Source: Candidatus Nomurabacteria bacterium (lineage in GTDB: Bacteria > Patescibacteriota > Minisyncoccia > Phycocordibacterales > UBA5272). From it: a stretch of 64,000 bases of DNA. Within the stretch, counting starts at the first letter, position 1. Each line of letters starts with the position of its first letter. Below the pieces are notes generated by a model. The model was not told the DNA's origin. It saw nothing but the letters and a program-made list of their open reading frames with translations, and did no database searches. A program made the position numbers and the translations under genes. The stretch lies in contig JBEIQD010000001.1 of assembly GCA_040376695.1 (NCBI GenBank), forward strand, positions 217,029 through 281,028, given 5' to 3'. Of this stretch, positions 1 to 64,000 are shown one piece after another.

Positions 1-572
1 ATAAGAGGGTACTGTCCAATTTCTCGGAGATACATCTGAATACTGTCGTGAGTACTATCTCCCCCAGGAAGCTTAAGCTCATCGTCCATATCAAGAAGGT
101 TTCCTCCTTCAAGAACATCGATACCTGCGCTTTCCATTTTCTGATACAACTCCTCGAGATACATGATATCTGTCTCAATCGTAGGGAAATAACGAATGAT
201 TTCATCATACGTAATAAAACCTCGTTCCTTACCTTTAGTTAGGAGTTCGAGCTCGTTCCCTTCGCGGGTTGTTATTTTCTTTGGCTTCTCGGCAATCTTT
301 GGCTTTGAAGGACCAGTCTTAATAGTAAATGCCTTTGGCTTATACTTTGGTTTTGTTTCAACCTTTGGAACTTTTTTCGTAGCAACTTTCTTCACTACTT
401 TCTTTGGAGATTTTGCTATGACTTTCTTCGTTGTTTTCTTTACAGATGTCTTTTTGACAGATGTCACCTTTTTCTTTGGTGCAACTTTTTTCGCTTGAGC
501 TTTTTTTGCTGCTGGTTTTACCGCAGTTTTTTTCTGTACACTTTTTGATTTTGAAGAAACTTTTTTCGCCAT
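1..572 (-). CDS. rpoD: RNA polymerase sigma-70 factor RpoD, N-terminal part (gene runs off the window start). Not in the ORF track because it has no in-window stop.
   Basis: Minus-strand ATG at 572..570 opens a frame that stays open to position 1. Translation: MAKKVSSKSKSVQKK... (about 95 aa Lys-rich) ...ELELLTKGKERGFITYDEIIRYFP...DSIQMYLREIGQYPL, which matches sigma-70 regions 1.1 and 1.2. The gene sits immediately downstream of dnaG, the classic dnaG-rpoD arrangement. Confidence 0.85.
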   Translation of the reverse strand, partial: MAKKVSSKSKSVQKKTAVKPAAKKAQAKKVAPKKKVTSVKKTSVKKTTKKVIAKSPKKVVKKVATKKVPKVETKPKYKPKAFTIKTGPSKPKIAEKPKKITTREGNELELLTKGKERGFITYDEIIRYFPTIETDIMYLEELYQKMESAGIDVLEGGNLLDMDDELKLPGGDSTHDSIQMYLREIGQYPL

Positions 573-638
573 AATGCGTGTACTCGCGATTATACCACAA
601 TTACACAAAAAGGTCGAGGTACATCAAAAAATAATAAT

Positions 639-2267
639 TTACGGATTACGGCTTTTTGCGTGAGTAGAAAGTTCTTGAAGTAACTTTTTCTCATCTTCTG
701 TTCCCTTTTCAACTAACAGTAATTTAGCGTGTAAATCGGCGTACTTTTCCTTATCTATTATTTTTTTATATGTCGTAATAAGATCACGTAGATAAATATC
801 TACGTCTCCTGTTCCTTTCTCTTCAAGTTTAAACATTTCTTCCTGGAGTACTGCTTCTGGGAATTGTGTTAGATCAAGAGACAGCTCAACAAATTTTGGA
901 TCATCTAGTTTTCCTTTAAGAGTCGCAAAAGCAATCATCTCTCGCAATAATCGTTCCTTGCTATGCATCACATCTTGCACACGCACGGCAGCAACTTCAG
1001 GCTGAGAAAGTACTCCTCGAGATAATTCTTCCATGAGCGTAGTATTTGGAATACCTGAAACATCAGCAATTATTTTTATGAAATGAGCCCTATCAATAGG
1101 TGATTGAATAGCTCTCACAAATGGAAGCACCTCCGTCACAATACGTTTTCCTTGAGCACGAGGTTCTGGTTCTGCAGCAATACTACTTGTAAGCATGACT
1201 TCTACAATATGCTTTTTCTTCGTGACACTTTCTTTCCATGCGCTTGGGTTTTCACGTATAAGATCTGCAGGGTCTTTTGTTCCCAAATCAGTAACGACAT
1301 ACACGTCCAATCCTCCAAGGAGACATAAAAGAGCTGTCTTTTTGAGGGCAGACTGTCCTGCGGTGTCAGCGTCGAAAGAAAGAATCACCGTATCACAAAA
1401 ACGTTTTATAAGGTTGATATGTTCGTCCGTAAACGCTGTACCTGAAACAGCAACAGTATTGTGAATTCCCGCTTGGTAACTCATACATAAATCCATTTGT
1501 CCCTCAACAACCACAACTGATTTAGAGATAGACATCTCTTTCTTTGCAGTATCATATCCAAAAAGAATTTTTGATTTGTGATACAACGCCGTCTCTGGAG
1601 TATTCACATATTTACCCTGAGCCACGGATGGATCCACCAGTGACGGAAGGATTCTCCCTGAATACCCGACTGTTGCCCCTGATACGTTTCGTATAGGAAA
1701 CATCACCCGTCCACGAAATCGATCATAATAGCCTTTCTCTGTTTTTATCATAATACCTGCCGCCTCCATCTCTTCTGGTTGATACCCTTTTGATGCTAAT
1801 AGAATAAACAAATCTCGCCATTCATTTTTTGCATATCCAACGTGAAAAGTTTTTATAGTTTCTTCAGTAAGACCTCGCTCTAAAAGATACTGTTTTGCTT
1901 CTGGGCTGTTGTGTAAATTCTTTTCAAAGTGTTCAGTGACATCTTTAAGGATAGCTATAAGACGAGATTCTTCTTTATTCTTTTCAGAGTTAGTAAGAAC
2001 CACTCCTGCGCGATCAGCTAGAATTTTCAATGCCTCAAAAAAAGGAATATTTTCAATTTTCTCAACAAACGTAAAAATATCCCCGTGTGCTTGGCATCCG
2101 AAACAATGAAAATTCTTTCGTTCTGGAGATACGTAAAATGATGGCGTGCGCTCATTATGGAATGGACAGCGGGCACGGAATTGGGCGCCTGACTTTTCCA
2201 AACGAATATAGGTTGAGACCACTTCCGTAATGGACAGATTTTCCTTGATCTGGTCTTTTGGGTTCAT
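639..2267 (-). CDS. dnaG: DNA primase DnaG
   Basis: CHC2 zinc finger (CPFHNERTPSF...CFGCQAHGD), Toprim region (VVVVEGQMD, SFDADTAG) and a DnaB-interaction C-terminus; 542 aa. Confidence 0.92.
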   Translation of the reverse strand: MNPKDQIKENLSITEVVSTYIRLEKSGAQFRARCPFHNERTPSFYVSPERKNFHCFGCQAHGDIFTFVEKIENIPFFEALKILADRAGVVLTNSEKNKEESRLIAILKDVTEHFEKNLHNSPEAKQYLLERGLTEETIKTFHVGYAKNEWRDLFILLASKGYQPEEMEAAGIMIKTEKGYYDRFRGRVMFPIRNVSGATVGYSGRILPSLVDPSVAQGKYVNTPETALYHKSKILFGYDTAKKEMSISKSVVVVEGQMDLCMSYQAGIHNTVAVSGTAFTDEHINLIKRFCDTVILSFDADTAGQSALKKTALLCLLGGLDVYVVTDLGTKDPADLIRENPSAWKESVTKKKHIVEVMLTSSIAAEPEPRAQGKRIVTEVLPFVRAIQSPIDRAHFIKIIADVSGIPNTTLMEELSRGVLSQPEVAAVRVQDVMHSKERLLREMIAFATLKGKLDDPKFVELSLDLTQFPEAVLQEEMFKLEEKGTGDVDIYLRDLITTYKKIIDKEKYADLHAKLLLVEKGTEDEKKLLQELSTHAKSRNP

Positions 2268-2309
2268 GTGCCTATTTTACCATGTAAGCAAAATATCTTC
2301 TGGCAAAAC

Positions 2310-2335
2310 AAAAACAGCCCTTTCGAGCTGTTTTT
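2310..2335 (-). terminator. Intrinsic terminator downstream of rpoC
   Basis: Hairpin aaaaacagccctttcgagctgttttt with a T-run on the minus strand directly after the rpoC stop. Confidence 0.55.
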
Positions 2336-2350
2336 GTTTTGTAAAAAATA

Positions 2351-5300
2351 TTACTTACCTTCTTGCTTTCCTCGGAGCCCTGTTCCGGCTGGGATAAGTC
2401 GTCCAATGATAACGTTTTCCTTAAGTCCTCGTAGCTGATCCATTTGTCCACGAGTAGACGCTGTGATAAGCACACGAGTAGTGTTCTGGAATGATGCTGA
2501 AGAGAGCCATGAGTCAGTAGAGAGAGCAACGTCTGTGATACCAAGTACCAAACTACGCCCCTTCGCTTCTGTCTTTCCTTCTTCCTTCATACGAGCATTC
2601 TCATAACGGAATGTTGAGATTTCAACCACATCAGACTGCGTAAAGCGAGTGTCTCCTGGGTTTGTAATCTTAACGCGTCCAAACATCTGCTTGATGATAA
2701 CTTCAACGTGCTTACGAGTGATCGCAGCTCCTTGTAGTTCATACACCTTGTTGATTTCAGAAACGATGTACTCTGCGGCAACGTCCTTACCAGCGTATGT
2801 GAAGAGTTCGTCAATATCAGCAGAACCATCAGTCATCATCTGACCTTTTTCTACTACATCTCCAACCTTCACAATTACCTGACGGCGATATGGCACAGTG
2901 TATTCCACCTGCTTACCACTCTTGTTACCCTTTGCTCCATCATCATCTCCGATAATAACAATAACCTTTTCTTTCCCTTCATCACGGATACCCATGATTT
3001 CACCTGCTTCGTGAGCGATGATAGCTGGGTTCTTTGGTGCACGTCGTTCGAAGATTTCTTCAACACGAGGAAGACCTTGTGTGATGTCGACTCCCGAAAC
3101 TCCTCCGGCGTGGAATGTACGCATAGTAAGCTGTGTTCCTGGTTCACCGATGGCTTGCGCAGCAACGATACCAACTGCTTCTCCAAGGTCTACCTTCTTG
3201 TTACGTCCCATGTCTAGTCCGTAACACTTCTGACAGATACCATGTAGTGACTGACAAGCAAGTGGTGAGAATACATTTGCTTCCTCCACTCCTGCGTTTT
3301 CAATTACAAGTGCATCGTCCTTGTTAACAAGGTGATTCTTCTTGTAAAGAACTTTACCGTCTACAACAATATCTTCAGCGAGTACACGTCCACGAACGTT
3401 CTTTGAAATTGGAACTTCGATACCGAGCGCGTTTTCCTTTCGGATTGTCTTACTCTCTTTTGTCCCACAATCAATTTCTGTAATGATCGCGTCCTGAGCC
3501 ACATCCACCAAACGACGAGTAAGGTATCCGGCCTGCGCTGTTTTAAGAGCGGTGTCAGAGTTACCCTTACGAGCTCCGTAGGTAGTAATGAAGTACTCTA
3601 GTGGTGTCAAACCTTCCTTGTATGATGAGATAACTGGGAAGTCGATGTTACGCCCTGAGTTGTTCACGATGATACCCTTCATACCTGACATCTGAATAAC
3701 CTGAGCGATAGAACCTCGGGCACCAGACGTAATAAGGTCATACACTGATCCATGCTTTTCGAAAGACTCTGGAACAAGCTTTTCAATTCTTGAACGAATT
3801 GCCTGCCATACTTCGATAGTCTTTGAGTAACGCTCTTCAGATGATAGAAGACCTTCTTCGTAGTCAGCTTCAACACGTGCTGCGTTATCCCAACCTTCAG
3901 CAATAAGAGCTGGCTTTTCCTTTGGAACCTTAACAGCATCAATATTCCATGTTGTTCCTGAAATAGTTGCATACTTGTAACCGAATGCTTTAATCTTGTC
4001 GATTACAGATGGTGCAGTCTCAAGACCATACGTAAGAATAACTTGATCAATAATAAGGTTCATCTTCTTCACAGCTACTTCATCATTCATGTATGGGAAG
4101 TCAGACGGGAATACAGAGTTAAAGAGAAGACGTCCAATTGTTGTTTCAAATGGCTTACCTTCAAACTGTGCATACTTTGCTTTTTCAGTTGAAGCCATCA
4201 CCCACACCTTTGCGCGGAATGATACAACACCGAAGTCATACGCTGTGATTGCTTCGTTTGGAGAAGCGAAGTACTTACCTTCACCCTTCTCTCCTTCAAT
4301 CATCTTTGTCATCCAGTACACACCAAGCACCATATCCATTCGAGGGTTAACGATTGAGTCTCCAGATCCAGGGCGGAGTAGGTTTCGGTTCGCCGCCATA
4401 AGCGTACGAGCTTCTTCCTGCGCTGCTACTGAAAGTGGAAGGTGAACGGCCATCTGGTCACCGTCGAAGTCAGCGTTAAAGGCCTGACATACAAGCGGGT
4501 GAAGCTGAATAGCATTACCTTCAATAAGACGAGGGTTGAACGCCTGAATACCAAGTCTGTGAAGTGTAGGAGCGCGGTTCAAGAGTACGTACTTTCCAGC
4601 AATACACTCTTCAAGAATTGCCCACACTTCTGGGATACTGTCTTCGATCAACTTATTCGCACCACGAATGTTGAACGCAAGTTCTCGTTCGAGAAGCTTT
4701 GAGATAACGAATGGCTTGAAGAGTTCAAGTGCCATGTGCTTTGGAAGTCCACACTCATTTAACTGAAGTGAAGGACCAACCACAATAACTGAACGAGCTG
4801 AATAGTCCACACGCTTTCCAAGAAGATTTCCGCGGAGAAGACCTTGCTTACCCTTAAGGTTATCAGAAAGTGACTTAAGCTGACGCTTCTGTGACTGACT
4901 CATAACAGCATCCTGTCCATGACGAGCTGAGTTGTCGATAAGAGCATCGATAGCTTCCTGGAGAATACGCTTTTCGTTACGCAAAATAACATCAGGCGCT
5001 CCAATTTCCATCAACTTCTTAAGACGGTTGTTACGGTTGATTACACGACGGTAAAGGTCGTTCACATCAGATGCCGCGTAGCGTCCTCCTTCAAGAGCAA
5101 CCATAGGACGAATCCCTGGAGGAATAACTGGAATAACTGTCATGAACATCCATTCTGGACGAATGCCAGCGTTCTTAAACGCACGAACAAGAGAAAGTCT
5201 CTTTTCCGCTTTTTCACGCTCAAGCGCACCAGCTTTTTCAAGGCGAAGCACAATAGCAGCTTCGAGCTCTGAAAGATCAATTGTCTTAAAGATTTCGTAG

Positions 5301-5953
5301 ATTGCTTCCGCTCCAATTCCTGCTTCGAACATTGTTCCATACTTCATTGAGAAGCGGTGGTATGTAAGTTCATCAAAAATCTTCCAAGGTTTAATTTCTT
5401 CAATTTCCTTCTTTGTTGCTGTCAAAAGTTCACGGAGTTTATCCTGTGTCTTTTCATCGGCTGCTGACTTTACCTTTGCCTTGAATTCAGATTCAAGATT
5501 TGAAAGAAGTTCTTCCTTCGCTGCCTGATTAACTGACTTCACAACATATCCAGCAAAGTACACAACCTTCTCAACGTCAGATACTGGCTGAGCCAAAATG
5601 TTTGCAATACGAGATGGAACAGTACGTAGGAACCAGATGTGTGCAACCGGAGAAGCAAGTTCAATGTGCCCCATTCGTTCACGACGAACGATAGACTTTG
5701 TTACTTCAACCCCACACTTCTCACACACAATATCCTTATAACGGATACGTCGGTATTTTCCACAATAACATTCATAGTCCTTTTCTGGACCGAAGATACG
5801 CTCATCAAAGAGACCGTATCGTTCTGAACGTCCTGTTCGGTAGTTAATCGTCTCTGGCTTCGTAACCTCACCAAATGACCAAGAACGGATAGCTTCTGGA
5901 GAAGCAATCTTGATCGCGAGACCGTCGAAATTATTTGTATCGATTGTTTTCAT
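2351..5953 (-). CDS. rpoC: DNA-directed RNA polymerase subunit beta-prime
   Basis: 1200 aa; NADFDGDQMAVHLP catalytic motif, zinc-binding Cys clusters, trigger-loop region. Confidence 0.97.
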   Translation of the reverse strand: MKTIDTNNFDGLAIKIASPEAIRSWSFGEVTKPETINYRTGRSERYGLFDERIFGPEKDYECYCGKYRRIRYKDIVCEKCGVEVTKSIVRRERMGHIELASPVAHIWFLRTVPSRIANILAQPVSDVEKVVYFAGYVVKSVNQAAKEELLSNLESEFKAKVKSAADEKTQDKLRELLTATKKEIEEIKPWKIFDELTYHRFSMKYGTMFEAGIGAEAIYEIFKTIDLSELEAAIVLRLEKAGALEREKAEKRLSLVRAFKNAGIRPEWMFMTVIPVIPPGIRPMVALEGGRYAASDVNDLYRRVINRNNRLKKLMEIGAPDVILRNEKRILQEAIDALIDNSARHGQDAVMSQSQKRQLKSLSDNLKGKQGLLRGNLLGKRVDYSARSVIVVGPSLQLNECGLPKHMALELFKPFVISKLLERELAFNIRGANKLIEDSIPEVWAILEECIAGKYVLLNRAPTLHRLGIQAFNPRLIEGNAIQLHPLVCQAFNADFDGDQMAVHLPLSVAAQEEARTLMAANRNLLRPGSGDSIVNPRMDMVLGVYWMTKMIEGEKGEGKYFASPNEAITAYDFGVVSFRAKVWVMASTEKAKYAQFEGKPFETTIGRLLFNSVFPSDFPYMNDEVAVKKMNLIIDQVILTYGLETAPSVIDKIKAFGYKYATISGTTWNIDAVKVPKEKPALIAEGWDNAARVEADYEEGLLSSEERYSKTIEVWQAIRSRIEKLVPESFEKHGSVYDLITSGARGSIAQVIQMSGMKGIIVNNSGRNIDFPVISSYKEGLTPLEYFITTYGARKGNSDTALKTAQAGYLTRRLVDVAQDAIITEIDCGTKESKTIRKENALGIEVPISKNVRGRVLAEDIVVDGKVLYKKNHLVNKDDALVIENAGVEEANVFSPLACQSLHGICQKCYGLDMGRNKKVDLGEAVGIVAAQAIGEPGTQLTMRTFHAGGVSGVDITQGLPRVEEIFERRAPKNPAIIAHEAGEIMGIRDEGKEKVIVIIGDDDGAKGNKSGKQVEYTVPYRRQVIVKVGDVVEKGQMMTDGSADIDELFTYAGKDVAAEYIVSEINKVYELQGAAITRKHVEVIIKQMFGRVKITNPGDTRFTQSDVVEISTFRYENARMKEEGKTEAKGRSLVLGITDVALSTDSWLSSASFQNTTRVLITASTRGQMDQLRGLKENVIIGRLIPAGTGLRGKQEGK

Positions 5954-5976
5954 AGTTTAAGTGTTGATTACGTAGC

Positions 5977-8900
5977 TTATAAAGATGATTCACCAAGTAT
6001 TGTCTCCCGCTCTGACTCGATCTTTCGTGGTCCAACATCAAGTGAAAGTCCTCGAAGTGTGTTCAACATCACAGTAAATGATGCAGGAGTATTTGGCTCC
6101 TTCACGTCTTCTCCCTTGATAATCGAATCAAACGCTGCAGAACGTCCTACGATATCGTCAGACTTAACTGTTAGCATTTCACGCAAAATGTGTGCTGCTC
6201 CGTAACCTTCGAGTGCCCATACTTCCATTTCCCCGAATCTCTGTCCTCCTCCCTGAGCCTTTCCACCAAGTGGCTGCTGCGTAATAAGAGAGTAAGGGCC
6301 GATTGAACGCATGTGAATCTTATCTTCAACCATATGGTGAAGTTTCATGATGTACATAACACCAACGGCAGTTTCCTGATTGAAAGCCTCACCCGTTCGT
6401 CCGTCGTAAAGTTGTACTGTTCCCTGTTCGTTGTATCCAGCCTTTACAAGCTCTTCCTTGATTTCAGTTTCAGTAGCTCCCTGGAATGAAGGCACAATAG
6501 CCTGGTATCCAAGCGCATCAGCTGCAAGACCAAGGTACATTTCAAGAATCTGTCCAAGGTTCATACGTGATGGCACACCAAGCGGCGTAAGCAAGATGTC
6601 GATAGGAGTTCCATCTTTATCAAATGGCATTTCTTCTACCGGAAGAATTGTTGAGATAACTCCCTTGTTACCGTGACGTCCAGCAAGCTTATCTCCAACA
6701 GAGATGTTACGGATCTGCGCAACCTCAATGTGAATACGCTTGATGATTCCACTTTCTAGCTGATCACCTCGTTCACGAGAGAATACCTTCACACCAATAA
6801 TACGTCCACGCTTTCCGTGATCTAGTCGAAGTGAAGAGTCCTTCACGTCGCGAACCTTTTCACCGAAGATAGAACGTAGAAGTCTCTCTTCTGGGGTAAG
6901 TTCAGTTTCTCCCTTTGGAGTGATCTTACCTACCAAAATATCTCCTGGACGAACTTCAGCTCCAATGCGGATGATTCCTTCTTCGTCAAGGTTCTTAAGC
7001 TTGTTTTCTCCAACGTTTGGAATGTCGTGTGTTGTTACTTCAGCTCCAAGCTTTGTATCACGAACGTTACATACGAATTCTTCGATGTGAATTGAAGAGA
7101 ACTTACTTTCACGAACAAGACGCTCTGAAAGAATGATGGCATCTTCATAGTTCGCACCGTTCCAACTCATGAACGCAACACGAATGTTGTGTCCAAGTGC
7201 GATCTGACCATTGTCAGATGTTGCAGCATCAGCAAGTACTTGTCCTTTCTTTACCTTTTCTCCAAGAGACACGATTGGTCGCTGGTGGAATAGGTTGAAA
7301 GCGTTTGTACGTGCGAAGTTGATAAGACTGTATTCATATTCCTTCTTTTCAGATTTGATGATTACTTTCTTTGCATCGACATACTTAACTTCACCTGCTT
7401 CGTCCGCCAAAATAAGACGTCCGATGTGCTTTGCAGCTTCTCCTTCCATACCAGTAGCAACAAATGGTGCTTCTGGAATCATAAGTGGAACTGCTTGTTT
7501 CTGCATGTTTGAACCCATGAGTGCGCGGGTTGCTTCATCGTGCTCGAGGAATGGAATCATAGATGTTGCAACTGAAAACGCTTGGTTTGTTGCTACGTCG
7601 ATGTACTCAACAGCTGATCGATCAACGAGTGCAGGCTGTCCCTGTACACGAGATTCAATCTGTTCGTTTACGAGTTTTCCGTCCTTGTCGTATTCATTTC
7701 CAGCATGTGCAATAATATGACGCTCTTCTTCAAGTGCGTTCATGTACACGATATCCTTTGTGATCTTTCCTTTCTCTACCTTAACGTATGGAGTTTCGAT
7801 AATACCGAAGTCGTTGATACGTGCGTAGTTTGAAAGACGTAGAATAAGACCAATGTTTGGACCTTCTGGAGTGTGGATTGGACACACGCGGCCATAGTGA
7901 GATGTGTGAACGTCACGAACTTCAAAACCTGCTCGTTCACGAGTAAGACCGCCGGGACCGAGGGCTGAAAGTGTACGAAGGTGCTCTACTTCTGCAAGCA
8001 AGTTTTCCTGGTTCATGAACTGAGAAAGCTGGTTTGTTGTAAAGAATTCCTTAATACGTGCCTGAAGTGGGCGCTGGTTGATGATAGCGATAGGAAGTGT
8101 TGTATCAGTATCGATAACAGACATCTTGTCCTGAATGTTTCGCTTCATCTGCATCATACCTGTACGAATCTTCTGTGCCATCATTTCTCCCACGTAACGA
8201 ACACGACGTGAACCGAGGTGGTCAATATCGTCTTCCTGCGCGTTTGGATTATTGTTGAGCTCAATCATGTGATTGATAATCTCAATCATGTCTTCCTTAG
8301 AAAGAGTACGGCGAGCTGCATCCTTATCAGTCTTTGGGTCAATTGGCTTACCGAAACGCTTGTTGAAACGAAAACGTCCAACTGGAGAGAGGTCATAGCG
8401 TTCTGGAGAGAGGATAGAGTCGATATGTTCCTTTGCGTTCTCAGGAGTTGCAAGGTCTCCATCACGAAGACGCTTGTAAATTTCGATGTATGCATCGTGA
8501 ATTGTCTTGATTTCATCACGTTCTACAAGAGCTGACATGAGAGGTCCCGCTACTTCGTGACCTTCAAAAGCCTTCTTGATCTGGTCATCTGTTGTAAGAC
8601 CAAGCACACGGAGGAGTGCAATAGCAGAAAACTTACGCTTCTTGTCGATACGTACGTAAATACCACCATCACTTTCAGTTCCAAGTTCAATCCAAACACC
8701 ACGTGAAGGAATGATCTTTGCACCGAAATACTTCTTACCTTTCGTTTCTTCAGAATCGAAGAAAACACCGAACGATCGGGCAAGCTGAGGAACCACTACA
8801 CGTTCAACACCGTTGATGATGAATGTTCCGTGAACAGTCATGAGCGGAAAATCAGCCATGAAAATCTCCTGTTCCTTAACAGTATTCAAGATTTTGTTTG

Positions 8901-9228
8901 TAAGCTTTACACGAGCGCGAAGTGGCGCTTCGTAGGTAAGCTTGTTTTCCTTAGCATACACTTCTTCGTACTTTGGTGCTGAAAGTTCAAAAGAAATGAA
9001 TTCAAGATCAAACTTCTTTTCTGAGTAGTCACGCAATGGTGAAAATTCACGAAAGATTTCTACAATTCCCTTTTCAGTAAGGTCCTTGTATGAAAGGATT
9101 TGGTTTTCGACGAGGTTAGGAAGTTTAGTAAGCGGTTCTCGATATTTCGAGAACACTTTTTGCGGGCGCACGGTTAAGTGTGATGATTTAGGCATAACGC
9201 AAATGTTGCCAAAGTGACTCTCTTTCAC
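5977..9228 (-). CDS. rpoB: DNA-directed RNA polymerase subunit beta
   Basis: 1083 aa; conserved beta-subunit blocks (GRHGNKGVIS, SALGPGGLTRERAGFEVRDVH etc.). Confidence 0.97.
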   Translation of the reverse strand: MKESHFGNICVMPKSSHLTVRPQKVFSKYREPLTKLPNLVENQILSYKDLTEKGIVEIFREFSPLRDYSEKKFDLEFISFELSAPKYEEVYAKENKLTYEAPLRARVKLTNKILNTVKEQEIFMADFPLMTVHGTFIINGVERVVVPQLARSFGVFFDSEETKGKKYFGAKIIPSRGVWIELGTESDGGIYVRIDKKRKFSAIALLRVLGLTTDDQIKKAFEGHEVAGPLMSALVERDEIKTIHDAYIEIYKRLRDGDLATPENAKEHIDSILSPERYDLSPVGRFRFNKRFGKPIDPKTDKDAARRTLSKEDMIEIINHMIELNNNPNAQEDDIDHLGSRRVRYVGEMMAQKIRTGMMQMKRNIQDKMSVIDTDTTLPIAIINQRPLQARIKEFFTTNQLSQFMNQENLLAEVEHLRTLSALGPGGLTRERAGFEVRDVHTSHYGRVCPIHTPEGPNIGLILRLSNYARINDFGIIETPYVKVEKGKITKDIVYMNALEEERHIIAHAGNEYDKDGKLVNEQIESRVQGQPALVDRSAVEYIDVATNQAFSVATSMIPFLEHDEATRALMGSNMQKQAVPLMIPEAPFVATGMEGEAAKHIGRLILADEAGEVKYVDAKKVIIKSEKKEYEYSLINFARTNAFNLFHQRPIVSLGEKVKKGQVLADAATSDNGQIALGHNIRVAFMSWNGANYEDAIILSERLVRESKFSSIHIEEFVCNVRDTKLGAEVTTHDIPNVGENKLKNLDEEGIIRIGAEVRPGDILVGKITPKGETELTPEERLLRSIFGEKVRDVKDSSLRLDHGKRGRIIGVKVFSRERGDQLESGIIKRIHIEVAQIRNISVGDKLAGRHGNKGVISTILPVEEMPFDKDGTPIDILLTPLGVPSRMNLGQILEMYLGLAADALGYQAIVPSFQGATETEIKEELVKAGYNEQGTVQLYDGRTGEAFNQETAVGVMYIMKLHHMVEDKIHMRSIGPYSLITQQPLGGKAQGGGQRFGEMEVWALEGYGAAHILREMLTVKSDDIVGRSAAFDSIIKGEDVKEPNTPASFTVMLNTLRGLSLDVGPRKIESERETILGESSL

Positions 9229-9443
9229 CTTGGCTTAACAGTATTTAAATAAGTAACCCTAATAATTCCTCTCTTTATTGCCTCTCGGACGGAACTCAAT
9301 CGTGGTCAATAGTGGAAAGATTATAACATACAAGCCTGCAATAGTAAATAATCGAGGAGTGAATAGCTTGCAATTGCTAAAAACCTCATTTTAAAGACAT
9401 TATCCCCTACACAGAGGCTCTTTTGAACTATATACTTAAACGT

Positions 9444-10016
9444 ATGAATATTCTTATCGTCAAAGCCCATCCATCTCCGCTTGGACACACTCACAAAATT
9501 GCAGAGACCTACGCACAAGCAAAGAAAAATAAAGGTCATACCGTAAAGATTATTGACCTCTACGCAGCAGAAAATCAGTGCGAACTTCTTTGTTTTGAAA
9601 ATATTCGAGAAATGGTTCCGCCAAAAATGCAAAAAGTATTCGAAGACCAAATAGCATGGGCAAATGAAATCGTTGTTGTACACCCTATCTGGTGGGGACT
9701 CCCTCCTGCAATTATGAAAAACTGGGTTGATCTCGCTTTCTGGGTACACTTTGCATACATGTATATGCCGGACGGACATGTTAAACCGATGCTTAGTGGA
9801 AAAACTGCGAAAGTCTTCGCGACTTCTGGTGGAACTGGGTGGTGGTATCATCTTCCACTTCTTCCTTTGGCGTCATTCTGGAAGACGTGCGTCTTTGGTT
9901 TCACTGGTGTTGAAGTTATTGATTTTAAAGTTTGCACTAATCTGGATAAGTGGCGTGGAGAAAAAGCAGACAAACACTTTGAGAAATTCTTGAAGAAGAT
10001 AGAAACTTCTGCGTAA
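9444..10016 (+). CDS. Flavodoxin-like-fold NAD(P)H-dependent oxidoreductase (MdaB/KefF-type quinone reductase family)
   Basis: N-terminus MNILIVKAHPSP...VKIIDLY, typical of the Flavodoxin_2 NAD(P)H dehydrogenase fold. Start chosen at the internal Met 9444 rather than the ORF-track start 9423. Confidence 0.65.
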   Translation: MNILIVKAHPSPLGHTHKIAETYAQAKKNKGHTVKIIDLYAAENQCELLCFENIREMVPPKMQKVFEDQIAWANEIVVVHPIWWGLPPAIMKNWVDLAFWVHFAYMYMPDGHVKPMLSGKTAKVFATSGGTGWWYHLPLLPLASFWKTCVFGFTGVEVIDFKVCTNLDKWRGEKADKHFEKFLKKIETSA

Positions 10017-10020
10017 TTAG

Positions 10021-10614
10021 TTATATATACTGCTTTACTATTTTAAAATCTTCTAGTAAAACAGTTTTATTTTTAGGATTGTAGAGCGCCGCAGCTGGGT
10101 GATACAAAGGAAGTAATATAACCTTTCCATATGGAAGCTCTCCTTCATAGACTTTTCCATGCATGACACCTATCGTATCCAACTTTTCTTTGATACCCGC
10201 TTTTTCAAAAACATACTTCATACTAATACGCCCAAGAAGCACAATTACTTTTGGTTGAATGATTTCAAGCTGCTTATCGAGATATGGTCCATAGAGAGCA
10301 ATTTCTTGTGGTGTTGGATCTCGATTATCTTGTGGGCGATCTTTCACAACACTTGTGATATAAGTTGCGTTTCTATCCAACCCAATAGACGCAAGCATTT
10401 CATCTAAAAACTTTCCCGACCGCCCACAAAAAGGTTTACCTGTTTCTCCTTCTTTTTTACCAGGCGCCTCTCCAACAAAAAAGATATTTGCATCAAGTGA
10501 TCCTTCACCAATAACAGGCATGTAGTTATTCTCAACTCGGTATTCATAAAGAGGAGAACTCTCAAGAGATATAATCTCATCTTCTATATGCTTCATCATG
10601 AGAGCTTTCATCAT
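10021..10614 (-). CDS. Uracil-DNA glycosylase, family 4
   Basis: GEAPGKKEGETGKPFCGRSGKFLD motif (family-4 UDG signature GEAPG..E...G.PF.G..G). Confidence 0.85.
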   Translation of the reverse strand: MMKALMMKHIEDEIISLESSPLYEYRVENNYMPVIGEGSLDANIFFVGEAPGKKEGETGKPFCGRSGKFLDEMLASIGLDRNATYITSVVKDRPQDNRDPTPQEIALYGPYLDKQLEIIQPKVIVLLGRISMKYVFEKAGIKEKLDTIGVMHGKVYEGELPYGKVILLPLYHPAAALYNPKNKTVLLEDFKIVKQYI

Positions 10615-10629
10615 GTTGGTGAGTATAAC

Positions 10630-10656
10630 AAAAAGCCACTCTCAGGTGGCTTTTTG
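10630..10656 (-). terminator. Intrinsic terminator (bidirectional hairpin) after the DUF305 gene
   Basis: aaaaagccactctcaggtggcttttt: GC stem flanked by A-run and T-run. Confidence 0.55.
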
Positions 10657-10668
10657 TTATCTAAAGCA

Positions 10669-11058
10669 TTATTTAAAGCTTGGCAACCAATCTCTCATGG
10701 TTTTTATTTCTACAGTTTGAGCAGAAATAATATCATTCGCAAGTTTTTTAATATCAACAGATGACGTAATTGCTAATACCTGTTGTGCCATGACAATCGC
10801 GGCTTCATGGTGTTTAATCATTTCCTCCAAGAACTGTTTCTCTGTGGTGATTGTACCCATCATATATGGATTTCCGTGCATCATGCGCTCTTCTTGCGCA
10901 GATTTTTCGTCCATGGCGTGATACATGCTGATTACTTGATTAGAGTTTGGAATAAGAGCGTTAAGTGCGTATACACCGACTCCGAATCCAATAACGATAC
11001 CAATAAATAAATTCCAAAAGTTAACTTTACTTCCTACGTGTGCGATATACTTTTTCAT
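10669..11058 (-). CDS. DUF305-family membrane-anchored protein
   Basis: N-terminal TM segment, then the HHEAAIVMA motif characteristic of DUF305. Confidence 0.6.
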   Translation of the reverse strand: MKKYIAHVGSKVNFWNLFIGIVIGFGVGVYALNALIPNSNQVISMYHAMDEKSAQEERMMHGNPYMMGTITTEKQFLEEMIKHHEAAIVMAQQVLAITSSVDIKKLANDIISAQTVEIKTMRDWLPSFK

Positions 11059-11123
11059 ATGCCTTTAAGTATACCAAAGAAAAGAGCGTCCATGGACGCT
11101 CTTTTGGATAGCCTTGCGGCAAT

Positions 11124-12047
11124 TCAGGATATATCAAACGCCGATCCTGACTTCGCGGTGGAAATAAACTCACTGTACATCTTTGCAACAGCATCAGAAT
11201 GGAATTTAACTTCGTTTTCCACCCAATCCTTATCTTCCTGCCTGAAAAACGGATTGGTAAGGTACCAACCCAATAGCTTGTGTGCTTGGTAGAACGCCAT
11301 TGATGGTCGACGGGAAAGAGGTGTGATCATCTTTACGATAGCGTTCATGAACACTTCCCTTGACCGATCCCTCTTTGCATTTCGACGCACCCTCTCAACA
11401 TCGTACATCACCTTGACAGCTATCTGAACTGCTCCACTTAGAGGTGCGGTCTCTGTGGCGGAGCGAAGCACCGATTCGAGTGTCTCTTGATCCAGGCTCT
11501 TGGGGTCGCGCCTATACATGAGCTCGAGTATCTGCGCACGAGCAAGCGGTGTGATCGCATGATTCTGCGCCCATACGCCGACAAGCTCGATAGGGAGAAG
11601 ATCATGATGTTCCTTATCAGCAAGAAACATCATTACATCTTGCTCTGAAACCGTTTGCACCAACCGCGCAACATCAATCAGCTCTTCGGAAGAAAACAGA
11701 GCTTTTCCATTCCGTGTCAAAGCCTTGATATCTTGAAGGTGTAGGTACGGTCGAGTGGAACGCACGCTTTCACTTTGCAATCCGTAGAACTTGATGAGAT
11801 CGCCTTTATGAAGAAGCTTTTGCTTCACAGCTTCCTCAAGCAGGAACCGTAATTGATGGCGCGAAATGTTGACTGCCACAAACGGTAGGTTCGCCATTAG
11901 GCTGGCACGGTTGCCTCCCCAATGTGCGATCATCTTGCGAGGCCAGGAGTCGTTGTTCGCAAGCGGCTCATCGTCCTCAAGGATACGCAGACCTCCCTTA
12001 GGAAGGAGCTCCCGAGAGAGCACCACTAATGCCGTGGATTTTTTCAT
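11124..12047 (-). CDS. Hypothetical protein, GC-rich (about 50-52% by eye); likely horizontally acquired
   Basis: 307-aa ORF with markedly higher GC than its flanks; no confidently recognisable motif. Confidence 0.5.
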   Translation of the reverse strand: MKKSTALVVLSRELLPKGGLRILEDDEPLANNDSWPRKMIAHWGGNRASLMANLPFVAVNISRHQLRFLLEEAVKQKLLHKGDLIKFYGLQSESVRSTRPYLHLQDIKALTRNGKALFSSEELIDVARLVQTVSEQDVMMFLADKEHHDLLPIELVGVWAQNHAITPLARAQILELMYRRDPKSLDQETLESVLRSATETAPLSGAVQIAVKVMYDVERVRRNAKRDRSREVFMNAIVKMITPLSRRPSMAFYQAHKLLGWYLTNPFFRQEDKDWVENEVKFHSDAVAKMYSEFISTAKSGSAFDIS

Positions 12048-12095
12048 GGAATTTCTCCTGTTTGTTCAACTGTTTATAACCCTAACATTCCAAAT

Positions 12096-12125
12096 CAAAA
12101 ACCGCCAGACTGGCGGTTTTTGATT
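12096..12125 (-). terminator. Intrinsic terminator after the peroxiredoxin gene
   Basis: aaaaaccgccagactggcggttttt hairpin plus T-run. Confidence 0.6.
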
Positions 12126-12147
12126 TTTCTATCTACATCAAATGGAT

Positions 12148-12687
12148 TTATTTTGACTTTAAGTAGTTTAGAATCGTATCTGCATCAGATACCTCAAACG
12201 GATCAGTTGGGCAGTTATCTCCAAACTCTGGTTCGACAAACATTTTTTCAATAACACCATCAACAACAATCATTGAATATCTCCATGAACGCTCTCCAAA
12301 TCCTAGATTTGTTTTCTTCACGAGCATTCCCATACCACGAGTAAAGTCTGCGTTTCCATCTGGAAGCATAGAAACTTTTTCAAGTCCAAGCTTAAGCTTC
12401 CACTGATACATAACGAATGCATCGTTTACAGAAAGACAGTACACCTCATCAACTCCTACAGCTTTAAATTCATCATACTTCGCTTCATATCCTGGAGCGT
12501 GTGTAGAAGAACATGTTGGAGTAAAAGCACCAGGAAGTGAAAATACTACAACTTTCTTTCCTTTAAATATCTCGTCCGTTGTCACGTCCTGCCACTTAAA
12601 TGGATTTTCTCCACCAATTGAATCGTCACGAACGCGAGTCTTAAACGTTACCTGCGGTACAGGGTTTCCTTCAGTTAAATGTGACAT
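12148..12687 (-). CDS. Peroxiredoxin, Prx5/type II (redoxin fold)
   Basis: PGAFTPTCS peroxidatic-cysteine motif typical of Prx5-type peroxiredoxins. Confidence 0.85.
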
Positions 12688-12756
12688 AGTAAATTTACAA
12701 TTTTATATAATGCTTAATAACAAAACCTTGTAAGGTTATATTCACTATACCACATT

Positions 12757-12785
12757 AAAAACCACCCTTTAAGGGTGGTTTTTAA
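12757..12785 (-). terminator. Intrinsic terminator after the DEAD-box helicase
   Basis: aaaaaccaccctttaagggtggttttt hairpin plus T-run. Confidence 0.6.
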
Positions 12786-12796
12786 TGATGTTATTG

Positions 12797-14134
12797 TTAT
12801 CGACCTGGTACAAACGTAAGAGCGTGTCCTAGTTTAGTTCCGCGTCCTGTACGACCAATACGGTGAACGTATGTTTCGTAGTTGTTAGGCACATCGTAAT
12901 TAACAACAAGGTTAATATCGTTGATATCAAGCCCACGTGCTGCAACGTCAGTTGCAATCACTACCTGCACCTTACCTGATCCAAGTGCCTTAACAGCTCG
13001 CTCTCGCTCGCGGTTATGCATGTCTCCGTGAAGAGCAAGCGCTTTGAATCCACGCTTTGAAAGTTCTTCTGCAAGACCATCCACATGACGCTTCATTTCT
13101 CGGAAGATAAGTACCTTTGAGTACTCTGGTTTAAGAAGAATCTCGTGAAGAGCTTCAACCTTTCCAGCATCCCCATTAACGCGAACAACATCCTGCATAA
13201 CAGATGACGCTGTATCACGACTCTTGATAGAGATAGTAACTGGATCCTTAAGGAAGTCAGTACAGAGTCTCTTAATTTCTGGAGAAAATGTAGCTGAGAA
13301 GAATAGTCCCTGCTTTGCTTTTGGCATAGCACCTAGAATAGAACGCATGTCGTCGATGAATCCCATATCAAGCATACGATCCGCTTCGTCAAGTACAATA
13401 CTGTCAAAGTAATCCATCTTGATCTTTCCACGTTCGATAAGGTCCATGACACGTCCTGGAGTACCGATAACGGCATTCACTCCAAGTTCGAGTTCACGAA
13501 TCTGTCGCATAATTGGTGCACCTCCCACACACGGTACAGAGAAAAGCTTCATACCACGAGTAAACGCGATAAATTCTGCTTCCACCTGAAGAGCAAGCTC
13601 TCGTGTTGGTGTAAGAATCATCATCTTATGATTGTTATCAGCAACAAGCTTGTTGATAAGAGGAATAAGAAAGGCCGCAGTCTTTCCTGTTCCTGTTGAG
13701 GCAATACCAATCACATCCTTACCTTCAAGAACAACAGGGATAGCCTGGTCCTGAATTGGAGATGGAGTGATAAGTCCTTTTGCCGTTAGGTTTGCTGATA
13801 GAAGTTCAGCGATACCAAAGTCAGTAAACTTATGCTTTGCAGTATAGTTGTCTGTTTCAGTAACACCAGCTTCTTTGTTAATAAAAAGTTTTTCATCAAT
13901 GTAATCCTTTCTGAATCCACGCTTTGGATTAAATGAACGAGCGCCGCCTTGAGCTGGACCACGTCCAAATCCTCCACGCGCTGGGCCACGAGATGAACCT
14001 CCGCGAGAATAGCCTCCGTCGTTTGAACGAGAGCCTCCACGTGGTGCACGAGTCTCAGATGAGAAACGTGACGAAGAACGATTGTGTGGTCGTGCATCAG
14101 AAGAAGACGAACCACCTGTTGTGATTGTATACAT
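12797..14134 (-). CDS. DEAD-box ATP-dependent RNA helicase with an N-terminal Arg/Gly/Ser-rich tail
   Basis: Q-motif region, Walker A ASTGTGKT, DEAD (VLDEADRML), SAT and HRIGRTGR motifs; an RGG-like low-complexity N-terminus of about 75 aa. Confidence 0.9.
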   Translation of the reverse strand: MYTITTGGSSSSDARPHNRSSSRFSSETRAPRGGSRSNDGGYSRGGSSRGPARGGFGRGPAQGGARSFNPKRGFRKDYIDEKLFINKEAGVTETDNYTAKHKFTDFGIAELLSANLTAKGLITPSPIQDQAIPVVLEGKDVIGIASTGTGKTAAFLIPLINKLVADNNHKMMILTPTRELALQVEAEFIAFTRGMKLFSVPCVGGAPIMRQIRELELGVNAVIGTPGRVMDLIERGKIKMDYFDSIVLDEADRMLDMGFIDDMRSILGAMPKAKQGLFFSATFSPEIKRLCTDFLKDPVTISIKSRDTASSVMQDVVRVNGDAGKVEALHEILLKPEYSKVLIFREMKRHVDGLAEELSKRGFKALALHGDMHNRERERAVKALGSGKVQVVIATDVAARGLDINDINLVVNYDVPNNYETYVHRIGRTGRGTKLGHALTFVPGR

Positions 14135-14389
14135 ATATAGTTTTGATTGAAGGACTCACGAAACCAGCAATAGTTGCTTGAATGCTAATTCAAGCTTAGG
14201 CCAGCTGCACCAATCCTGATTGGTTAAATTATTTGCGCTCGATTTCTTTCGATGAAACCTCTTCTATCTGTAAAGACAGATGTATGGTTATCGCAACGCG
14301 TCAAATAAAACCTGACTACACGAGATATCCATAAGGAAATAATATATCTATTCTATCAGATAAGAAGGGAAATGTCAAGATATATAAAG

Positions 14390-14425
14390 AAAAACCCGCC
14401 TAGACGAATTTTTCGTCGGCGGGTT
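14390..14425 (-). terminator. Intrinsic terminator after the receiver-domain gene
   Basis: aaaaacccgcctagacgaatttttcgtcggcgggtt nested hairpin abutting the stop codon. Confidence 0.5.
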
Positions 14426-14858
14426 AGTTTTGTTCAGAGACTTCATGTGAAGTCGCAGGAGGCCTCTTAGTTAAAGCAAGACACATCTTCACGATATCTC
14501 GGGGACCGAAAACACCTTTGCTGTAGGCTTGGGCATATCCCGCCGACTTGATTGTTTCAAGATGTTGATTACTTGAAGACAAATAAATAACCTGGCCAGC
14601 AAAGGAGAGCTGCTGGAGCTCAGCCAAGAAAATAAGCCCTGCTGACTTGTTGATGGGACTTATTGAAGAATCAGGATATTGACCATCCGTTACCACAATG
14701 TCATACGGCATTGCCGCAAACTTGACCCGCGCATCTTCCAGAGTGGAAGCATACACAGGCTCAATGACATCAAGGTGGTCACAGAACCACATTTCCAACA
14801 TATCCAACCAATCCTTGTTATCCTCAACAAGAAGAATCGATATTTTTTTATCTGCCAT
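14424..14858 (-). CDS. Stand-alone response-regulator receiver (CheY-like) domain protein
   Basis: ILLVEDN...IVVTDGQYP receiver-domain pattern; 144 aa, no output domain. Confidence 0.6.
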   Translation of the reverse strand: MADKKISILLVEDNKDWLDMLEMWFCDHLDVIEPVYASTLEDARVKFAAMPYDIVVTDGQYPDSSISPINKSAGLIFLAELQQLSFAGQVIYLSSSNQHLETIKSAGYAQAYSKGVFGPRDIVKMCLALTKRPPATSHEVSEQN

Positions 14859-14925
14859 GTTGTAAAGAACTCCAATTAGAAATTGTATACTAAACTCAGT
14901 TATTTATTATACAATATAAAAATAT

Positions 14926-15675
14926 TTAGTCAAATTTTATACTTACCGCACAATCGTGACCGTACGGATCTTTCAAAAATGAGTAGTTAGTAAAGCCACA
15001 CTCCTTAACCAGCTCTTCAATATGTGTACGTTGAGTAATATCAAATTCTAAATACAATACCCCGTCTTTTTTCATAAAATCCTTTGCGCGAGATAGTACT
15101 TGTGTATGGAAGTAAAACCCCTCCTCTTTATCAAAAAATGAAAGCGGTGCTTCAGCGTGAAGTTCCTTCATTACCTCTTCTTTCATGCTTTGAGGTACAT
15201 ACGGTGGCACCGCAAATATCACGTCATATGTTCCCCCTGCTCCTTCCCAGGTATCTCCAGTAAGAACTCGCGCGCGAAGTTTTTTAATATTGTTTCTTAT
15301 AATTGAATGTTCAATCCCTGGTTTTAACTTTGGATCAAGCTCGATGAAATCAACCGTCGCTTCAGGGATATTCCTCGCAACTGCAAGGCCAACATTTCCC
15401 GAACCAGCAAAGAGATCGAGCACTCGAAGCACAAAGAGGCGCTTCGTTCTCATAATGTCTTCTATCGCCTGCTTAACCCAAAACTCTGTTTCAGGGCGAG
15501 GAATCATTGGACGCAGTGATAAATCCACCTTTGCGCCAGCAAACACTATCTCGCCTAAAAGATATTCAAAAGCTTCACCATCAGTCATTCTCTTTACGTC
15601 TTCAAGAAGTTCTGGGGTTTCGATTCCTTTGTACTTTTCTTTACGCAGACGCGCAACTTTATCTTCAAATTTCAT
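14926..15675 (-). CDS. HemK/PrmC-family protein-(glutamine-N5) methyltransferase-like
   Basis: SAM-binding LDLFAGSGNVGLA motif; motif IV present as VPPY (variant of NPPY). Confidence 0.65.
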   Translation of the reverse strand: MKFEDKVARLRKEKYKGIETPELLEDVKRMTDGEAFEYLLGEIVFAGAKVDLSLRPMIPRPETEFWVKQAIEDIMRTKRLFVLRVLDLFAGSGNVGLAVARNIPEATVDFIELDPKLKPGIEHSIIRNNIKKLRARVLTGDTWEGAGGTYDVIFAVPPYVPQSMKEEVMKELHAEAPLSFFDKEEGFYFHTQVLSRAKDFMKKDGVLYLEFDITQRTHIEELVKECGFTNYSFLKDPYGHDCAVSIKFD

Positions 15676-15695
15676 ATGACTTTTATACTAGGATA

Positions 15696-16436
15696 CTACC
15701 ACACCTTTGCTGAATAGCTCGTAAACAAAGGAGTCTCCTTACTGGTTTCTATACGTAGATCTCTTGCGCCCACCAACTTCCATTGTGACACCAGTTGAGC
15801 TACGTAGACACTTGGATCGATGAATGACCCCTTCCAACCCCTCGTCTCTGCAGCAGTTTTAAAATGTGTATCAACGAGCGGGTAATGCGTACAGCCATAC
15901 AAAATATGCGTTGCGCCGACAGATATCACAGCATCTATACTTTCATTAATGGATATTTCTATAGCCCCAGAATCTTGTGTCTCAATTTCTCCAGCGAGGC
16001 CAGAAGGAACATGTGTTGAGACTGTGATTCCTTTCATATTTAAAATGCTCTGATACAGCCCGGAAGCAATTGTTGTATGTGTTGCAAGAATTAACACATG
16101 TGAACTATGTTCAAATGGAATCAAATTCACCGCATCAATCATGTCGATATACTGTTCCTTCGGAATACCACTTTCTTGTAAAAGCTTTTCTGTTGTATTC
16201 ACGGACATACTATTACAGGCACTAACAAAATGAGTGACACCTTTTGATTGTAATTGTTGTAGTATCTCACTCACGAAAAGTGCTATCTCGGACTCACGGC
16301 GATTACCGTATGGCGCTCGAGCACAATCTCCAAAATACAGAATGTCTGCATCGGTTACTTTGCGGAGTTCTTGTAATACTGAAAACCCGCCGACACCAGA
16401 ATCAAAAATACCTAAAAGAGGTGTTTGTTCTTTCAT
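15696..16436 (-). CDS. murI: Glutamate racemase
   Basis: LGIFDSGVGGFSV N-terminal motif and a second catalytic-Cys region (YGCTHYP). Confidence 0.85.
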   Translation of the reverse strand: MKEQTPLLGIFDSGVGGFSVLQELRKVTDADILYFGDCARAPYGNRRESEIALFVSEILQQLQSKGVTHFVSACNSMSVNTTEKLLQESGIPKEQYIDMIDAVNLIPFEHSSHVLILATHTTIASGLYQSILNMKGITVSTHVPSGLAGEIETQDSGAIEISINESIDAVISVGATHILYGCTHYPLVDTHFKTAAETRGWKGSFIDPSVYVAQLVSQWKLVGARDLRIETSKETPLFTSYSAKVW

Positions 16437-17327
16437 TTAGCCGCGCACTCTTTGTACTACTCGCACGGTCGACTTCTCACATTTCTCACCACAAAATCCT
16501 GGACCTTCTGCTGACATGCAGTTGTTGCAGATAAGAAACAGCATATTACATTCTGCGTTGGCGCAATTTTGGTACTGTTCATTAGGAGCATCGCATCGTT
16601 TACACTTTCCAACAATCTCTCTGTTTCCACCAAAATTCATCACAAGACGATCATCAAACGTAAAGAGTGTTCCTTTAAAATGCCCTTCTGGATATTTCTC
16701 CATGTATGAATGCATGCCGCCATCTAATTGATGCACATCTTTAAATCCTTTATGAAGGAGGTATGCTGACATCTTTTCACAACGAACACCACCGGTACAA
16801 ACAGTAACAATTTTCTTTCCCTCTTCCACTTTCAGGTCTTCAACTATTTTTGGAAGTTCACGTGAAGCGTCCATGCCGGGATCGATTGAATTTGCAAAAT
16901 GCCCAGACTCAAACTCATATGAGTTGCGCATATCCACCACTACGAAATCTTCCTTGTTTTCATAGAGCGCATGAAGTTCATCTGGAGACATGTACGGAGC
17001 AGTTTGCACACGTGGATCAATCTCTTTTCCAAAGCGTGTTCCTACTATCTCATTACGAACCTTAATCATGCATCGAGGAAATGAAGCTCCGTTCCCAACA
17101 CTACGTTTAATCTGCATATCAGAAAATCGAACGTCAGTAAGAAGCTCAAGAAGAAAGGCTTCAGTATTTTCTACTGTTCCTTCAAGAGTTGAATTAATAC
17201 CCTCTTCAGCGATAATTGTTCGTCCTTTAAGTTGATACTTATCACATAGCGCTCGATATAAACCCATAAGTTCTTTTGGGTTTTCAATAGTTACGTATTT
17301 ATAGAAAAGTAATACCTGATACGACAT
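16437..17327 (-). CDS. trhO: Rhodanese-domain tRNA uridine(34) hydroxylase TrhO/YceA family (UPF0176) with a C-terminal Cys-rich extension
   Basis: N-terminal LLFYKY signature and rhodanese active-site Cys (VCTGGVRC); start placed at MSYQVLLFYKY. The C-terminus carries a CxxC...C cluster. Confidence 0.8.
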   Translation of the reverse strand: MSYQVLLFYKYVTIENPKELMGLYRALCDKYQLKGRTIIAEEGINSTLEGTVENTEAFLLELLTDVRFSDMQIKRSVGNGASFPRCMIKVRNEIVGTRFGKEIDPRVQTAPYMSPDELHALYENKEDFVVVDMRNSYEFESGHFANSIDPGMDASRELPKIVEDLKVEEGKKIVTVCTGGVRCEKMSAYLLHKGFKDVHQLDGGMHSYMEKYPEGHFKGTLFTFDDRLVMNFGGNREIVGKCKRCDAPNEQYQNCANAECNMLFLICNNCMSAEGPGFCGEKCEKSTVRVVQRVRG

Positions 17328-17367
17328 AGTTGTATATATGTTCGATTCTAACAGAAAAGACTCTTCT

Positions 17368-17655
17368 TTAAAAATGCGCAAACATGTATATGAAGGCAAG
17401 AAAAAATAGTACAGAAACTATACGCATAGAAACAAATGAAATCACAACAAGAAACCACAAAGGAAAAGGTGTAATAACATATCCAATACTTATGATAATT
17501 AATTTCGGAACAAGAAAAATAAACACCCATTGATTGATAAGTGAGAAGCCTTTAAGCCAATCCATAAGTGCCGCAAGTCCAAAGAAGAAAAAGATACAGA
17601 AGACTTTTATACCTGAAGCAACAACACCAATTGATTCCTTAGGAAGAGAAAACAT
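17368..17655 (-). CDS. Possible small multi-TM membrane protein (weak)
   Basis: 95-aa ORF with 2-3 hydrophobic segments; no other support. Confidence 0.25.
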   Translation of the reverse strand: MFSLPKESIGVVASGIKVFCIFFFFGLAALMDWLKGFSLINQWVFIFLVPKLIIISIGYVITPFPLWFLVVISFVSMRIVSVLFFLAFIYMFAHF

Positions 17656-17698
17656 AAACAGCTATAGTAGCACATGAAAATACCGCAAAGAATACTTT

Positions 17699-18943
17699 TT
17701 GATTGTGGTACACTCAAGTACATTATTTCTTCAATTTTCAGATTATCTTTCCGCTATGGCTCAATCGTTCTCAACAAAAAAGTACTTTTCAAAAATTTTT
17801 TCACATACACTGGTCTCAGAACTTATAGCAAATCATGGGGCGCAAGCCTTCTTTGAAATAAACGATCAGACTCCACGAAAACTTGCCGTACAATTGATGG
17901 AAGACTCAATTAAATCCCTCGAGACAGCGACACGTCTTGAAGTATTAAAAGATCTTTCATACATCTCATCGATTACAAGTCCGCATACTGCTTCGCTTGG
18001 GAAAAAACTTTTTAAAGAAGAGGTTGGTACAGACTTTGAGCCAGAAATTGAATGCACAAGTGACCACGATGTTGTTCTCTATCTTTTCCTCCGTCACGAA
18101 ACAATTGCAGACAAGCTCGCCTTTCTTTTTCCATTCTATGCCTCAAAGAGTTATATTTCTTATGAAGCAAAAAATATTGGAAAAGTTGAATCAGAAACAA
18201 AGTTAACTGAGTTGTCGCGCGAATTTACACGTCTAGCCAATAAAGATGACAATGCAACAGAGCAAGAAATGGAACACCTCTACCTAGAAAACATTCTCTA
18301 TATTGAATCAAAGTTCCAAGGGTCATACGATGTAGAGAGTAAACTAGATGCGACAACAGGAGAGATAACAAGAAAACATGTGACTCGAAAAATTGAGAAA
18401 GTTCGCATCGCATACCTACCTGAAGAGGAAATGGTTCTTATTGCTGGAAATGTTTCCAAACCACAGAAGATGATTTTTATGGACACCTTCCTTCGAATTG
18501 TTTGCGCAAGCGGATATGAAGAAAAAGTAGAACAATTTGATTTTACCCCCCTTAAAAACCTAACGCTAGATTTTACGCAATACAATAAAGGCACTCCTTT
18601 TATTAAAGCAAGTATAAGCTCCGTCACCATTTCATACGCTGAGGGTAAAAAGAAGCTTCGACTCATGCTTCCTGGAACGCGCGAACATAGCGGCATGCAA
18701 GCGCTCTCTGAAACGCTCGCTGAACTTGGACTTGAATCACGGTGGAGTTCTTTTGATATTATTAACATGTCGTTTAAGTTCATGTTCCAAAATAAAGAAA
18801 AACAAGATAAAGCTGTAAATGTTACGTGTTCAATTTCTGCAGTAAAAGCCTCGTTATGTCCACTGTTCGAATATGAACGCTACACGAAGCAAATTCTAAA
18901 GAATGCAGGGGTTTATAAAGGCTTTGTGCTGCTTGAAAAGTAG
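17699..18943 (+). CDS. Hypothetical protein (no recognisable domain)
   Basis: Long ORF of 414 aa, or about 395 aa from Met 17756; not overlapped by a better ORF. Confidence 0.55.
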   Translation: MIVVHSSTLFLQFSDYLSAMAQSFSTKKYFSKIFSHTLVSELIANHGAQAFFEINDQTPRKLAVQLMEDSIKSLETATRLEVLKDLSYISSITSPHTASLGKKLFKEEVGTDFEPEIECTSDHDVVLYLFLRHETIADKLAFLFPFYASKSYISYEAKNIGKVESETKLTELSREFTRLANKDDNATEQEMEHLYLENILYIESKFQGSYDVESKLDATTGEITRKHVTRKIEKVRIAYLPEEEMVLIAGNVSKPQKMIFMDTFLRIVCASGYEEKVEQFDFTPLKNLTLDFTQYNKGTPFIKASISSVTISYAEGKKKLRLMLPGTREHSGMQALSETLAELGLESRWSSFDIINMSFKFMFQNKEKQDKAVNVTCSISAVKASLCPLFEYERYTKQILKNAGVYKGFVLLEK

Positions 18944-19009
18944 AAAACAATTCTTGTGTGTAAGGCTTAGATATGGTATTATACGCACACTCTAAAAAAG
19001 AGTTGATTT

Positions 19010-19080
19010 AGCGGAGTAGAGTAGAGGTAACTCACGAGGCTCATAACCTCGGGACACCAGTTCGATTCTGGTCTCCGCAA
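19010..19080 (+). tRNA. tRNA-Met (anticodon CAT); possibly the initiator (1:72 positions appear unpaired)
   Basis: Cloverleaf: acceptor gcggag/ctccgc, T-arm accag-ttcgatt-ctggt, anticodon arm cgagg-ctcataa-cctcg. Confidence 0.8.
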
Positions 19081-19165
19081 CAAGTAAAACTACGTGACAT
19101 GGTTTAAGGTTTAAGCGCCGCCCACGTAGTTGTAGGCGGCGCTTAAACTATTGAAATAAGAATAT

Positions 19166-19239
19166 GTCAGTGTAGCTCAGTTGGTTAGAGCGTGGGACTC
19201 ATAAGCCCAAGGTCGGTGGATCGTTCCCACCCACTGACA
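19166..19239 (+). tRNA. tRNA with CAT anticodon (elongator Met or lysidine-modified Ile2)
   Basis: Acceptor gtcagtg/cactgac, D-arm gctc-agttggtta-gagc, anticodon loop ctcataa, T-arm ggtgg...ccacc. Confidence 0.7.
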
Positions 19240-19304
19240 CCCGTAGTAGACGGATTCTAGCTTTTTGCTAGAATGGATGAGACAAATAAATAGCGGTTAA
19301 ATAT

Positions 19305-19378
19305 GCGGTCGTAGCTCAGCTGGTTAGAGCACCGCCCTGTCACGGCGGGGGTCGTGGGTTCAAATCCCATCGACCGCG
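19305..19378 (+). tRNA. tRNA-Asp (GTC)
   Basis: Acceptor gcggtcg/cgaccgc, anticodon arm ccgcc-ctgtcac-ggcgg, T-arm gtggg-ttcaaat-cccat. Confidence 0.85.
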
Positions 19379-19386
19379 CAAAAAGA

Positions 19387-19416
19387 AAAAGCAATGGAAG
19401 ATTCCATTGCTTTTTC
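19387..19416 (+). terminator. Intrinsic terminator after the tRNA cluster
   Basis: aaaaagcaatggaagattccattgcttttt hairpin plus T-run. Confidence 0.55.
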
Positions 19417-19463
19417 TTTTGTAAAGTAGAACAGCTTAAAGAAAACAAGTATACTGGAAACAT

Positions 19464-20354
19464 ATGTTTGAATCCTCCCCGCAAGAATCAGGTCCAGTTG
19501 CTGAACCATTACCACCACAAACAACTCTTGAATCTATTGAGCAACAATCTCACCTTGATGCAACAACTCTCATGAAAGAGAAAAATTGTTACTTTGTTCA
19601 CATGATGCAAGTAACTAAAGCTCTTGATGTTTCTGAAAATAACAAATCAGTAGATACGAACAAACTTACCAATGCCGATAAATTAGATATTTTATACGCA
19701 GCACAGCCAACTCTTTCCACTAGTACATTACGCCCACACACCCAAGACGGAACATTTCAAGGAGGGTTTGGTGTCATTTTCTCACAAGGTAAAATTGTTT
19801 CAGCTAGTCGAGGTGATAACGGAACAATAGCAATCTCACTTTCAGAAAGAAGAATTGGTGGAGGTAATCAAAACTCGAAAGAAGAAATAGACAAAGCTAT
19901 TGATCGACCACATGGCGGTTATGGGAAGTCATACAATGAAATAGTACTTAAAGAACCAGAAGTTGCAGGCGGATTTATGAAAATTGACGGAGAATCACTG
20001 CAAAAAAGAATAAGGTTTGAAGAGGAAGTTAGAGAGTACGGACACGGACAGAGAGATGTTGTTGAAAAAGTTGGAACTCTTGATCTTTCGAACGAAAAAA
20101 ATGGTTCAATATTTGATACTCCTTTTTCAGTGTTGCTCGAGATGGAAAAGCGCGGACCTGTTTTCTTTATGAACGAAAATAATGAAATGCTCCAAGTTAC
20201 TCATATTGATGAAAAAACAAGAAAGGTGCGTTTTTCTACACGTCCAATTACCCCAAGTGACATTGCAGAAGTCTATGGTGAACATAAAATTAACAAGTAC
20301 ACAAAACAAGAAATGTTAGACAGGGTCTCAGGTAATGGAATCACTCTTTCCTAA
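19464..20354 (+). CDS. Hypothetical protein (no recognisable domain)
   Basis: 296-aa ORF followed by a strong bidirectional terminator. Confidence 0.5.
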   Translation: MFESSPQESGPVAEPLPPQTTLESIEQQSHLDATTLMKEKNCYFVHMMQVTKALDVSENNKSVDTNKLTNADKLDILYAAQPTLSTSTLRPHTQDGTFQGGFGVIFSQGKIVSASRGDNGTIAISLSERRIGGGNQNSKEEIDKAIDRPHGGYGKSYNEIVLKEPEVAGGFMKIDGESLQKRIRFEEEVREYGHGQRDVVEKVGTLDLSNEKNGSIFDTPFSVLLEMEKRGPVFFMNENNEMLQVTHIDEKTRKVRFSTRPITPSDIAEVYGEHKINKYTKQEMLDRVSGNGITLS

Positions 20355-20359
20355 TGATT

Positions 20360-20391
20360 AAAAGACTTCAAGATAATCTTGAAGTCTTTTT
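20360..20391. terminator. Bidirectional intrinsic terminator between convergent genes
   Basis: Perfect hairpin aaaagacttcaagataatcttgaagtcttttt. Confidence 0.6.
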
Positions 20392-20394
20392 CTT

Positions 20395-21786
20395 TTACCG
20401 AATCACTTTCAGTTCTCTAAACACTGATTCGTAGAGGTTAAATGCTCGCTTAGCTTCACGTTCAGTTAACTGGAAATCTGATCCTTCATGAGCAATTCTA
20501 TTTCGTATCCCATGAGCGTCCCACGCTAATTGTACTGTTTTGAAGTTTGATACCTTGAGCATATCCGCCACAGTCTCCCCTGCATATCCTTTGTCTCGCA
20601 ACACATGAGCGAGCATATTATCTGCTTCAAGGATTCCTATTCTCCATAACGCTTCACTAGTGCTACTCATATACCCTTGTACGATTGCGAATCGAGGATG
20701 ATCTTCAAAATCATTAACGGTAGGTGGGGCAGCTGGTGCTTCTTCGTGAATTGGAAGACCAGGAATTCCTGCCACAAGCACATCATCAAGGTGAGTATCC
20801 TTAATAACATGAGCTTCTTCATGTCCATGATGATCTCCATGACTAAAGTGATGCTCGTAATGATGTAAGCCTTCAAGGAAGGTTAGGAACCATCTAAACA
20901 CCACATACACAAATACCAGGACCATCGCCACAGCTAAAATAGAAAGGAGGTCTGTGAAAAGTGAAAGCACTGGATTCTGTACCGAAAAATGAAGACCGCT
21001 TGTCGCACCATTAATATCAAAAGATGGAATCTGCGTAGTATTAGTTGCATCAAGTGGATACGTATCCATGTTATCCAGAATGCCGTCACCGTCAGTGTCT
21101 GTTTTGTAAATATCAGACCCTATAAAACCTTCTACTTTATCGCTCACTCCATCACCATCTGTATCAAGAGTACGAGCGGAAATGGTTCCATCAAGGGGTG
21201 CTTCATCACGACCGTCTAACACAAGATCTCCATCGCTATCACTATTAAGAGGGTCAGTTCCTTGATTAAGCTCTTGCCCATCAAACACACCATCCCTGTC
21301 TGAATCTCCGCTATTTTTATCCATACCGTGAGCAAGTTCATAGCTATTAGGTACTCCGTCCTTATCAGAATCTTTTGGACCTATTCCAAACAAATCGCGC
21401 ACATGATCAGTAAACGTATAATCAGCCTGGAAACGTTCCTTTAACTGTGCATCAGTAAGATTACTCGCATCATACGGACTACTGTCAGTAACGTCTGGTT
21501 GTCCATCTTTATCTGAATCAGGAAGGTTAATACCAAAAGATTCAAGCATTCTTTGCCACAAAGATACATGAATATCCGCCTGCGGAACTACAGCGTCTTT
21601 CTGTGCAAGATAGTCCGTAAACCATCCACGATCACGCAACCCATCAAATTCTCGATAGGTGTGTTCAACTAAATATTCATCTGGGTTTTTCCTTAAGAGG
21701 ACGAAGAGCCACACGTACTTAATCCAAAGAAGTACATCATATATACGATTGAAAAGGTAGTCGATAGAAATCGATTGCATGGACAA
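20395..21786 (-). CDS. Membrane protein with thrombospondin-type-3-like Ca-binding repeats, a His-rich segment and a C-terminal HEPN-like (Rx4H, DUF4145-like) domain
   Basis: Six or more DxDxDG-type repeats (DSDKDGQPD, DSDKDGVPN, DSDRDGVFD, DTDGDGVSD, DTDGDGILD). An N-terminal hydrophobic anchor and an internal TM (LLSILAVAMVLVFVYVVF). HHYEHHFSHGDHHGHEEAH stretch. C-terminal LAWDAHGIRNRIAHEG motif. Confidence 0.6.
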   Translation of the reverse strand: MSMQSISIDYLFNRIYDVLLWIKYVWLFVLLRKNPDEYLVEHTYREFDGLRDRGWFTDYLAQKDAVVPQADIHVSLWQRMLESFGINLPDSDKDGQPDVTDSSPYDASNLTDAQLKERFQADYTFTDHVRDLFGIGPKDSDKDGVPNSYELAHGMDKNSGDSDRDGVFDGQELNQGTDPLNSDSDGDLVLDGRDEAPLDGTISARTLDTDGDGVSDKVEGFIGSDIYKTDTDGDGILDNMDTYPLDATNTTQIPSFDINGATSGLHFSVQNPVLSLFTDLLSILAVAMVLVFVYVVFRWFLTFLEGLHHYEHHFSHGDHHGHEEAHVIKDTHLDDVLVAGIPGLPIHEEAPAAPPTVNDFEDHPRFAIVQGYMSSTSEALWRIGILEADNMLAHVLRDKGYAGETVADMLKVSNFKTVQLAWDAHGIRNRIAHEGSDFQLTEREAKRAFNLYESVFRELKVIR

Positions 21787-21865
21787 TAAGTGGTGCTAAT
21801 TACTACTGTATAATACCACGAAACAGATAGGTCTTTTGTGTATGAAGGTAAAAACTATTCAAAAC

Positions 21866-23302
21866 TTATGCTTGAGAAATCTTTTCAAAGTCCCTTCCAA
21901 TACTGAAAAGTGTAGACTCTCCAAAATGTGGAGCAATGAGCTGAAGAGAAAGAGGTAACTCAACACCGTCTTTTGCTTTCGTAGTTCCAGAAGGAAGCGA
22001 GATGGCGGGCACTCCAACAATATTAATTGGAACAGTAAATATATCCGCTAAATACATAGCAAGCGGATCGTGAGATTTTTCCCCTATCTTGAAAGCAGGT
22101 ATTGGGGAGGTTGGCATAGCGATTGCATCAACATCTTTAAACACAGCGGCAAACTCTTCGCGTAACATTGCGCGCACGATATTTGCTTTATTATAGTACG
22201 CATCATAATATCCCGATGAAAGCACGTACGTTCCGAGCAAAATTCTACGACGCACCTCGTCTCCTAATCCATCTGTTCGTGTTTTAAAGTACGCACCAAG
22301 CATAGAGTTTGAAGCGTTCTCATCTTTAAGTGAGAGCCCGTAGCGAATACCGTCATATCGAGACATGTTTGATGAAATTTCCGCAAACACCACAACATAG
22401 TACACAGAAAGAGCTTTTTCCAAATGCTCAAGTTGTATATCTACAATCTCGTACCCATTACTTTTCAATTTTTCTAGAGATGCGTTGAAATTTTCAAGAA
22501 CTTCAGGATCAATTCCTTCACGTTCGACGAATGATCGAGGTACACCAATTTTTTTCCTCTGGTTTGCTGCAACAGTAGGAATATCTTTCACTGATGTCGC
22601 ATCCAAGTCGTCCGCTCCTTTAATAATATTAAATACCGCTTCAACGTCATCGACACATGTAGCAAATGGTCCAATCTGATCAAGCGATGAGCCCATAGCC
22701 ATTAATCCATATCGAGAGACCGCTCCGTATGTTGGCTTAAGTCCTACAATTCCACAAAATGATGCTGGCTGACGGATTGAACCTCCAGTATCAGATCCAA
22801 GCGACACAGAAACTCCACCATATGCAACAACCGCAGCTGATCCACCTGATGATCCACCTGCAACGCGTGTGATGTCAGCCGGATTTTTTGTTACTCCAAA
22901 TGCAGAATTTTCAGTTGACCCTCCCATGGCAAACTCATCCATGTTAGCTCTTCCAAGTAAAATAGCTCCCGCTTCTTTTAATTTCTTTACAACAGTAGCA
23001 TCATACACCGCAGCGTAATCGGCAAGAATCTTTGAAGCAGCGGTAGCACGCTCCCCTTTAACAACAATATTGTCTTTAAGAACAATCGGAACACCTGTGA
23101 GCGCTGTCGCTGTGCCGTCCTTCAACATGTTCTCAGCGCGTGCAATTTGGCTTTCGATAAGATCATTTGAGTACATACCCAAAATAGCGTGAATGCTTTC
23201 GTCTTTTTCACTTATTGTTTTGTGCGCATCCTCAACAAGACTGGTAACAGTAATAGTTCCATTCTTCAACTCTTCTTGAATTTGCTGTAATGTTTTTTGC
23301 AT
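21866..23302 (-). CDS. gatA: Glutamyl-tRNA(Gln)/aspartyl-tRNA(Asn) amidotransferase subunit A
   Basis: Amidase-signature GGSSGGSAAVVA and the catalytic Ser-cisSer-Lys context. Confidence 0.95.
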   Translation of the reverse strand: MQKTLQQIQEELKNGTITVTSLVEDAHKTISEKDESIHAILGMYSNDLIESQIARAENMLKDGTATALTGVPIVLKDNIVVKGERATAASKILADYAAVYDATVVKKLKEAGAILLGRANMDEFAMGGSTENSAFGVTKNPADITRVAGGSSGGSAAVVAYGGVSVSLGSDTGGSIRQPASFCGIVGLKPTYGAVSRYGLMAMGSSLDQIGPFATCVDDVEAVFNIIKGADDLDATSVKDIPTVAANQRKKIGVPRSFVEREGIDPEVLENFNASLEKLKSNGYEIVDIQLEHLEKALSVYYVVVFAEISSNMSRYDGIRYGLSLKDENASNSMLGAYFKTRTDGLGDEVRRRILLGTYVLSSGYYDAYYNKANIVRAMLREEFAAVFKDVDAIAMPTSPIPAFKIGEKSHDPLAMYLADIFTVPINIVGVPAISLPSGTTKAKDGVELPLSLQLIAPHFGESTLFSIGRDFEKISQA

Positions 23303-23311
23303 ACCAGATTT

Positions 23312-23596
23312 CTACTTAAGCACTTGTTCAACCTTTACATACCCATCTTCACTCTCTGGCGACTCTTGCATAATAGCTTCTGTATTTGAACCAGGGAGAT
23401 GGGTAATAACATCCTCACGCAAAATATTATAATGTGTCTCTTTTGCTGGTGAAGTTGTTCCTCCAACTTCATTTATCTCGGATACATAGCCCAAAATAGC
23501 CTGCATATCATGGAGCATTTTCTCTTTTTCTTCTTCCTTGATTGAAATCCTCGCGAGCTGCGAAAGATTGTCTAATTCCTCTAAAGTAAATGACAT
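23312..23596 (-). CDS. gatC: Amidotransferase subunit C
   Basis: 94-aa protein immediately upstream of gatA with a GatC-like N-terminus (LEELDNLSQLARISIKEEEKEK). Confidence 0.8.
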   Translation of the reverse strand: MSFTLEELDNLSQLARISIKEEEKEKMLHDMQAILGYVSEINEVGGTTSPAKETHYNILREDVITHLPGSNTEAIMQESPESEDGYVKVEQVLK

Positions 23597-23603
23597 AGTG
23601 CGA

Positions 23604-25610
<2,007 letters not shown>

Positions 25611-25664
25611 CTAACATAAAACACTTGTAAAATATAGCTTATTTATACTAACCTCAATAGCCTA

Positions 25665-26294
25665 CTACTGTATCGCACTCTCAGAGGTACTAACAATCGC
25701 TCGTTCAATTGGATACGCGTACACAGAACCACATGAAGCAAACCCACGAGAAATAATCTGTCTGTAGGTAGGTGTTTTATTAACAAGTACAGTAGCGCAT
25801 CGATACTCCCCTCCACCTAAATCCATACGCATATTAAAGGTAGAAGTTTGCCCAGTGTCAGTATTCCCCGCAGAATCAATACGTGAAAAAGGGGTAATAG
25901 CATAGTTACTAACCGAACTATCGAAAATACTCGATGCAGCGCACTTTATGTCATTTAAGGAAAGAGAACTTAAACCACCCGCTACACGCTGTACGTTTAT
26001 TTTATCCAGCACCATTTGACTTGTTACTAGATTATTATATTGAAAGATACCAAGACCTGTTTCTTGATCGTAATACTGATCATCTATTGCCGTAGCACAC
26101 ATGAGTCCATTATCAGCAGCGTAGTAAGCAATTTGACTCAAGCGAGAGAGTCTAGAAAAATATAGCTCCTTACTAAGAATAATAGAGATGCTCGTAGCAA
26201 TAGTTAGAATAATAACGCACACAATAAGAGTCAGTGGGAGGACAAACCCCTTAGCACGTGTATCTATTATTTTCTTAAGAGTAAATAGTTTCAT
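25665..26294 (-). CDS. PilX-like pilus-assembly/minor pilin protein
   Basis: Hydrophobic N-terminal segment (KGFVLPLTLIVCVIILTIA) without the classic cleavage motif; last gene of the pilin sub-cluster. Confidence 0.45.
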   Translation of the reverse strand: MKLFTLKKIIDTRAKGFVLPLTLIVCVIILTIATSISIILSKELYFSRLSRLSQIAYYAADNGLMCATAIDDQYYDQETGLGIFQYNNLVTSQMVLDKINVQRVAGGLSSLSLNDIKCAASSIFDSSVSNYAITPFSRIDSAGNTDTGQTSTFNMRMDLGGGEYRCATVLVNKTPTYRQIISRGFASCGSVYAYPIERAIVSTSESAIQ

Positions 26295-26299
26295 GTTCG

Positions 26300-26950
26300 T
26301 TATGCTCGTGCGTGGAGAAAATCTACAATCTTAACCTGATGTAGATATCCGTTCTGACGCTTAAAGGTTATTGTAACCGTAACACGAAGATCGTCATTAT
26401 AATTTTGGTCTGGACCGGTAAATGTTGGTATTGAAGTAATAGACACAGCTCGACTAAAATTAGTTAATGTGTACCCTGGCCCGCTCCCGTGGGCTCCTGT
26501 ACAAACATAAATACTAGTTGCGTCTTCTAGAGAGAGGGTATTGCAACCTGCTTGATTACTTACATACTTCGTTGGATCAAAATCTTCATTAGCTGTCATA
26601 TCAATGAAATCATATGCACATCCCGTAGGGTTATCTACCTCGTAACATGACGCACCTTGAGCATTAGAAGCTAATCGTGCACGAAACACTCGCCAAGCCG
26701 CTTGAGCTGAAGTTTCTGCATTAATAGGTGTACATGCAGCTGTGGTGGATTGAATGCAGCGTATATACACAGAGTCTTGCTGGTGACGTAAAAGTTCTAT
26801 TGCCTCCTGTGCGAGATATGTTGCAATAAGAGTGTCCTTTGTAAGTCGTGCATACGTTGAAGCGTTCGATGCAACAGTAAGCGGACCAAGAATTACCATC
26901 GTAATGATCATTGTAGACACAAGTGTTTCAACAAGTGTAAAGCCGCGCAT
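26300..26950 (-). CDS. Type IV minor pilin (prepilin-type N-terminal cleavage/methylation domain)
   Basis: MRGFTLVETLVSTMIITMVIL: G/FTLVE class III signal. Confidence 0.75.
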   Translation of the reverse strand: MRGFTLVETLVSTMIITMVILGPLTVASNASTYARLTKDTLIATYLAQEAIELLRHQQDSVYIRCIQSTTAACTPINAETSAQAAWRVFRARLASNAQGASCYEVDNPTGCAYDFIDMTANEDFDPTKYVSNQAGCNTLSLEDATSIYVCTGAHGSGPGYTLTNFSRAVSITSIPTFTGPDQNYNDDLRVTVTITFKRQNGYLHQVKIVDFLHARA

Positions 26951-26995
26951 AGATCGTGCTTGTTTTTTGAAAAGGAAATTGAAAAATATCATAGG

Positions 26996-27634
26996 TTAAT
27001 TGTCTAGAGCACGAGATGATCCACTTGTTTGAACACTAAAGGTTACAGCGGGGATCGTCTTCTTTCTTGGAATTGTCACCCCTGATATAACCATAGTAAT
27101 AAGTGGCTGATTATTGTCAGAAGCGCCAGCATAGTCAGCTGTTCCGGTTGTACTATGTAATCCATCACCATAAAAAGAAAGTGTTGTTATATTCACATCA
27201 CTTGAGGTGATCTGAAATGTTCTCACTGTCCCACCATATGGATACTCATTTTTATATAAAATCCCATTTGAAAGATAATATGCCACGCGGTCGAGGTTAA
27301 GGTTTGTTGTACCGTTCAAAGCAACGGTTGGCCTAAAGATAAGCACAGTACCCCCACTTGGGTAGTCACATCCTTTTCTAAGAGTTGTCATAGGAGTTGG
27401 GATGGCAGTGTCACAATAAAAACGTGAACCATACCGTATGTCACGTATGATCACTTCTGTTGCCAAGTTTACTCCATCAAGAATAGATTGTGTTTGTTCT
27501 AGTCGAGTGTTTACGACCTGTGCTGAAAAAAGTGCCCCTGTGGCAATGGTCATAACACTAATAAAAATTGCCATCGTAACAAGTAGTTCGATAAGAGTAA
27601 ACCCGCGAAGTGAAGATTTGTTTCTGTGTATCAT
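26996..27634 (-). CDS. Type IV minor pilin (GspH/PilV-like)
   Basis: LRGFTLIELLVTMAIFISVM prepilin signal. Confidence 0.75.
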   Translation of the reverse strand: MIHRNKSSLRGFTLIELLVTMAIFISVMTIATGALFSAQVVNTRLEQTQSILDGVNLATEVIIRDIRYGSRFYCDTAIPTPMTTLRKGCDYPSGGTVLIFRPTVALNGTTNLNLDRVAYYLSNGILYKNEYPYGGTVRTFQITSSDVNITTLSFYGDGLHSTTGTADYAGASDNNQPLITMVISGVTIPRKKTIPAVTFSVQTSGSSRALDN

Positions 27635-28302
27635 GGTGTAAGGTTGTCGCATCTACCGATATCATTTCTAATCATACCTGAACTAAATATTTGAACATTT
27701 CTAATATGCCCTAATAGAGGAGCTCGTGGAGAAAAGAGTTCAATACACGCCGCTCCATAACTGGTCGTAGTTGCATTGTTAATATAAATTGAAGGTACTG
27801 GGTTTGGTCGAGTGAAAGACACCGTAAGAGATTCAACGGCTGGAACATTTGATTCATTGCAAGTAAAAGGAAAACCTGTTCCAACACAGAGCCTATTAAC
27901 AAAATACCTATCAGGAAGTTTTGTTGTTGTCTTTGTTTCATTGAAAGGAACACCGTCCTCAAAAAGACTATTTCCTATTGCAATACCATATGGCTTCGGA
28001 ATACTAGCATCTACTGTGTCACCAAAAAGAACAAGTTGAGTCGATGAGGCTAAAGATATATACACACCATACCCACCGAGAGAACTATTGATTGAATCAA
28101 TTGCGCTCCCTCGAACTTGAGCTTCACGAATGAGGAGTGAAGTTGTGTGGGAAACATTAGCAAGTGTTAATCGTACCGCTGTTTCTGGGTATTTACTCAA
28201 AAGAACCGCCGTGAGAGTAACAATAACTGCCATACTGATACTTAATTCAACAAGAGTAAAGCCGCGCAAAGGAAAAAATACTTTGGAGGATTTCATATTC
28301 AT
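27631..28302 (-). CDS. Type IV minor pilin
   Basis: PLRGFTLVELSISMAVIVTL prepilin signal. Confidence 0.75.
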   Translation of the reverse strand: MNMKSSKVFFPLRGFTLVELSISMAVIVTLTAVLLSKYPETAVRLTLANVSHTTSLLIREAQVRGSAIDSINSSLGGYGVYISLASSTQLVLFGDTVDASIPKPYGIAIGNSLFEDGVPFNETKTTTKLPDRYFVNRLCVGTGFPFTCNESNVPAVESLTVSFTRPNPVPSIYINNATTTSYGAACIELFSPRAPLLGHIRNVQIFSSGMIRNDIGRCDNLTP

Positions 28303-28311
28303 ATAGTACCA

Positions 28312-29085
28312 CTAAGCAAAGAGTGAAGCGATGGAAAAAATGCCTATATCTGTGAACAAAACAATAAGAAACGCAGCCACAATAAATGGCACAAAAGGAA
28401 TTGCTGTATTCGTATTATGTTTCTTCCTTCTTTGGAGGTAAACGATAATACCGACCACAGCCCCTAACCATACAGAAATGAGAAGCACCGCGAGACCTTG
28501 TTCAATTCCAAAAAAAGCGCCGACGGCTAAGTATAAAAGAACATCTCCAAAACCAAGAGCTCGGCCCTTTGTAACTAACCAGATAATAAGAAATGGGAGT
28601 GCTACTACAAGTGGACCTAATAAGACTTCCACCCCTCCATAATGAACATATCTAATACCCAACATTACAATAGAAAGAAATGAGAAGAGCCCGAGAAAAA
28701 CAACAGGTACATATGAATGCTTATAATCATATAACGCTATCACTCCCAAAGAAATAAGGATGAGGGTGTAGTAGAAAAGCCACCACATAGCAACAACAGG
28801 TGCTGAACCAGCCAACATAAAATGATAGACCATCATAAACACCACCCCAAAGCCGATTTCAATGATAAGTGTCTCTATTCCGTACGGGACTTTACAGTAC
28901 TTACACTTTCCTTTAAGGAAGAGATAGGAAAGTACTGGTACCAAATCTGAAATGCGAAGTGCCTCTCCGCAGGAGAGGCACTTGCTACGTGACTGTATGA
29001 TTGGGGCAACGTTAAGACGAGTAGCTACAACTTGAACAAAACTCCCTATCGCAGCACCGTATAAGAATGATAGAAAATAGAACAC
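28312..29085 (-). CDS. pilD: Prepilin peptidase (A24 family)
   Basis: Polytopic membrane protein with CxxC...CxxC (CLSCGE...CKYCK) between TM1 and TM2 and conserved Asp residues. Confidence 0.85.
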   Translation of the reverse strand: MFYFLSFLYGAAIGSFVQVVATRLNVAPIIQSRSKCLSCGEALRISDLVPVLSYLFLKGKCKYCKVPYGIETLIIEIGFGVVFMMVYHFMLAGSAPVVAMWWLFYYTLILISLGVIALYDYKHSYVPVVFLGLFSFLSIVMLGIRYVHYGGVEVLLGPLVVALPFLIIWLVTKGRALGFGDVLLYLAVGAFFGIEQGLAVLLISVWLGAVVGIIVYLQRRKKHNTNTAIPFVPFIVAAFLIVLFTDIGIFSIASLFA

Positions 29086-29094
29086 TACAAGAAA

Positions 29095-29742
29095 CTAGTT
29101 AGTAAGGTCGTAGATACAGTTCGTGAGTGCACCAGTACATGTTGTTAAACCAGTGTCTGCAGGACCATTACCGAAGTCAGCAGAAGCTGATCCAGCTGGG
29201 TTTCCAGCATCGCCTGAACCAAAGTTACTTCGTACAACGGTACAAGCACTTGATGATGTACATACAGGAACCGCTGCACCTGACGTCGCATCTCCCATAC
29301 ATGGACGAGGACTACTTCCTGAAGCGGTTTGAACACCTCCACAGTCAGCGTCATCGTTTAATCCCTGGTTTCCAGCCTCAAGCTTTACACCAATATGGTA
29401 TCCCATGTAATTAGCTGTTCCTGAATCGAGGAAAGCTGCGTACATGTATTTATCACGCCCAATAGTAGAAGTTGCTGCGTTTGAAGGCATGTTTGGAATA
29501 TAACGAGGAACTAGGTCTTCGATGGCGCCAGGATATGTTCCTCCGTGGTCGTCAGCGTAAATACCAATTGCTGTCACAATTGAACGAAGGTCTGCAATCT
29601 TTTTTGCATCTCGTCCCTTCTTACGAGCTTCAGTAATTGGAGCTGCGATAACAGTTGATAGGAGACCAATGATTGCGATAACAACGAGAAGTTCAATCAA
29701 CGTGAATCCTCTTAGACCCTTTTTTGTAAGTGTTTGTAGCAT
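29095..29742 (-). CDS. pilA: Type IVa major pilin candidate
   Basis: KKGLRGFTLIELLVVIAIIGLLSTVI class III signal. The C-terminal half is G/S/A/T-rich with six Cys, and the gene is GC-richer than its neighbours. Confidence 0.8.
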   Translation of the reverse strand: MLQTLTKKGLRGFTLIELLVVIAIIGLLSTVIAAPITEARKKGRDAKKIADLRSIVTAIGIYADDHGGTYPGAIEDLVPRYIPNMPSNAATSTIGRDKYMYAAFLDSGTANYMGYHIGVKLEAGNQGLNDDADCGGVQTASGSSPRPCMGDATSGAAVPVCTSSSACTVVRSNFGSGDAGNPAGSASADFGNGPADTGLTTCTGALTNCIYDLTN

Positions 29743-29840
29743 AATTTTTTTCTATCTTTGTAGATATCTTAAGTATAGTACCCTTCGTCTAAAGCGCAAG
29801 GAATACCGGTGCAAAAGTGAAGAATAGCTGTGGATAAAAG

Positions 29841-31046
29841 CTATGAAATAGAAGCAGAAAGTGAGTACATCGGAAGAAGCACAGATGACACAAGAACTCC
29901 AACACCCAAACCAAGACCTACAATCATAGCTGGTTCAATCAATCCAATAACATTATCGATAGCTGTGTCGAGCTCTCGTTTATAGAACGTAGCAAGGTTC
30001 TTGAGGATATATCCAAGCTCTCCTGTTTCTTCACCGATACGAACCATTTGCACAAGAATATTCGGAACGAGCGGCTCTTCGTATAAAGCCTTTGAAAAGG
30101 CAACTCCAGATTGTACTTTTGCTGATACTCGTTTAAGTAAATCTTTATATACCACGTTATCAACAACAGCTGAGGTGATATCGATAGATCTCACGATAGG
30201 AACTCCACTAGAAAGCATAGTATTCATATTGTCTGCAAGTCGTGTAAGGAAAATTCTTTGATAGAGATTTTTAAACACGGGAGTTTTTGTTTTAATCTCA
30301 TCCATCTTGCGTGTCCCTTCTTCTGTTTGTATCCATCGATAAAAAAGCCAACCTCCAATAATCATTACAGGAAACACAATAATCCAGTACTTTACGAATA
30401 TCTCAGAAGTTCCAAGTACAATTTTTGTAATCATTGGTAGTTCAGCTCCCTGATCCGCAAACATCGCTGCCATTTTTGGAATAACGAACACGAACATACC
30501 AACCATAATCACAATAAATGTCCCCACCACGAACATTGGATATGTAAGTGCCTTCTTTACCTTCTGACGCAATTCATAATCACGATCGAGATAATCAGCT
30601 AAGTACAAGAATGATTCATTAAGCTTTCCACTCTCTTCTCCAGCTTTCACCATGTTCACATAAAAAGGAGAGAATAGTTCTGGACGCTTAGAGAGCGCAT
30701 CAGAAAGAGAAACACCAGATTCAATATCATCCGCCACACCAGTAAGCTGCCGCTGAAGTTCTTTGTTATCATTCTCAGCAGCAAGTAGACGAAAAGCTTT
30801 TAAAGCTGACACTCCGGCTTCAAAGAGTGTTGCAATCTGTCGAGAGAAAATAACAACATCTTTTGGTTTAATCTTTGCCTTGAAGAAAGAGAAGTTGAGG
30901 TTTACATCTTTACTTTTGTCTTTAATACTTACAACGCTCAATCCTCGCTTTTGAAGAAGCACTATTGCTGCGTCCTGTGAAGAAGCTTCTATTTCAGCTT
31001 CTGTTTTTGTTCCCTCTTGATTAATTGCTGTGTAGTGAAAAATCAT
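29841..31046 (-). CDS. pilC: Type IV pilus platform protein PilC (GspF family)
   Basis: 401 aa; two GspF repeats and three TM blocks. Confidence 0.85.
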   Translation of the reverse strand: MIFHYTAINQEGTKTEAEIEASSQDAAIVLLQKRGLSVVSIKDKSKDVNLNFSFFKAKIKPKDVVIFSRQIATLFEAGVSALKAFRLLAAENDNKELQRQLTGVADDIESGVSLSDALSKRPELFSPFYVNMVKAGEESGKLNESFLYLADYLDRDYELRQKVKKALTYPMFVVGTFIVIMVGMFVFVIPKMAAMFADQGAELPMITKIVLGTSEIFVKYWIIVFPVMIIGGWLFYRWIQTEEGTRKMDEIKTKTPVFKNLYQRIFLTRLADNMNTMLSSGVPIVRSIDITSAVVDNVVYKDLLKRVSAKVQSGVAFSKALYEEPLVPNILVQMVRIGEETGELGYILKNLATFYKRELDTAIDNVIGLIEPAMIVGLGLGVGVLVSSVLLPMYSLSASIS

Positions 31047-31048
31047 AG

Positions 31049-32137
31049 TTATAGTAGACGTTCAAATATATTTGTTCGTCGAGCAAAAGACATGGCATCA
31101 TCTTTTGTTACATCTCCGCGACGAACAAGCTCAGCAAGATTACGATCAAGGTCTATCATGCCGTCTTGTGACCCAGTCTCGATAAGTACGTCAATTTCAT
31201 GCGTTCTTCGTTCTCGAATAAGATTTGATATTGCTGGTGTATTAAGAAGAAGTTCAAATGCAGGAATAAGTCCACCAGATACGCGTGGAACAAGGCGTTG
31301 TGAAAGAATACCAATAAGCGATGAAGCAAGCTGCAAACGAATCTGATCTTGCTGATCAGCTGGGAACGTATCAATAATACGATCAACAGTTTGTGCAGCT
31401 GAGTTTGCGTGAAGTGTTGAAAGTACGAGGTGTCCTGTTTCAGCAGCAGTAACTGCAGCCGAAATAGTTTCTTTATCTCGCATCTCACCAATCATAATTA
31501 CATCAGCATCCTGACGGAACACGTGTGTAAGGGCTGTGTGGAAATCTTTTGTATCAACACCAACTTCACGTTGCTCAATAAGAGACTTATCCTGATCAAA
31601 ACGAAATTCAATGGGGTCTTCAATGGTTACAATGTGACGCTTTGCTTCACTGTTAATGAGTCCTATCATAGAAGCAAGCGTCGTTGATTTACCTTGCCCA
31701 ACAGGTCCCACCACAAGAAAGAATCCTTGGCGTTCACGAGCAATCTGAATAATCTGTTCTGGTAAATTAAGTTCAGAAATACTTTTTACTTTAGTAACAA
31801 GACGAAGGGCGATAGAAATAACTCCACGCTGAAACGAGGCGTTCCCACGAAGTCGATATTCTTTTGCATATTCATATGAAAAATCGATTTCTTGATTTAC
31901 AACAAACGAAGTAAGTGCTTTTTCACCAACCATTACACGCAAAAATCCAAGCGTATCTTCTGCGGTAAGTTCTCGTTTACGAGTAAGTGGAATCAAATCA
32001 CGATTAACACGAAGTGTAGGAAAAGAACCCACTGTCATATGCAGATCAGACCCCCCTTCTTTTACCAGCGACATAATAAGGTCTGCGAGCTCCGTTTCGT
32101 AGTTCATAGTTGAAGTATAGCAGTGTATGTAAAGCAA
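31049..32137 (-). CDS. pilT: Twitching-motility retraction ATPase PilT
   Basis: 362 aa; Walker A GPVGQGKST, Asp box, Walker B and His box of PilT-class secretion ATPases. Confidence 0.85.
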   Translation of the reverse strand: MLYIHCYTSTMNYETELADLIMSLVKEGGSDLHMTVGSFPTLRVNRDLIPLTRKRELTAEDTLGFLRVMVGEKALTSFVVNQEIDFSYEYAKEYRLRGNASFQRGVISIALRLVTKVKSISELNLPEQIIQIARERQGFFLVVGPVGQGKSTTLASMIGLINSEAKRHIVTIEDPIEFRFDQDKSLIEQREVGVDTKDFHTALTHVFRQDADVIMIGEMRDKETISAAVTAAETGHLVLSTLHANSAAQTVDRIIDTFPADQQDQIRLQLASSLIGILSQRLVPRVSGGLIPAFELLLNTPAISNLIRERRTHEIDVLIETGSQDGMIDLDRNLAELVRRGDVTKDDAMSFARRTNIFERLL

Positions 32138-32173
32138 ACAATTGTATAACTCACAGAAAGTAGATTTCTATGA

Positions 32174-33919
32174 TTATAGTTCGTTAATTTCGGTAAATGG
32201 AATAAGTCCTTTGATTGACTTTATAATCGCATCTTCTTTCATCGTCATCATTCCATGAGAGCGAGCGAGCTTCCATATCTCTTCTTCGCCCTTACTATGA
32301 AGAACAGCCTCTTGAACATCGTCAGTGAATGTTAGCACCTCAAACACAGGAACACGTCCTTTCATTCCTGTTGGATGTGTTGCATCTGCCTTTGCTTGGT
32401 GAAGTGGTTTATCTAGTGGTAATAATTTTCTAAATTCTTCTGGCATATCCTTAAACTGCTCTTGAATCATTGTCCTCATGCTGTCATTCTCTGGAATCTC
32501 TTCTGCGCACCCTTCTGCAATTTGACGCGATAGACGCTGACCAATCGTTGCGATAATAGTTGGAGCAATAAGATATGGTTCAATACCCATATCCATAAGA
32601 CGCGTAACAACACCAATAGCTGTGTTGGTGTGAATTGTAGAGAACACCAAGTGACCAGTAAGAGCAGCCTGAATAGCAAGACCCGCAGTTTCCGCATCTC
32701 GAATTTCTCCCACCATGATTACGTCAGGATCTTGACGCAAAATAGAACGAAGACCTGAAGCAAACGTATAGCCAATTTCTGGGAACACCTGAGATTGGTT
32801 CATAGAAGGAACGTTATATTCAATTGGATCCTCAAGAGACACCACATTTCTGTGCTCACGATCCAGTTCGTTCAACATCGCGTACAGTGTTGTTGTTTTT
32901 CCAGATCCTGTTGGACCAGAAATCAAAATAATTCCATATGGACGAGCAAGCGCTTCACGAATTGCTGTCATCTGGCGCTCATCAAATCCAAGCGTATCCA
33001 CAGGGCGCACCCCCTTGTAACTATCAAGAATACGAATCACCACCTTTTCTCCATAGTACCCTGGGAATGTCGACACACGGTAGTCAATACTATGATCTCC
33101 TAATTTCGTACTAAAACGTCCGTCTTGAGGCTTTCGTTTTTCGTCAAGCTTAATTGAACAGAGAATCTTTACACGAGCAATAAGCATTGGATGCATCTTT
33201 ACCGGAAGAGTGGTGATAGTTTCAAGTCGCCCATCCAATCTTACACGAGCTCGCACAGCTGTGCCAATATGTTCAATGTGAATGTCAGATGCACCGTTAT
33301 CAATTGCATAGCGCAAAATAATACTAAACACTTCAGGAATAGTAAGTTTTGCAAGATCGTTATCTAAAATTTGTGATACGTCTGAAAGATCAATATCCTC
33401 TCCAAGGTTCTCAGCCCCCTTGTCAGGTTCATCTTTGGAAACATATGAAAGTTTCTCGTCACTAACTTTATCAGTAAGGGAAGCCTTTAAATCAGAGGGA
33501 CTGGCACTAAGTCCAAAATGTTTCTTGTAAGCATCGTATGAAATCAAATATACCTTATACGCTTGATGATCTGTACCGAAAAGGAATTGAAGACTATCCA
33601 ATACATTTCCATGTTCTGGATCCACAACTCCGACTAAAAGCACCCCTTCAACCATTTCTAGCGGTACTGCGAGGAATTGCTTTGACTGAACAACATTAAT
33701 ATAACGAGTGAGTTCTTTATCTTCCGCGATTTCCTTCCCGTAAATAGGAAGTCCATACAGCACGGATCGCACCTGCATAATGTCTTCCCCTGTGATTTGT
33801 TTTGCTTTTAGTAAATCATCAACGAGAACATCGTCACGCACCGAAATATCAGACTCAATGTCCTTTGCTTCAAGTTCTGTTAACTTATTTTGACTAACGA
33901 AGAGGTCGAGTAGAAGCAT
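32174..33919 (-). CDS. pilB: Type IV pilus assembly ATPase PilB (GspE family)
   Basis: 581 aa; N-terminal GSPII_E_N-like domain and Walker A GPTGSGKTTTL. Confidence 0.9.
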   Translation of the reverse strand: MLLLDLFVSQNKLTELEAKDIESDISVRDDVLVDDLLKAKQITGEDIMQVRSVLYGLPIYGKEIAEDKELTRYINVVQSKQFLAVPLEMVEGVLLVGVVDPEHGNVLDSLQFLFGTDHQAYKVYLISYDAYKKHFGLSASPSDLKASLTDKVSDEKLSYVSKDEPDKGAENLGEDIDLSDVSQILDNDLAKLTIPEVFSIILRYAIDNGASDIHIEHIGTAVRARVRLDGRLETITTLPVKMHPMLIARVKILCSIKLDEKRKPQDGRFSTKLGDHSIDYRVSTFPGYYGEKVVIRILDSYKGVRPVDTLGFDERQMTAIREALARPYGIILISGPTGSGKTTTLYAMLNELDREHRNVVSLEDPIEYNVPSMNQSQVFPEIGYTFASGLRSILRQDPDVIMVGEIRDAETAGLAIQAALTGHLVFSTIHTNTAIGVVTRLMDMGIEPYLIAPTIIATIGQRLSRQIAEGCAEEIPENDSMRTMIQEQFKDMPEEFRKLLPLDKPLHQAKADATHPTGMKGRVPVFEVLTFTDDVQEAVLHSKGEEEIWKLARSHGMMTMKEDAIIKSIKGLIPFTEINEL

Positions 33920-34226
33920 ATGGTACGAACGGGTCTACGCGACCACGTGTATCGTTAGTTGAGATGGTTTCTGAAAAGTCACGGAGCTGTCGCACAAGCG
34001 CAGAGTCCATGAAGTTCGCATCTGTGAATGAAATACGATCCTGATTTACGACTTTAAGGAAAAGTACAAAATTCTGTCCGAGTAATTGCTCGTTGATTTT
34101 AGTTTCAGAAACAGACGCTGAACCTTCGCTGAAACTTGTATACAGATAATATGCTCCAAATAGGAAAAGGAGGAGAATTGCTGCTTCGATGATAACTGTT
34201 TTCTTTTGTACGAAAAATGATTGCAT
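33894..34226 (-). CDS. Small membrane-anchored protein inside the pilus operon (possibly a PilP-like accessory)
   Basis: 110 aa with an N-terminal TM; sits between pilO and pilB and overlaps the pilB start by 26 nt. Confidence 0.4.
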   Translation of the reverse strand: MQSFFVQKKTVIIEAAILLLFLFGAYYLYTSFSEGSASVSETKINEQLLGQNFVLFLKVVNQDRISFTDANFMDSALVRQLRDFSETISTNDTRGRVDPFVPYASTRPLR

Positions 34227-34235
34227 ATACGTGAA

Positions 34236-34787
34236 TTATTTTATGAAGTAGGTCTCAAGCTTTACCTGGTATGAAGTAGGATCACTCTCACGCTCAGGGG
34301 CTGCAAAGTTCACTGTTTGTATTGAGAAAAGTCGCAAACTCTTTTCAAATGTATCCATAAGAACCTTAAATTGTGGGTATGTTGTCTTAACAGTAAATGA
34401 AATACCTGCCGATCCACGACCGTTCGTTGTTGATGGGCCGTCTGAGTATGCAAGTTCATTAAATGGAATTCCTGCTTCTACAGAAATATTATACACCTCA
34501 CTAAGTAGTCTCACTTTATCAATACTGTCAGGCACCATCACTTTCATTTTAGCTTTCTGTTCATCGGTAACACGAGAATACTGTGAGCGAAGTGTTTCTG
34601 CTTGCGTGAAAAGATTATCCGCTTGATTGAGGGTCTCATCATACTGACTCTTTAGTTCTCGAAGTGACTGGACACTTTCTGTTGGCTGCCACACACCACC
34701 CACACCCTTATAGAGTGGACCGATCAATAGATAATACACTGCGAATGTTCCAACGATGAGCAATAAGTTAAGGAGATTTTTTGACAT
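34236..34787 (-). CDS. PilO-like pilus assembly protein
   Basis: N-terminal TM plus coiled coil; positioned after PilN. Confidence 0.55.
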   Translation of the reverse strand: MSKNLLNLLLIVGTFAVYYLLIGPLYKGVGGVWQPTESVQSLRELKSQYDETLNQADNLFTQAETLRSQYSRVTDEQKAKMKVMVPDSIDKVRLLSEVYNISVEAGIPFNELAYSDGPSTTNGRGSAGISFTVKTTYPQFKVLMDTFEKSLRLFSIQTVNFAAPERESDPTSYQVKLETYFIK

Positions 34788-34794
34788 AGTGGTA

Positions 34795-35589
34795 TTACCT
34801 TCTTGGTGAGGTAGTTGTTCCAGTAGAAGTTCCTGTTACTGGCGTTGTTGTACCTGTAGTAGGAAGTATCGGCATAGTTGATGAACTTGTACCCATGATT
34901 GGAGACGTTGAAGCAACTCGCGCGGCTGCACCATCTGAAAGATTAATACCTTCAGGAAGAAGCCCTGCGATCAAGATAGGCATCTTAAGAGTAAACCCGA
35001 TATTTCCTGTTTCGTTAGGCTGCAACCCTTCAACGACAATATCCTGTATGTATGTTGTGTATGGCTTACGCTTAAGTGTGTCCACTTGTTGAGCAATGCT
35101 CTTATAGTTAGGAGCAACACCGCCAAGCTGAAGAGCGTACCCTTTTGTCTGCGGGTTATATCGCAATTCAAAACGTTCATAAGTCACCTGATTTTCAATA
35201 CTGTCTTCAACAATACGGAATGCAACGTTTGCTGATGGGTGCTCTTTAACCAACTGATTAATTATTTTAATCCGATTAGAGAGTTTACGCATGTCTTCAA
35301 GTGGAAGCGTTGCGAGACGTGATTCATAGTCCGCAAGTAATGCTTTCTTGGCATCAATTTGAGATGAGAGGTAATACTGATACCCAAAAAGTCCTACAGC
35401 AATTAATACCGCAGCACCAAAGACTGCCATCAAAACAAGCTGAACTAGTGATTTACCATGCTCCCCTTCTCGTGCCATAAGACTCGATACTGCTGTTCCA
35501 CCAAAAGAAGCCGCAGGAGTAGGTACAGGTAACGGAGCGTCTCCGTTTGGTGTGGTTTGTGATATCTCTGGTTTAAATGAAAACGGCAT
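34795..35589 (-). CDS. PilN-like pilus assembly protein with a Thr/Ser/Gly-rich C-terminal tail
   Basis: Single TM after a short cytoplasmic N-terminus; positioned after PilM. Confidence 0.5.
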   Translation of the reverse strand: MPFSFKPEISQTTPNGDAPLPVPTPAASFGGTAVSSLMAREGEHGKSLVQLVLMAVFGAAVLIAVGLFGYQYYLSSQIDAKKALLADYESRLATLPLEDMRKLSNRIKIINQLVKEHPSANVAFRIVEDSIENQVTYERFELRYNPQTKGYALQLGGVAPNYKSIAQQVDTLKRKPYTTYIQDIVVEGLQPNETGNIGFTLKMPILIAGLLPEGINLSDGAAARVASTSPIMGTSSSTMPILPTTGTTTPVTGTSTGTTTSPRR

Positions 35590-35609
35590 ACGTGAGGTGG
35601 TGGTGAATC

Positions 35610-36692
35610 TTAGGGAATTAATTTCTTAAGCGCGCATCCAACAGCTACAGAGTATGATGGACCGATTCGCTCAATCATCTCATGAAGAAATGGCGGCACA
35701 TCTACCTGTTCAAATGGTGTCGCAATTCTCCCTGGAATATGTACCGTCTCATTATATGATTCGATTACCCCCGGGAGACGAGCTCCGCCACCTGATAAAA
35801 TTATCCCTTCAATAGTTTGATTATACTTTCTTTCGTACATAAGAGATAGACGTGCGACCTCTCCAAACAGTGGATAACTAGAAAGCTGCATCACATCTTT
35901 CACGTAAGGATTGGTTGCGTCTCCTTTATATCCAAATGTTCGCTTTGTTTCTTCTGCGGTATCAATTGGAATTGAAAGTGCTTTCGATAATTGAATAGTT
36001 CCGTCTTGTGAACCTCGACTTATTACATGCATGTCGAGCACGGTATTGTTATGAATAAGAGAAAGCGTCGTGTATTGTGCACCAATATCTACATAAAGAA
36101 CCATTCCCGCACTTTTCGGAGACACACTACGCATCATAGAATACCCCTGAATCTCATATTCAACATTTGTCAGAGAAAGTTTCTTAATAACACGATCGTA
36201 CATCGTAAGCGTCTCATTTTTCACCGCAGCCAATACCACGTTGATCATACGTTCGTTTGCACCAATGTTTACCGTTGTAGGAATGTGCCACCAATCCATC
36301 TGTACTTCTGATAATGGTATCGGAATATACTTACGGGCCTCAAATGGCATCATGCTACGAAGTTCGTTATCATCCACCTTAGGAACTTTTACAAGCGATA
36401 CGAATGCAGCGGACGAATCAATAGAAACAACAGCATCTCGCGCAGTAATTTTTGCTTCCTTAATAACATCTTGTATCGCTTCAACAAGTTTTTCTTCACC
36501 CAAGTGAACTGCCTGTCCTGCAACCATGCCACCGTATGGACCAAGTGCTATCTCACCGTAGGTGTCGAGAATAATTTTTTCTTTCTCACGACGAAGTTGC
36601 ACAACCTTAACGGAAGCACTTCCAATATCAAGTCCAATTGCTTGACCAACGTCTTCTTTTTTAAAGATGTTGAACATATACGTAGTATACAC
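35610..36692 (-). CDS. pilM: Type IV pilus assembly ATPase-fold protein PilM
   Basis: Actin-like fold motifs GLDIGSASVKVV and ILSGGGA. Confidence 0.8.
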   Translation of the reverse strand: MYTTYMFNIFKKEDVGQAIGLDIGSASVKVVQLRREKEKIILDTYGEIALGPYGGMVAGQAVHLGEEKLVEAIQDVIKEAKITARDAVVSIDSSAAFVSLVKVPKVDDNELRSMMPFEARKYIPIPLSEVQMDWWHIPTTVNIGANERMINVVLAAVKNETLTMYDRVIKKLSLTNVEYEIQGYSMMRSVSPKSAGMVLYVDIGAQYTTLSLIHNNTVLDMHVISRGSQDGTIQLSKALSIPIDTAEETKRTFGYKGDATNPYVKDVMQLSSYPLFGEVARLSLMYERKYNQTIEGIILSGGGARLPGVIESYNETVHIPGRIATPFEQVDVPPFLHEMIERIGPSYSVAVGCALKKLIP

Positions 36693-36728
36693 TCTTGTAT
36701 CACAGAGATTATGTATACACTGAGAGAT

Positions 36729-37343
36729 ATGTGGATGGTAACTTCATTCTTTCAAATACTTTTTCCTCCGCAGTGCTTTGGTTGTAGTAAAAGCTCTACA
36801 CCGCTTTGCGCTCGTTGCGTTCGACTTACAAGAAAATCTCTTTCATCTCCCTATCCATACATCACTTCTGTCTTTGATTTCAAAGACCCGCTCATCAAAC
36901 GAGTCATTCACGCTAGCAAATACTATCACCGAAAAGATTTGCTACCACCTCTTGTTGCAGAGCTTGCACAAGAGATACAAAAGCTTCCAGATATTCATCT
37001 CTATACTCTTGTGCCTATCCCAATGCCACGTATACGAAAGCTCCTTCGTGGGTATAATCAGTCAGAGCTTATTGCACAACAACTCTCCACGCTTCTTTCT
37101 GTTCCTGTTTCAACCTCAATGCTCAGGCGTATCAAAACCCCGCTTCGCCAAGCAGTAACTAAAACAAAAACCGAACGAATGAAAAACCAACATGGAAGTT
37201 TTGGTATTGTTGATGGCGCACCCTCAACACACATCATTTTAATTGACGACGTAACAACCACTGGTGCAACGCTCGTTGAAGCGCGAAACATTCTTCTCAA
37301 AAACGGCACAAAATCTGTTCTCGCCTATACTCTTGCTCACTAA
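36729..37343 (+). CDS. comF: ComF-family phosphoribosyltransferase-domain competence protein
   Basis: N-terminal four-Cys (CFGC...CARC) plus a PRTase motif ILIDDVTTTGATL. Start placed at 36729; the ORF-track start 36471 would overlap pilM. Confidence 0.75.
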   Translation: MWMVTSFFQILFPPQCFGCSKSSTPLCARCVRLTRKSLSSPYPYITSVFDFKDPLIKRVIHASKYYHRKDLLPPLVAELAQEIQKLPDIHLYTLVPIPMPRIRKLLRGYNQSELIAQQLSTLLSVPVSTSMLRRIKTPLRQAVTKTKTERMKNQHGSFGIVDGAPSTHIILIDDVTTTGATLVEARNILLKNGTKSVLAYTLAH

Positions 37344-37346
37344 AAA

Positions 37347-37372
37347 TAAAAACACCCGCAATGGGTGTTTTT
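37347..37372. terminator. Bidirectional terminator after comF
   Basis: aaaaacacccgcaatgggtgttttt. Confidence 0.6.
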
Positions 37373-37390
37373 ATTGTTACCTACCTTTCT

Positions 37391-37846
37391 TTAGTTCTTC
37401 TGTCCTCCAAAAAGATTTCTGAAGAAATTCATCAACTTCTGATTTTCAAAACGAGGAGTCTGCACTGTTCCTGTAGCAGATGCTTCTGCTCGCACATCTT
37501 TACGCTCTTCCATGTATTCCTTTCGTTCCTCTTTAATGTCCTTACGAACTTCCTTTACAGTCGTCGTAGATCCATCTGGTTTTACAATCATCGGCTTCAT
37601 GTTTCCAACAATTGCCTTAATCTTCACTTCGTATTCCGCCTGAAGTGCTTTCATTTTTATTTCCATTTCCTGACGAAGTGCTTTTACCTGTGCATCAATA
37701 GATGCATCTCCTGTTGTCATTACTGGCATAGCCATAGCAGGACGGGCTGCCGTTGCTTGAGCACTAGCTGTTACCGAAACCTCCTGAGCGCTTGCAAATG
37801 CAAGTGCTGAAAGTGCGAGAGTTGTTGTTATAAGTATTTTCTTCAT
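37391..37846 (-). CDS. Secreted hypothetical protein (signal peptide, coiled-coil, Lys/Glu-rich)
   Basis: MKKILITTTLALSALAFASAQE signal peptide. Confidence 0.5.
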   Translation of the reverse strand: MKKILITTTLALSALAFASAQEVSVTASAQATAARPAMAMPVMTTGDASIDAQVKALRQEMEIKMKALQAEYEVKIKAIVGNMKPMIVKPDGSTTTVKEVRKDIKEERKEYMEERKDVRAEASATGTVQTPRFENQKLMNFFRNLFGGQKN

Positions 37847-37922
37847 ATATAGATAATTAATTAGTAAGTGTCTTACTTCAGTATACCGCCACCCTAGGCG
37901 AGAAATATTTTGATGTTCACAT

Positions 37923-38654
37923 CTATGGCTTCACGCCTCCCTGTGGAGGCATGATTGTTTCCTTTGTTTCGTCGTACAATCTAATAGCAACTACAAAAAG
38001 TTCTGATCCTTGTTTCTGAAGGAAGAAAACCAATGTATCACCCACTTCATATACCGGCCTATCTTTTCTTGTTCTATCAGAGACCATGAGTGTTACCTCA
38101 TCTCCATTTTTAAGTTTAAGTTTATACACATTACCCTTCACCTCGAGAAGCGTCCCCGCGAGTGTAAGTGGTGGCGCACGTTTTTTAAGTTGCGTATGAA
38201 TTGCTTCAATACCTGGAACCTTTTGTGTTTGCCCAAAGCGTGCAATTTTTGATTCCTTATCCGCAAGCAAAACAAGCGCGAAAAGAAACAGTGTAAAAAG
38301 TAATCCAAGTCCAAGTGTTGCTGCAACTGGCTTCATATATGCGAAGGCAAAGTGCCGCACCAGTACATGCAAAATGAGAAACACTGTCGTCACTAATACA
38401 ATAAGCAGAAACGGTAGTGTGTAGATAATCTCAAACACTGTCCGCGGTCCAAATGAAAGTGCTTCAAACAATAAATGTTCACGAAGGAAGAACGCAACAA
38501 AACTTACCAAATACAAGAGCACTAAGAAAAGAGCAATTACGCCGAACACAATACCAAGCGTCATGAGTACAAAGTGCCACTTTGGTTTTTGTCGTATTGC
38601 TCCGCTTTCAATTTTCTTCAATATGAGATTGTGTATGTTGTTAATGGTATTCAT
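37923..38654 (-). CDS. Putative anti-sigma factor / membrane protein translationally coupled to the ECF sigma gene
   Basis: Multi-TM protein whose start overlaps the end of the sigma gene by 14 nt. Confidence 0.5.
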   Translation of the reverse strand: MNTINNIHNLILKKIESGAIRQKPKWHFVLMTLGIVFGVIALFLVLLYLVSFVAFFLREHLLFEALSFGPRTVFEIIYTLPFLLIVLVTTVFLILHVLVRHFAFAYMKPVAATLGLGLLFTLFLFALVLLADKESKIARFGQTQKVPGIEAIHTQLKKRAPPLTLAGTLLEVKGNVYKLKLKNGDEVTLMVSDRTRKDRPVYEVGDTLVFFLQKQGSELFVVAIRLYDETKETIMPPQGGVKP

Positions 38655-39216
38655 GGATAGTTGTAGTTTCTAGTTTCACTAACTCGTACGCTTTTTTCTT
38701 CGCACGGTTAATACGTACACCGACTGACGATATAGGAATCTTGAGCACAAGAGAAATTTCTTTATATGAAAGCTCTTCGTAAAAATACAGCACAAGAATT
38801 TCTCTGTAGCTTTCAGGAAGTTTGATAAGCACCTGCTCAATATCTTTCTTCAAAACTTCCAAATCAATGTTTTCTTCTGTCTTGTCGTGATATGCAAAAT
38901 ATGGAACAAGAGCCTCAGGGTCAAACCATGAGAACGGAGTAGACTTTTTCTTCTTCAATACATTCAATGCTTCATTGTGAGCAATACGATATACCCACGA
39001 AGAAAATGTGTAACTCTCATCAAAGCTTTGAATATTAATGTAAGCCTTAACAAGGACATCCTGAAGAACATCTGTAACAGCGTCATCGTCATGCAAAAAT
39101 CGCCCTAGATATCGTGTAAGCTTTGCTTCGTAACGATTCATAAGCTCACCAAAGGCTTCGGCATCGCCTTGCTTTACCTTTCGCACTATATCTATATCTG
39201 TATAGGTGACTGTCAC
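38641..39216 (-). CDS. ECF-type RNA polymerase sigma-70 family factor
   Basis: Region 2 (VLQDVLVKAY...FSSWVYRIAHNEALN) and a region 4 HTH; 191 aa. Confidence 0.85.
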   Translation of the reverse strand: MTVTYTDIDIVRKVKQGDAEAFGELMNRYEAKLTRYLGRFLHDDDAVTDVLQDVLVKAYINIQSFDESYTFSSWVYRIAHNEALNVLKKKKSTPFSWFDPEALVPYFAYHDKTEENIDLEVLKKDIEQVLIKLPESYREILVLYFYEELSYKEISLVLKIPISSVGVRINRAKKKAYELVKLETTTIHEYH

Positions 39217-39354
39217 TTCTTACATACTACAACAAAGAGACTTTTTTCTTACACTTTGAAATAAGATACTTTTTGCACCTGTACTAGCTTATGTAAGGGA
39301 CGCCTTACCAACGGACACATTACTTAGCTTAATTACATTTGAAAAACTACCAAT

Positions 39355-40026
39355 ATGAATAAAAAGAAAATGGCAGCAATTGCCCTCATCCCGACACTTG
39401 GTGTCGCAGCCCTCGCGGGTTCAGTATTCGCAGCAAGTGAATCGACAACAACACCTTCTACCAATTCAGTATCGCGACCATTCAAGGATGGTCACGGCAT
39501 GATGAACAACACCATCTTCACGCAGGACCTCGCTTTCGCACTTGGACTTACTGTTGCTGATGTACAAGCAAAGATTGACGCTGGACAAACTCCAGACCAA
39601 ATCATCACAGCAACTGGTATTTCAAAAGACACTGTCATGGCAGCAATGAAAACTGCTCGCGACACGGCAATGAAAGCAAAGCTTGCTGAGAAAGTTGCAG
39701 CAGGAACAATCACTCAGGCACAGGCAGATGAAATGCTTACACGTATGACAGCTGCTCATGGCAAAGAAATGCGTGGACACAAAGGTGGGCTTGGAGACAC
39801 TAAGCACACAGAAGCATTAGCTACTGCACTTGGTATGACAACGACAGATCTTCAAGCAGCACTTACTTCTGGTAAAACAATTGATGAAATAACTACATCT
39901 CTTGGTCTTACAAAAGAAGCAGTGATGGCAAAAATGGAAGCCTCTCGTCCTAAGGATGCAGATGGTAATCCCCTACGTCCGGCTCACGGACCACGCGGAG
40001 TAAAGACAACAACTTCTACTCAATAA
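39355..40026 (+). CDS. Secreted protein with two internal about 50-aa repeats, Ala/Thr-rich and GC-richer
   Basis: Signal peptide MNKKKMAAIALIPTLGVAALAGSVFA. Repeat units LAFALGLTVADVQAKIDAGQTPDQIITATGISKDTVMAAMK and LATALGMTTTDLQAALTSGKTIDEITTSLGLTKEAVMAKME. Confidence 0.55.
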   Translation: MNKKKMAAIALIPTLGVAALAGSVFAASESTTTPSTNSVSRPFKDGHGMMNNTIFTQDLAFALGLTVADVQAKIDAGQTPDQIITATGISKDTVMAAMKTARDTAMKAKLAEKVAAGTITQAQADEMLTRMTAAHGKEMRGHKGGLGDTKHTEALATALGMTTTDLQAALTSGKTIDEITTSLGLTKEAVMAKMEASRPKDADGNPLRPAHGPRGVKTTTSTQ

Positions 40027-40130
40027 TACACAGAAGTTTCCTACAGTAAAAAGCACCTAGGATTAAGGTGCTTTTTACTGTGTGGACTAGTTTCTGTGAG
40101 CAATAGTATAGAAAGTGATAAAATAAACAC

Positions 40131-41012
40131 ATGAAAACAATAACTCCACATCTATGGTTTGACAAGGAAGCAAAAGAAGCGACAGCATTGTACGTGTCTC
40201 TTTTTAAGGATTCAGAGATTACTAACATCACCACTATTACTGGTACTCCATCAGGAGATTGCGATACTGTCAGTTTCAAACTCGCAGGACTTCCGTACAT
40301 GGCAATAAGTGCTGGTCCATACTTTACAATCAATCCTTCAATATCTCTTTCTGTAAACTTTGACACTGAAGCAGAAATAGAAAAAGTATGGAACACCCTC
40401 GTCGAAGGTGGAAAAGTACTCATGGCATACGATACCTATCCGTGGGCAAAAAAATATGGATGGCTACAAGATAAGTACGGAGTATCGTGGCAGCTTTCAA
40501 TGAGCGAGAATCCGCAAGATGAGCAAAAGATCATACCCTCTTTTATGTTCACTCAAGCGGTGGCAGGTAAGGCAAAAGAAGCAATTGCAGACTACACAAG
40601 TATTTTCCCAAACTCTTCCACTGACCTCGTTGTGGAATACGAAGAAGGTGACGGTGATACAGTTGGATTTATTAAACATGCTCGTTTTACTCTCAATGGC
40701 AGCTCCTTCATCGCTATGGATAGCTCAGCGGCGCATGAGTTCACGTTTAATGAAGGCATCTCTCTTATCGTTACCTGCGACACCCAAGAAGAAATTGACC
40801 ACTACTGGGAGAAACTGTCTTTCGTTCCAGAATCAGAACAGTGTGGCTGGTGCAAAGACAAGTATGGAGTATCGTGGCAAATCGTTCCAAGCATCATGGA
40901 TGAAGTGATGGCAAGCGGTGACACAGAAAAGATTGCACGAGTTACCCAAGCATTTCTTCAGATGAAAAAGTTTGATATTAAAAAACTGGAGGAAGCGGCT
41001 GAAGGGAAATAA
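40131..41012 (+). CDS. Tandem PhnB-like / 3-demethylubiquinone-9 3-methyltransferase-domain (VOC superfamily) protein
   Basis: Two repeats, each with an ITPHLWF-type start and the GW(L/C)KDKYGVSWQ signature. Confidence 0.85.
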   Translation: MKTITPHLWFDKEAKEATALYVSLFKDSEITNITTITGTPSGDCDTVSFKLAGLPYMAISAGPYFTINPSISLSVNFDTEAEIEKVWNTLVEGGKVLMAYDTYPWAKKYGWLQDKYGVSWQLSMSENPQDEQKIIPSFMFTQAVAGKAKEAIADYTSIFPNSSTDLVVEYEEGDGDTVGFIKHARFTLNGSSFIAMDSSAAHEFTFNEGISLIVTCDTQEEIDHYWEKLSFVPESEQCGWCKDKYGVSWQIVPSIMDEVMASGDTEKIARVTQAFLQMKKFDIKKLEEAAEGK

Positions 41013-41023
41013 GTAAGCAAATA

Positions 41024-41051
41024 AAAATACCCACCTAGGTGGGTATTTTTA
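41024..41051 (+). terminator. Intrinsic terminator
   Basis: aaaaatacccacctaggtgggtattttt. Confidence 0.6.
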
Positions 41052-41147
41052 TTTGCGGTGATGATGAGTTAAGTGCCCATAGGGTCAATCACCATAAGGG
41101 TATTTTAGTATCTTTGGCATAGCTGATTCGAGGACACTAGGTCACGA

Positions 41148-41477
41148 TTATCTGCTTGTAAAACCATCTAGTGAGGCAAACCTTTTGATTTTCTTGTCAT
41201 AAACTTTTGAGCGGTAATAGAGCGCAATACCGCTAGTAATTAGAGATAAGACACAAAAGGCTATTGCGCTGAATAAAAGTACATTACTCGATTGTGTTGC
41301 ATATGATGTCCAGAAACTCACTGCAGTAGAAAATGCTAGTGATGCTATAAGAAAAAATATCTCGTAATGTCTTAATTCGTTTCCTTGAACGAGTTCAATT
41401 TGAATGGACTCAGGCAGATTAACAACCACACTGGTATCTTTTTTACGACTTTTATCGACCTTTGATGTCTTTTTCAT
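41148..41477 (-). CDS. Small two-TM membrane protein (hypothetical)
   Basis: 109 aa; immediately downstream of the 41487..42269 gene. Confidence 0.45.
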   Translation of the reverse strand: MKKTSKVDKSRKKDTSVVVNLPESIQIELVQGNELRHYEIFFLIASLAFSTAVSFWTSYATQSSNVLLFSAIAFCVLSLITSGIALYYRSKVYDKKIKRFASLDGFTSR

Positions 41478-41486
41478 CTTAATTTA

Positions 41487-42269
41487 TTATTCCGAAATAT
41501 TAACCTCAGGTACCACCTCTTTGAGGTGTGCATTAGAAAATGCCGTTAGTGCAGTACGTGCATCTTTCAAATCCCCATCGGCGATAGCATTTGATGTCAT
41601 TTCATTACGTGGAATAATAAGCTTAATTCCGCCTTTGAAATTGAAAACGAAACTGTCGACCTCTTCTACTCTGACAGCACTTGAAAGAGAAGGTATTTTT
41701 TCTGTAACTTTGCTTGGTGTTACAGTGGTCTCAGTTGGGATTACTTCGGTTGTTCCTTGTAACTCTGATAAAACCAATATTTCATTCTGCATCATTCCAG
41801 AGTATTCTGCTGACCTTACGAAATTTCTTGCTGCAGTATCTTTGGCTGCTGCTTCAATACCGTAGTCGTGTACTAAAAGGTTGCCGAGTGTCTGAACTTC
41901 TGGTAATTTCTTCCCTTTGAAGACTTCAACTAATTCACCGTAAAGTTGCGGAGCAACAAACGCTTTACGTATCGCTTGAACCTTTGATGATTCATCTCGT
42001 GGAAAGGCTATCTCTTTTCCTAGCGGAGACAGAGAGAGTTTTCCGCTTTCCTGGTTGATTAGACCGAATTGTTTAGCAGAGCTCACACGACCGATGAATG
42101 TTGAGTTGTTTACTGCTTTACCCATATGTGCTGCTACAGCGTCACTAGACACTCTATTCCCCCCTAGAGTATTTACGATACCGATAAATGTGATAACTTC
42201 CTCAAGATCATAGCGGGGGTATAACCTACTTCTTGTCTTTGTTTCCTTTTCTTTTGGTGTATTTTCCAT
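41487..42269 (-). CDS. Hypothetical protein with a possible N-terminal winged-helix region
   Basis: 260 aa; preceded by a 380-nt AT-rich leader that contains a perfect DnaA box. Confidence 0.5.
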   Translation of the reverse strand: MENTPKEKETKTRSRLYPRYDLEEVITFIGIVNTLGGNRVSSDAVAAHMGKAVNNSTFIGRVSSAKQFGLINQESGKLSLSPLGKEIAFPRDESSKVQAIRKAFVAPQLYGELVEVFKGKKLPEVQTLGNLLVHDYGIEAAAKDTAARNFVRSAEYSGMMQNEILVLSELQGTTEVIPTETTVTPSKVTEKIPSLSSAVRVEEVDSFVFNFKGGIKLIIPRNEMTSNAIADGDLKDARTALTAFSNAHLKEVVPEVNISE

Positions 42270-42649
42270 ATAAATTAGCTTTTAGTGTGATTAATGTGAT
42301 TTGTGCCTCCTGACTGATATCGTACCAAATAAACAGAAGTAAAGTCAAGTATTTGTGCAATAACTTCTATGTGTTTTATAAAACTGTTATTTATCAAGTA
42401 CTTTATGATAGTTATCCACACAGAAATTACTGATTAGAAATGGAATATAATACCTATTAGGCCATTGGTCGAATGCAGAATATGCAAACCTTCTAGCCTT
42501 ATGGTAAAAGCGCGTTGGGATTATGAAAATCTTAACCAGGAGCAGGTCTTTAGAGCATCGGAGCGCGTAGAAGAACATAGCGTAAAAATACCCAGCAATG
42601 AAGCTGGATATTTTAGGACAGTGAGTCGTACCGATACCTAATTATTGTG

Positions 42650-42736
42650 CGGAGAATGTGAGATTCGAACTCACGGACCTAATAAAAGGTCGACGGTTTA
42701 GTAAACCGTTGGTTTAAACCACTCACCCAATTCTCC
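42650..42736 (-). tRNA. Type-II (long variable arm) Ser-like tRNA whose anticodon reads ACT under the canonical fold (unusual)
   Basis: Minus-strand sequence ggagaat...acggt-ttactaa-accgt...gtgag-ttcgaat-ctcac-attctcc-g: 7-bp acceptor, long variable arm, discriminator G (Ser identity), anticodon loop TTACTAA. Confidence 0.6.
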
Positions 42737-42751
42737 ATATTGTTTTCTGTG

Positions 42752-42838
42752 CGGAGACGAGAGGATTCGAACCTCCGAGGGATTTAACTCCCTGCCTCTT
42801 TAGCAAAGAGGTACGTTAGACCACTCTGACACGTCTCC
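42752..42838 (-). tRNA. tRNA-Ser (GCT)
   Basis: Minus-strand ggagacg...cctct-ttgctaa-agagg, long variable arm cagggagttaaatccctcg, T-arm gaggttcgaatcctc, acceptor cgtctcc, discriminator G. Confidence 0.85.
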
Positions 42839-42994
42839 TAACGCCTTGTAAACTATGGTGTACCAAGTTTCCAAGTGATTTCTATACTACCATATTGAGG
42901 GTCTCTTCGCATCTGTAAAAACTGCACCAAAATGCGGAAAGTAGCCTCATTGGCCTGTCTGAAATATACTGTACTCTTATACGTCATACATTAT

Positions 42995-43600
42995 ATGAAA
43001 AGAACAAATATACAGAACATCGCGATTATTACATTTATCGCTATTTTAATTGGTACTGCAGGGTACCTCTTTTACGTGCGAAATGCTCCAGCTAAAATGA
43101 AGACGTACACAAACGCTACGTACGGTGTTTCTTTTGAATACCCAAAGGACTACCAACTTACTGAAACCGCGCTTACTGAAGGACAGAAAGGTACTATGGT
43201 AACTATCCTTGAAAAAGGAGCTGACGTTCCAGAAGCTGGTGAAGGACCAACATCTATCTCACTTGGATTCTATGAAGGCACAGCAACTGCTTCTGCGAAG
43301 GAAAATACCCTTGATGCGTGGATTAAAAATTCTCCAAACTCAAACTGGAAAATTGCAAAACAAACAACTCCTGGTGTAACTACAGTAGCCGATCAAAGTG
43401 CTCGACTCTACACATGGGATGGACTATACCTTGGTACAACTGTTGTAACTCTCCACAAAGGAAATGTACTCATGTTTTCAGTAACATATGACGGTGAAAC
43501 AGATCTAGAAAAACGTGAAGCTTTCACAAAACTTATCGCAAGCCTTAAGCTAACAGAGCCAAACTCTACAGGAACTTCAACTGTTGGTGTGAGCTGGTAA
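42995..43600 (+). CDS. Membrane-anchored extracytoplasmic hypothetical protein
   Basis: N-terminal TM (IAIITFIAILIGTAGYLFYV), then a soluble domain; start placed at MKRTN. Confidence 0.5.
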   Translation: MKRTNIQNIAIITFIAILIGTAGYLFYVRNAPAKMKTYTNATYGVSFEYPKDYQLTETALTEGQKGTMVTILEKGADVPEAGEGPTSISLGFYEGTATASAKENTLDAWIKNSPNSNWKIAKQTTPGVTTVADQSARLYTWDGLYLGTTVVTLHKGNVLMFSVTYDGETDLEKREAFTKLIASLKLTEPNSTGTSTVGVSW

Positions 43601-43674
43601 CACCTGTGTCACGCTGAAACGCAGCATGAAACAAGAGAGGAACGTTTACGGGTGTGGTATATACTAGGGGCATT

Positions 43675-44004
43675 ATGATACGAAAAAATACAAGAGAGTT
43701 TATTGAGTTTGTTCGCGAGAAAGGAGTACTCGGACTCGCAGTAGGTATTATCATGGGAGGTGCAATTACTAAACTTGTGAATTCAATCGTAGAGAATCTT
43801 ATCAATCCTTTCGTTGGAGCAATCACAGGAGCTGCAGGAAACTTAAGCGACATGTCCTACACTGTCCCCTACACAAGTATCATCTTTAAATGGGGAGCGT
43901 TCCTTTCTTCATTGATTGATTTCATCGCAATCGTAGCTGTTGTGTACTTTGTCTTCATGAAGACTCCGATTCTTTCAAAGCTTGATAAGAAGAAGGAAGA
44001 GTAA
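43675..44004 (+). CDS. mscL: Large-conductance mechanosensitive channel
   Basis: FIEFVREKGVLGLAVGIIMGGA N-terminus and a second TM; 109 aa from Met 43675. Confidence 0.85.
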   Translation: MIRKNTREFIEFVREKGVLGLAVGIIMGGAITKLVNSIVENLINPFVGAITGAAGNLSDMSYTVPYTSIIFKWGAFLSSLIDFIAIVAVVYFVFMKTPILSKLDKKKEE

Positions 44005-44025
44005 TATTCATCACGTAGAAACAAC

Positions 44026-44052
44026 AAAACCGTCACTTGCGTGACGGTTTTG
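44026..44052 (+). terminator. Intrinsic terminator after mscL
   Basis: aaaaccgtcacttgcgtgacggttttg. Confidence 0.6.
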
Positions 44053-44089
44053 TTTACTCTGGTATTGAGTATGAGACGAGTGATGTTTT

Positions 44090-44626
44090 TTAATCCATAT
44101 CAGTCTCAATTTTTTTCATGATAGCGAGCACTTCGTCTGGATACGAAGGAAGCACGGTACCGTTATAGTAGTGTAGCTTCTCTCGTGTAGTGTTTCCGGC
44201 ATAGTAACGCGCAGTCTTAGGGTTTCCACCTCCAAGGTTTTTACCGAGCGCTTCAATAGCCTGTTCGTAACTTGAAAAGTTACTTAGCTTACAAGATCCC
44301 CAACCGAATGGGTTATATCCACAAGCTGCTTTACCCCCAGATGATTCGCGAATTCCGATTGCAGGAAGAAGTCTCCAATCAAGACCGTACTTTTCAGCCA
44401 CAAGAACGAATGTCATTCCTGTACCGTGAAGGGGCATTGAACGCTCCTTAAAGTATGTATTAATTGCATCTGCCTTCTGCTGTCGTAAATCTTCAACCGA
44501 TATTTCTACCTTTGTTACAGGTGTCGTATCGAGTGAGCCAATATGTGAAGCTAGTGAGACACTCGGGATGGCCATAAATGGAACAAACGCGAGAATCTGG
44601 CTAACCTTATAAATGTTTTTGATCAT
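44090..44626 (-). CDS. Secreted GH73-like (N-acetylglucosaminidase family) peptidoglycan hydrolase candidate
   Basis: Signal-peptide-like start MIKNIYKVSQILAFVPFMAIPSVSLA. IGIRESSGGKAACGYNPFGWG resembles the glucosaminidase catalytic E-S..G...N.FG block. Start moved to 44626 because the ORF-track N-terminus runs into the dispersed repeat. Confidence 0.45.
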   Translation of the reverse strand: MIKNIYKVSQILAFVPFMAIPSVSLASHIGSLDTTPVTKVEISVEDLRQQKADAINTYFKERSMPLHGTGMTFVLVAEKYGLDWRLLPAIGIRESSGGKAACGYNPFGWGSCKLSNFSSYEQAIEALGKNLGGGNPKTARYYAGNTTREKLHYYNGTVLPSYPDEVLAIMKKIETDMD

Positions 44627-44633
44627 AATTTCG

Positions 44634-44752
44634 GCAGTTGTGCTCTGCCAACAGTACGTGGTCTGGAAAAAGAAGTGGGTAAAAATAAATACCAAGCAAA
44701 TATTTACTAATAAAAGACTATATTTACTCGGTATTGACTACTTCACTCTTAT
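44634..44752. repeat. Copy A of an about 115-bp dispersed intergenic repeat (copy B at 54772..54880, roughly 80% identity, same orientation)
   Basis: Both start gcagttgtgctctgccaaca and end actacttcactcttat, with internal ...ccaagcaaatattta(c/t)taataaa... conserved. Confidence 0.7.
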
Positions 44753-44857
44753 GTTGCAATTGTAGCATACCTGAAACGACTTGTCAAGTAAAATACAACG
44801 ATTTTGCCCTATTTGTCAAAAAATAGTCTCTAAAAAGCCTTATTCTATAAGGATTTC

Positions 44858-44885
44858 TTGCCAAAGCACCCAAAAATGCTAGAAT
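44858..44885 (+). promoter_or_regulatory. Candidate sigma-70 promoter for tRNA-Glu
   Basis: TTGCCA, 16-nt spacer, TAGAAT, about 45 nt upstream of the tRNA 5' end. Confidence 0.4.
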
Positions 44886-44930
44886 AGTCAAATATTGAAT
44901 CTTTTGAAGAAATGAGACCAATATACCTTT

Positions 44931-45002
44931 GGCCCTATCGTCTATCGGTTAGGACGTATCCTTCTCAAGGATAAAAGCAGAGTTCGACTCTCTGTAGGGT
45001 CA
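44931..45002 (+). tRNA. tRNA-Glu (CTC)
   Basis: Acceptor ggcccta/tagggtc, D-arm gtct...ggac, anticodon arm tatcc-ttctcaa-ggata, T-arm cagag-ttcgact-ctctg. Confidence 0.8.
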
Positions 45003-45003
45003 C

Positions 45004-45046
45004 AATACAAGAAAACCAGCCCCAAAGGCTGGTTTTCTTGTATTGT
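45004..45046 (+). terminator. Long perfect hairpin right after tRNA-Glu (terminator or processing signal)
   Basis: caatacaagaaaaccagcc ccaaa ggctggttttcttgtattg. Confidence 0.5.
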
Positions 45047-45134
45047 GAGCTCTTTCTACATATTTGATTTGTCTCCCGAAAAGGAATAGGCTAGAGAGGA
45101 AATCAGTTCCTACAAACAAACTTGGAGAAATACC

Positions 45135-45704
45135 ATGAAAACCATAGTGGCAGCTACCCTCTCCGCCTTTCTGCACGTGGGTGCTTTAGCTCAACTGGAC
45201 CAATCTGTCTACAGCGTTACAAACCTACTCGACGAAAAGAAAAGTCGGCTTGAGATCTGGAAACTCCACATACCAATGGATGTGGAAGTTGAGTATGAGC
45301 TTACCAAAGAGCCTTTTGACAAAAGGAGCACCCCTTTTGAAAAGCACGTACAACGAGAATACTTCAAAGAGATCCATCAGGCGGGACAACCCACCTACTT
45401 CAGGGAAAGACTTACTGAGGACCCCGATGAAATGCGGAATGGGCGGCGAAGCTACGGCTACATCGAAGAACGAGATGTCAAAACCCATGACGTAGTTAAT
45501 AGCTTCCCTGTTTTTTACGAAGTGGCGGGAATAGCTGACTACAAACGTGCGACGTTCAAGATATACCTCCCTGATGGAATCGAGGAAGTTGTGACAAGAG
45601 ATTTTTTGCGGGGTTTTTATTACCTCCCTTTCCAGGAACGTCGCGTCGTTAGCCAACGAGGCGTCGTTGTAAGTCACTTGCTCTACAAATACGAAAGAAA
45701 ATAA
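45135..45704 (+). CDS. Secreted hypothetical protein, GC-richer than its surroundings
   Basis: Signal peptide MKTIVAATLSAFLHVGALAQ. Preferred over the overlapping minus-strand ORF 45225..45725. Confidence 0.5.
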   Translation: MKTIVAATLSAFLHVGALAQLDQSVYSVTNLLDEKKSRLEIWKLHIPMDVEVEYELTKEPFDKRSTPFEKHVQREYFKEIHQAGQPTYFRERLTEDPDEMRNGRRSYGYIEERDVKTHDVVNSFPVFYEVAGIADYKRATFKIYLPDGIEEVVTRDFLRGFYYLPFQERRVVSQRGVVVSHLLYKYERK

Positions 45705-45743
45705 CAATAAGCGAACTACACACAAGCACCCCTTTCACAAGGG

Positions 45744-45959
45744 GTGCTTTATCATACAAACATGTTAGGATACATACATATGACAACTCCAACGACACCT
45801 TTCAGTAGAAAATGTCTCTTTTGTAAAATCGATTTAAACACTCGAAGTGGTTTCGAAACACGTGAGGATAAAGATACGATAAAGTATTGCAGTAGTAAGT
45901 GCCGAAAAGCTGATATTAGAAACTCTGGCAAAATGCAGCGTTCAAAAGCAAAGAGATAA
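45744..45959 (+). CDS. Small putative zinc-ribbon protein (true start may be Met 45781)
   Basis: CLFCK...YCSSKCRK four-Cys arrangement, basic C-terminus. Confidence 0.35.
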   Translation: MLYHTNMLGYIHMTTPTTPFSRKCLFCKIDLNTRSGFETREDKDTIKYCSSKCRKADIRNSGKMQRSKAKR

Positions 45960-45962
45960 CTC

Positions 45963-47246
45963 TTACGGCTTTAGAAGCCATTGCTTCTCTTGGCGAACTA
46001 AAACCTTTCGAGGGTCATGTGTCTCTGCTAGGATCATTTTCACTGCGTATTCCATACGAACGCTTTGAGATCCTTTCATATACACAACATCTCCTTCTCG
46101 AAGGACCTGTACTAATTCCTTTCCTGCATCAATTGATGTATCGCACTGCATAATGTTTTCATCGAGCATTTTTCCATCGAGCGCTCCTTCTGCTATAGTT
46201 CGCGCGCGAATACCAACCGTGTACAGCTTGTGGGCAGATTTTGCTGCCTCAAGACCGATTTTATAGTGTTCGTCTCGTGTGAACTCACCAAGTTCAAGCA
46301 TGTCTCCAAGTACGGCAATCTTTCTACCTTTAGTATCAATCTGTCCCAGTGTTGCAAGTCCATGTTCAACAGCCTTAGGAGAAGCGTTGTACGAGTCATC
46401 GATAATAATTGATCCGTTCATTCCTGGCAGGATTCGCATGCGCCCTTTTGGCTTATCTCCGTCACGAAGTGCAGCACATGCGATTTCAAGAGATACACCG
46501 AGTTCGCGAGCAACGGCAAGTGCGGGTAACGCAGAATAAACAGAAGATTTACCAACCACTTCTGGAAGCACAAGGTGGTGAGATGTTCCATCAATCATCA
46601 CATCGGTTTCTGTTCCATCAAGTGGAGTACCGTACATACGAACATTGTTTGCTTTAATATCAGCCTGTTCATGAATACCTACCCCCACCTTTCGAGCCTC
46701 TGTCTTGGTAAGCAATGTTGCTGCGTCGTGATCGTCCGCGTTGTAAATAAAAAGACCAGACTCTTTAAGTGCAGATACAAGGTGTGCTTTTTCGGCAACT
46801 ACGGCATCGCGGTCTTTGAAAAATTCGATATGTACTGGCACCTGTCCGAACTGAGTAACAACGGTGATGTCAGGTGTTAGCCAACTTGTAATTGCTTTAA
46901 TATCCCCTGGTCTGTCTGCACCAATTTCAAGAATTAAGTGTGTTGGGTATTGTTTATTAAACGGAACAAGTAATCCACGTCCCAAAATCCCAGCCCAGCG
47001 TGCAGGACTACTCCATCCTGACTTCTCTCCTAAGATAGTAAGCGGTACTCCAAATTCACTATTTAAACTTTTCTCACTACGGCGTACATGAAAACTATCT
47101 TTCATCACCGCGTAGATGGCGTCTTTGGTTGAAGTCTTTCCAAGGTTTCCTGTCACTCCGATAATAAACGGTTTCTGGCGAGCTAGGATGAGCTTTGCCT
47201 CCCATGTAAGAAGTTTAATAATGAGAGGTTTAAAGAGGTCTTTCAT
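45963..47246 (-). CDS. murF: UDP-MurNAc-tripeptide--D-Ala-D-Ala ligase MurF lacking the usual N-terminal domain
   Basis: Mur-ligase P-loop GVTGNLGKTSTKD, and GVPLTILG, DDSYNASP, IAVLGDMLELGE blocks alignable to MurF; 427 aa. Confidence 0.78.
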   Translation of the reverse strand: MKDLFKPLIIKLLTWEAKLILARQKPFIIGVTGNLGKTSTKDAIYAVMKDSFHVRRSEKSLNSEFGVPLTILGEKSGWSSPARWAGILGRGLLVPFNKQYPTHLILEIGADRPGDIKAITSWLTPDITVVTQFGQVPVHIEFFKDRDAVVAEKAHLVSALKESGLFIYNADDHDAATLLTKTEARKVGVGIHEQADIKANNVRMYGTPLDGTETDVMIDGTSHHLVLPEVVGKSSVYSALPALAVARELGVSLEIACAALRDGDKPKGRMRILPGMNGSIIIDDSYNASPKAVEHGLATLGQIDTKGRKIAVLGDMLELGEFTRDEHYKIGLEAAKSAHKLYTVGIRARTIAEGALDGKMLDENIMQCDTSIDAGKELVQVLREGDVVYMKGSQSVRMEYAVKMILAETHDPRKVLVRQEKQWLLKP

Positions 47247-47368
47247 GAGGGCGAATGAAGTTTTTGACGTTAGGTCAGTTAGTTATCGGTTAGTTATATT
47301 GCCTGCTAAGAATCTACTTATTATAACATGAGAGCGACACCGTAGGTGTCGCTCTCATGTATCTTCTA

Positions 47369-49924
47369 TTACTTTGCAGCCATCAATTGCTGATGCTCTT
47401 CTGTGTTTAATTCACCACATTTCTTCCACTTCTTTCCCGATCCACACGGACATTCATCATTACGTCCAATCTTTTCTTTTGTAGTACTTGCGTCAACTCC
47501 TCCTTGATTAGGAATAACTGGTACGAAGTTCTGAGCTGCAGCTGCCTGTGCCTGCTGCTGTGCGAAAAATCCGTCTAGATTTTCTATAAAGAGGACGAGC
47601 TCTCCTCGAAGTGTTGCTTCGAGATTCTTGAAAGCTCGAAGGCCTTCTTTCTTGTATTCAACAAGCGGATCTCGTTGTCCGTATGCACGAAGGTTCACAG
47701 AACTACGAAGATGTTCCATAGAATCCAAATGTTCCATCCACAATGTATCAATAATCTGGAGCATCATAACACGCACGATATGGTGCACAGCTTCTTTCGA
47801 ATACTTTTCTTCCTTAGCTTTAATAGTGTCAGCAAGTTCTGGTTTTTCTGCAACAAGTTCTGCAAAGATTTCTTCAACAATTCCCTCATCACCATAGAGA
47901 ATCTTGCGACGCTTACTATAAATACTTGTACGCTGGTGGTTTAACACATCGTCATACTGAAGTGTGTGCTTTCGAGTATCAAAGTGGAATCCTTCAATCT
48001 TTTCCTGAGCTCCTTCAAGGGCGCGAGATACAAGCTTTGAAGCAACAGGCTCATCTTCTGGAATACCGAAACGTCCCATCATGTTTTTAATGTTTGATGA
48101 ACCGAACACACGCATCAAATCATCTTCGAGTGACACAAAGAACTGTGTTTCTCCAACATCCCCCTGACGTCCTGAGCGACCACGAAGCTGATTGTCGATA
48201 CGACGAGCTTCATGACGTTCTGTACCAATAACGTACAAACCTCCGTACGAAAGCACATCTTCTCGTTCTGAATCTGTAGCTGATGGACCTCCCAACTTGA
48301 TGTCCACTCCACGACCCGCCATGTTTGTAGCAATAGTTACTGCACCTTTCTTTCCGGCTTCTGCAACAATTTCTCCTTCCTTCTCATGATTCTTCGCATT
48401 AAGAACAGCATGTGGCACACCTGCACGCTTAAGGTATTCTGAAATTTCTTCGTTCTTTTCAATTGAAATGGTACCAATAAGAACAGGCTGCCCTTTTTCG
48501 TGAAGTTCCTTCACCTTTTTAGTGAGTGCTTGCCACTTACCTTTTTCTGTTTGGAAAATATAATCCTCATGATCCTTACGTCTAATTTCGTTATGAGTTG
48601 GGACAGGTGTAACAACAAGACCATACACCTTATAGAATTCTTCCTTTGAAGTTTCTGCTGTTCCTGTCATTCCTGCAAGCTTTTCATAGAAACGGAAATA
48701 GTTCTGGAATGTGATGGAAGCAAGTGTACGTGACTCTTGTTCAATCTTTACTCCTTCTTTTGCTTCCACTGCCTGATGAAGACCATCTGACCAACGACGT
48801 CCTGGTTGCATGCGACCAGTGAACTCATCCACAATAACAACAGCACCATCACGTACTACGTATTCACGTTCACGAAGAAAGAGTGCTTTTGCTTTAACAG
48901 CTGTTTCTAGGTGGTGCACCTGCTTTACTCCTTCTATAGAGTAAATGTTTCCAATACCGAGTGCGCTTTCTGCTTTTGTGATACCCGCTTCTGTTAAAGA
49001 AATAGCTCGCTGCTTTTCATCTACCGTATAGTCGTCTCCTTCGATAAGATCATTAGCAATGTGTGAAAACTTTTTGTATAAATCACTTGATTCCTGAGCT
49101 GGCGCAGAAATAATGAGTGGTGTACGTGCTTCATCGATAAGGATTGAGTCGATTTCATCCACAATCGCATAATGGTGAGTGTGCTGTGCAATAGCTTCTT
49201 TACTATACCCAATATTGTCACGAAGGTAATCGAACCCAAATTCGTTGTTTGTTCCGTATGTAATGTCTGCCAAGTACGCTTCCTGACGATTACAACTCTT
49301 AAGGAAATCATATACCACTTTGTATGAACCAACTTCATCACGAATAGCGTCTTCTTCTGTTTGAACTTTCGCACTTGAGTCATACATGAATGATGTCTGG
49401 TGGTTGATTACTGAAACAGAAAGACCGAGCGCGTCATATACCTGCCCCATCCACACTGCATCACGACGTGAAAGATAATCATTCACAGTAACAATGTGCA
49501 CACCACGTCCTGTGAGTGCATTCAAATACGCAGGAAGTGTTGCAACAAGGGTTTTACCTTCTCCTGTTCTCATTTCTGCAATGTGTCCACGGTGAAGAAG
49601 CATTCCTCCTATAACCTGTACACGATAGTGCATCATATGGAGCGTTCTTCGAGCACTTTCACGCACAAGAGCAAATGCTTCAGGAAGAACTTCATCAAGT
49701 ACTTTCTTTTCAACACGCTTTAGTTCGTCACCCTTGAGACCAACAAGCTCTTTCATAACGCGAGCCTTAAGAGCAAGACCTCTATTCTTAAGAAGCTCAT
49801 CAGTGAGTCCTTTTAATTCTTCTTCGTACGAAAATACCTTGTCAGCAACAGGTTGGAGAGATTTTATAAGCTTTTTTGACTCGTCTGGGAAAATAGACGC
49901 AATTCCTTTAGAAAATAGAGACAT
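47369..49924 (-). CDS. secA: Preprotein translocase ATPase SecA
   Basis: 851 aa; DEAD-like motor motifs, preprotein cross-linking domain, and a C-terminal zinc-binding CPCGSGKKWKKC. Confidence 0.95.
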   Translation of the reverse strand: MSLFSKGIASIFPDESKKLIKSLQPVADKVFSYEEELKGLTDELLKNRGLALKARVMKELVGLKGDELKRVEKKVLDEVLPEAFALVRESARRTLHMMHYRVQVIGGMLLHRGHIAEMRTGEGKTLVATLPAYLNALTGRGVHIVTVNDYLSRRDAVWMGQVYDALGLSVSVINHQTSFMYDSSAKVQTEEDAIRDEVGSYKVVYDFLKSCNRQEAYLADITYGTNNEFGFDYLRDNIGYSKEAIAQHTHHYAIVDEIDSILIDEARTPLIISAPAQESSDLYKKFSHIANDLIEGDDYTVDEKQRAISLTEAGITKAESALGIGNIYSIEGVKQVHHLETAVKAKALFLREREYVVRDGAVVIVDEFTGRMQPGRRWSDGLHQAVEAKEGVKIEQESRTLASITFQNYFRFYEKLAGMTGTAETSKEEFYKVYGLVVTPVPTHNEIRRKDHEDYIFQTEKGKWQALTKKVKELHEKGQPVLIGTISIEKNEEISEYLKRAGVPHAVLNAKNHEKEGEIVAEAGKKGAVTIATNMAGRGVDIKLGGPSATDSEREDVLSYGGLYVIGTERHEARRIDNQLRGRSGRQGDVGETQFFVSLEDDLMRVFGSSNIKNMMGRFGIPEDEPVASKLVSRALEGAQEKIEGFHFDTRKHTLQYDDVLNHQRTSIYSKRRKILYGDEGIVEEIFAELVAEKPELADTIKAKEEKYSKEAVHHIVRVMMLQIIDTLWMEHLDSMEHLRSSVNLRAYGQRDPLVEYKKEGLRAFKNLEATLRGELVLFIENLDGFFAQQQAQAAAAQNFVPVIPNQGGVDASTTKEKIGRNDECPCGSGKKWKKCGELNTEEHQQLMAAK

Positions 49925-50138
49925 AAGGGTTACATTATAGCATATTTAGAGGCATTTTACCTTAATCAATTTATACAAATTATGTTAAATTTCAATTTCT
50001 AATTATGTGATACTTTTACTCCCAAACTGCTTCAGATACGCGAAGCTTAAGAATTTTTCGAAGAAGATCTAGTTGACCTACATCGCCTGAGAAAAATTCT
50101 GTAGCGACAAAGTAGATGAAATAGTTTTGGAGTAAAAA

Positions 50139-50170
50139 CAAAAAACACTCCGTGGGAGTGGAGTGTTTTT
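50139..50170 (-). terminator. Intrinsic terminator after the histone-like micro-gene
   Basis: aaaaaacactccgtgggagtggagtgtttttt. Confidence 0.55.
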
Positions 50171-50189
50171 TGCAAATCGCAAGCGATGA

Positions 50190-50300
50190 CTATGCACGCT
50201 TTGCTGACTTCTTCTTTGCAACTTTCTTTGTAGCCTTCTTTGCTGCCTTCTTGACTGCCTTCTTTGCTACTTTCTTTGCTGCTTTCTTCTTTGCTGCCAT
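50190..50300 (-). CDS. 36-aa Lys/Ala-rich histone H1/Hc1-like basic micro-protein
   Basis: MAAKKKAAKKVAKKAVKKAAKKATKKVAKKKSAKRA. It has its own TATAAT about 14 nt upstream of the ATG and its own terminator; the upstream part of the ORF-track frame (50301..50408) is unlikely to be coding. Confidence 0.5.
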   Translation of the reverse strand: MAAKKKAAKKVAKKAVKKAAKKATKKVAKKKSAKRA

Positions 50301-50584
50301 AAAATTATTTTTATTATACAAATAAGAGAGTGTTTTGTAATTTGTTTTATGATCACGACCATGATCACTACTCTCTGATGTAAGTATGACACTCATACAC
50401 ATACGCACAAGAGAAAAAAAATTTTTATGTGTGGATAACTCAAACTATTTTTTAAATAAAAAAAATTAAAAATAATTTTAAAAAATAAAAAGAAAATAGT
50501 TGTATCTTTGTACATGCAAACGCGAAGATTTTGCAAAATAAATACATATACCACTACCTACATAAAGCGCTTACATATCAAGAT

Positions 50585-50611
50585 AAAAGCGATGCTCATT
50601 GCATCGCTTTT
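50585..50611 (-). terminator. Intrinsic terminator after the SET-domain gene
   Basis: aaaagcgatgctcattgcatcgctttt. Confidence 0.55.
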
Positions 50612-50628
50612 ATCTTTACCCTTTATTA

Positions 50629-51228
50629 TTATTTATTTTTCTTCTCTGCTTCTTCTGTTTCAGTAACTCCTTTAGCGCCGTATGAATGTTTTTTAGCAAC
50701 ACATCTACATCCGTATGGTGAAATGTATTCTTTCACAAATTCTTCTCCGTAATCATACACAATCTCATCTCCCTCTTTAATATTTTTAATTGCTGATATA
50801 AACACTCTTCCTTTTTTAATATCACTTTCAGCATTCGCTGCTTCTTCACAAGCGTGATTACAATAACGAGCAATGTTCCACCTGACCTGTCCGTTGATTG
50901 TTTTATTACGATTAATTTCGAAAAGATACTGATTCGTTGTTATCTTATCTGATTCCTCTTTATTTAAAATAATTCCAATATACTCGATAATCATCTCCCC
51001 TTTCTTGATATTCTCTCCTGCAAAGAGTCCTAACCCTGCAAGCCCTCTTTTAACCTTAACCGCTTTAAAGTGATGATCTGGTAGATTCTTAGTATTTGGT
51101 GACACTTTTTCAATCACCTTCTTCTTTGATACAGATGCTTTCTTTAAAATCTTTGACTGTTTGTCTAACTTCTTTCCAACTGCTTTCGTAGCCGTCTTGC
51201 TTTTCTTTGTCATAATGCATGAAAGCAT
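50629..51228 (-). CDS. SET-domain protein-lysine methyltransferase with a Lys-rich N-terminal tail
   Basis: GLGLFAGENIKKGEMIIEYIG (GxG/SET-N), RYCNHACEEAN (NHxC motif), EIVYDYGEEF (ELxxDY motif), and a post-SET Cys pair CRCV. Confidence 0.85.
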   Translation of the reverse strand: MLSCIMTKKSKTATKAVGKKLDKQSKILKKASVSKKKVIEKVSPNTKNLPDHHFKAVKVKRGLAGLGLFAGENIKKGEMIIEYIGIILNKEESDKITTNQYLFEINRNKTINGQVRWNIARYCNHACEEAANAESDIKKGRVFISAIKNIKEGDEIVYDYGEEFVKEYISPYGCRCVAKKHSYGAKGVTETEEAEKKNK

Positions 51229-51301
51229 ACTATATATATGTGCCTATGAGCAACATAAAAAAAGAAACCCCGCATAGTGCGAGGCCTCGAATTCAGAACA
51301 T

Positions 51302-51754
51302 TCAATTTGGAGCCAGACCGAGATCGAGGAGAACAACGTTTTTTTCACCGAAGTCATCTTTCACATTGCGATATCCGTCTTGCCAGCCACATTGCTCTCT
51401 AAAGAGACCGCGAATGAACTGACCAAATTGTGGACGAATATAGATTGTCATCGGGAAGAAAACAGCCCCGTAACGTTCCCAGGATTCGGGAATTTCTCCA
51501 CGATGTGCCAACAGTCTGTCGAGAACGCAGGCGTTCGCAGCTCTCTCGATAACCTTGGCAGTTTGAAGCGCTTCAAAAAGTCCACGCCCTGTAATCAATC
51601 CGCCATCCTTTTGTTCCTGAGACTGATACAGGCAGCCCACACCGGAGTACCTTTCCTTATCCCACAGAACAAGACCGCGCCTGAAATGATCCGCCACCCT
51701 CATATCAGGAGGAGACGAGGGCAATGAATCACAGTTGATAATAATTGAAGACAT
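51302..51754 (-). CDS. Hypothetical protein, GC-rich (about 48-50%), likely acquired; alternative start at 51826
   Basis: ORF with clearly elevated GC between the SET gene and valS; no recognisable motif. Confidence 0.45.
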   Translation of the reverse strand: MSSIIINCDSLPSSPPDMRVADHFRRGLVLWDKERYSGVGCLYQSQEQKDGGLITGRGLFEALQTAKVIERAANACVLDRLLAHRGEIPESWERYGAVFFPMTIYIRPQFGQFIRGLFREQCGWQDGYRNVKDDFGEKNVVLLDLGLAPN

Positions 51755-51871
51755 TTGATGCTCCTTGAAACATAGTTGAAGAACGAGTATTATCCGTACA
51801 CTACAATACTTATTAGTAATTGTCAAAAATAGCAGTATTCTAGTGTATTTTTATGATAGGATACATACTAT

Positions 51872-54013
51872 ATGAAACAAGTTCCAGAGCAATTAACTAA
51901 ACCTTTTGATGCAGCTTCTGTAGAAGCCTCTTTATATGACATGTGGGAGAAGAGTGGGTATTTCAATCCAGATAACCTACCTGGTGATAGAAAAGAAGCC
52001 TACACCATCGTTTTACCTCCACCAAACGTAACTGGGGTACTTCACACGGGACATGCAATCATGCTTGGAATTCAAGACACTCTTATACGATACAAGCGCA
52101 TGCAAGGATATAAAGCTTTGTGGCTCCCTGGGACAGATCATGCCGCAATTGCTACACAATCAACGGTTGAAAAGAAAATTTATAAAGAAGAAGGAAAATC
52201 TCGACATGATCTTGGGCGCGAAGAGATGCTTAGACGTATTAATGAGTTCGCACTTGAAAGCCAAAAAACAATACTCGCGCAAACACGTTCTATGGGAGCT
52301 TCCCTTGATTGGTCACGGCTTGCTTTTACCTTAGATGACAAGCGTAACCTTGCAGTACGTACGATGTTCAAGAAAATGTACGATGACGGACTTATTTATC
52401 GTGGACAACGTATCGTGAACTGGGATCCAAAAGGTCAAACAACTATTAGTGATGATGAAACCGTAGCAGAAGAACGAAAAGGAACACTCTATACTTTTAA
52501 ATACAGTAAAGACTTCCCTATTGCTATTTCTTCAACACGACCTGAAACAAAAGTTGGAGACGTGGCAGTTGCTGTTCATCCTGATGATGAACGATACAAG
52601 GAATATGTAGGGAAGGAATACTCAATGATGTTTGCTGGATGTCCTATTACCATCAAAGTGATAGCTGACACTGCTGTTGAAAAAGACTTTGGGACAGGCG
52701 CTCTTGGAGTAACACCAGCGCACAGCGCGATCGACTGGGACATTAAAGAACGACATGGACTACCTTCACGACAGGTTATCAATGAATACGCAAAGATGTT
52801 CGGACTTGAAAATGAAGAGTTAAATGGTAAGAAAGTTACCGAAGCGCGTGAATATATCGTGGAGTGGCTTCGTACAGAAGGCCTTCTTACGAATGAAGAG
52901 GAAGTAACACAAAATATTCCAACAGCAGAACGAACTGGTGGCGTTATTGAGCCACTACCTAAGCTTCAATGGTTCGTTGCAGTAAATAAAACATTCAATC
53001 ATTTTGGAAAAGAAACAACGCTCAAGAATCTTATGATTCAGGCAGTTGAAAGCAAAGAGACTTCAATCATCCCTGATAGATTTGAAAAGGTGTACTTCCA
53101 TTGGATCGAAAACTTGCGTGACTGGTGTATTAGCCGTCAGATTTGGTATGGGCACCGAATCCCAGTTTGGTACAAGGGTGATGAAGTTCATTGTGGAACA
53201 GAAGCTCCAACAGGAGAAGGTTGGGTACAAGATGAAGACACGCTTGATACATGGTTCTCTTCTGGTATGTGGACCTTCTCAGCACTGGGCTGGCCAGAAC
53301 AAACAGAAGATATGAAGCTGTATCACCCTACTTCACTGCTTGAGACAGGCCCAGATATTATTTTCTTCTGGGTTGCTCGTATGATTCTCTTCTCAACCTA
53401 CGCGCTTAATGAGGTTCCTTTTAAACACGTATACCTTCATGGACTTGTTCGAGATGCGCAAGGGCGCAAAATGAGTAAGTCTTTAGGAAACGCACTTGAC
53501 CCTCGTGAGCTTTCACTTAAATACGGAACCGACTCATTGCGTATGGCACTTCTTGTAGGGAACGGACCTGGAAATGATCTTAAGCTTAGTGAAGACAAGA
53601 TAAAAGCATACAAGCTTTTCTCAAACAAAATATGGAACGCGACACGGTTTGTTCTTGATAGAACAGCTGACCTGGAATCCCCTGCTCCACTTACAGCTGA
53701 GGACACAGCGCTTTACGATGCTTGGAGAGTGGTACAGGCCGATATAACTTCGGATCTAGAGAATTACCGTCTTCATCTTGCGTCGGAGAAAATATATGAC
53801 TACTTCTGGAAAACTTTTTGTGATCAGATTATTGAAACACATAAGGTTCGTATCGCGGAAGATAAAGATAAGACGAGCGCACAAACACTTCTTATAAAAC
53901 TTCTTCGCGAACAACTTATTGTTCTTCATCCGTTCATGCCGTTTATCACGGAGGAACTTTGGAAGTACGTCAAAGATGATACAGACAATCTCTTGATGGT
54001 AACTCATTGGTAG
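51872..54013 (+). CDS. valS: Valine--tRNA ligase (short form, 713 aa, lacking the C-terminal coiled-coil)
   Basis: HIGH region PPPNVTGVLHTGHA, KMSKS, and the ValRS-type editing/CP1 region. Confidence 0.88.
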   Translation: MKQVPEQLTKPFDAASVEASLYDMWEKSGYFNPDNLPGDRKEAYTIVLPPPNVTGVLHTGHAIMLGIQDTLIRYKRMQGYKALWLPGTDHAAIATQSTVEKKIYKEEGKSRHDLGREEMLRRINEFALESQKTILAQTRSMGASLDWSRLAFTLDDKRNLAVRTMFKKMYDDGLIYRGQRIVNWDPKGQTTISDDETVAEERKGTLYTFKYSKDFPIAISSTRPETKVGDVAVAVHPDDERYKEYVGKEYSMMFAGCPITIKVIADTAVEKDFGTGALGVTPAHSAIDWDIKERHGLPSRQVINEYAKMFGLENEELNGKKVTEAREYIVEWLRTEGLLTNEEEVTQNIPTAERTGGVIEPLPKLQWFVAVNKTFNHFGKETTLKNLMIQAVESKETSIIPDRFEKVYFHWIENLRDWCISRQIWYGHRIPVWYKGDEVHCGTEAPTGEGWVQDEDTLDTWFSSGMWTFSALGWPEQTEDMKLYHPTSLLETGPDIIFFWVARMILFSTYALNEVPFKHVYLHGLVRDAQGRKMSKSLGNALDPRELSLKYGTDSLRMALLVGNGPGNDLKLSEDKIKAYKLFSNKIWNATRFVLDRTADLESPAPLTAEDTALYDAWRVVQADITSDLENYRLHLASEKIYDYFWKTFCDQIIETHKVRIAEDKDKTSAQTLLIKLLREQLIVLHPFMPFITEELWKYVKDDTDNLLMVTHW

Positions 54014-54126
54014 CTCTCGTTTCCCTTCATTGATTTCGCACAGTATGACTGTCTGTGTATAACTTTTCATATATATTGACAGCGATAGTTGTATACTGCA
54101 CTCATACACCCCTAACAAATTTTATT

Positions 54127-54666
54127 ATGCTTAAAGAAAAGAAATCATTTTTCGAGCGATTGGCTGGCTCGATAAGCGTTGATGACGAAGATGAGATTGA
54201 CTTCATCCCTGAAGAAGAGGATGAGGATGAAGTAGTCCCTATCAAACACACAACACGAAGAGCGGAAGCTGCTTCACCAAAAGTTCGTTCACATGTTGCT
54301 CATATTGAAGAAGATGAGGATGACGCAGCTATGGAAGAAGGAGAGCTCTCAGTGGATGTATATCAGACATCAAACGAAATTATTATTGAAGCTATGGTTG
54401 CTGGTGTTAAGCCAGAAGATCTCCATCTTTCAATAACACGAGACATGGTAACTATTAAGGGTCGTCGAGATGGCAACACTCAAGTAACACATGATGATTA
54501 CTTCTACAAAGAACTCTACTGGGGATCATTCACTCGTACAATCCTCCTTCCACACGAAGTAGAGATTGAAGAAGCTGAAGCTGTTGAGAAGCATGGACTC
54601 CTCATTATCCGCCTTCCAAAATTGGATAAGGCACGACAGGCAAAGCTTAAAGTTAAATCGATATAA
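54127..54666 (+). CDS. Hsp20/alpha-crystallin family small heat-shock protein
   Basis: ACD core LSVDVYQTSNEIIIEAMVAGVKPEDLHLSI...FTRTILLPHEVE...GLLIIRLPK; start placed at MLKEKKSFF. Confidence 0.8.
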   Translation: MLKEKKSFFERLAGSISVDDEDEIDFIPEEEDEDEVVPIKHTTRRAEAASPKVRSHVAHIEEDEDDAAMEEGELSVDVYQTSNEIIIEAMVAGVKPEDLHLSITRDMVTIKGRRDGNTQVTHDDYFYKELYWGSFTRTILLPHEVEIEEAEAVEKHGLLIIRLPKLDKARQAKLKVKSI

Positions 54667-54673
54667 GCAATAT

Positions 54674-54701
54674 AAAATCCGCATCAAATGATGCGGATTT
54701 T
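54674..54701 (+). terminator. Intrinsic terminator after hsp20
   Basis: aaaatccgcatcaaatgatgcggatttt. Confidence 0.6.
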
Positions 54702-54771
54702 ATAATTACTTAGTCAGCTCCTTAATTATAAGAAGAATGACTACTAAGTGTAGTGTTTCCATATTTTTAAA

Positions 54772-54880
54772 GCAGTTGTGCTCTGCCAACAAGTGGTCTT
54801 GAAAAGAAGTTGGTGAAAACAAAAACCAAGCAAATATTATTAATAAAGGACTTACTCGGTCTCGACTACTTCACTCTTAT
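54772..54880. repeat. Copy B of the about 115-bp dispersed repeat
   Basis: See copy A (44634..44752). Confidence 0.7.
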
Positions 54881-55065
54881 AATTTAAATATAACAGACCA
54901 TATTGAAATTGCAATACGGCAGGAACCACTTCATTTTCGGTCACAAGAGCACTCGCTTCGCTCGAGAAGCCCTCGCGACCCCTATTCGATTCCTGCACGA
55001 AAGCCAAGCAGTTGGCTTTCTCTCGGACACATTTCAAAAAACCCTTTTAGGTCTTTTTTGAAATG

Positions 55066-55137
55066 TGTCCTCGGCAGGAATCGAACCCACAATAACTCCT
55101 TAGGACGGAGCAGTTATATCCATTTAACTACGAGGAC
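55066..55137 (-). tRNA. tRNA-Arg (CCT)
   Basis: Minus-strand gtcctcg...gctcc-gtcctaa-ggagt...gtggg-ttcgatt-cctgc-cgaggac-a; followed by a hairpin at 55031..55065. Confidence 0.7.
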
Positions 55138-55201
55138 GTATAGCGATTCTAACACATTTTATCCACTGAGAAATATATGAAATAAGGGTATACTAGAAAC
55201 T

Positions 55202-55540
55202 ATGTCTGATCCAGATTTAACTAACCAGGAAAAACTTGAAGAGGTCTACCGTCTCACCCTTGAGAATAATCATATTCTTCACAAAATACAGAACCGTGAC
55301 CGTATAACCATCATCTTGCGTATCGTTTACTGGCTAGCAATCCTTGGAGCTCTTGGAGGAGCATACTACTATGTTCGACCGTTTGTGGATTCTATTGCAG
55401 CAAGCAACTCACGAGCAGATGGAATTATTCACCAGTTTGAAAATCTCCGCTCACAGTTCCCAGAAACAAAGGCGTTCCAAGAATTCTTTAACCAGTTCAA
55501 ACATAATAACGAGGCAAGCTCTACACCAGCACAAGGATAA
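55202..55540 (+). CDS. Small membrane protein (hypothetical)
   Basis: 112 aa with a central TM (IILRIVYWLAILGALGGAYYYV). Confidence 0.4.
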   Translation: MSDPDLTNQEKLEEVYRLTLENNHILHKIQNRDRITIILRIVYWLAILGALGGAYYYVRPFVDSIAASNSRADGIIHQFENLRSQFPETKAFQEFFNQFKHNNEASSTPAQG

Positions 55541-55588
55541 TCGTGCTTTTCTAGGCAGTTATTTTATGATAGTATGAAAGACATACAT

Positions 55589-55664
55589 GCTTGGATAGCT
55601 CAGTTGGTAGAGCGCTTCCCTGAAGAGGAATAGGTCCCCAGTTCGAGCCTGGGTCCAAGCACCA
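55589..55664 (+). tRNA. tRNA-Phe (GAA), 3' CCA encoded
   Basis: Acceptor gcttgga/tccaagc, D-arm gctc-agttggta-gagc, anticodon loop ctgaaga, T-arm cccag-ttcgagc-ctggg, ACCA end. Confidence 0.8.
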
Positions 55665-55667
55665 AAA

Positions 55668-55696
55668 GAAAAACACCTACAATTTGTAGGTGTTTT
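55668..55696. terminator. Bidirectional terminator (tRNA-Phe and the glutaredoxin-like gene)
   Basis: aaaaacacctacaatttgtaggtgttttt. Confidence 0.6.
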
Positions 55697-55709
55697 TCTC
55701 TATATTCTA

Positions 55710-55970
55710 TTACGCAGCAACTCCGAGAATCTTTGCCATTTGGTCTGGATTAAATCCAACCATAACATCATTCTCTATTTTGATAACTGGCACTCCGAGT
55801 TGTCCTGTAATTTCCACCATCTCCTTTCGCTTTTCCATATCTTCTGCAACGTTATAGTCCGTATATGGAATATTTTTTGCAGATAGCCATTCCTTTGCCA
55901 TATGACAAAAATGACATGTTGGCGTACTGTAAATCTCAATTAATTTGTGTTCTGTAGTGTTTGTATCCAT
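55710..55970 (-). CDS. Glutaredoxin-like / NrdH-like thioredoxin-fold protein
   Basis: IEIYSTPTCHFCHMAKEWL CxxC active site; 86 aa. Confidence 0.75.
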   Translation of the reverse strand: MDTNTTEHKLIEIYSTPTCHFCHMAKEWLSAKNIPYTDYNVAEDMEKRKEMVEITGQLGVPVIKIENDVMVGFNPDQMAKILGVAA

Positions 55971-56048
55971 ATGTTTCCAGTATATACCTAAAGGTACTGC
56001 GATTTCAACAGACTGAGTACAGTCTAAGAAATCGGGAGCATATCTTCG

Positions 56049-56441
56049 TTATTCTTTAGCAAAAAGCCCCTGTAAAAATACTTTCATATGCTCCCAGATG
56101 GTCATATCTGACTTTACTTCTGCAACAGAGCTCTTGTTTTCGTCATAAATAACAATGACACCTTCACCTTCCTTTACCACAGGATAGGTTGTTCTAACAT
56201 ATGTTTCAAATCCCCTTTGGGTACTCAAGGCTTCGTTTTTTTCCTCAGCTCTTGCAACCTTCTGTTCCAGATCCTGTCGCTCAGCCAAGGACTCTGCGCG
56301 AAGCTTACTTACTTCAATACGTTTATTATTTAACTCTACAATTGAGCGCAGCAATAGGATACACAAAAGGAACAATACAACAATAGTTACTCTCGAATAG
56401 AGTATTGACCGTATCTGATGCTTTTGTTGATATTCACGCAT
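56049..56441 (-). CDS. FtsB/DivIC-like septum-formation initiator (TM plus coiled-coil)
   Basis: Single N-terminal TM followed by a heptad-rich region (KLRAESLAERQDLEQKVARAEEKNEAL). Confidence 0.55.
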   Translation of the reverse strand: MREYQQKHQIRSILYSRVTIVVLFLLCILLLRSIVELNNKRIEVSKLRAESLAERQDLEQKVARAEEKNEALSTQRGFETYVRTTYPVVKEGEGVIVIYDENKSSVAEVKSDMTIWEHMKVFLQGLFAKE

Positions 56442-56489
56442 ATATGGGTTAGTATAAGATATACTTTAACATACCTAACATAAAGAACT

Positions 56490-56600
56490 ATGATTTTCAC
56501 AGGAAAAAACAAGAAACTAGTTACTCGTATCTGGGCCTTCATTTCGATTCTAGCAATCGTTGGTATGGTAGGATTCTCACTCGTAGCACTTATTGCATAA
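56490..56600 (+). CDS. Possible 36-aa hydrophobic micro-protein (weak)
   Basis: MIFTGKNKKLVTRIWAFISILAIVGMVGFSLVALIA, followed by the hairpin 56615..56644. Confidence 0.25.
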   Translation: MIFTGKNKKLVTRIWAFISILAIVGMVGFSLVALIA

Positions 56601-56642
56601 TAAGTTGTAGAAATAAAAAAGCGATGCTGATGCATCGCTTTT

Positions 56643-58445
56643 TTATTTCTCTGTCGGCTTCATCATATTAAGGAAGGTGTCATGAGAAATATGCACTCGG
56701 CCTTCACGCTCCATTCTGTCCTTTCCACGCTTTTGCTTTTCGCGTAATTTCATCTTTCGAGTAATATCTCCTCCGTACATATATCCTGTCACATCCTTCT
56801 TCATCGGCGCAATTGAACGAGACGCAACAATTTTCCCATGAACATAAGACTGGATCTTTACACGGAACAATTCTCGAGGAAGAATTTTTTCCAATTTTTC
56901 AACCACTTCTTCACTTTCTTCTCTTGCTCTATATTCAGGAATAACACGAGAGAAAGCAGATACTCGCTCTTCTGCAACATACACGTCTAGCCGTGTTACA
57001 TAGGCATCTTTCATTTCCCCTTTTTCATACACTATCGAAGCATACCCACTTGATGCTGACTTTACTTCATTAAAGAAATTTCGCATAAGTTCACGAAGTG
57101 GCATATTGAGTGTTATTTTTACTCGGTCATGTCCCCAATCAGCAAGATCAGCTACCGTTGCTTCATGTGGTGGGAATAGTTGCATCAAAGGACTCACATA
57201 GTCATGTGGTGTGATAATCGTAAGAATAATCCAAGGCTCACGAACCGATGTATACATACCATGGTCTGGAAAATGAATCGGCGTATAGACCATTTCCACT
57301 TCTCCGTTTTTAAGTTTTACTTCATACGTAATAGAAGGAGTTGTAACAACAAGCTCTTGATCAAATTCACGTCGCAAACGTTCAGTTACAATTTCCAAGT
57401 GAAGCATTCCAAGGAATCCACATCGAAACCCACGCCCTAGAGCACCAGAGGATTCTTCTTCAAAGGTTAGTGAAGAATCTGAGAGCTTCAGTTTTGAAAG
57501 ACTACTTCGGAGGTCATCAAACTCATCTTGAGATTCAGGATAAATAGAAGCAAACACAATTGGCACTGGTTCAGCATATCCTGGGAAAGCAGGGAGCGGC
57601 CGAGACTGTGTAGTGACAGTATCTCCGACACGCGCAATACCTGGTTCCTTAATACCTGTCACAATGTACCCAATCTCCCCTGCGCTGACGACGTCGGTTG
57701 GACGTTTTTCTGGAGAAAATCTTCCCACCTCTCGAATAATAAATTTATGGTTAGACTGTACGAACAAAAGCGTATCTCCTGCTTTCACGCTGCCATCCAA
57801 AACACGAGTATACAAAATAACACCCATGTGATTACTGTATTCAAAATCAAAAATAAGTGCACGAGTCTGATTACCTTCTGCATCTACGAATTCACTTTTT
57901 GGTTCTGGTACTCTTGTAATAATTTCTTCGATAAGCTCTTTTACACCTTCCCCTGTTTTTCCAGATACCGCTAGGATTTCTGATTCATCACAATGAAGGA
58001 GAGCTACAATTTCTTCCTTCACGTCTGTTACTCGCGCAAGCGGACTATCGATCTTAGTAATAACGGGAATAATGGTAAGTCCAGAGTTTTTTGCCATTTC
58101 AAGAGTCGTCAGTGTCTGAGCCTGTATACCTTGTGTAGAATCAACAAGAAGAAGTGTACCTTCTACCGCTTGAAGTGCGCGAGATACTTCATACGAGAAA
58201 TCGATGTGCCCAGGAGTGTCAATAAGGTTGAGAATATATTCCTTCCCATCAGAGCTTTTCCAGCCCATACGCACTGGAGTCATTTTAATCGTAATACCAC
58301 GCTCACGTTCGAGTTCCATCGAATCAAGGACCTGTTCCTTCATATGACGCTTATCCACCGTTGAGGTAACTTCAAGAAGTCGATCTGCAAGAGTCGATTT
58401 ACCATGATCAATATGGGCAATGATAGAGAAGTTGCGAATATTCAT
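56643..58445 (-). CDS. lepA: Elongation factor 4
   Basis: G1 motif AHIDHGKSTLADRL and the LepA-specific C-terminal domain; 600 aa. Confidence 0.95.
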   Translation of the reverse strand: MNIRNFSIIAHIDHGKSTLADRLLEVTSTVDKRHMKEQVLDSMELERERGITIKMTPVRMGWKSSDGKEYILNLIDTPGHIDFSYEVSRALQAVEGTLLLVDSTQGIQAQTLTTLEMAKNSGLTIIPVITKIDSPLARVTDVKEEIVALLHCDESEILAVSGKTGEGVKELIEEIITRVPEPKSEFVDAEGNQTRALIFDFEYSNHMGVILYTRVLDGSVKAGDTLLFVQSNHKFIIREVGRFSPEKRPTDVVSAGEIGYIVTGIKEPGIARVGDTVTTQSRPLPAFPGYAEPVPIVFASIYPESQDEFDDLRSSLSKLKLSDSSLTFEEESSGALGRGFRCGFLGMLHLEIVTERLRREFDQELVVTTPSITYEVKLKNGEVEMVYTPIHFPDHGMYTSVREPWIILTIITPHDYVSPLMQLFPPHEATVADLADWGHDRVKITLNMPLRELMRNFFNEVKSASSGYASIVYEKGEMKDAYVTRLDVYVAEERVSAFSRVIPEYRAREESEEVVEKLEKILPRELFRVKIQSYVHGKIVASRSIAPMKKDVTGYMYGGDITRKMKLREKQKRGKDRMEREGRVHISHDTFLNMMKPTEK

Positions 58446-58447
58446 AC

Positions 58448-59743
58448 TTACTGAGAAAGCTTCTTCTTTCTACTATAAAAGAACCCAAGTAGCAAGAGAT
58501 ACACCACACTTAAGACCCATGAACTTATAACAAGTGAAAACATACCCTGACCCATCTTAACTGCCGTAATGAGGGTTATAACACCAACGCTTGACGCAAT
58601 CAGGTTTGCATAAAAAAGACCCATAGTATCTTTCGATGCACTAAACGCACTCACAAAATATATATTGATAGCATACAGCGGCAAACTGAAAGCAAATAAT
58701 CCTGCCATACTAGAAATCTCTTTCCCTCGAGTAACATCTCCGTACAAAATACGCACGATAGGATCTTTACAAATAATAATTACTGCTGCAGCGAGAACTG
58801 ATATAGAAAAAATAGAAATAAGATTTATCTTAAGAATTTTTGTAAAATCCTTATGCTCACCCTGAGCGTGTTTATGTGCCAGCAAAGGAAGTGTTGCAGA
58901 AGCCGCACTCTGTACAACAACTTGTACGAATGCATCAATAATACGTTGTGCAAATAAATATACTGACAAGACACCAACCCCAATAGAGGTTGCCACAGCC
59001 ACAAAAATTAAATCTCGCACTCTTGAAACCACTGTAGAGAGCGATCGAGGTACAGCAACTCTCATATGAGACATAACATGTACCCAACTAAACATAGCTA
59101 GTGACAATTTCATTCTTGCTTCATATAAAGTATATGACTGTACAGCAAAACTAAGAATTGCCCCAACTACCACACCGCAAACAATTCCAATTACTCCGTA
59201 GCGTGGATACAGGAGCGGAATGGAAGCAATAATGGTAAGAGTGTAGATGAGTGGCGCAATACTGTATAAAACAAATCTATGTTTAATCTGAGCAAGTGAT
59301 GACACAAGCGCAGAAAGTCCGAGGAAAAGTGGCTGCACCATGAGAATAAGGGAACAGACAACAAAATAATGCCGCTGAAACTCATCAAATCCAGGAACAA
59401 TATATGGAGCGAGGAATGGCAAACATGCTGCCGCCACCAAAGAAAATGCTATTAAACTAAATCCAAAAAAGAAAAAGAGTGAGTTAAACTTCTTAGTAAT
59501 CTCCTCTTCATTTTCTTCTGCATGTTTAGTGATAAAAGGAACGACTGTTGCAGCCGATACTGCAGCAATTAATAAACCATAGACAAGATCAGGGATTCTA
59601 AACGCTGCATTATATACATCAAGCATTGGACCCACTCCTACAACTTGTGCAAGAAGACGGTCTCGAAAAATACCTAAGATAAGTGAGACTACACCGAAAA
59701 AAGCAAGAATTGCAGAGTTTCTAAGAATCATACGATATACCAA
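58448..59743 (-). CDS. murJ: Lipid II flippase MurJ/MviN family (short, 431 aa)
   Basis: N-terminus ...GIFRDRLLAQVVGVGPMLDVYNAAFRIPDLVYGLL... matches the MurJ Arg-rich N-terminal pattern; polytopic. Confidence 0.65.
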   Translation of the reverse strand: MVYRMILRNSAILAFFGVVSLILGIFRDRLLAQVVGVGPMLDVYNAAFRIPDLVYGLLIAAVSAATVVPFITKHAEENEEEITKKFNSLFFFFGFSLIAFSLVAAACLPFLAPYIVPGFDEFQRHYFVVCSLILMVQPLFLGLSALVSSLAQIKHRFVLYSIAPLIYTLTIIASIPLLYPRYGVIGIVCGVVVGAILSFAVQSYTLYEARMKLSLAMFSWVHVMSHMRVAVPRSLSTVVSRVRDLIFVAVATSIGVGVLSVYLFAQRIIDAFVQVVVQSAASATLPLLAHKHAQGEHKDFTKILKINLISIFSISVLAAAVIIICKDPIVRILYGDVTRGKEISSMAGLFAFSLPLYAINIYFVSAFSASKDTMGLFYANLIASSVGVITLITAVKMGQGMFSLVISSWVLSVVYLLLLGFFYSRKKKLSQ

Positions 59744-59756
59744 TTATACCATGAGA

Positions 59757-59787
59757 AAACACCGCCCTTGTGGGACGGTGTTTTCAT
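59757..59787 (-). terminator. Intrinsic terminator directly after the rnpB 3' end
   Basis: Minus strand aaaacaccgtcccacaagggcggtgttttc. Confidence 0.55.
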
Positions 59788-59789
59788 GT

Positions 59790-60070
59790 ATTCTTTGTCT
59801 ATAAGCCGAATTCTGTGTTTGTGTAGACATGTATCTAGGATGATAGTCACCCATCACCTCAAGCGACGCTCCTTTCAATTGCTCAAAAGGCACGGTCTTG
59901 CACACACGTATGTATTTAGCCGTTTCAGCCGAACTAAATCGGATCGTTTCTGTTCGCAACACGGTGGTCACCCACGACGGGCATTACCCGCTACGCTTAT
60001 CATGTAAACATGATGATGTGTTCGGACTTTCCTCACGATATTGCTATCGCGCGTCTACCCAACAAAGAAC
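59790..60070 (-). ncRNA. rnpB: RNase P RNA (M1 RNA), compact about 280-nt form; not in the ORF track
   Basis: Minus strand carries the universal 5' block cgtGAGGAAAGTCCGaac (plus 60020..60037) and the 3' block ACAGAAttCGGCTTAtag (plus 59799..59816). P1 pairing gttctttgt/acaaagaa (60062..60070 vs 59791..59798). Internal GGGTAATGCC and TGAAAGGAGCG blocks. An upstream TATACA-18-TAGTAT promoter-like sequence and a terminator hairpin right after. Confidence 0.78.
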
Positions 60071-60107
60071 CTACACATACTACAATGAAAAAACTATTCT
60101 GTATAGC

Positions 60108-60626
60108 TTATTCCCCTAGCACCACGTTCGTTCCAAGATATAATCCAAACTTCTCAGCAGAGCCTGCTTGGATCTCAAGTACATATTTTGCCTCTGGAGA
60201 ATTAATAAACGTCTGTGGCGGAACTTGGTTAAAATATGATTCAGGTGTCGCACTATGTACAACATGAACCACAACACCATCCTTATTTATCCAAACAATA
60301 TCAATTGGGAAAAGCATGTCTTTCATCCAAAATCCATATTTACCAGATTCCTCGAAAATGAAAAGCATTGCTTCATCTTCCTTAAGTCCCACTCTACCTG
60401 AAAGACCTTGCGCTCGTGAAGCTGGTGTATTCACCACCTCTGCGTATACTTTTCCTTTTGGAAGATTTATTTCCTTTCCGCTCCGTACAACCTTTTCAAC
60501 CATTGCCGACTTACACACCTTTTGATATCCGCATGTGTATCCGTAAGCAAGAACAATAAGTGAAACAAGTACGACGACGATAATTCTAAGTTTATTTTTA
60601 CGATTCAGAACAGTGAGTGTATTCAT
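60108..60626 (-). CDS. DUF192-domain protein (COG1430-like), membrane-anchored
   Basis: ASRAQGLSGR...MLFIFEESGKYGFWMKDMLFPIDIVWI matches the DUF192 core. Confidence 0.75.
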   Translation of the reverse strand: MNTLTVLNRKNKLRIIVVVLVSLIVLAYGYTCGYQKVCKSAMVEKVVRSGKEINLPKGKVYAEVVNTPASRAQGLSGRVGLKEDEAMLFIFEESGKYGFWMKDMLFPIDIVWINKDGVVVHVVHSATPESYFNQVPPQTFINSPEAKYVLEIQAGSAEKFGLYLGTNVVLGE

Positions 60627-60686
60627 ATGTGTAGTATATATAAAAATTGACTGATTACCTTAGGATAATCAGTCAATTTTTATGAG

Positions 60687-62474
60687 TTAGCTTTTTCGTC
60701 CAGCCTTTGCGCGATCACTTTCAGTAAGCAATTGCTTTCGAAGTCGAACTGATTTTGGAGTAACTTCCAAATACTCGTCGGCGTTCATGATTTCAAGCCC
60801 ACGTTCAATTGAAATCTCCCACGCTGGAACAAGAACGATAGCTTCATCCGCACCGGAAGAACGCATGTTAGAAAGTGCCTTACCCTTTGTTGGGTTCACC
60901 ATCATTTCTTCACCCTTTGAGGTGTTACCGATAACCATACCCTCGTACACTTCTGTTGTAGGGAGGATATAAATCACTCCACGATCCTGAAGGTTCCAAA
61001 GAGAGAACGCAAGAGACTTCCCTGCTGCCATAGATGTCATAGAACCAACAAGACGTCGCTGAATTGGGCCGGCGTACGGACCAAAACGCAGGTAACGCGC
61101 TGAAAGAATTCCAAGACCCTTCGTATCAATAACGAATTCTCCACGGTATCCGAGAAGCCCACGAGTAGGGATTTCTGCCTTAATACGATTTACACCGTGC
61201 TTTTCTGACATGTCAGTAATCATAGCTTTACGTCGTCCAAGTTTTTCCATTACTGTTCCAGCTGCTTCAACTGGTACGTCGATAACAAGCTCTTCATATG
61301 GCTCCTCTTTAACTCCATCTTTTTCATGGAAAATAACCTGAGGCTGTGACACCTGTAACTCGTATCCTTCACGACGCATTGTTTCGAGAAGTACGCCGAT
61401 GTGGAGTTCACCACGTCCGTACACTAAATACTTATCAGTATCAAAATCTACCTTAAGTCCAACGTTAATTTCTAGTTCTTTTTCTAGGCGATCACGAATC
61501 TGGCGACCTGTCACAAACTTACCTTCTTTTCCAGCAAACGGAGAATCGTTAACAAGGAAGTTAAGAGCAATAGTTGGTTCATCAATATGAATCGCTTCCA
61601 TTGGAGTCTGATCAGCATTTTTTACGAATGTTTCACCGATATAAATATCAGGGAATCCTGCAATCATCACAATGTCTCCAGCCTCTGCTGTCTGTGTGTC
61701 CATTTTCTGAATACCATTGAATGTAAAGATTTTTGTAATCTTACCTTTACGAGATTCACCTGTTGGTTTCTTAACCAGGATTTCTTCACCTACACGAGCA
61801 ACTCCGTCGTACACGCGACACACCGCCATACGGCCAAGGAAGTTATCGTATGCGAGATTAAACACCTGCCCTACGAAAGGATTATTAATATCTCCAGTGG
61901 CACGTGGCACCTTTTCAATAATAGTATCGAGGAGTGGTGTAAGATCCTTACGCTCATCATCAAGTTCCTTCATAGCAACACCGTCACGTCCAATTGCGTA
62001 CACTGTTGTAAAGTCTAGCTGGTCATCTTGTGCGCCAAGTTCCATAAATAGTTCGAATACTTCGTCGTGCACTTTCTTAGGATCAGCTGCAGGCTTATCA
62101 ATCTTGTTAATAACAACGATTGGCTTAAGACCAAGTTCAAGTGACTTCTTCAATACGAAACGAGTCTGAGGCATTGGACCTTCCTGAGCATCCACAACAA
62201 GAAGCACACAGTCAATTGAACGAAGTACGCGCTCTACCTCACTTCCGAAGTCGGCGTGACCTGGAGTGTCTAGAATGTTAATCTTCACCCCCTTGTATGG
62301 AACAGATGTATTCTTCGCAGTAATAGTAATACCACGTTCTTTTTCCATCGGATTAGAGTCCATTGTCTGCCCTGCAACTCCAACTCCACACTGTTGCATA
62401 AGTGCGTCGGTAAGTGTGGTCTTTCCATGGTCCACGTGAGCGATGATAGCGATATTTCTGATTTCCTGTTGCAT
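60687..62474 (-). CDS. typA: Translational GTPase TypA/BipA
   Basis: NIAIIAHVDHGKTTLTDAL G1 motif, EF-G-like domains, BipA C-terminal domain; 595 aa. Confidence 0.95.
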   Translation of the reverse strand: MQQEIRNIAIIAHVDHGKTTLTDALMQQCGVGVAGQTMDSNPMEKERGITITAKNTSVPYKGVKINILDTPGHADFGSEVERVLRSIDCVLLVVDAQEGPMPQTRFVLKKSLELGLKPIVVINKIDKPAADPKKVHDEVFELFMELGAQDDQLDFTTVYAIGRDGVAMKELDDERKDLTPLLDTIIEKVPRATGDINNPFVGQVFNLAYDNFLGRMAVCRVYDGVARVGEEILVKKPTGESRKGKITKIFTFNGIQKMDTQTAEAGDIVMIAGFPDIYIGETFVKNADQTPMEAIHIDEPTIALNFLVNDSPFAGKEGKFVTGRQIRDRLEKELEINVGLKVDFDTDKYLVYGRGELHIGVLLETMRREGYELQVSQPQVIFHEKDGVKEEPYEELVIDVPVEAAGTVMEKLGRRKAMITDMSEKHGVNRIKAEIPTRGLLGYRGEFVIDTKGLGILSARYLRFGPYAGPIQRRLVGSMTSMAAGKSLAFSLWNLQDRGVIYILPTTEVYEGMVIGNTSKGEEMMVNPTKGKALSNMRSSGADEAIVLVPAWEISIERGLEIMNADEYLEVTPKSVRLRKQLLTESDRAKAGRKS

Positions 62475-62736
62475 AAATGATATAAAAATCGGCCTTAAGC
62501 CGAAGCGGCTTGCGCCGATTACCTAACTAATTGATGTCAAATATAATACCACAAATTAGCCTATTGTGCTAGTCGTCGAATAGGTGTAGTATCTGAAGTG
62601 CTGGGGCATCAAAGTAGATTTTAGGGTTAACGCCCTCCGTACGCGCTGACACTCCATTACCATGGAATACAAGAAGCGATGCATGTGATCTGCTGCCTTA
62701 GCACCAAATACCCATTTGGTAGACAACATCTACCAA

Positions 62737-62762
62737 AAAGCAGCCACGTGTGGCTGCTTTTT
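62737..62762 (-). terminator. Intrinsic terminator after the M3 peptidase gene
   Basis: aaaaagcagccacgtgtggctgcttttttc. Confidence 0.6.
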
Positions 62763-62765
62763 TCT

Positions 62766-64000
62766 TTACTTAACCCCCAACTCTTTAAGGAAAGCTTTAT
62801 CTGACGGTTTGCGCCCGAGAAAATTTGTAATCAATTTCATTTCATCTTCAGACGATCCTTTTTCTAAAACTTCTTTTCTCCATCGCATACCAACTTTTTC
62901 ATTAGACAAGCCTTCCTTCTCAAATTCTGAAAATGCATCTTGTGCATATACGAGAGCCCACAGGTATGAATAATACCCTGCATCATACCCAACAAGGTGT
63001 CCGAACCCCGCAGGAAATAATGTTTCCTTTACTGGGAGTTCTAATCCTGTATACATTTTTACCATACTTCTATATGCCTCAGTTGCATCTTTAATTTTAC
63101 CCATATGAAGATCCATGTCTAGTTTACCCATTAAAATCTGTCGCATAAAATGATATGCATTTTGGAACTTCTTTCCTGCAAGGATTTTTGTTCGCATTTC
63201 TTTAGGTAAAGGCTTTCCTGTTTTCACATGAGAAGAAAGCTTTTTTAACATTTCATCATTCCACACCCAGTTCTCCATAATCTGTGACGGCGTTTCAACG
63301 AAGTCCCACGCAACATTCGCACCACTCTGAGATTCATGTCGAGACGTTGATAGTGTCATATGAAGACCGTGACCGAATTCATGGAACAATGTTTCTACTT
63401 CGCGAATAGAAAGAAGTGAGAGATTTTTCTTTGAAGGTAACGGGAAGTTACACACAATCCCTGTAATAGGTGCTGTAAAGATTCCACTGTTAAAACCTTC
63501 TTCGTGAGCAATGGTTGTATCAACACACATAGCGTGACCGTATTTTCCTGTTCGTGGGAACAAATCGAAAAACATATATCCAATAAGAGAACTATCTTTA
63601 TTCTGCACCTCGTACACTGTCACATCTTTATGCCATGTCTTTATATCTTTTTGTATAAACTTAATTCCGAACAATTTACCAAAATGCTTAAGCATGTGTT
63701 CCATAACAAATGAAAGTGGAAAATACTCGCGAATGACTTCTGGATCAATTTCATATAATTTCTTTTCCAGACTATTTCCAACGTACGCAGTATCATAGTG
63801 TTCTAATGTCTCAATACCAAGTGTTTTTGCGTGTGCACGAATTTCATCAACATCTTTCTTTGCTGGAACAATAAGCTTCTTAAGGAGCTCGTTCTGAAAC
63901 TTTTCAGCTATTTCCCCTTTCTTTGCCATTCTATTTTCCGTTCTAAAATCTGCATGATGTGCATATCCTAAAATTTTTGAAATTTCAGCCCTAATAACAA
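62766..64000 (-). CDS. M3-family zinc metallopeptidase (oligopeptidase), C-terminal part. The reading frame stays open upstream of Met 63929 to the window edge, so this is a 5'-partial gene.
   Basis: HEFGHGLH zinc motif, downstream Glu, and the C-terminal GYDAGYYSYLW M3 signature. The in-frame upstream translation ...VIRAEISKILGYAHHADFRTENR has no stop. Confidence 0.8.
   Translation of the reverse strand, partial: VIRAEISKILGYAHHADFRTENRMAKKGEIAEKFQNELLKKLIVPAKKDVDEIRAHAKTLGIETLEHYDTAYVGNSLEKKLYEIDPEVIREYFPLSFVMEHMLKHFGKLFGIKFIQKDIKTWHKDVTVYEVQNKDSSLIGYMFFDLFPRTGKYGHAMCVDTTIAHEEGFNSGIFTAPITGIVCNFPLPSKKNLSLLSIREVETLFHEFGHGLHMTLSTSRHESQSGANVAWDFVETPSQIMENWVWNDEMLKKLSSHVKTGKPLPKEMRTKILAGKKFQNAYHFMRQILMGKLDMDLHMGKIKDATEAYRSMVKMYTGLELPVKETLFPAGFGHLVGYDAGYYSYLWALVYAQDAFSEFEKEGLSNEKVGMRWRKEVLEKGSSEDEMKLITNFLGRKPSDKAFLKELGVK

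Follow-up and report, generated by a model that had tools for sequence, protein, structure and literature searches.

The window analysed here, 64,000 nucleotides of DNA from a Candidatus Nomurabacteria bacterium, opens within an rpoD gene whose product starts with a long lysine-rich segment. This raises the question of whether the segment is a real part of the sigma factor and, if so, what it may do there. A sequence-only reading of the window had described it as a histone H1-like extension of about 95 residues. It had further grouped the segment with other basic tails encoded in the window as one lineage-specific family, whose members could be nucleic-acid anchors, substrates of a SET enzyme encoded in the same genome, or both.

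A polycationic tail on the primary sigma factor

Translation of the minus strand from 572 to 1 gives the peptide reported previously, followed by sigma-70 region 1.1 and the start of region 1.2. By translation and Pfam, this stretch (1..572, minus strand) is the 5' part of rpoD, encoding residues 1–190 of a 450-residue primary sigma factor, and the gene runs past the window start. The complete protein was read from a near-identical contig (L001:2589-3941), with a single P->L difference. It matches PF03979, PF00140, PF04542, PF04539, and PF04545 in that order, corresponding to regions 1.1, 1.2, 2, 3, and 4. The dnaG gene (2267..639, minus strand) lies directly upstream, and the order dnaG-rpoD is also present in 58 related loci. 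On its regions and this gene order, RpoD is a group 1 (primary) sigma-70 factor.

The NCBIfam model PRK09210, a Bacillus-type RpoD model of 370 positions, spans residues 97–450 of the protein (E 1e-123), and alignment to the solved SigA chains 8x6f_E and 7ckq_F begins at residues 102 and 109, respectively. The extension is therefore about 95–100 residues long, in line with the earlier estimate, and neither the Pfam and NCBIfam models nor the SigA chains cover it. The alignment to the solved chains also places the sigma core nearest to Firmicutes SigA.

The lysine-rich extension, delimited by composition and predicted disorder, comprises residues 1–105 (258..572, minus strand). It contains 38 Lys, 1 Arg, 3 Glu, and no Asp, for a net charge of +36; lysine makes up 36% of the residues and Ala, Ser, Thr, and Pro together 37%. 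Elsewhere in the window, lysine accounts for 6.9% of 12,000 protein residues, which gives the excess in the tail a naive binomial P of about 5e-18. The tail is followed by an acidic region 1.1 (residues 109–158; 99..248, minus strand; PF03979, E 1.5e-11), which together with its linker (residues 106–175) has a net charge of −11, and by the start of region 1.2 (residues 176–190; 3..47, minus strand; PF00140). In an AlphaFold model built from an 86-sequence alignment, residues 1–100 have a pLDDT below 50 and the helices begin at residue 103, so that the tail is predicted to be disordered.

A mis-called start codon would turn the lysine-rich frame into an untranslated leader of a protein that begins near region 1.1. 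A/G-rich DNA easily lacks stop codons, and the open frame alone is accordingly weak evidence. The codons of the region leave this explanation close to no room, however. Besides the first ATG, the only in-frame starts ahead of region 1.1 are the GTG codons 36 and 60, both within the tail; from codon 60 to codon 137 there is no ATG, GTG, or TTG, and the ATG at codon 137 is already inside region 1.1. A promoter-like site with a TG extension, TCGACC-17-TATAAT (589..617, minus strand), has its −10 element ending 16 nucleotides before the rpoD ATG, and most orthologous loci have TATAAT at the corresponding position. The mRNA leader predicted from this site is only about 10 nucleotides long, with A-rich codons at the start of the reading frame. 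In 58/58 genomes the conserved MAKK... ATG shares the reading frame of region 1.1 despite indels that place it 65–156 codons away; non-coding DNA would be expected to do so in about one third of cases. The tail also encodes conserved peptides at both of its ends, and its dN/dS lies below 1. A mis-called start was therefore rejected, and the sequence evidence argues that the tail is genuine and translated. Public gene callers annotate tailed RpoD proteins with lengths of 440–503 residues.

Conserved charge and architecture among relatives

Every one of the 58 related genomes carries a lysine-rich RpoD tail with an in-frame ATG. The tail varies in length from 65 to 156 residues, and its net charge stays between +33 and +54. 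None of the orthologous genes starts at region 1.1, the outcome against which the earlier reading had asked for a check, and conservation of the tail in the lineage is thereby upheld, as is its lineage-specific character. It is likewise present in all of the 120 nearest protein clusters, and lysine-rich RpoD tails occur in many clusters at 50% identity. One distant cluster of tailed RpoD includes members from metagenome-assembled genomes labelled Clostridia and Bacilli.

An alignment of 44 orthologues divides the tail into three parts. The N-terminal cap MAKKVSSKSKSVQKK (residues 1–15; 528..572, minus strand) has a mean pairwise identity of 70%, and the core kept among relatives is MAKKVSSQKKSVQKK. 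The polycationic spacer (residues 16–72; 357..527, minus strand) is variable, with a mean identity of 32%, and rich in indels, its 57 residues being stretched across 154 alignment columns. The junction with region 1.1 (residues 73–105) is again conserved, at 78% mean identity, and contains the nearly invariant motif KPKYKPKAFTIKTGP (residues 74–88; 309..353, minus strand), with at least 90% column conservation. In a more distant clade, this motif is replaced by another conserved charged segment, KEKxEEKKRREIKNAKDKKERQKRI. Pooled together, the cap and spacer consist of 35% Lys, with 2.2% Asp and Glu and 0.1% aromatic residues. Their dN/dS is 0.08–0.50, an estimate that is biased downwards by the choice of pairs with at least 60% tail identity.

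The low identity and the many indels of the spacer, together with a charge that is nevertheless held, are best read as suggesting selection for charge rather than for sequence. The spacer could instead be a largely neutral low-complexity expansion, which is tolerated but not needed and whose A-rich 5' coding sequence at most aids translation initiation. The wide variation of the spacer in sequence and length, the short mRNA leader with A-rich first codons, and the dispensability of the basic part of Mycobacterium tuberculosis SigA (see below) are consistent with such an expansion. We nonetheless consider it quite unlikely, given the presence of the tail in all genomes and nearest clusters, the conserved cap and junction motif, and dN/dS values below 1. 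Acidic and aromatic residues are nearly excluded from the tail, although Lys to Glu is a single transition, and the genome GC content of 41% is not extreme. Recent slippage was also rejected, as Tandem Repeats Finder detects no DNA tandem repeat over positions 1..700.

Possible roles of the sigma tail

The composition of the tail resembles that of the C-terminal domain of histone H1, which is rich in Lys with Ala, Ser, Thr, and Pro and has few acidic or aromatic residues. The same likeness extends to chlamydial Hc1 and Hc2: about 35% Lys, Ala/Ser/Thr/Pro, almost no acidic or aromatic residues, and disorder. The tail also contains one SPKK motif. Unlike H1, it has more Val and less Ala, and it sits on a sigma factor and not on a chromatin protein. 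The winged-helix globular domain of H1 is missing as far as Pfam Linker_histone can detect it (RpoD at E<=0.01; the tail alone at E<=10). Homology of the tail to H1, Hc1, Hc2, or any other family was rejected, with no Pfam or NCBIfam match even at E<=10. The H1-like character noted previously is thus a compositional resemblance only.

Lysine-rich segments of this kind are known from Actinobacteria. Streptomyces TopA, HrdB, Ku, and HupS carry H1-like lysine repeats, and the lysine-rich domain is needed for interaction with DNA in Ku and in HupB, the mycobacterial homologue of HupS (PMC7398561). As in the present lineage, these lineage-specific segments occur on several proteins that handle nucleic acids, including the housekeeping sigma factor. 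The tail described here differs in its independent origin in another phylum with a low-GC genome, in its much higher lysine density, in the absence of a regular PAKKA/AAKK repeat, and in the layout of cap, spacer, and motif immediately ahead of a canonical region 1.1; homology to the actinobacterial repeats was not detected in a Pfam search at E<=10. A further parallel is DdbA of Streptomyces, in which an H1-like N-terminal domain that binds DNA is fused to a DksA-like domain that modulates RNA polymerase, an arrangement that has been suggested to link DNA binding to transcription (PMC3643593). In both proteins a lysine-rich H1-like N-terminal domain is joined to a part that works on RNA polymerase, but the partner in DdbA is DksA-like and not a sigma factor, and DdbA has regular S/T-A/T-A-K-K pentapeptide repeats. 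As lysine-rich tails on DNA-handling proteins are already known, the present observations do not overturn current understanding.

By analogy with these systems, a role of the tail as a nucleic-acid anchor, as the sequence-only reading had suggested, is plausible. Our preferred reading, to which we assign a probability of about 0.55, is that the tail is a sequence-independent tether on the sigma factor for polyanions, in particular DNA. In the holoenzyme, region 1.1 fills the channel for downstream DNA, from which it is driven out during open-complex formation. Because region 1.1 occupies this channel, a tail of charge +36 on its N terminus would sit at the channel mouth. There it could keep sigma or the holoenzyme on DNA, and it could assist the entry of DNA or make the open complex more stable. 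In free sigma it could partly neutralise the acidic region 1.1. The promoters of the lineage look like extended −10 promoters with a weak −35 element, and gene starts are mostly leaderless; at such promoters, additional non-specific contacts with DNA could matter.

Several observations bear against a tether. Polycations show no preference for DNA, and RNA, polyphosphate, or acidic proteins are bound just as readily. The closest comparison is SigA of M. tuberculosis, likewise a group 1 sigma factor with a long disordered N-terminal extension preceding an acidic stretch. Its N-terminal segment is not known to be dominated by lysine, in contrast to the tail here; sequence similarity between the two is absent, and the present sigma core is nearest to Firmicutes SigA. 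The disordered N terminus of the mycobacterial protein (~225 residues, followed by the essential acidic stretch) is absent from all solved structures, is phosphorylated, and is lacking in the paralogue SigB (PMC10011835). Removal of its first 132 residues left promoter binding by SPR, in vitro transcription, and complementation unchanged, and only the acidic stretch 132–179 is essential (PMC10011835). In the laboratory, then, a sigma factor can do without its basic tail. As an independent evolutionary replay of actinobacterial HrdB and SigA, the tail offers a comparison from which the purpose of basic, disordered tails on sigma factors could emerge.

A purely electrostatic tether also leaves the strictly conserved junction motif unexplained, and the motif suggests a specific partner. 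One alternative builds on this point and takes the whole tail as a specific interaction module for protein or RNA, in which the junction docks on the RNA polymerase core or another factor while the spacer binds RNA or ribosomes or drives condensates; as one example, the spacer would link initiation to the translation of leaderless mRNAs. The nearly invariant KPKYKPKAFTIKTGP beside a freely evolving spacer speaks for such a module, as do the different conserved charged segment at the same place in the distant clade, the dominance of leaderless-type gene starts, and a similar C-terminal lysine-rich tail on the ribosome-associated GTPase Obg in three related genomes. On the other side, no partner was found, the motif lies outside all known families, and AlphaFold shows neither structure nor contact for it (pLDDT about 48). 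We regard the module as unlikely. Within the preferred tether reading, the invariant motif is likely to contact some partner specifically and in its own right.

The genomes of Patescibacteria are tiny and encode few regulators, and to our knowledge almost nothing is known of how their transcription machinery works. A literature search on sigma tails or SET proteins of the candidate phyla radiation (CPR) found nothing specific. A polycationic module that is universally kept on the only housekeeping sigma factor, and that includes a short invariant motif, is a clonable handle on initiation in this lineage.

Other basic proteins of the window and the SET enzyme

Among the 68 open reading frames of the window, three stand out clearly by terminal charge: RpoD, a SET-domain protein, and a lysine/alanine micro-protein. 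Basic segments are rare outside the genes described here, as judged from a scan of roughly 780 open reading frames of related DNA.

The SET-domain lysine methyltransferase gene (50629..51228, minus strand) matches Pfam SET (PF00856, E 1.1e-21, residues 65–161), and its true start is likely Met6. Aligned to KMT2 SET domains (KMT2C), its segments ARYCNHACE and EIVYDYG contain intact NHAC and YDYG. These correspond to the NHxC and (E/D)LxYDY-type catalytic motifs of SET-domain lysine methyltransferases, and a CxCx4H that follows, as read from the sequence, resembles a post-SET motif. The lysine-rich N-tail (residues 6–53; 51070..51213, minus strand) has 15 Lys in 48 residues and a net charge of +12. 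It is kept in 18/18 close orthologues and absent from homologues below 50% identity; the tailed form was found at 65–85% identity, in a scan that reached close relatives only.

The micro-protein MAAKKKAAKKVAKKAVKKAAKKATKKVAKKKSAKRA is a 36-residue (AAKK)n array (50190..50300, minus strand), encoded by 6.5 copies of a 12-nucleotide tandem repeat; unlike the RpoD tail, it thus shows the tandem short lysine-containing repeats typical of actinobacterial PAKKA/AAKK-type tails. Orthologues of 33–46 residues are present in 14 of the 15 related loci with enough downstream DNA and missing from one. In most related loci the gene lies 200–350 nucleotides downstream of SET, and in three it lies 1.3–1.8 kb away. 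Both genes have their own promoter-like and terminator-like signals, those of the micro-protein being at 50341..50313 and, as a hairpin, at 50173..50138 (minus strand), and they are therefore separate transcription units. Their adjacency also falls within a generally syntenic block, hsp20-valS-SET-micro-secA-mur, and was for both reasons downgraded as evidence of coupling.

These genes bring in the second proposal of the earlier reading, a substrate role of the basic tails. In the form weighed here, the RpoD tail and the (AAKK)n micro-protein would serve the SET enzyme chiefly as substrates, and methylation would regulate sigma or nucleoid function in a chromatin-like system. There is precedent in other organisms, whose SET enzymes methylate nucleoid proteins of their own: cpnSET binds both Hc1 and Hc2 and methylates the former, the H1-like protein of Chlamydia, and Go1-SET methylates MC1-alpha, but NUE of Chlamydia trachomatis did not methylate Hc1 (PMC3980110). 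In Chlamydia pneumoniae (cpnSET-Hc1) and Methanosarcina mazei (Go1-SET-MC1-alpha), as here, the genome encodes a small SET enzyme alongside a small and very basic protein of DNA-binding type (PMC3980110). The present pair differs in that it is known from genes alone and its adjacency is explained by general synteny, in the far smaller size of the micro-protein compared with Hc1, and in the lysine-rich tail on the enzyme itself. The Hc1 and HC2 families of Pfam and NCBIfam match neither the RpoD tail nor the micro-protein.

Besides this precedent, the intact catalytic motifs, the tail of the enzyme, and the short distance to the micro-protein in most loci favour a substrate role, as does the presence of tailed RpoD, SET and micro-protein, and tailed helicase on one contig in two other genomes (775,158 bp and 182,078 bp). 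Against it stand the syntenic block and the separate transcription units, the wider gap in three loci and the lack of the micro-protein in one, and the distance of 50 kb between rpoD and SET. Tailed SET also has a narrower spread than lysine-rich RpoD tails, a weak point given the reach of the SET scan. Lysine methylation leaves the positive charge in place, and an arginine-rich helicase tail cannot serve as a lysine methyltransferase substrate. We therefore hold the substrate role to be doubtful. A stronger version is a long shot: in a minimal chromatin-like layer of Paceibacteria-type CPR, a DNA-anchored SET enzyme would place methyl marks on lysines of the 36-residue H1-like peptide and of the H1-like sigma tail, making the tail with KPKYKPKAFTIKTGP a regulated global transcription switch. 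If true, the switch would work in cells without most classical regulators and with mostly leaderless mRNAs. The SET enzyme and the (AAKK)n peptide are a candidate enzyme-substrate pair for endogenous protein-lysine methylation in bacteria.

The recurrence of basic tails in the window, on RpoD, SET, and the helicase and as the micro-protein, is confirmed, and each is conserved among relatives. Their grouping into one family does not hold. By composition they belong to three separate, unrelated classes, namely the RpoD tail of Lys, Val, Ala, Ser, Thr, and Pro without a DNA repeat, the repeat-encoded (AAKK)n array, and the Arg/Gly/Ser-rich, RGG/SR-like helicase tail. The tails differ in their caps and junctions, each having its own conserved ones, and none matches any Pfam family at E<=10.

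The third class belongs to a DEAD-box RNA helicase (12797..14134, minus strand; PF00270, E 4e-45; Helicase_C PF00271, E 3e-32). Its core starts at about residue 100, and the CshA, DbpA, and RhlE models align to residues 100–442. Basic RG-rich extensions on such helicases are of a kind that binds RNA. The protein shares with RhlE/CshA-type enzymes this core and a basic, disordered Gly/Arg-rich extension. The extension of RhlE is C-terminal, whereas the one found here is N-terminal, rich in Ser, Arg, and Gly, and of another chemical class than the lysine-rich tails. It spans residues 1–77 (13904..14134, minus strand), with 13 Arg, 16 Gly, and 15 Ser, and it is kept in 120/120 close homologues with median counts of 13 Arg, 14 Gly, 21 Ser, and 3 Lys.

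The lysine-rich N-terminal tail of RpoD

The left end of the window (GC content 41%) carries rpoB (9228..5977), rpoC (5953..2351), dnaG (2267..639) and the 5' part of rpoD, all on the minus strand. The rpoD reading frame starts with an ATG at 572..570 and runs off the window. The peptide quoted in the sequence-only reading is reproduced exactly by translation of 572..1, which continues into sigma-70 region 1.1 (residues 109–158; Pfam PF03979, E 1.5e-11); the part of RpoD in the window ends 15 residues into region 1.2, as identified with Pfam. In near-identical contigs, located by an exact match to DnaG, the complete rpoD codes for 450 residues with regions 1.1, 1.2, 2, 3 and 4 all present, and the window sequence differs from it by one amino acid. 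The Bacillus-type RpoD model PRK09210 (370 positions) spans residues 97–450, and the nearest solved chains, both Firmicutes SigA, align from residue 102 (8x6f_E) and residue 109 (7ckq_F). About 95–100 residues are therefore extra, in agreement with the earlier estimate of about 95.

Residues 1–105 contain 38 lysines, one arginine, three glutamates and no aspartate, giving a net charge of +36. Lysine makes up 6.9% of the other proteins in the window (12,000 residues), and the naive binomial probability of the lysine count in the tail is ~5e-18. Region 1.1 and its linker carry a net charge of -11. The only alternative in-frame starts ahead of region 1.1 are GTG codons 36 and 60, both within the tail; the next in-frame ATG is codon 137, and a start there would truncate region 1.1. 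The rpoD ATG is preceded, at a distance of 16 nt, by the end of a promoter-like element of the form TCGACC-17-TATAAT that has a TG extension.

A scan of the genome collection with DnaG yielded 62 loci (DnaG identity 44–85%) from metagenome-assembled genomes (MAGs) of Patescibacteria whose labels, some of them obviously loose, are Paceibacterota, Nomurabacteria or Parcubacteria. The rpoD gene lies downstream of dnaG in 58 of the 62. An open frame of 75–166 codons precedes region 1.1 in all 58, each of which has an ATG followed by a lysine-rich tail of 65–156 residues with 28–55 lysines, and TATAAT occurs at the matching upstream position in most of them. Non-coding DNA would not be expected to keep an ATG in frame with region 1.1 in every case despite many insertions and deletions. 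All of the nearest 120 protein clusters at 90% identity have lengths of 440–503 residues, and those that are named are annotated as primary sigma factors. Taken with the 58 tailed loci, this means that the orthologues do not begin at region 1.1. The lysine-rich tail that had been noticed from the sequence is thus confirmed by translation, composition and all 58 related loci, and the start-codon layout, the promoter-like site and the conserved in-frame ATG indicate that it is translated.

Full-length RpoD was also searched against 1.84 billion 50%-identity cluster representatives. Among the best 150 matches, the 126 with at least 40 residues N-terminal to region 1.2 were classed: a strongly basic N-terminal segment (net charge of at least +14 in 40 residues) is present in 24, a moderately basic one in 17 and none in 85. 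The lysine-rich N terminus is therefore recurrent but not universal in this set, and the strongly basic matches cluster among those closest to the query. One of the strongly basic 50%-identity clusters, P0208, contains a 537-residue RpoD with a very lysine-rich N-terminal segment (KKKVTPKKKGVKKVMLKKKVAPKKK...) and has members labelled as Clostridia or Bacilli MAGs, so such tails may occur beyond Patescibacteria. Public databases already list tailed RpoD proteins under the plain annotation of sigma factors, and no description of sigma tails or SET proteins of Patescibacteria was found in the literature searched.

A disordered, charge-conserved tail with a conserved motif

An alignment of 44 close RpoD orthologues divides the tail into three parts. 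The cap (residues 1–15, MAKKVSSQKKSVQKK) has a mean pairwise identity of 70%, the spacer (residues 16–72, 57 residues over 154 alignment columns) 32%, and the junction (residues 73–105) 78%; in the junction motif KPKYKPKAFTIKTGP, conservation reaches 90% or more in every column. For comparison, the values are 82% for region 1.1 (residues 106–175) and 95% for the core (residues 176–450). The net charge stays between +33 and +54 in close orthologues despite tail lengths of 97–156 residues. Pooled over 46 orthologues, the cap and spacer consist of 35% Lys, 15% Val, 10.5% Ala, 10% Ser, 10% Thr and 5% Pro, with 2.2% Asp plus Glu and 0.1% aromatics. Acidic residues are nearly absent although Lys to Glu is a single transition, which argues for selection on charge. 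In an AlphaFold2 model (86-sequence alignment), pLDDT is below 50 at residues 1–100, and the helices of region 1.1 begin at residue 103. The tail, which immediately precedes the acidic region 1.1, is thus disordered, retains its charge and includes a conserved motif.

The dN/dS of the cap and spacer is 0.08–0.50 in 19 alignable pairs, an estimate biased downwards by choosing pairs with at least 60% tail identity, versus 0.01–0.04 for the core. In pairs of related loci such as L035/L042 and L062/L063, tail dS is well below the core dS of the same rpoD, e.g. 0.09 versus 1.44; the choice of pairs, recombination, or constraint acting on the 5' coding region at the nucleotide level may account for this. 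No DNA tandem repeat was found in the tail region. A distant clade of related loci (L050, L053–L055, L057, L058 and L065) retains the lysine-rich tail, but the KPKYKPKAFTIKTGP junction is absent and is replaced by the conserved, highly charged F[IV]NLKALTxKEKxEEKKRREIKNAKDKKERQKRI.

Other basic tails and the SET methyltransferase

Three of the 68 open reading frames in the window are outliers in terminal charge: a micro-protein, RpoD and a SET methyltransferase. In the SET protein (50629..51228, minus strand), the SET domain is complete, contains the motifs NHAC and YDYG and, among solved structures, best matches KMT2 SET domains; the N-terminal tail has 15 lysines in 48 residues (net +12). 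A lysine-rich tail bearing the conserved KQSKILKKG...LPDHHFK motif is present in all 18 close orthologues from a metagenome scan (65–85% identity); homologues with less than 50% identity begin directly at the SET domain. The 36-residue micro-protein (50190..50300, minus strand; MAAKKKAAKKVAKKAVKKAAKKATKKVAKKKSAKRA) is encoded by a gene that has a promoter-like site and a terminator-like hairpin of its own and contains a 12-nt tandem repeat at 50211..50288 (6.5 copies, 80% matches), each unit of which codes for AAKK. Its orthologues have conserved ends (MAAKKKA...AKRA), and their range of 33–46 residues is consistent with changes in repeat number. The DEAD-box helicase (12797..14134, minus strand) has a tail of 77 residues (13904..14134; 13 Arg, 16 Gly, 15 Ser), reminiscent of eukaryotic RGG/SR regions. 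All 120 close homologues retain this tail (median 13 Arg, 14 Gly, 21 Ser, 3 Lys), in which the cap (MYTITTGG) and the junction (FNAKRGFKKD) are conserved. Its layout of cap, variable low-complexity stretch and junction mirrors that of the RpoD tail, with Ser/Arg/Gly chemistry instead.

Among ~780 open reading frames of related DNA, the only other strongly basic segments are in ribosomal protein S9 and Obg. A C-terminal lysine-rich tail (e.g. KKAPAKKVVVKKVAKKVTKKVVVKKKAKK) is present in Obg of three more distant relatives (L059:8998-10227, L062:8976-10055, L063:8976-10055) and absent from Obg of the organism studied here (334 residues, L001:4578-5582 in a near-identical contig). None of the four tails has a Pfam match, even at E<=10. 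The basic tails sit on a handful of nucleic-acid-handling proteins and fall into three non-homologous classes. The recurrence seen in the sequence-only reading therefore stands, as does a real, translated RpoD tail in all 58 related loci; the one family of tails that it proposed does not, the classes being chemically distinct.

The lysine-rich tails and the micro-protein could be substrates of the co-encoded SET enzyme. By analogy, cpnSET binds Hc1 and Hc2 and methylates Hc1, and Go1-SET methylates MC1-alpha (PMC3980110). The support here is limited to the joint presence of these genes in a genome: two other contigs, 775,158 and 182,078 bp long, each contain a tailed RpoD, SET and the micro-protein, and a tailed helicase. 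Of 15 loci with sufficient sequence beyond SET, 14 have a micro-protein orthologue downstream of it, within 204–343 nt in 11 and 1.3–1.8 kb away in 3. However, the block hsp20-valS-SET-micro-secA-mur is syntenic as a whole, so this adjacency says little, and SET and the micro-protein are separate transcription units, with rpoD 50 kb away. Also against the idea, methylation leaves the charge unaltered, and the helicase tail, being Arg-rich, cannot serve a lysine methyltransferase as substrate. Tailed SET is found in close relatives only, whereas tailed RpoD is wider, a weak counter-argument as the SET scan covers only close relatives.

A possible DNA tether and its promoter context

Within the holoenzyme, region 1.1 occupies the downstream-DNA channel until formation of the open complex displaces it. 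The +36 tail, being fused to it, would sit at the mouth of this channel, where it could tether sigma or the holoenzyme to DNA. It could also aid DNA entry or open-complex stability, and offset the acidic region 1.1 within free sigma. The invariant junction motif would imply a specific contact.

Published lysine-rich analogues lend support to a tethering role. TopA, HrdB, Ku and HupS of Streptomyces contain H1-like lysine repeats, and the lysine-rich domain is needed for DNA interaction in Ku and HupB (PMC7398561); DdbA joins an H1-like domain that binds DNA to a DksA-like one (PMC3643593). Actinobacterial primary sigma factors likewise have basic, disordered N termini, of which the Patescibacterial tail is an independently evolved counterpart, differing in its cap-spacer-motif architecture. 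Against a tether, by the same kind of analogy, counts Mycobacterium tuberculosis SigA: removal of the first 132 residues leaves promoter binding, in vitro transcription and complementation unchanged, only the acidic stretch 132–179 is essential, and the disordered N terminus is phosphorylated (PMC10011835).

Gene starts look leaderless throughout the window (e.g. dnaG 2267, gatC 23596, ligA 25601, secA 49924 and the micro-protein 50300), and Shine-Dalgarno-like motifs are almost absent. The window and 45 related loci contain 334 genes whose upstream spacer is 50 nt or longer; in 175 of them a TATAAT-like box ends 3–25 nt ahead of the ATG. The distances peak sharply at 6–8 nt (88 genes), orthologous loci not being independent in this count. 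When these sites are aligned on the -10 box, a TG extension is visible and the -35 is weak. Speculatively, the extra non-specific contacts of a tether might be useful at such extended -10, weak -35, mostly leaderless promoters.

Two adjoining tRNA-Ser genes (42649..42736 and 42751..42838, minus strand) were called by ARAGORN, both above the Rfam tRNA threshold; one was assigned the unusual anticodon ACT, with A at the wobble position, and the neighbouring copy the normal GCT. The bacterial class A RNase P RNA (59786..60070, minus strand; 115.7 bits) covers ~285 nt versus 367 model positions, which suggests a reduced RNA. Judged solely by translations of the open reading frames, a type IV pilus-like cluster (25665..36692, minus strand) contains pilin-like prepilin genes, a prepilin-peptidase-like gene and PilC-, PilT/PilB- and PilM-like frames.

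Follow-up and report, generated by a model that had tools for sequence, protein, structure and literature searches.

A predicted membrane-tethered HEPN protein with TSP3 repeats, encoded directly after gatC-gatA in a Candidatus Nomurabacteria bacterium

Membrane-associated HEPN proteins with external sensors were proposed in 2013 by Anantharaman et al., who listed three groups of TM-HEPN proteins together with a fusion of DUF4145 to "TM and SH3 (Firmicutes)"; the architectures listed include DUF4145 with a WP-signature TM domain and a HEPN domain of the Abi2/Swt1 family placed after a single TM helix (PMC3710099). Stimulus-dependent RNA degradation at the membrane, and the analogy to Ire1 and C6orf70, were already proposed in that work, where the HEPN domain is defined as an up-down bundle of four helices, the second and third of which are separated by an insert, with an Rx4-6H motif that ends helix 3, a polar residue after the arginine and an acidic residue in helix 2 (PMC3710099). 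Another membrane protein of this kind, Csx28, is an accessory of type VI-B CRISPR systems; it forms an octameric pore through face-to-back contacts and has no canonical nuclease interface (10.1101/2021.11.02.466367).

The protein analysed here is encoded in a stretch of 64,000 nucleotides from a Candidatus Nomurabacteria bacterium (hereafter, the window). Like the membrane HEPN proteins listed in 2013 (PMC3710099), it is predicted to combine TM helices with a HEPN domain that lies in the cytoplasm and keeps its Rx4-6H motif intact, possibly with an external sensor. It differs from them in scoring below all Pfam HEPN thresholds, in belonging to a family found so far in Patescibacteria only and in its syntenic position after gatC-gatA. 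The SH3b-TM-HEPN variants of this family resemble the "TM and SH3" architecture of the same list, while the TSP3 repeats and the His-rich juxtamembrane motif of the window protein were found for no membrane HEPN protein in the literature searched. No earlier description was found in the literature on HEPN and CPR/Patescibacteria or on GatCAB and CPR. The original prediction had held that the architecture was not a described one. This stands for the TSP3 combination and for the Patescibacteria family, both apparently undescribed, but not for the membrane-HEPN class, already proposed in 2013. Given the TM-HEPN groups and the Ire1/C6orf70 analogy of Anantharaman et al. (PMC3710099), neither the architectural class nor the idea of a sensor RNase is new; what appears to be new is a HEPN family without Pfam coverage, its core-gene behaviour and linkage to gatC-gatA, and its TSP3/His-rich variant.

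The minus-strand open reading frame at 20395..21786 was confirmed, and it encodes 463 amino acids when read from the TTG at 21786. Since the orthologues begin with M-[YQN]-S-[LIF]-S-[IL]-D-Y, which aligns with the ATG at 21780, the latter is probably the start codon, giving a protein of 461 amino acids; residue numbers in this work use this ATG. More than 120 full-length orthologue clusters, which share 63-100% identity, indicate that the reading frame is not a chance feature. Public records name the relatives, where they name them at all, as "hypothetical protein", with two exceptions: one orthologue is entitled "Bacterial TSP3 repeat" and one 73-aa fragment "NAD+--asparagine ADP-ribosyltransferase". 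The features of the protein and its surroundings are collected in Table 1.

Table 1. Features of the TSP3-TM-HEPN gene and its neighbours (positions in the window; residues counted from the ATG).
Feature	Position	Strand	Basis or remarks
Terminator-like hairpin (14 bp) between convergent genes, just past the stop codon	20360..20390		
CDS of the TSP3-TM-HEPN protein (461 aa)	20395..21780	minus	Orthologues align from the ATG
Stop codon of this CDS	20395-20397	minus	
C-terminal HEPN domain, end of linker to C-terminus	20398..20703	minus	
Rx4H motif, R426-N427-R-I-A-H431	20488..20505	minus	End of HEPN helix 3 in the model; R, N and H 100% conserved (149 sequences)
E385-A386-D387, HEPN helix 2	20620..20628	minus	97%, 94% and 99% conserved (149 sequences); candidate for the acidic active-site residue of HEPN
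Pro-rich linker, low confidence, residues 325-359	20704..20808	minus	Variable in the alignment
His-rich juxtamembrane stretch, residues 306-324	20809..20865	minus	Alignment and AF2 model
Strong transmembrane helix TM2, residues 271-301	20878..20970	minus	KD up to 2.65
TSP3-type Ca-binding repeat region, residues 86-245	21046..21525	minus	Six DxDxD motifs; AF2 pLDDT ~84-87 (residues 140-240)
Membrane-proximal ecto-segment, residues 34-85	21526..21681	minus	Conserved; DGLRDRGWF and SLW invariant (orthologue alignment)
N-terminal hydrophobic helix, putative TM1 or signal anchor, residues 11-31	21688..21750	minus	KD 1.24; conserved D15 and K21
gatA, directly upstream, 80-bp gap	21866..23302	minus	TIGR00132, 547 bits (cutoff 481)
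gatC	23312..23596	minus	
ligA, conserved neighbour upstream of gatC	23604..25601	minus	

The C-terminal domain (residues 357-461) was modelled with AF2 from a 41-sequence alignment, with a pLDDT of 95 and a pTM of 0.87. Helices were obtained at residues 6-15, 20-40, 60-79 and 84-100 (domain numbering), and a further one at 48-54 lies in the insert that separates HEPN helices 2 and 3 (model residues 41-59). The order of the HEPN helices in the model is canonical, not permuted. The HEPN toxins 5yep, 8xdj and 7ae2 are among the structural neighbours at the top, and a full-length model, built independently, gave identical top matches. Foldseek against the PDB ranked 2hsb first, below significance, and sequence and profile searches of the PDB returned chance matches only (FABP, GDH and PPAT). 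Identity of the window domain to the HEPN-MNT toxins (SO_3166, 5yep; 7ae2 and 8xdj) and to minimal HEPN proteins of the AF0298/TTHA0636 type (2hsb and 1wwp) is 7-10%.

The motif is held in the stretch LAWDAHGIRNRIAHEG, residues 418-433. R426-N427-x3-H431 is located in the C-terminal half of helix 3, with the asparagine as the polar residue after the arginine, in line with the HEPN definition. Conservation was assessed in 149 sequences, namely 148 cluster representatives and the window protein. Together with R426, N427 and H431, the residue H423 is conserved in 100% of them, and W379, W420 and G433 are conserved in 99%, as is D387 (97% for E385). The fold of the AF2 model, the placement of the motif according to the published definition and this conservation support the assignment of the C-terminal domain to the HEPN superfamily, Pfam clan CL0291, as a family that lies beyond the current Pfam models. 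Both the HEPN-type domain with an Rx4-6H motif and the conservation of that motif in orthologues, as expected by the original prediction, are borne out. The domain had also been said to end in the motif, but a final helix of ~30 residues comes after LAWDAHGIRNRIAHEG, so that the motif is present and its terminal position is not.

The assignment to a particular HEPN family fared differently. No HEPN model of Pfam reached its gathering score, either for the window protein or for 41 diverse members. The best Pfam match of the window protein was HEPN_Swt1 (E = 0.03; ~15 bits, where 27.5 would be required). Below threshold, the matches among the 41 members were to Swt1 (16), RiboL-PSP (12), pEK499_p136 (5), Cthe2314 (5) and DUF4145 (1), i.e. 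the families matched most often are mostly HEPN; the best sub-threshold E-values were 0.004 for HEPN_Swt1, 3.5e-4 for pEK499_p136 and 0.038 for DUF4145. The earlier placement among DUF4145/Swt1-like domains was therefore dropped, all scores being under the Pfam cutoffs: membership was rejected for DUF4145 (PF13643), with its single member matched, and for Swt1-like HEPN (PF18731), with all of its 16 matches sub-threshold.

Upstream of the HEPN domain lies TM2, in which N269-P270, D277 and S280 are invariant at the outer end and R296/W297 at the inner end. It is followed by the His-rich stretch HHYEHHFSHGDHHGHEEAH, in a region with 10 His per 29 residues, whose conserved core, HYEHHF, prolongs the TM2 helix. 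The motif HY[EY]H is found after TM2 in 111 of the 127 proteins of the TSP3 type but in only 4 of the 141 without TSP3 repeats, and the His-rich helix may provide metal-dependent control in the TSP3 subgroup. The pLDDT of residues 309-354 is <50 in the AF2 model. In the family, the number of K and R in 15 residues is 3.1 after the last TM helix and 1.1 before it (100 proteins versus 16). According to the positive-inside rule, this enrichment supports an N-in/C-in topology, in which the HEPN domain would be cytoplasmic and the variable region would be outside.

At the N-terminus, the putative TM1 was modelled by AF2 as a helix at residues 6-28 with low confidence; its column identity is 0.84. 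In the TSP3 form its hydrophobicity is weak and its model poor, and it matches in position the clear TM1 of the short and SH3b forms. This helix had been absent from the original prediction. The extracytoplasmic part that would follow is acidic, with a net charge of -35 for residues 34-270. Its DxDxD motifs, at residues 88, 137, 159, 181, 206 and 228, are all invariant among 24 aligned orthologues, and five of the six are DxDxDG. The Pfam model TSP3_bac (PF18884) passes its threshold in two stretches (26.6 bits, cutoff 25). Repeats of the thrombospondin TSP3 type are known Ca2+ binders. Hence, the elements of the architecture that had been proposed from the letters of the DNA, at least six calcium-type TSP3 repeats, a strong TM helix and a His-rich stretch after it, are all present, and the positive-inside rule agrees, as a prediction from sequence, with extracellular repeats and a cytoplasmic C-terminal domain. 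Among TSP3 proteins (PF18884), CglD and MtsD of Myxococcus have in common with the window protein the DxDxDG-type repeats in an acidic extracytoplasmic region; the repeat is all that they share (NCBIfam scores of 39 and 20 bits, against equivalog cutoffs of 400 and 800), and they lack the TM-HEPN module.

In order to cover the wider family, an exhaustive profile search was needed, as a word-index search with the domain alone returned just C-terminal fragments of the orthologues described above. The exhaustive search gave 2,547 clusters (50% identity) at E <= 1e-3 and 1,397 at E <= 1e-10. In all 2,547 clusters the HEPN domain is C-terminal, and in nearly all members a TM helix ends ~30-45 residues before it. 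The constant module is thus "TM helix - 30-45 residue linker - HEPN", in proteins predicted to cross the membrane twice or, in some cases, once. Most family members have ~200 aa and two TM helices, and 113 of the 148 top representatives do not exceed 260 aa; the typical short form reads "MAEEKK..-TM1-short loop-TM2-linker-HEPN". The remaining representatives comprise 7 of the TSP3 type, 5 with SH3b-like repeats between TM1 and TM2 and 23 other long forms. Conservation is highest in the HEPN domain, where column identity is 0.85. In GTDB species representatives, at least 586 loci were found. Where their titles name a taxon, it is of the Patescibacteria type (Paceibacterota, Nomurabacteria, Parcubacteria, Zambryskiibacteria and Minisyncoccia, with many "uncultured Candidatus Saccharibacteria"), save for one 1.5-kb contig labelled Gammaproteobacteria. 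So far, the family has been found in Patescibacteria only, and the window gene is the TSP3-bearing variant of this large, unannotated HEPN family.

A search for the same fusion among relatives, suggested at the outset, found TSP3-TM-HEPN proteins in more than 120 orthologue clusters. Since most members of the family have ~200 aa and essentially no ectodomain, the TSP3 region is an accessory of the core function, probably a lineage-specific one, and the ectodomain, missing from most members, was discarded as the core of that function. The signal gating suggested at the outset gains no support from this distribution. This bears directly on the reading of the protein as a surface protein, i.e. 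an adhesin or envelope tether in which the TSP3 or SH3b ectodomain is the functional part and the cytoplasmic domain a passive anchor. The ultra-small bacteria of the CPR live as episymbionts attached to host cells, TSP3 repeats are known in the surface and adhesion proteins CglD and MtsD (as partial NCBIfam matches) and SH3b repeats take the place of TSP3 in other lineages, all of which would suit such a role. It is nevertheless a highly improbable explanation, as the ectodomain is dispensable, with only a loop outside in the 113 short representatives, while the strongest conservation falls on the HEPN domain with its invariant catalytic-type residues.

The surroundings of the gene were then compared. 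No promoter-like site was found in the 80-bp gap between gatA and the HEPN gene of the window, and the hairpin past the stop codon is a terminator-like end of what would be a gatCA-HEPN transcription unit. Among 84 loci, covering TSP3 and short forms, gatA is the gene at position -1 in 79, gatC at -2 in 69 and ligA at -3 in 44. The median distance from gatA to the HEPN gene is 39 bp; many of the gaps are <10 bp or negative, and several of the genes overlap gatA. Six of six further diverse representatives (SH3b, short and other long forms) also come directly after gatA. From this arrangement, the HEPN gene is probably co-transcribed with gatCA. In small CPR genomes, genes may keep their order without being functionally linked, and ligA is conserved beside gatCA with no evident functional tie to it.

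The other genes of the window are housekeeping ones (dnaG, secA, valS, typA, lepA, murJ and a type IV pilus cluster), and the HEPN family has one copy in the 64 kb. PADLOC-DB 2.0 gave no match to a defence model for four diverse members, no viral contig carrying the domain was found in the scan, and the 84 loci hold no MNT- or antitoxin-like conserved neighbour, the downstream genes being variable. Judged by synteny and distribution, the HEPN gene behaves as a vertically inherited, apparently single-copy core gene, unlike a defence or toxin gene. A toxin-antitoxin or defence module was accordingly rejected, in the lack of a partner gene and with the housekeeping locus fixed. A related reading, a toxin or abortive-infection effector held inactive at the membrane and activated by phage or stress, like HEPN-MNT or Abi systems, draws on the predominance of toxins and defence RNases among the prokaryotic HEPN proteins that have been characterised (PMC3710099) and on the HEPN toxins that rank among the top structural neighbours. 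The HEPN-MNT toxins, however, are soluble and paired with an MNT antitoxin gene, whereas the window protein is membrane-anchored and has gatA, not an MNT gene, beside it. The missing PADLOC and viral matches also speak against such an effector, and its fixed housekeeping position, with orthologues 63-100% identical, is unlike the patchy distribution and fast evolution of defence genes. We consider this reading very unlikely.

The position after gatA raises instead the question of a tRNA-directed role coupled to GatCA. In this case the HEPN domain would cleave, or bind and present, tRNA-Gln/tRNA-Asn or their mischarged precursors, or would localise the amidotransferase at the membrane, and gatC-gatA-HEPN would be one functional unit. 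In other bacteria gatB is the gene that usually follows gatA, and the HEPN gene occupies this very place: no gatB was found among the window ORFs scanned, and no gatB-like conserved neighbour cluster appeared within three genes on either side at the 84 loci. The near-invariance of the position across differing ectodomains, together with the very short gaps and overlaps, fits this coupling, and several characterised HEPN RNases, e.g. PrrC and RloC, are tRNA nucleases (PMC3710099). However, the argument is one of synteny that would hold for ligA as well, and no physical or sequence feature ties the HEPN domain to GatCA. A single functional unit with GatCA is thus unlikely on balance, and the operon link makes tRNA a candidate substrate without proving it.

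We favour, with only slightly better than even confidence, a cytoplasmic endoribonuclease tethered to the membrane, whose ectodomain would be an accessory part specific to the lineage and whose gene is fixed directly after gatC-gatA. The window protein, from a CPR bacterium of the Paceibacteria type, would then cross the membrane twice, with its N-terminus in the cytoplasm. From the weak TM1 (~11-31) the chain would enter the acidic extracytoplasmic region with its six TSP3-type repeats and would be returned to the cytoplasm by the strong TM2 (271-301), where the His-rich juxtamembrane helix, a flexible linker and the C-terminal HEPN domain would follow. The active site appears to be complete and of the RNase type, with E385/D387 in helix 2 and R426-N427-x3-H431 where helix 3 ends. 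The domain would cleave RNA at the cytoplasmic side of the membrane as a metal-independent endoribonuclease, which would be expected to leave 2',3'-cyclic phosphate ends, presumably as a face-to-face dimer, by analogy with other HEPN RNases. The variable ectodomain (none, SH3b or TSP3 repeats) may serve as a tether to the cell envelope or the host surface, or may modulate dimerisation in the style of Ire1.

Catalysis itself is the point at which another explanation departs from this endoribonuclease model. The HEPN domain might be non-catalytic and serve a membrane complex or pore as a module for oligomerisation or for the binding of a ligand or RNA, with the protein altering permeability or scaffolding envelope proteins. 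Csx28 provides the precedent, as a TM-anchored HEPN-like domain that works without nuclease activity (10.1101/2021.11.02.466367), and the likeness extends to its N-terminal TM helix and cytoplasmic HEPN-like four-helix bundle. The one or two TM helices of the family, and the charged residues conserved in the TM region of the TSP3 form (D15, K21 and D277), would also be consistent with such a module. Csx28 itself has a divergent HEPN motif and is associated with Cas13b, whereas the motif is canonical here and no CRISPR genes were found at the 84 loci. To a non-catalytic role we assign a low probability.

The endoribonuclease model can be extended to a coupling of the envelope or host-contact state to translation. 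With TSP3 or SH3b repeats as sensors of Ca2+, peptidoglycan or the host surface, the HEPN domain would be brought to dimerise and, as a core RNase, to cut tRNA or mRNA close to the membrane; its operon link with GatCA would stem from a control over the supply of Gln/Asn-tRNA. This extension is speculative, and we hold it to be improbable. Ire1/RNase L (KEN) and C6orf70 would be its closest parallels, in which one TM pass joins a sensor outside the cell or in the lumen to a HEPN-type RNase that is switched on in the cytosol when it dimerises, although the comparison is one of functional analogy and not of membership, most Patescibacteria members having no ectodomain. In contrast to Ire1, no kinase domain was found in the window protein and its HEPN domain is not circularly permuted.

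To our knowledge, prokaryotic HEPN RNases are known almost solely as toxins or defence effectors with a patchy distribution. Here, a HEPN domain whose active site appears to be intact is found as a conserved, syntenic core gene, in a predicted membrane-anchored form, across a major class of CPR/Patescibacteria. The family would allow ~2,500 clusters of "hypothetical" proteins to be annotated and a new HEPN family of the Pfam type to be defined. If the protein is an active RNase, it would represent an unrecognised step of RNA processing or regulation in organisms whose biology is mostly obscure, and the sensing of envelope or host could be tied to translation. Should the coupling from envelope to translation prove true, the protein would be a bacterial counterpart of Ire1 in episymbionts, and indirect tRNA aminoacylation would gain its first link to a housekeeping HEPN RNase.

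The gene for the HEPN membrane protein, and not gatB, comes after gatC-gatA, both in the window (21866-25601) and in the relatives' loci that carry a gene of this family (L001-L090). No gatB-like neighbour cluster was detected within three genes of the HEPN gene in these loci, and gatB was also absent among the scanned ORFs of the window. In one relative (L086), a gene encoding a PemK-family toxin (positions 3060-3509) lies between gatC and gatA, interrupting the gatC-gatA-HEPN unit that is conserved elsewhere.

Further features of the window
Feature	Position	Strand	Remarks
TrhO, oxygen-dependent tRNA U34 hydroxylase (rhodanese family)	16437-17399	-	near HEPN locus
414-aa ORF	17699-18943	+	no Pfam match
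tRNA-Met, tRNA-Met, tRNA-Asp cluster	19010-19379		precedes 296-aa ORF
296-aa ORF	19464-20354	+	convergent with HEPN gene; no Pfam match
Juxtamembrane HY[EY]H motif	20809-20865	-	after TM2, the helix preceding the HEPN domain; also in homologues
Type IV pilus gene cluster	25665-36692	-	adjoins ligA on upstream side
Two neighbouring tRNA-Ser genes	42649-42838	-	88 nt each

The pilus cluster encodes pseudopilins, which carry the N_methyl motif, together with PilC (T2SSF), PilT, PilB and PilM. Homologues of the 414-aa ORF were found a few genes from the HEPN gene in 18 of the loci encoding long-form proteins, and TrhO is close to the HEPN gene in one further locus (L003). The tRNA-Ser genes share 78% identity and have the anticodons GCT and ACT, the latter with A at position 34, which is uncommon among bacterial tRNA-Ser.

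The HY[EY]H motif was present in 111 of the 127 proteins with a TSP3 ectodomain, versus 4 of the 141 proteins lacking it. Since the motif is almost confined to the former, this sequence co-occurrence suggests that the ectodomain, the transmembrane helix and the His motif constitute a module that is inherited together.

Follow-up and report, generated by a model that had tools for sequence, protein, structure and literature searches.

A conserved tRNA-Ser gene with the anticodon ACU in Paceibacterota, likely an accessory decoder of AGU

We identified a tRNA-Ser gene with the anticodon ACU beside an ordinary tRNA-Ser(GCU) gene in the window, that is, in the whole 64-kb stretch of DNA that was analyzed. 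The gene is likely to encode an accessory serine isoacceptor dedicated to AGU, long conserved in Paceibacterota and associated with a shift from AGC to AGU. The genome is cellular, with SecA, Mur ligase, RpoB/C, a sigma factor, and a type IV pilus operon present, and going by its protein sequences the source is a CPR/Patescibacteria bacterium, because the closest SecA homologs carry the names Candidatus Paceibacterota or Nomurabacteria. The features of the tRNA region are as follows.

Positions 42752 to 42838, minus strand: tRNA-Ser(GCU), canonical AGY decoder and 5' gene of the pair (ARAGORN; Rfam 44.4 bits)
Positions 42650 to 42736, minus strand: tRNA-Ser(ACU) (ARAGORN; Rfam 56.7 bits; 16 distinct orthologous sequences with covariation)
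Positions 42700 to 42702, minus strand: anticodon A34-C35-U36, read from the sequence, with A34 at plus-strand 42702
Within tRNA-Ser(ACU): the stretch GGTTTACTAAACC, which covers position 34
Positions 42737 to 42751, minus strand: 15-nt inter-tRNA spacer CACAGAAAACAATAT, read from the sequence
Positions 42584 to 42607, minus-strand reading CCAGCTTCATTGCTGGGTATTTTT: terminator-like hairpin CCAGC-ttcatt-GCTGG followed by a T-run (the terminator scan lists 42592-42607)
Positions 42867 to 42895, minus strand: upstream block ATATGGTAGTATAGAAATCACTTGGAAAC with an extended -10-like element TGGTAGTAT, recognized by its likeness to the relative L146

ARAGORN, run on the 64-kb window, called both Ser tRNAs on the minus strand, placing tRNA-Ser(gct) at 42751-42838 and tRNA-Ser(act) at 42649-42736. 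This was a check proposed in the first-pass annotation, whose description of 2 class-II tRNAs of 87 nt with G73, lying 15 nt apart, and of a clean Ser-type fold with the anticodon ACU was borne out by the sequence, ARAGORN, and Rfam. Each gene measures 87 nt from G1 to the discriminator G73, has a long variable arm, and lacks an encoded CCA, and the anticodon loops read TTGCTAA in the GCU gene and TTACTAA in the ACU gene. Against the Rfam tRNA model (RF00005, gathering score 29), the ACU tRNA matched the full model, 1-71, and scored above its normal GCU neighbor (56.7 vs. 44.4 bits). Its stems comprise a 7-bp acceptor, a 3-bp D stem, and a 5-bp anticodon stem ACGGU/ACCGU (loop UUACUAA), followed by a variable arm with a 5-bp stem and a 6-nt loop and the T arm GUGAG-UUCGAAU-CUCAC. 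The 2 genes share 64% identity, and the GCU tRNA of the window is 100% identical to that of the relative L148. Two positional details of the annotation are corrected here: it had called the GCU tRNA the downstream one, and the transcription order is the reverse, with GCU upstream (5') and ACU downstream; it had also placed the first base of the anticodon at 42698, and A34 lies at plus-strand 42702.

Because only a 15-nt spacer separates the tRNAs, the pair is probably cotranscribed and processed from one precursor. About 42 nt past the 3' end of the ACU tRNA comes the terminator-like hairpin, which, together with its T-run, is the probable end of a 2-tRNA transcript. The upstream block is identical at 26 of 29 bases to the sequence 5' of a lone tRNA-Ser(GCU) at the syntenic site of L146 and is possibly the promoter of the pair; a sigma-70 consensus scan called no minus-strand promoter upstream of the pair. 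Elsewhere in the window are 6 further tRNAs, scattered along it, and a compact RNase P RNA.

We searched a genome collection with the D stem and anticodon stem of the ACU gene as the pattern, leaving the anticodon free (NNN). Among the 120 matches listed, 116 read GCT and were ordinary tRNA-Ser(GCU) genes of other phyla, and ACT was found in 2, both in Paceibacterota or Nomurabacteria MAGs, so that the scan's count of Paceibacterota species with ACU is at least 2, a lower bound. Two "ACA" matches were rejected, as they belonged to another tRNA on the opposite strand, read as Thr(UGU). Since none of the 116 other-phyla matches listed had A34, A at this position is not background noise, and because these same 116 matches share exactly its arm, the body of the ACU tRNA is that of a textbook Ser(GCU), with a D arm and an anticodon arm that, barring position 34, are identical to those of tRNA-Ser(GCU) of many phyla. 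A metagenome scan with the clade-specific D-loop and N at position 34 gave A in 21 of 21 matches; the loci L125-L145 come from groundwater and wastewater. One further copy, in L148, was reached via the PilM protein anchor only; it too reads ACU, and its D stem differs in a way that put it out of reach of the DNA patterns used here. Altogether, at least 25 ACU instances with 16 distinct sequences were found in other Paceibacterota genomes and metagenomes (at least 2 GTDB species, 21 metagenome contigs, and L148, the last by protein anchor alone), making at least 26 with the window, and position 34 was A in all 25 of the other Paceibacterota instances found. The comparison with orthologous loci that the annotation had suggested thus finds the gene conserved, with A34, in other Paceibacterota, and the breadth of the family is underestimated, the D-arm and anticodon-stem sequences being fixed in the DNA scans.

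All 16 distinct sequences have the same length. In the first 15 of them, 99.2% of stem cells were paired, the unpaired cells numbering 3 of 375, with 2 of these in one sequence (L125). Changes on both sides of a pair occurred in 8 of 25 stem pairs, located in acceptor pairs 5-7, the variable arm (3 of its 5 pairs), and the T stem; the covariation score of the real alignment was reached by 0 of 500 shuffles, and pairing dropped to 25-50% in slid registers. Because the scan patterns specified the D arm and the anticodon stem, those helices carry no covariation information there; in the D stem of the L148 copy, G:C is replaced by A:U, which adds a fourth covarying stem. Invariant in the 16 sequences were T8, A14, the D-loop GG (G18G19), the T-loop TTCGAAT, the anticodon loop UUACUAA, G87 (=G73), and G1-G2-A3-G4 with their partners (G1-C72/G2-C71/A3-U70/G4-C69), acceptor pairs 5-7 being the ones that vary. 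At the level of sequence, structural selection on the ACU gene is demonstrated, and the gene fits the definitions of a tRNA and of a tRNA-Ser on every sequence-testable feature.

Proteins orthologous between the ACU loci and the window are 45-77% identical, and the ACU tRNA lies repeatedly within a few kb of the same type IV pilus operon and/or the MscL gene. In 13 loci, the window included, the ACU gene has a tRNA-Ser(GCU) no more than about 2 kb away, at a spacing that in relatives ranges from 15 nt to about 1.8 kb and in tandem or divergent orientation; the genes beside the ACU tRNA differ between loci. Loci anchored on SecA keep synteny with the window but end about 0.5 kb before the tRNA site, and an exact look-up of the adjacent 222-aa ORF returned nothing on record. 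The syntenic site was compared in loci chosen solely by PilM similarity, with the following serine-tRNA clusters.

Window: GCU + ACU
L148 (78% PilM identity): GCU + CGA + ACU
L152/L153 (87% PilM identity): GCU + CGA
L154 (80% PilM identity): GCU + CGA
L146 (89% PilM identity): GCU alone, with a nearly identical upstream block
L147, L149, and L150/151: region without a tRNA

The ACU gene was not found at the syntenic site in 3 closer relatives (L146, L152/153, and L154), "ACU-negative" meaning here that no ACU gene lies within about 10 kb of that site. The body type of the partner GCU tRNA showed no consistent link with the presence of ACU. The gene is retained across the clade, patchily, in the at least 26 instances counted with the window. 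Judged by these comparisons, it is old but dispensable, because its carriers reach down to about 45% protein identity, yet the 3 closer relatives are without it at the syntenic site, and vertical inheritance with repeated loss would be the simplest history.

We analyzed codon meaning and codon usage in the AGN box. In SecA, AGA stands at Arg residues that are invariant in 115 homologs, including R119 of the universal AEMRTGEGKT motif, and AGT stands at invariant Ser. On this sequence evidence, the box is standard, with AGU/AGC read as Ser and AGA/AGG as Arg; a reassignment of AGA to Ser was considered and rejected, as AGA sits at invariant Arg and is not avoided. AGT outnumbers AGC about 2.6- to 2.9-fold in the window (192:67 and 198:75 in 2 ORF sets). 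At orthologous Ser-AGY sites, pairs with AGT in the window and AGC in the relative exceeded the reverse by 22:4, 17:1, and 9:2 in 3 ACU-negative relatives, whereas the control two-fold Y boxes of the same relatives gave 217:277, 140:113, and 64:104 (Fisher 6e-5, 8e-4, and 8e-3). Between the window and ACU-positive relatives, AGT/AGC switches ran 1:1 and most sites had AGT in both, and with L148 as a second ACU-positive reference the direction was the same (15:4 pooled).

The first codon-usage control pooled 6 two-fold boxes; it was followed by a per-box breakdown and then by re-normalization to both box classes. With AGY normalized to either two-fold or four-fold boxes, 12 ACU-positive loci differed from 3 ACU-negative loci (Mann-Whitney p=0.009), and 2 loci, L141 and L144, were ACU-positive yet showed no AGU preference. 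In RpoB and RpoC together, AGT to AGC stood at 11:0 against 152 U to 261 C in the control two-fold boxes (p=2e-5), and Cys codons were U-biased as well (13:1). In the window lineage, most four-fold boxes and Cys have shifted from C to U, whereas Asn, Asp, His, Tyr, and Phe have not. A general drop in GC3 accounts for part of the AGY shift, because most four-fold boxes and Cys also shifted toward U; at the same time, because the shift spares Asn, Asp, His, Tyr, and Phe, AGY resembles a box with a good U-reader. At conserved Arg sites, AGA was commoner in the window than in ACU-negative relatives (27:14, 12:9, and 8:2). The link between codon usage and the ACU gene is supportive and correlative, being drawn from small and phylogenetically non-independent samples, and its pattern is what an active AGU decoder predicts, not a silent gene or a costly AGA misreader.

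The E. coli SerRS identity set includes G73, G2:C71, and A3:U70. We propose that tRNA-Ser(ACU), probably transcribed together with tRNA-Ser(GCU), would receive serine by way of its long variable arm, G73, and the invariant acceptor pairs, and serine charging is expected despite the ACU anticodon because SerRS does not read the anticodon. The charged tRNA would decode AGU specifically, by a Watson-Crick A34:U3 pair, and would thereby supplement the GCU tRNA, whose Watson-Crick partner is AGC and which reaches AGU by G:U wobble only. The gene would have originated within Paceibacterota by an old G34-to-A change in a canonical tRNA-Ser(GCU)-type gene and would have been inherited near the type IV pilus/MscL neighborhood and repeatedly lost. 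Where it is present, selection for AGC would be relaxed, and AGU may become the main AGY codon. Two experiments in E. coli speak for such a decoder: an orthogonal M. jannaschii tRNA(ACU) decoded AGU at 9.4%, while its reading of AGC and AGA lay below detection (Schmitt et al. 2024, PMC11066159), and overexpressed Ser-tRNA(ACU) improved growth (Raval et al. 2026, bioRxiv 10.64898/2026.05.15.725136).

We lean toward an A34 that is unmodified, with inosine taking a small share of the probability and other modifications or an unknown state the rest. In the inosine reading, TadA or a relative would convert A34, and the resulting tRNA-Ser(ICU) would read AGU and AGC well and AGA weakly, with some Arg-to-Ser ambiguity. 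I34 tRNAs likewise favor U-ending codons, for example CGU for ICG, and the AGU bias therefore does not discriminate A34 from inosine. Nearly all known tRNAs with an encoded A34 become I34, and A34 co-occurs with TadA/ADAT (PMC8007984); deaminase specificity, moreover, is not absolute, as an engineered two-fold-box Phe-tRNA(AAA) was found as IAA in E. coli (bioRxiv 10.64898/2026.05.15.725136). Against this, editing dependent on E. coli TadA is tied to the motif UACG (PMC13170351), whereas the loop of the ACU tRNA reads U33-A34-C35-U36 and thus departs from U33-A34-C35-G36 at position 36, and the orthogonal tRNA(ACU), which left AGC unread while reading AGU, had thus escaped deamination in E. 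coli (PMC11066159). Further, AGA codes for invariant Arg and is used as much or more in ACU-positive genomes, with no selection against misreading seen. The 64-kb window and about 275 kb of related Paceibacterota loci, DNA that amounts to less than a whole genome, yielded neither the H/CAE...PCxxC deaminase motif of TadA nor tRNA-Arg(ACG). One deaminase-motif match, in L004, was discarded as an out-of-frame artifact. On balance, inosine is unlikely, and the suggestion of the annotation that the tRNA is a mistranslation candidate, with ICU reading AGA, finds no support in the invariant and unavoided AGA codons or in a loop without UACG.

A question of origin, and not of function, is whether phages that carry similar tRNA-Ser(ACU) genes in tRNA arrays spread the gene among Paceibacterota, in which case it would not be ancestral. 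A scan of IMG/VR with the ACU anticodon arm identified 7 phage contigs (L155-L161) with 4 tRNA-Ser(ACU) bodies, all inside tRNA arrays and with an identical anticodon arm. The 3 contigs whose ORFs were scanned (L156, L157, and L161) match phage protein families; genes for a head maturation protease, virion structural proteins, DNA ligase, a UvsX-like recombinase, and a gp32-type SSB occur in L157 and L161. The body found in L155, L158, and L161 shares the D-loop core GAGTGGTTTAAA and is 75-82% identical to the Paceibacterota genes compared, which, along with the patchy distribution of the gene among close relatives, would suit transfer by phages. BLAST against GenBank phages further identified tRNA-Ser(ACU) in jumbo phages, namely, Salmonella 7t3, Munch, SE_PL, and PHA46, Klebsiella fENko-Kae01, and Erwinia Hallingskeid, with the loop CUACUAA, A73, and an encoded CCA; the sister jumbo phages RaK2 and BF17 have GCU in place of ACU. 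The phage records label the gene just "tRNA-Ser" where it is annotated, the PHA46 site being unannotated, and the fENko-Kae01 paper lists "Ser, Ser" and gives no anticodons.

In an 87-nt identity matrix, the ACU tRNAs of phages and cells match each other at 70-82%. Both sets are at least as close to ordinary GCU tRNAs as to one another, the GCU tRNAs of other phyla giving 72-81%. The position near the pilus operon or MscL is conserved across deep divergence, no phage genes flank the copy in the window, and the window gave no match against GenBank phages. We regard spread by phages as doubtful and prefer an origin within Paceibacterota.

A further possibility concerns both these Paceibacterota and the phages, in which conversion to ICU or "superwobble" by A34 might place a low level of Ser at Arg AGA/AGG codons that is tolerated or even exploited. 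We consider this quite improbable; if true, ambiguous decoding of AGA/AGG would be natural and conserved in a split box while a complete standard decoder set is kept. The cultured phages of Salmonella and Klebsiella would allow the A34 state and AGA misreading to be measured directly.

Less probable still is that the tRNA is serylated but serves outside translation, whether by donating Ser for aminoacylation of the cell wall or of lipids or by acting as a regulatory RNA or a primer, with an anticodon free to drift. Dedicated non-proteinogenic tRNA isoacceptors serve Gram-positive cell-wall synthesis and offer a precedent, and a Mur ligase and peptidoglycan-binding proteins are encoded within a few kb. 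However, the loop UUACUAA is invariant in 16 of 16 sequences while stems vary, which is not drift, and the EF-Tu-evading changes that non-proteinogenic tRNAs carry are absent, the T arm, G18G19, and T-loop being canonical. An association with AGU/AGC usage would also be unexpected for such a role, and the neighbor genes vary from locus to locus; no evidence points to the regulatory or primer function that the annotation had listed. The weakest account, that the gene is a neutral or decaying duplicate of tRNA-Ser(GCU) or that its A is an assembly or sequencing error or a minor polymorphism, could appeal to the two-fold-box tRNA(ANN) genes that are sporadic in GtRNAdb and usually deemed mutations or prediction errors (bioRxiv 10.64898/2026.05.15.725136) and to the dispensability of a gene that 3 relatives are without at the syntenic site, but it is barely credible against an A34 that recurs in at least 25 other independent assemblies from different samples and pipelines (21 of 21 with the base free), compensatory substitutions in acceptor, variable, T, and D stems, an Rfam score above that of the neighbor, and retention across about 45% protein identity. 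Accordingly, 3 explanations offered in the annotation fall away: an assembly error or G/A polymorphism, given the recurrence of A34; a recently mutated duplicate, given only 64% identity to the neighbor and presence in genomes as distant as about 45% protein identity; and a pseudo-tRNA, given compensatory changes in 3 stems, with a fourth when L148 is added.

Since Crick's wobble paper of 1966, the absence of A34 from split boxes has reportedly been treated as a near-universal rule. The annotation was correct that A34 outside tRNA-Arg(ACG) is very unusual in bacteria. A survey from 2021 described A34 in the Ser-Arg box as "universally missing" and phages as also without such genes (PMC8007984). 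A 2026 preprint repeats the claim of absence, with natural two-fold-box cases only sporadic and lineage-level retention reported only for the four-fold-box Leu(AAG) and Thr(AGU), and it built all ANN tRNAs in E. coli (bioRxiv 10.64898/2026.05.15.725136). The main text of a 2026 study of tRNA genes in 95 complete Patescibacteria genomes mentions neither ACU nor A34, and our targeted literature searches, including Patescibacteria anticodon surveys, found no prior description of a natural bacterial tRNA-Ser(ACU). The ACU gene contradicts a rule that is given as universal in the current literature. A split-box A34 tRNA kept under structural selection across a deep clade would mean that nature can make stable use of a "forbidden" anticodon, and it is a natural setting in which to ask why split-box A34 is normally avoided.

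One of the closest known systems is the canonical tRNA-Ser(GCU) of the E. coli serV type. The ACU tRNA shares with it the class-II form, the long variable arm, G73, A37 after U36, and the AGY box, and its D arm and anticodon arm match those of GCU tRNAs of Sphingomonadales, Bacteroidota, Ignavibacteria, and others base for base. It differs in having A34 in place of G34, in coexisting with a GCU tRNA rather than replacing it, and in being only 64% identical to that neighbor. With tRNA-Arg(ACG) and TadA, it has in common an encoded A34 followed by C35, its loop differing from that of E. coli tRNA-Arg2 mainly at positions 32 and 36. However, tRNA-Arg(ACG) serves a four-fold box, carries UACG, and is universally deaminated, whereas the ACU tRNA belongs to a split Ser/Arg box and has U36, and inosine in it would misread AGA.

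The A34 tRNAs known to be retained in bacteria are Leu(AAG) in Lactobacillales and Thr(AGU) in Mollicutes and Leuconostocaceae (PMC8007984; bioRxiv 10.64898/2026.05.15.725136). They resemble the ACU tRNA as ANN tRNAs other than Arg-ACG that are kept long-term in AT-rich genomes favoring U-ending codons, but they serve four-fold boxes, in which the GNN tRNA has been replaced, whereas the ACU tRNA serves a two-fold split box and always stands beside the GNN tRNA. The phage tRNA-Ser(ACU) genes are likewise natural, class II, and Ser type, with the ACU anticodon and the anticodon stem ACGGU/ACCGU, and they differ from the Paceibacterota gene in bodies that are 70-82% identical to it, in A73 (7t3 group), in an encoded CCA, and in their placement in phage tRNA arrays. 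The engineered ACU tRNAs of Raval et al. 2026 and Schmitt et al. 2024 share the anticodon, and they read AGU specifically, with a fitness effect that is neutral to beneficial (PMC11066159; bioRxiv 10.64898/2026.05.15.725136). Those are artificial point mutants or heterologous scaffolds in E. coli, whereas the present gene is natural, conserved, and from the CPR.

The window includes a type IV pilus gene cluster that is complete and encodes PilM, PilO, PilB- and PilT-type ATPases, and PilC, with downstream ORFs that have pilin-like N-termini. Its synteny was kept in all relatives examined, and the cluster served as the anchor for unbiased sampling of relatives.

25665-36692, minus strand, type IV pilus gene cluster

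The tRNA-Ser(GCU) at the syntenic site occurs in at least 2 very different body types, with 75% identity between the copy of the related locus L146 (6282-6369) and that of the window (42752-42838). Because these different GCU bodies sit behind an upstream block that is nearly the same in L146 and the window, the sequences suggest that the tRNA gene may have been replaced at a fixed promoter.

Cysteine was encoded by 13 TGT and 1 TGC codons in RpoB and RpoC together (rpoC and rpoB, window 2351-9228), whereas C-ending codons were preferred for Asn, His, Tyr, and Phe in the same proteins. Compared with relatives, the TGY box of the window has moved towards U (21:7).

Other RNA genes of the window include:

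44931-45003, plus strand, tRNA-Glu(CUC), conserved in the clade of the window
59786-60070, minus strand, RNase P RNA, bacterial class A (115.7 bits, end-to-end model match)

The predicted RNase P RNA is markedly reduced, as only 285 nt span the full 367-position model. The tRNA-Glu(CUC) was also present in 6 related loci (L002, L004, L134, L136, L152, and L154), although CNN anticodons of the Asp/Glu box have been described as absent in the great majority of bacterial species (PMC8007984).

The metagenome contig Ga0209515_10000893 (51.8 kb) carries the same tRNA-Ser(ACU) twice, with differing flanks and with CCA encoded in one copy and not in the other:

L129 4254-4341, tRNA-Ser(ACU)
L135 7496-7585, tRNA-Ser(ACU)

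Within tRNA arrays of uncultivated phages (IMG/VR contigs L155-L161), tRNA-Ser(ACU) was found with four distinct tRNA bodies, including these example copies:

L156 12041-12127
L157 10996-11085
L161 9217-9306

Genes for a head protease, virion structural proteins, DNA ligase, UvsX, and a gp32-like SSB are present on contigs L157 and L161. The D-loop GGTTTAAA is common to the Paceibacterota tRNA-Ser(ACU) and the body in L155, L158, and L161.

A class-II tRNA with anticodon UCU is annotated as tRNA-Arg in a Pseudomonas phage, and BLAST also gave a match in Achromobacter phage Axy13:

L170 301-391, Pseudomonas phage inbricus MG018928 68163-68253

This tRNA has a long variable arm, G73, and a Ser-like body, with 75% identity to the Ser(ACU) query from phage. 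Were SerRS to charge it, AGA codons would be read as Ser.

Cultured jumbo phages of Enterobacteriaceae (~350 kb) likewise encode a tRNA-Ser(ACU), whose loop reads CUACUAA and whose discriminator base is A73:

L163 301-391, Erwinia phage Hallingskeid PQ464590
L164 301-391, Salmonella phage 7t3 MK773491

Identical copies occur in Munch, SE_PL, PHA46, and Klebsiella phage fENko-Kae01, and the annotation, where present, is plain "tRNA-Ser" and nothing more. In the related phages RaK2 and BF17, GCU instead occupies the position that holds ACU in these jumbo phages.

Follow-up and report, generated by a model that had tools for sequence, protein, structure and literature searches.

A candidate family of structured 5′ leader RNAs ahead of a putative wall hydrolase gene in Paceibacteria

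Introduction

Structured RNAs are known or predicted in the 5′ untranslated regions (UTRs) of several genes for cell wall-degrading enzymes. In Firmicutes and Actinobacteria, the c-di-AMP riboswitch (ydaO-yuaA, RF00379) resides in the 5′ UTR of wall-hydrolase genes and controls them (PMC5737381). The lysM-TM7, lysM-Actino, lysM-Prevotella, and M23 motifs are orphan candidate cis-regulatory RNAs; they occupy predicted 5′ UTRs of wall-degrading enzyme genes, one of them in the CPR phylum TM7, and binding of c-di-AMP was not observed (Weinberg et al. 2017; PMC5737381). Patescibacteria (CPR) are ultrasmall, mostly uncultured, and probably host-dependent bacteria with few regulators, in which post-transcriptional regulation is almost unstudied.

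Two further kinds of leader structure provide points of comparison. The 5′ UTR of Escherichia coli ompA, the gene of an abundant envelope protein, is ~130 nt long and consists of a 5′ hairpin, a single-stranded stretch, and another hairpin directly before the region where ribosomes bind; this mRNA stabilizer depends on the Shine-Dalgarno (SD) sequence, RNase E, and Hfq. Operator hairpins located by start codons include the phage coat-protein operators and those of the boxB type with GNRA-like pentaloops.

Here we analyze a 64-kb stretch of a Candidatus Nomurabacteria genome (the window), in which the original prediction had described a dispersed repeat in two copies, here called A and B. Like the lysM and M23 motifs, copy A and ~50 orthologues, which extend from promoter to ATG, appear to be small RNA structures within the 5′ UTR of a wall-hydrolase gene.

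Results

Copies A (44634-44752) and B (54772-54880) lie in the same orientation in the 64-kb window, as predicted, and the identity of ~80% first given for them agrees with a MAFFT alignment (82% column identity, gaps counted). Of the 109 aligned bases 100 are identical, and there are, besides, four indels totalling ~10 nt. The copies share exactly 20 nt at the start (GCAGTTGTGCTCTGCCAACA) and 17 nt at the end (GACTACTTCACTCTTAT). Neither of these terminal sequences occurs elsewhere in the window, and the number of chance matches expected for the 20-mer is 0.00 (dinucleotide shuffles). The flanking DNA had been called unrelated, and so it is, except for a promoter consensus common to both copies. 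When the alignment is anchored on the start codon, the similarity runs a few bases past the original end of the repeat and up to the ATG (AAATTATG vs. AAAATATG; seven of the final 8 nt are identical), so that the repeat had been placed correctly and its extent drawn slightly too short. Since the similarity reaches the ATG at one end and the predicted transcription start at the other, the repeated unit appears to be a whole 5′ UTR.

The repeat had been read on the plus strand, as intergenic DNA without a strand of its own. It is better described as a 5′ UTR of the hydrolase gene that would be transcribed on the minus strand from the +1 of a promoter (Table 1). Its placement near tRNA genes is real as a location but seems incidental as to meaning: the tRNA-Glu gene is a syntenic neighbor that is oriented differently in different species, and the slot by tRNA-Arg that holds copy B varies between strains.

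In copies A and B alike, the −10 hexamer ends exactly 6 nt ahead of the first base of the repeat, and the layout TTGAC-N17-TGnTAnAAT-N6 is common to ~45 species. This spacing indicates that the repeat begins at the predicted +1, and a transcript that starts with its first base (5′-AUAAGAGUGAAG...) is well supported as a prediction from the promoter consensus. Inside the repeat there is no −35/−10 pair of note at 16-18 nt, and the promoters lie directly upstream on the minus strand; the earlier statement that the repeat is not itself a sigma-70 promoter was therefore right. The promoters of A and B are identical at 17 of 36 positions. Homology between the two promoters was considered and rejected, since a shared consensus can explain this level of identity.

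The strand is indicated by the kind of mismatch that the helices tolerate. In the paired columns of the covariance alignment described below, G·U or U·G occupies 82 cells vs. 12 for A·C or C·A, and this excess fixes the RNA on the hydrolase (minus) strand. The folding z-score is −2.75 on the minus strand vs. −1.62 on the other strand.

Table 1. Predicted features of the two leader copies and their surroundings, with positions counted in the window
Feature	Position	Strand	Description	Basis
Hydrolase gene	44090-44626	−	178 aa; ATG at 44624-44626	ORF; weak PF01832 match; homologues
P2 of copy A	44631-44651	−	Stem UUGGCAG/CUGCCGA, loop AGCACAA (44638-44644)	RNAalifold and pair counts
Linker of copy A	44652-44669	−	Single-stranded; conserved CCAG (44663-44666) and YG-UU ahead of P2	Alignments; no helix supported
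P1 of copy A	44670-44750	−	Long hairpin; U-rich 3′ arm GGUAUUUAUUUUU	Folding; covariation for helices 1 and 2
Copy A	44627-44752	−	Putative complete 5′ untranslated leader of hydrolase mRNA, predicted +1 (44752) to base before AUG	Covariance model match, 39.8 bits
Proximal promoter of leader A	44759-44787	−	TTGACA-17-TGnTACAAT; 11/12 matches and extended −10	Promoter scan
Upstream promoter of tandem pair before leader A	44790-44819	−	TTGACA-18-TATTTT	Promoter scan; tandem layout kept in other species
Bidirectional intrinsic terminator	54671-54704	−	Common to hsp20; would end a copy-B transcript of ~210 nt	Terminator scan and fold
18-codon ORF, putative	54706-54762	−	Hydrophobic, METLHLVVILLIIKELTK; after copy B	ORF; no homologue
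P2 of copy B	54771-54787	−	Stem GGCAG/CUGCU, loop AGCACAA (54776-54782); 8 nt ahead of AUG	Alignment and pattern
P1 of copy B	54804-54876	−	Upper stem GAGACCGAGUAAGU (54850-54863) with AUAUUUGCUUGGUUUUU (54821-54837)	Folding
Copy B	54763-54880	−	Orphan leader copy, predicted +1 (54880) to base before AUG	Covariance model match, 18.8 bits, filters off
Promoter of copy B	54887-54914	−	TTGCAA-16-TGnTATATT	−10 box to repeat, 6 nt

The protein encoded after copy A has a signal-peptide-like N terminus and matches the Glucosaminidase family weakly (PF01832; E = 9e-4, below the cut-off), as it does the structure of a phage cell-wall hydrolase (8yxk; E = 0.029). Several of its 798 homologues have a precomputed PF01832 match, and we take the gene product to be a secreted glucosaminidase-like peptidoglycan hydrolase on these similarities. 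A phage origin was considered and rejected: one contig of viral origin, which is GC-rich, encodes a homologue (55% identical), and no leader precedes it. The window comes from a Patescibacteria (Ca. Paceibacterota) MAG, and the genome record nearest to it is JAHFMX010000002.1.

We compared the 190 nt upstream of the gene at 75 genome loci that carry the hydrolase. In ~45 species the layout consists of tandem promoters, a leader of 100-145 nt, and a further 3-9 nt before the AUG. The consensus of the leader is 5′-ACAAUAGUGAA..GUCAAUACC(variable hairpin)GGUAUUUUAUUUUUCACU...CCAG..N..YG-UU(stem)AGCGUAA(stem′). A single-stranded 5′ tail, whose sequence is kept within species subgroups and differs between them, is followed by a long hairpin (P1) with a U-rich 3′ arm paired to a 5′ arm rich in purines. 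From there a single-stranded segment, the linker, carries nearly invariant CCAG and YG-UU and leads to a second hairpin (P2) of 5-7 bp, located 3-9 nt ahead of the AUG (4 nt in copy A), in which the stem varies freely and the loop AGCNNAA is invariant. The upper stem of P1 in copy A folds as a perfect 16-bp helix (44720-44735 with 44688-44703).

Searches with these elements lead back to the same gene. From 25 short-hairpin leaders we built a covariance model, which returned 48 matches in the window and the 75 loci (cmsearch, 1.11 Mb), one per locus and each abutting a hydrolase ATG. A pattern made of P2 plus the ATG finds ~50 hydrolase starts and ~5 chance-like matches elsewhere, and it reaches hydrolases of ~50% identity (Yonath- and Campbellbacteria-type records). 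When metagenomes were scanned with the commonest P2 20-mer, all six contigs found have the hydrolase downstream.

The proposed helices are supported by covariation. P2 is recovered by RNAalifold, and each of its five pairs shows compensatory changes. Of these pairs, the three inner ones change between 20 CG, 20 UA, and seven GC at the first, 28 GC and 18 AU at the second, and 30 GC and 17 AU at the third, and none is broken. Over the covariance alignment, 85.2% of cells are paired, vs. 69.3% in shuffles and 44-57% in slid controls, and both-side changes are found in 150 cells vs. 45.6 in shuffles. The P1 of a sister strain (L001) shows, relative to copy A, a swap of U-A to A-U and a change of A-U to G·U. 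The original prediction had named covariance analysis as a check and a pair of copies with no covariation as the finding that would speak against a functional element; across species, covariation is strong.

Two additional interactions were tried and found no support. A linker helix (CAG...CNG) between P1 and P2 is 66% paired vs. 59% when shuffled, and its best-register length is no better than in shuffled sequences. An H-type pseudoknot between NGUU and the loop (AGCN′) could form in 28 of 35 unique sequences, but it is backed by ~1-2 independent changes and shows seven mismatches in distant species.

No conserved ORF was found on either strand across species: the longest stretches free of stops span 16-43 codons, their frames are inconsistent, and no peptide is conserved. 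The lengths of the indels in the family are not multiples of three. The repeat is thus noncoding, as had been claimed, and the statement that it is not tRNA-derived is likewise correct. A 50-aa ORF on the plus strand (44613-44765) is spurious. A 4-codon upstream ORF, read by eye, occurs only in one species subgroup.

Rfam 15 models gave no match at the gathering threshold over the whole window, and none even at E ≤ 10 for copies A and B and the orthologue L037 (cmscan). Together these comparisons make it very probable that the repeat, read on the minus strand, is a structured 5′ leader RNA acting in cis. That the leader represents a previously uncatalogued structured family of Paceibacteria (Patescibacteria/CPR) is well supported. 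Among the candidates first offered, a small noncoding RNA family or conserved RNA element was thus essentially the right one, with ~50 species and two covarying hairpins.

Another of the candidates, a MITE-like relic, does not survive this comparison. Either a MITE-like mobile element or a REP-type dispersed repeat might account for a pair of copies in the same orientation whose flanks are unrelated, and of which one adjoins a tRNA gene in a region that varies. However, the ends (GCAGTTGTG and ATAAGAGTG) do not form terminal inverted repeats, the flanks are free of target-site duplication, and the copy number is two in the 64-kb window and one per locus in 1.1 Mb. The boundaries coincide with the predicted +1 and the start codon, and throughout a bacterial class the orthologous element stays in synteny with a single gene. 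We rejected this explanation as extremely improbable.

The leader stands in genomes that make little use of the SD interaction. Even when loosely defined, an SD motif precedes only 5-8 of the window's 52 genes, the related loci are equally SD-poor, and a subgroup of Parcubacteria lacks the anti-SD motif (PMC9297842). No 16S 3′ end, sought for complementarity between leader and rRNA, was found in the sequences analyzed. Many genes of the window have a −10-like box 7-10 nt ahead of the ATG, and such genes are probably leaderless. In SD-poor, largely leaderless genomes of this kind, a structured leader of ~120 nt is exceptional. Sequestration of an SD sequence by P2 was considered and rejected: SD is not used in these genomes, and the RRAG at the stem-loop junction is ~17 nt from the AUG.

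Partition-function folding showed no consistent masking of the AUG, whose probability of being unpaired has a mean of 0.42 and a range of 0.01-0.78; the stretch from +4 to +15 is largely free of pairing (0.73). A mutually exclusive "off" structure did not emerge. These properties could suit a constitutive expression element without any sensing, in which P1 would be a 5′ stabilizer and P2 would insulate or position the A-rich start, so that it stays open to initiation independent of SD; such a design would parallel the two hairpins of the ompA 5′ UTR. The strong tandem promoters, a highly conserved and presumably abundant secreted protein, the accessible start region with no off-state fold, and the need of SD-independent genomes for other means to define internal starts are all consistent with such an element. 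However, a mere stabilizer or insulator has no need for invariant AGCNNAA, CCAG, and YG-UU, and most other genes there manage without a leader. We consider this explanation unlikely, if by no means far-fetched.

The invariant unpaired nucleotides, next to a domain (P1 and P2) whose structure is supported by covariation, are also a generic trait of riboswitches. A new riboswitch class would bind a small molecule (a wall precursor or fragment, or a second messenger) through the linker and P2, perhaps docked on P1, and without a protein; copy B would then be an orphan riboswitch or small RNA (sRNA). The compact conserved core of ~45 nt is comparable in size to small known riboswitches. The invariant nucleotides stay unpaired across hydrolases that are ~50% identical, the link to one functional gene class is strict, and reduced genomes have few regulators. 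Moreover, c-di-AMP riboswitches, like the orphan lysM and M23 motifs, classically target wall-hydrolase genes (PMC5737381). There is, however, no multi-stem junction and no supported pseudoknot, and no alternative fold that forms a terminator or sequesters the start codon was found. The element is tied to one gene family only, and the sequence of the P1 stem is conserved more than pairing demands. A protein-free riboswitch therefore seems to us an improbable, though serious, explanation.

P1 followed by its U-run (UAUUUUU or UUUUAUUUUU) resembles the intrinsic terminators of this genome, and the second-best match of the covariance model in the window is a real terminator. This likeness makes attenuation or a short sRNA possible. 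On the other hand, the U-tract of P1 pairs with the purine tract upstream, stems are weak in the species with short hairpins, and no antiterminator for P1 was found.

We find that copy B differs from copy A in a patterned manner. There are no substitutions in the first 17 and the last 21 nt; the nine substitutions and all indels are in the middle. By our own arithmetic, the chance that nine substitutions would all miss the 38 terminal positions is ~0.02. Pairing in P1 is kept relative to copy A through changes of U-A to G·U and of A-U to G·U, whereas the otherwise conserved CCAG is CAAG in copy B. By the measure used above, bases identical to copy A of its own genome make up 92% of the length of copy B, vs. 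≤82% for the leaders of other species, so copy B is a paralogue that arose in the same lineage.

Copy B adjoins an ATG at 54762-54760, which opens the short ORF listed in Table 1. No homologues of this ORF were found, and a 13-nt identity to the hydrolase coding sequence was rejected as chance-level (E = 0.87). The segment 54709-54748 within the ORF also folds as a hairpin of 13 or more bp, and the whole copy-B RNA of 216 nt has a folding z-score of −7.16.

The distribution of copy B is narrow. Among contigs with an identical hsp20 protein, one (L078) is identical to the window. Two others (L080 and L081) have 97% nucleotide identity across the adjacent region from the tRNA-synthetase gene to hsp20 and carry a 133-aa gene where copy B sits, and L079, at 94.6% across the same region, has another element in this slot. 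Unrelated cassettes occupy the slot in L079, L080/L081, L004, L015, L023, and L029. No B-like copy was found in the interval between hsp20 and the tRNA gene of L004, L015, L023, and L029 or, by nhmmer and covariance model searches, elsewhere in the 75 loci, and look-ups by exact protein gave nothing beyond the same strain and strains without copy B. On these alignments, copy B is a strain-level orphan copy of the full predicted 5′ UTR, behind a different promoter.

Two explanations turn on this copy. In the first, the leader is a source of trans-acting sRNA: P1 and its U-tract would be freed by termination (~70 nt), or the leader would be processed, with A as a 5′-UTR source and B as a second sRNA gene or a decoy. 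Copy B duplicates the leader exactly and none of the gene, and it has its own promoter and terminator as well as the very stable fold given above; P1 with its U-run resembles the local terminators, and a single-stranded 5′ tail lies ahead of P1. Yet in >50 species the sole copy is locked to the start of the hydrolase gene with a fixed spacing between P2 and AUG. Copy B is missing from the sister strain that is 97% identical across the tRNA-synthetase-to-hsp20 region and from all other species examined, and complementarity to a target was not found. We regard a trans-acting sRNA as quite improbable.

In the second, copy B is a functionless relic, the product of duplication or recombination of the leader in a hypervariable slot, with no biology beyond copy A. 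Its restriction to one strain lineage, the unrelated cassettes that fill the slot elsewhere, the ORF without a homologue, and the altered CCAG are all as a relic would have them. However, copies A and B differ by 8% plus indels, vs. a difference of 3% between strains in the tRNA-synthetase-to-hsp20 region, which suggests that copy B is not brand new. It has nevertheless kept both ends, the exact promoter spacing, an AUG at the spacing of the family, and compensatory changes in P1, and the chance that all nine substitutions would spare the terminal 38 positions is small, as given above. We are inclined to doubt that copy B is a relic, while treating this as a substantial minority possibility.

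Discussion

Of the explanations weighed here, we consider a new cis-acting leader RNA that controls the hydrolase the best one overall, and rather probable. The leader would act in cis and post-transcriptionally on the translation of the hydrolase and the stability of its mRNA. P1 may protect the 5′ part of the mRNA or set its half-life. P2 and the linker would occupy the 30S loading zone in an organism without SD pairing, upstream of an A-rich start region that would remain open, with the AUG 3-9 nt after P2. These two elements would be the functional core, similar to an operator, and a trans-acting factor (a small molecule or a protein) that recognizes the core would gate initiation of translation of a potentially lethal wall hydrolase. 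The gating step through P2 taken separately is more tentative; we would place it somewhat below an even expectation. Comparable weight falls to a true riboswitch, to a constitutive stabilizing or positioning element, and, chiefly on account of copy B, to a trans-acting or decoy RNA.

It is possible, though we hold it doubtful, that the 3′ domain (CCAG...YG-UU and P2) is a specific receptor, either a new small riboswitch class for a cell-wall metabolite or an IRES-like structure for docking and start-site selection by ribosomes of a lineage that has given up SD pairing. The 5′ UTR would be a portable module in either case, and copy B would represent a complete copy, from +1 to AUG, installed behind another promoter. 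Under factor-gated control in cis, the highly structured copy-B RNA of ~210 nt may carry the same control onto a tiny ORF, or may titrate the same factor. The difficulty for this explanation is that nothing convincingly coding follows copy B, and a trans-acting or decoy RNA, or a relic, fits that fact at least as well.

The leader is a concrete and deeply conserved RNA element ahead of a secreted hydrolase that plausibly has a central role in division or in contacts with the wall of a host. In SD-poor genomes it offers a handle on how such ribosomes choose an internal start codon, and at ~105-130 nt it is small enough for direct biochemical work. Copy B, being an orphan, amounts to a natural experiment on the leader as an autonomous module. 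We conclude that the leader is a new and well-supported RNA motif, tied so far to one gene, in a phylum that is poorly understood.

Comparison with the described systems shows partial resemblance in each case. With the ompA 5′ UTR the leader shares only the two-hairpin architecture. Unlike ompA, it stands in genomes without an SD system, and its loop and linker nucleotides are invariant over deep divergence, which points to specific recognition. P2 resembles operator hairpins in that it is short, its stem covaries freely, its loop is fixed, and it lies inside the ribosome footprint; by analogy with them, the loop AGCRNAA could form a GNRA-like pentaloop closed by an A·A pair. It differs in that P2 excludes the start codon and no cognate protein is known. 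The c-di-AMP riboswitch has a large, pseudo-symmetric, multi-helix aptamer, whereas the present leader has two supported hairpins and does not match its covariance model. The lysM and M23 motifs share the genomic context, but they, like all Rfam models, leave the leader unmatched at the permissive threshold used for copies A and B and L037, and the leader differs from them in its Paceibacteria host, its glucosaminidase-like 178-aa gene, and its combination of a long P1 with an AGCNNAA-looped P2 by the AUG. This lack of a match to known models, together with the different lineage, gene, and architecture, places the leader as a new family among structured cis-regulatory leaders.

Cassettes between hsp20 and the neighboring tRNA gene

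The interval between hsp20 and the neighboring tRNA gene is occupied by unrelated cassettes that vary by strain and species (window 54667-55064; related loci L004, L015, L023, L029, L079, L080, and L081). The window carries copy B, the orphan leader copy, in this slot; the sister strain contigs L080 and L081 carry a 133-aa DUF6278/DUF3806-like gene, L079 and L004 a GC-rich element of ~130 nt, and L023 a secreted-protein gene, and in L015 the slot is empty.

Beside copy B, a GC-rich stretch is predicted to fold into three hairpins (z = -5.48). The long hairpin of ~78 nt (window 54917-54994) has a counterpart in L080 (2489-2566) that is 95% conserved, despite different flanks. Its outer stem has tRNA T-arm-like sequence (GGTTCCTGCC / GCAGGAATCG), and there is no match in Rfam. 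Possible identities are an att-site or tRNA remnant and an unknown small RNA.

Features of the window discussed in the text
Feature	Window position	Strand	Remarks
GC-rich stretch	54917-55064	minus	Between tRNA-Arg 3' end and copy-B promoter
Tandem leader promoters (two)	44759-44819	minus	5' of leader
SET-domain protein gene	50629-51228	minus	PF00856, E = 1e-21
tRNA-Ser (ACT)	42649-42736	minus	ARAGORN; adjoins tRNA-Ser(GCT)
RNase P RNA (class A)	59786-60070	minus	
secA	47369-49924		SD-less/near-ATG box
Gene	58448-59731		SD-less/near-ATG box

Leader promoters, hairpins, and the hydrolase

The -10 element of the upstream leader promoter adjoins the -35 element of the downstream one, an arrangement kept across species at orthologous positions (L004-L044). 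One metagenomic orthologue (L087:1-142) has UUUUCGGAGAGGUCUUGG in place of the otherwise conserved UUCCAG linker motif, and retains both P1 and P2 (the long leader hairpin and the short one before the AUG). The second-best window match of the leader covariance model (50561-50634, minus strand) is the intrinsic terminator 3' of the SET-domain gene; P1 thus resembles the terminators of this genome. The SET-domain gene itself occurs here in a reduced bacterial genome.

On the GC-rich viral contig L082 (IMGVR_UViG_3300035167_000012), positions 2620-3357 encode a protein that shares 55% identity with the hydrolase over hydrolase residues 56-173 and lacks the leader. This homologue fits a lysin-type origin or function for the hydrolase.

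Translation signals and other RNA genes

Very few window genes have a Shine-Dalgarno (SD) motif, and many have a TAnAAT-like box just 7-10 nt 5' of the ATG, which together suggest, from sequence, that the mRNAs are mostly leaderless or near-leaderless. The RNase P RNA is a reduced form, its match extending over only 285 nt against a model of 367 positions. The tRNA-Ser(ACT) and tRNA-Ser(GCT) pair is kept in three related loci (L004, L023, and L029); a serine tRNA with A34 is unusual.
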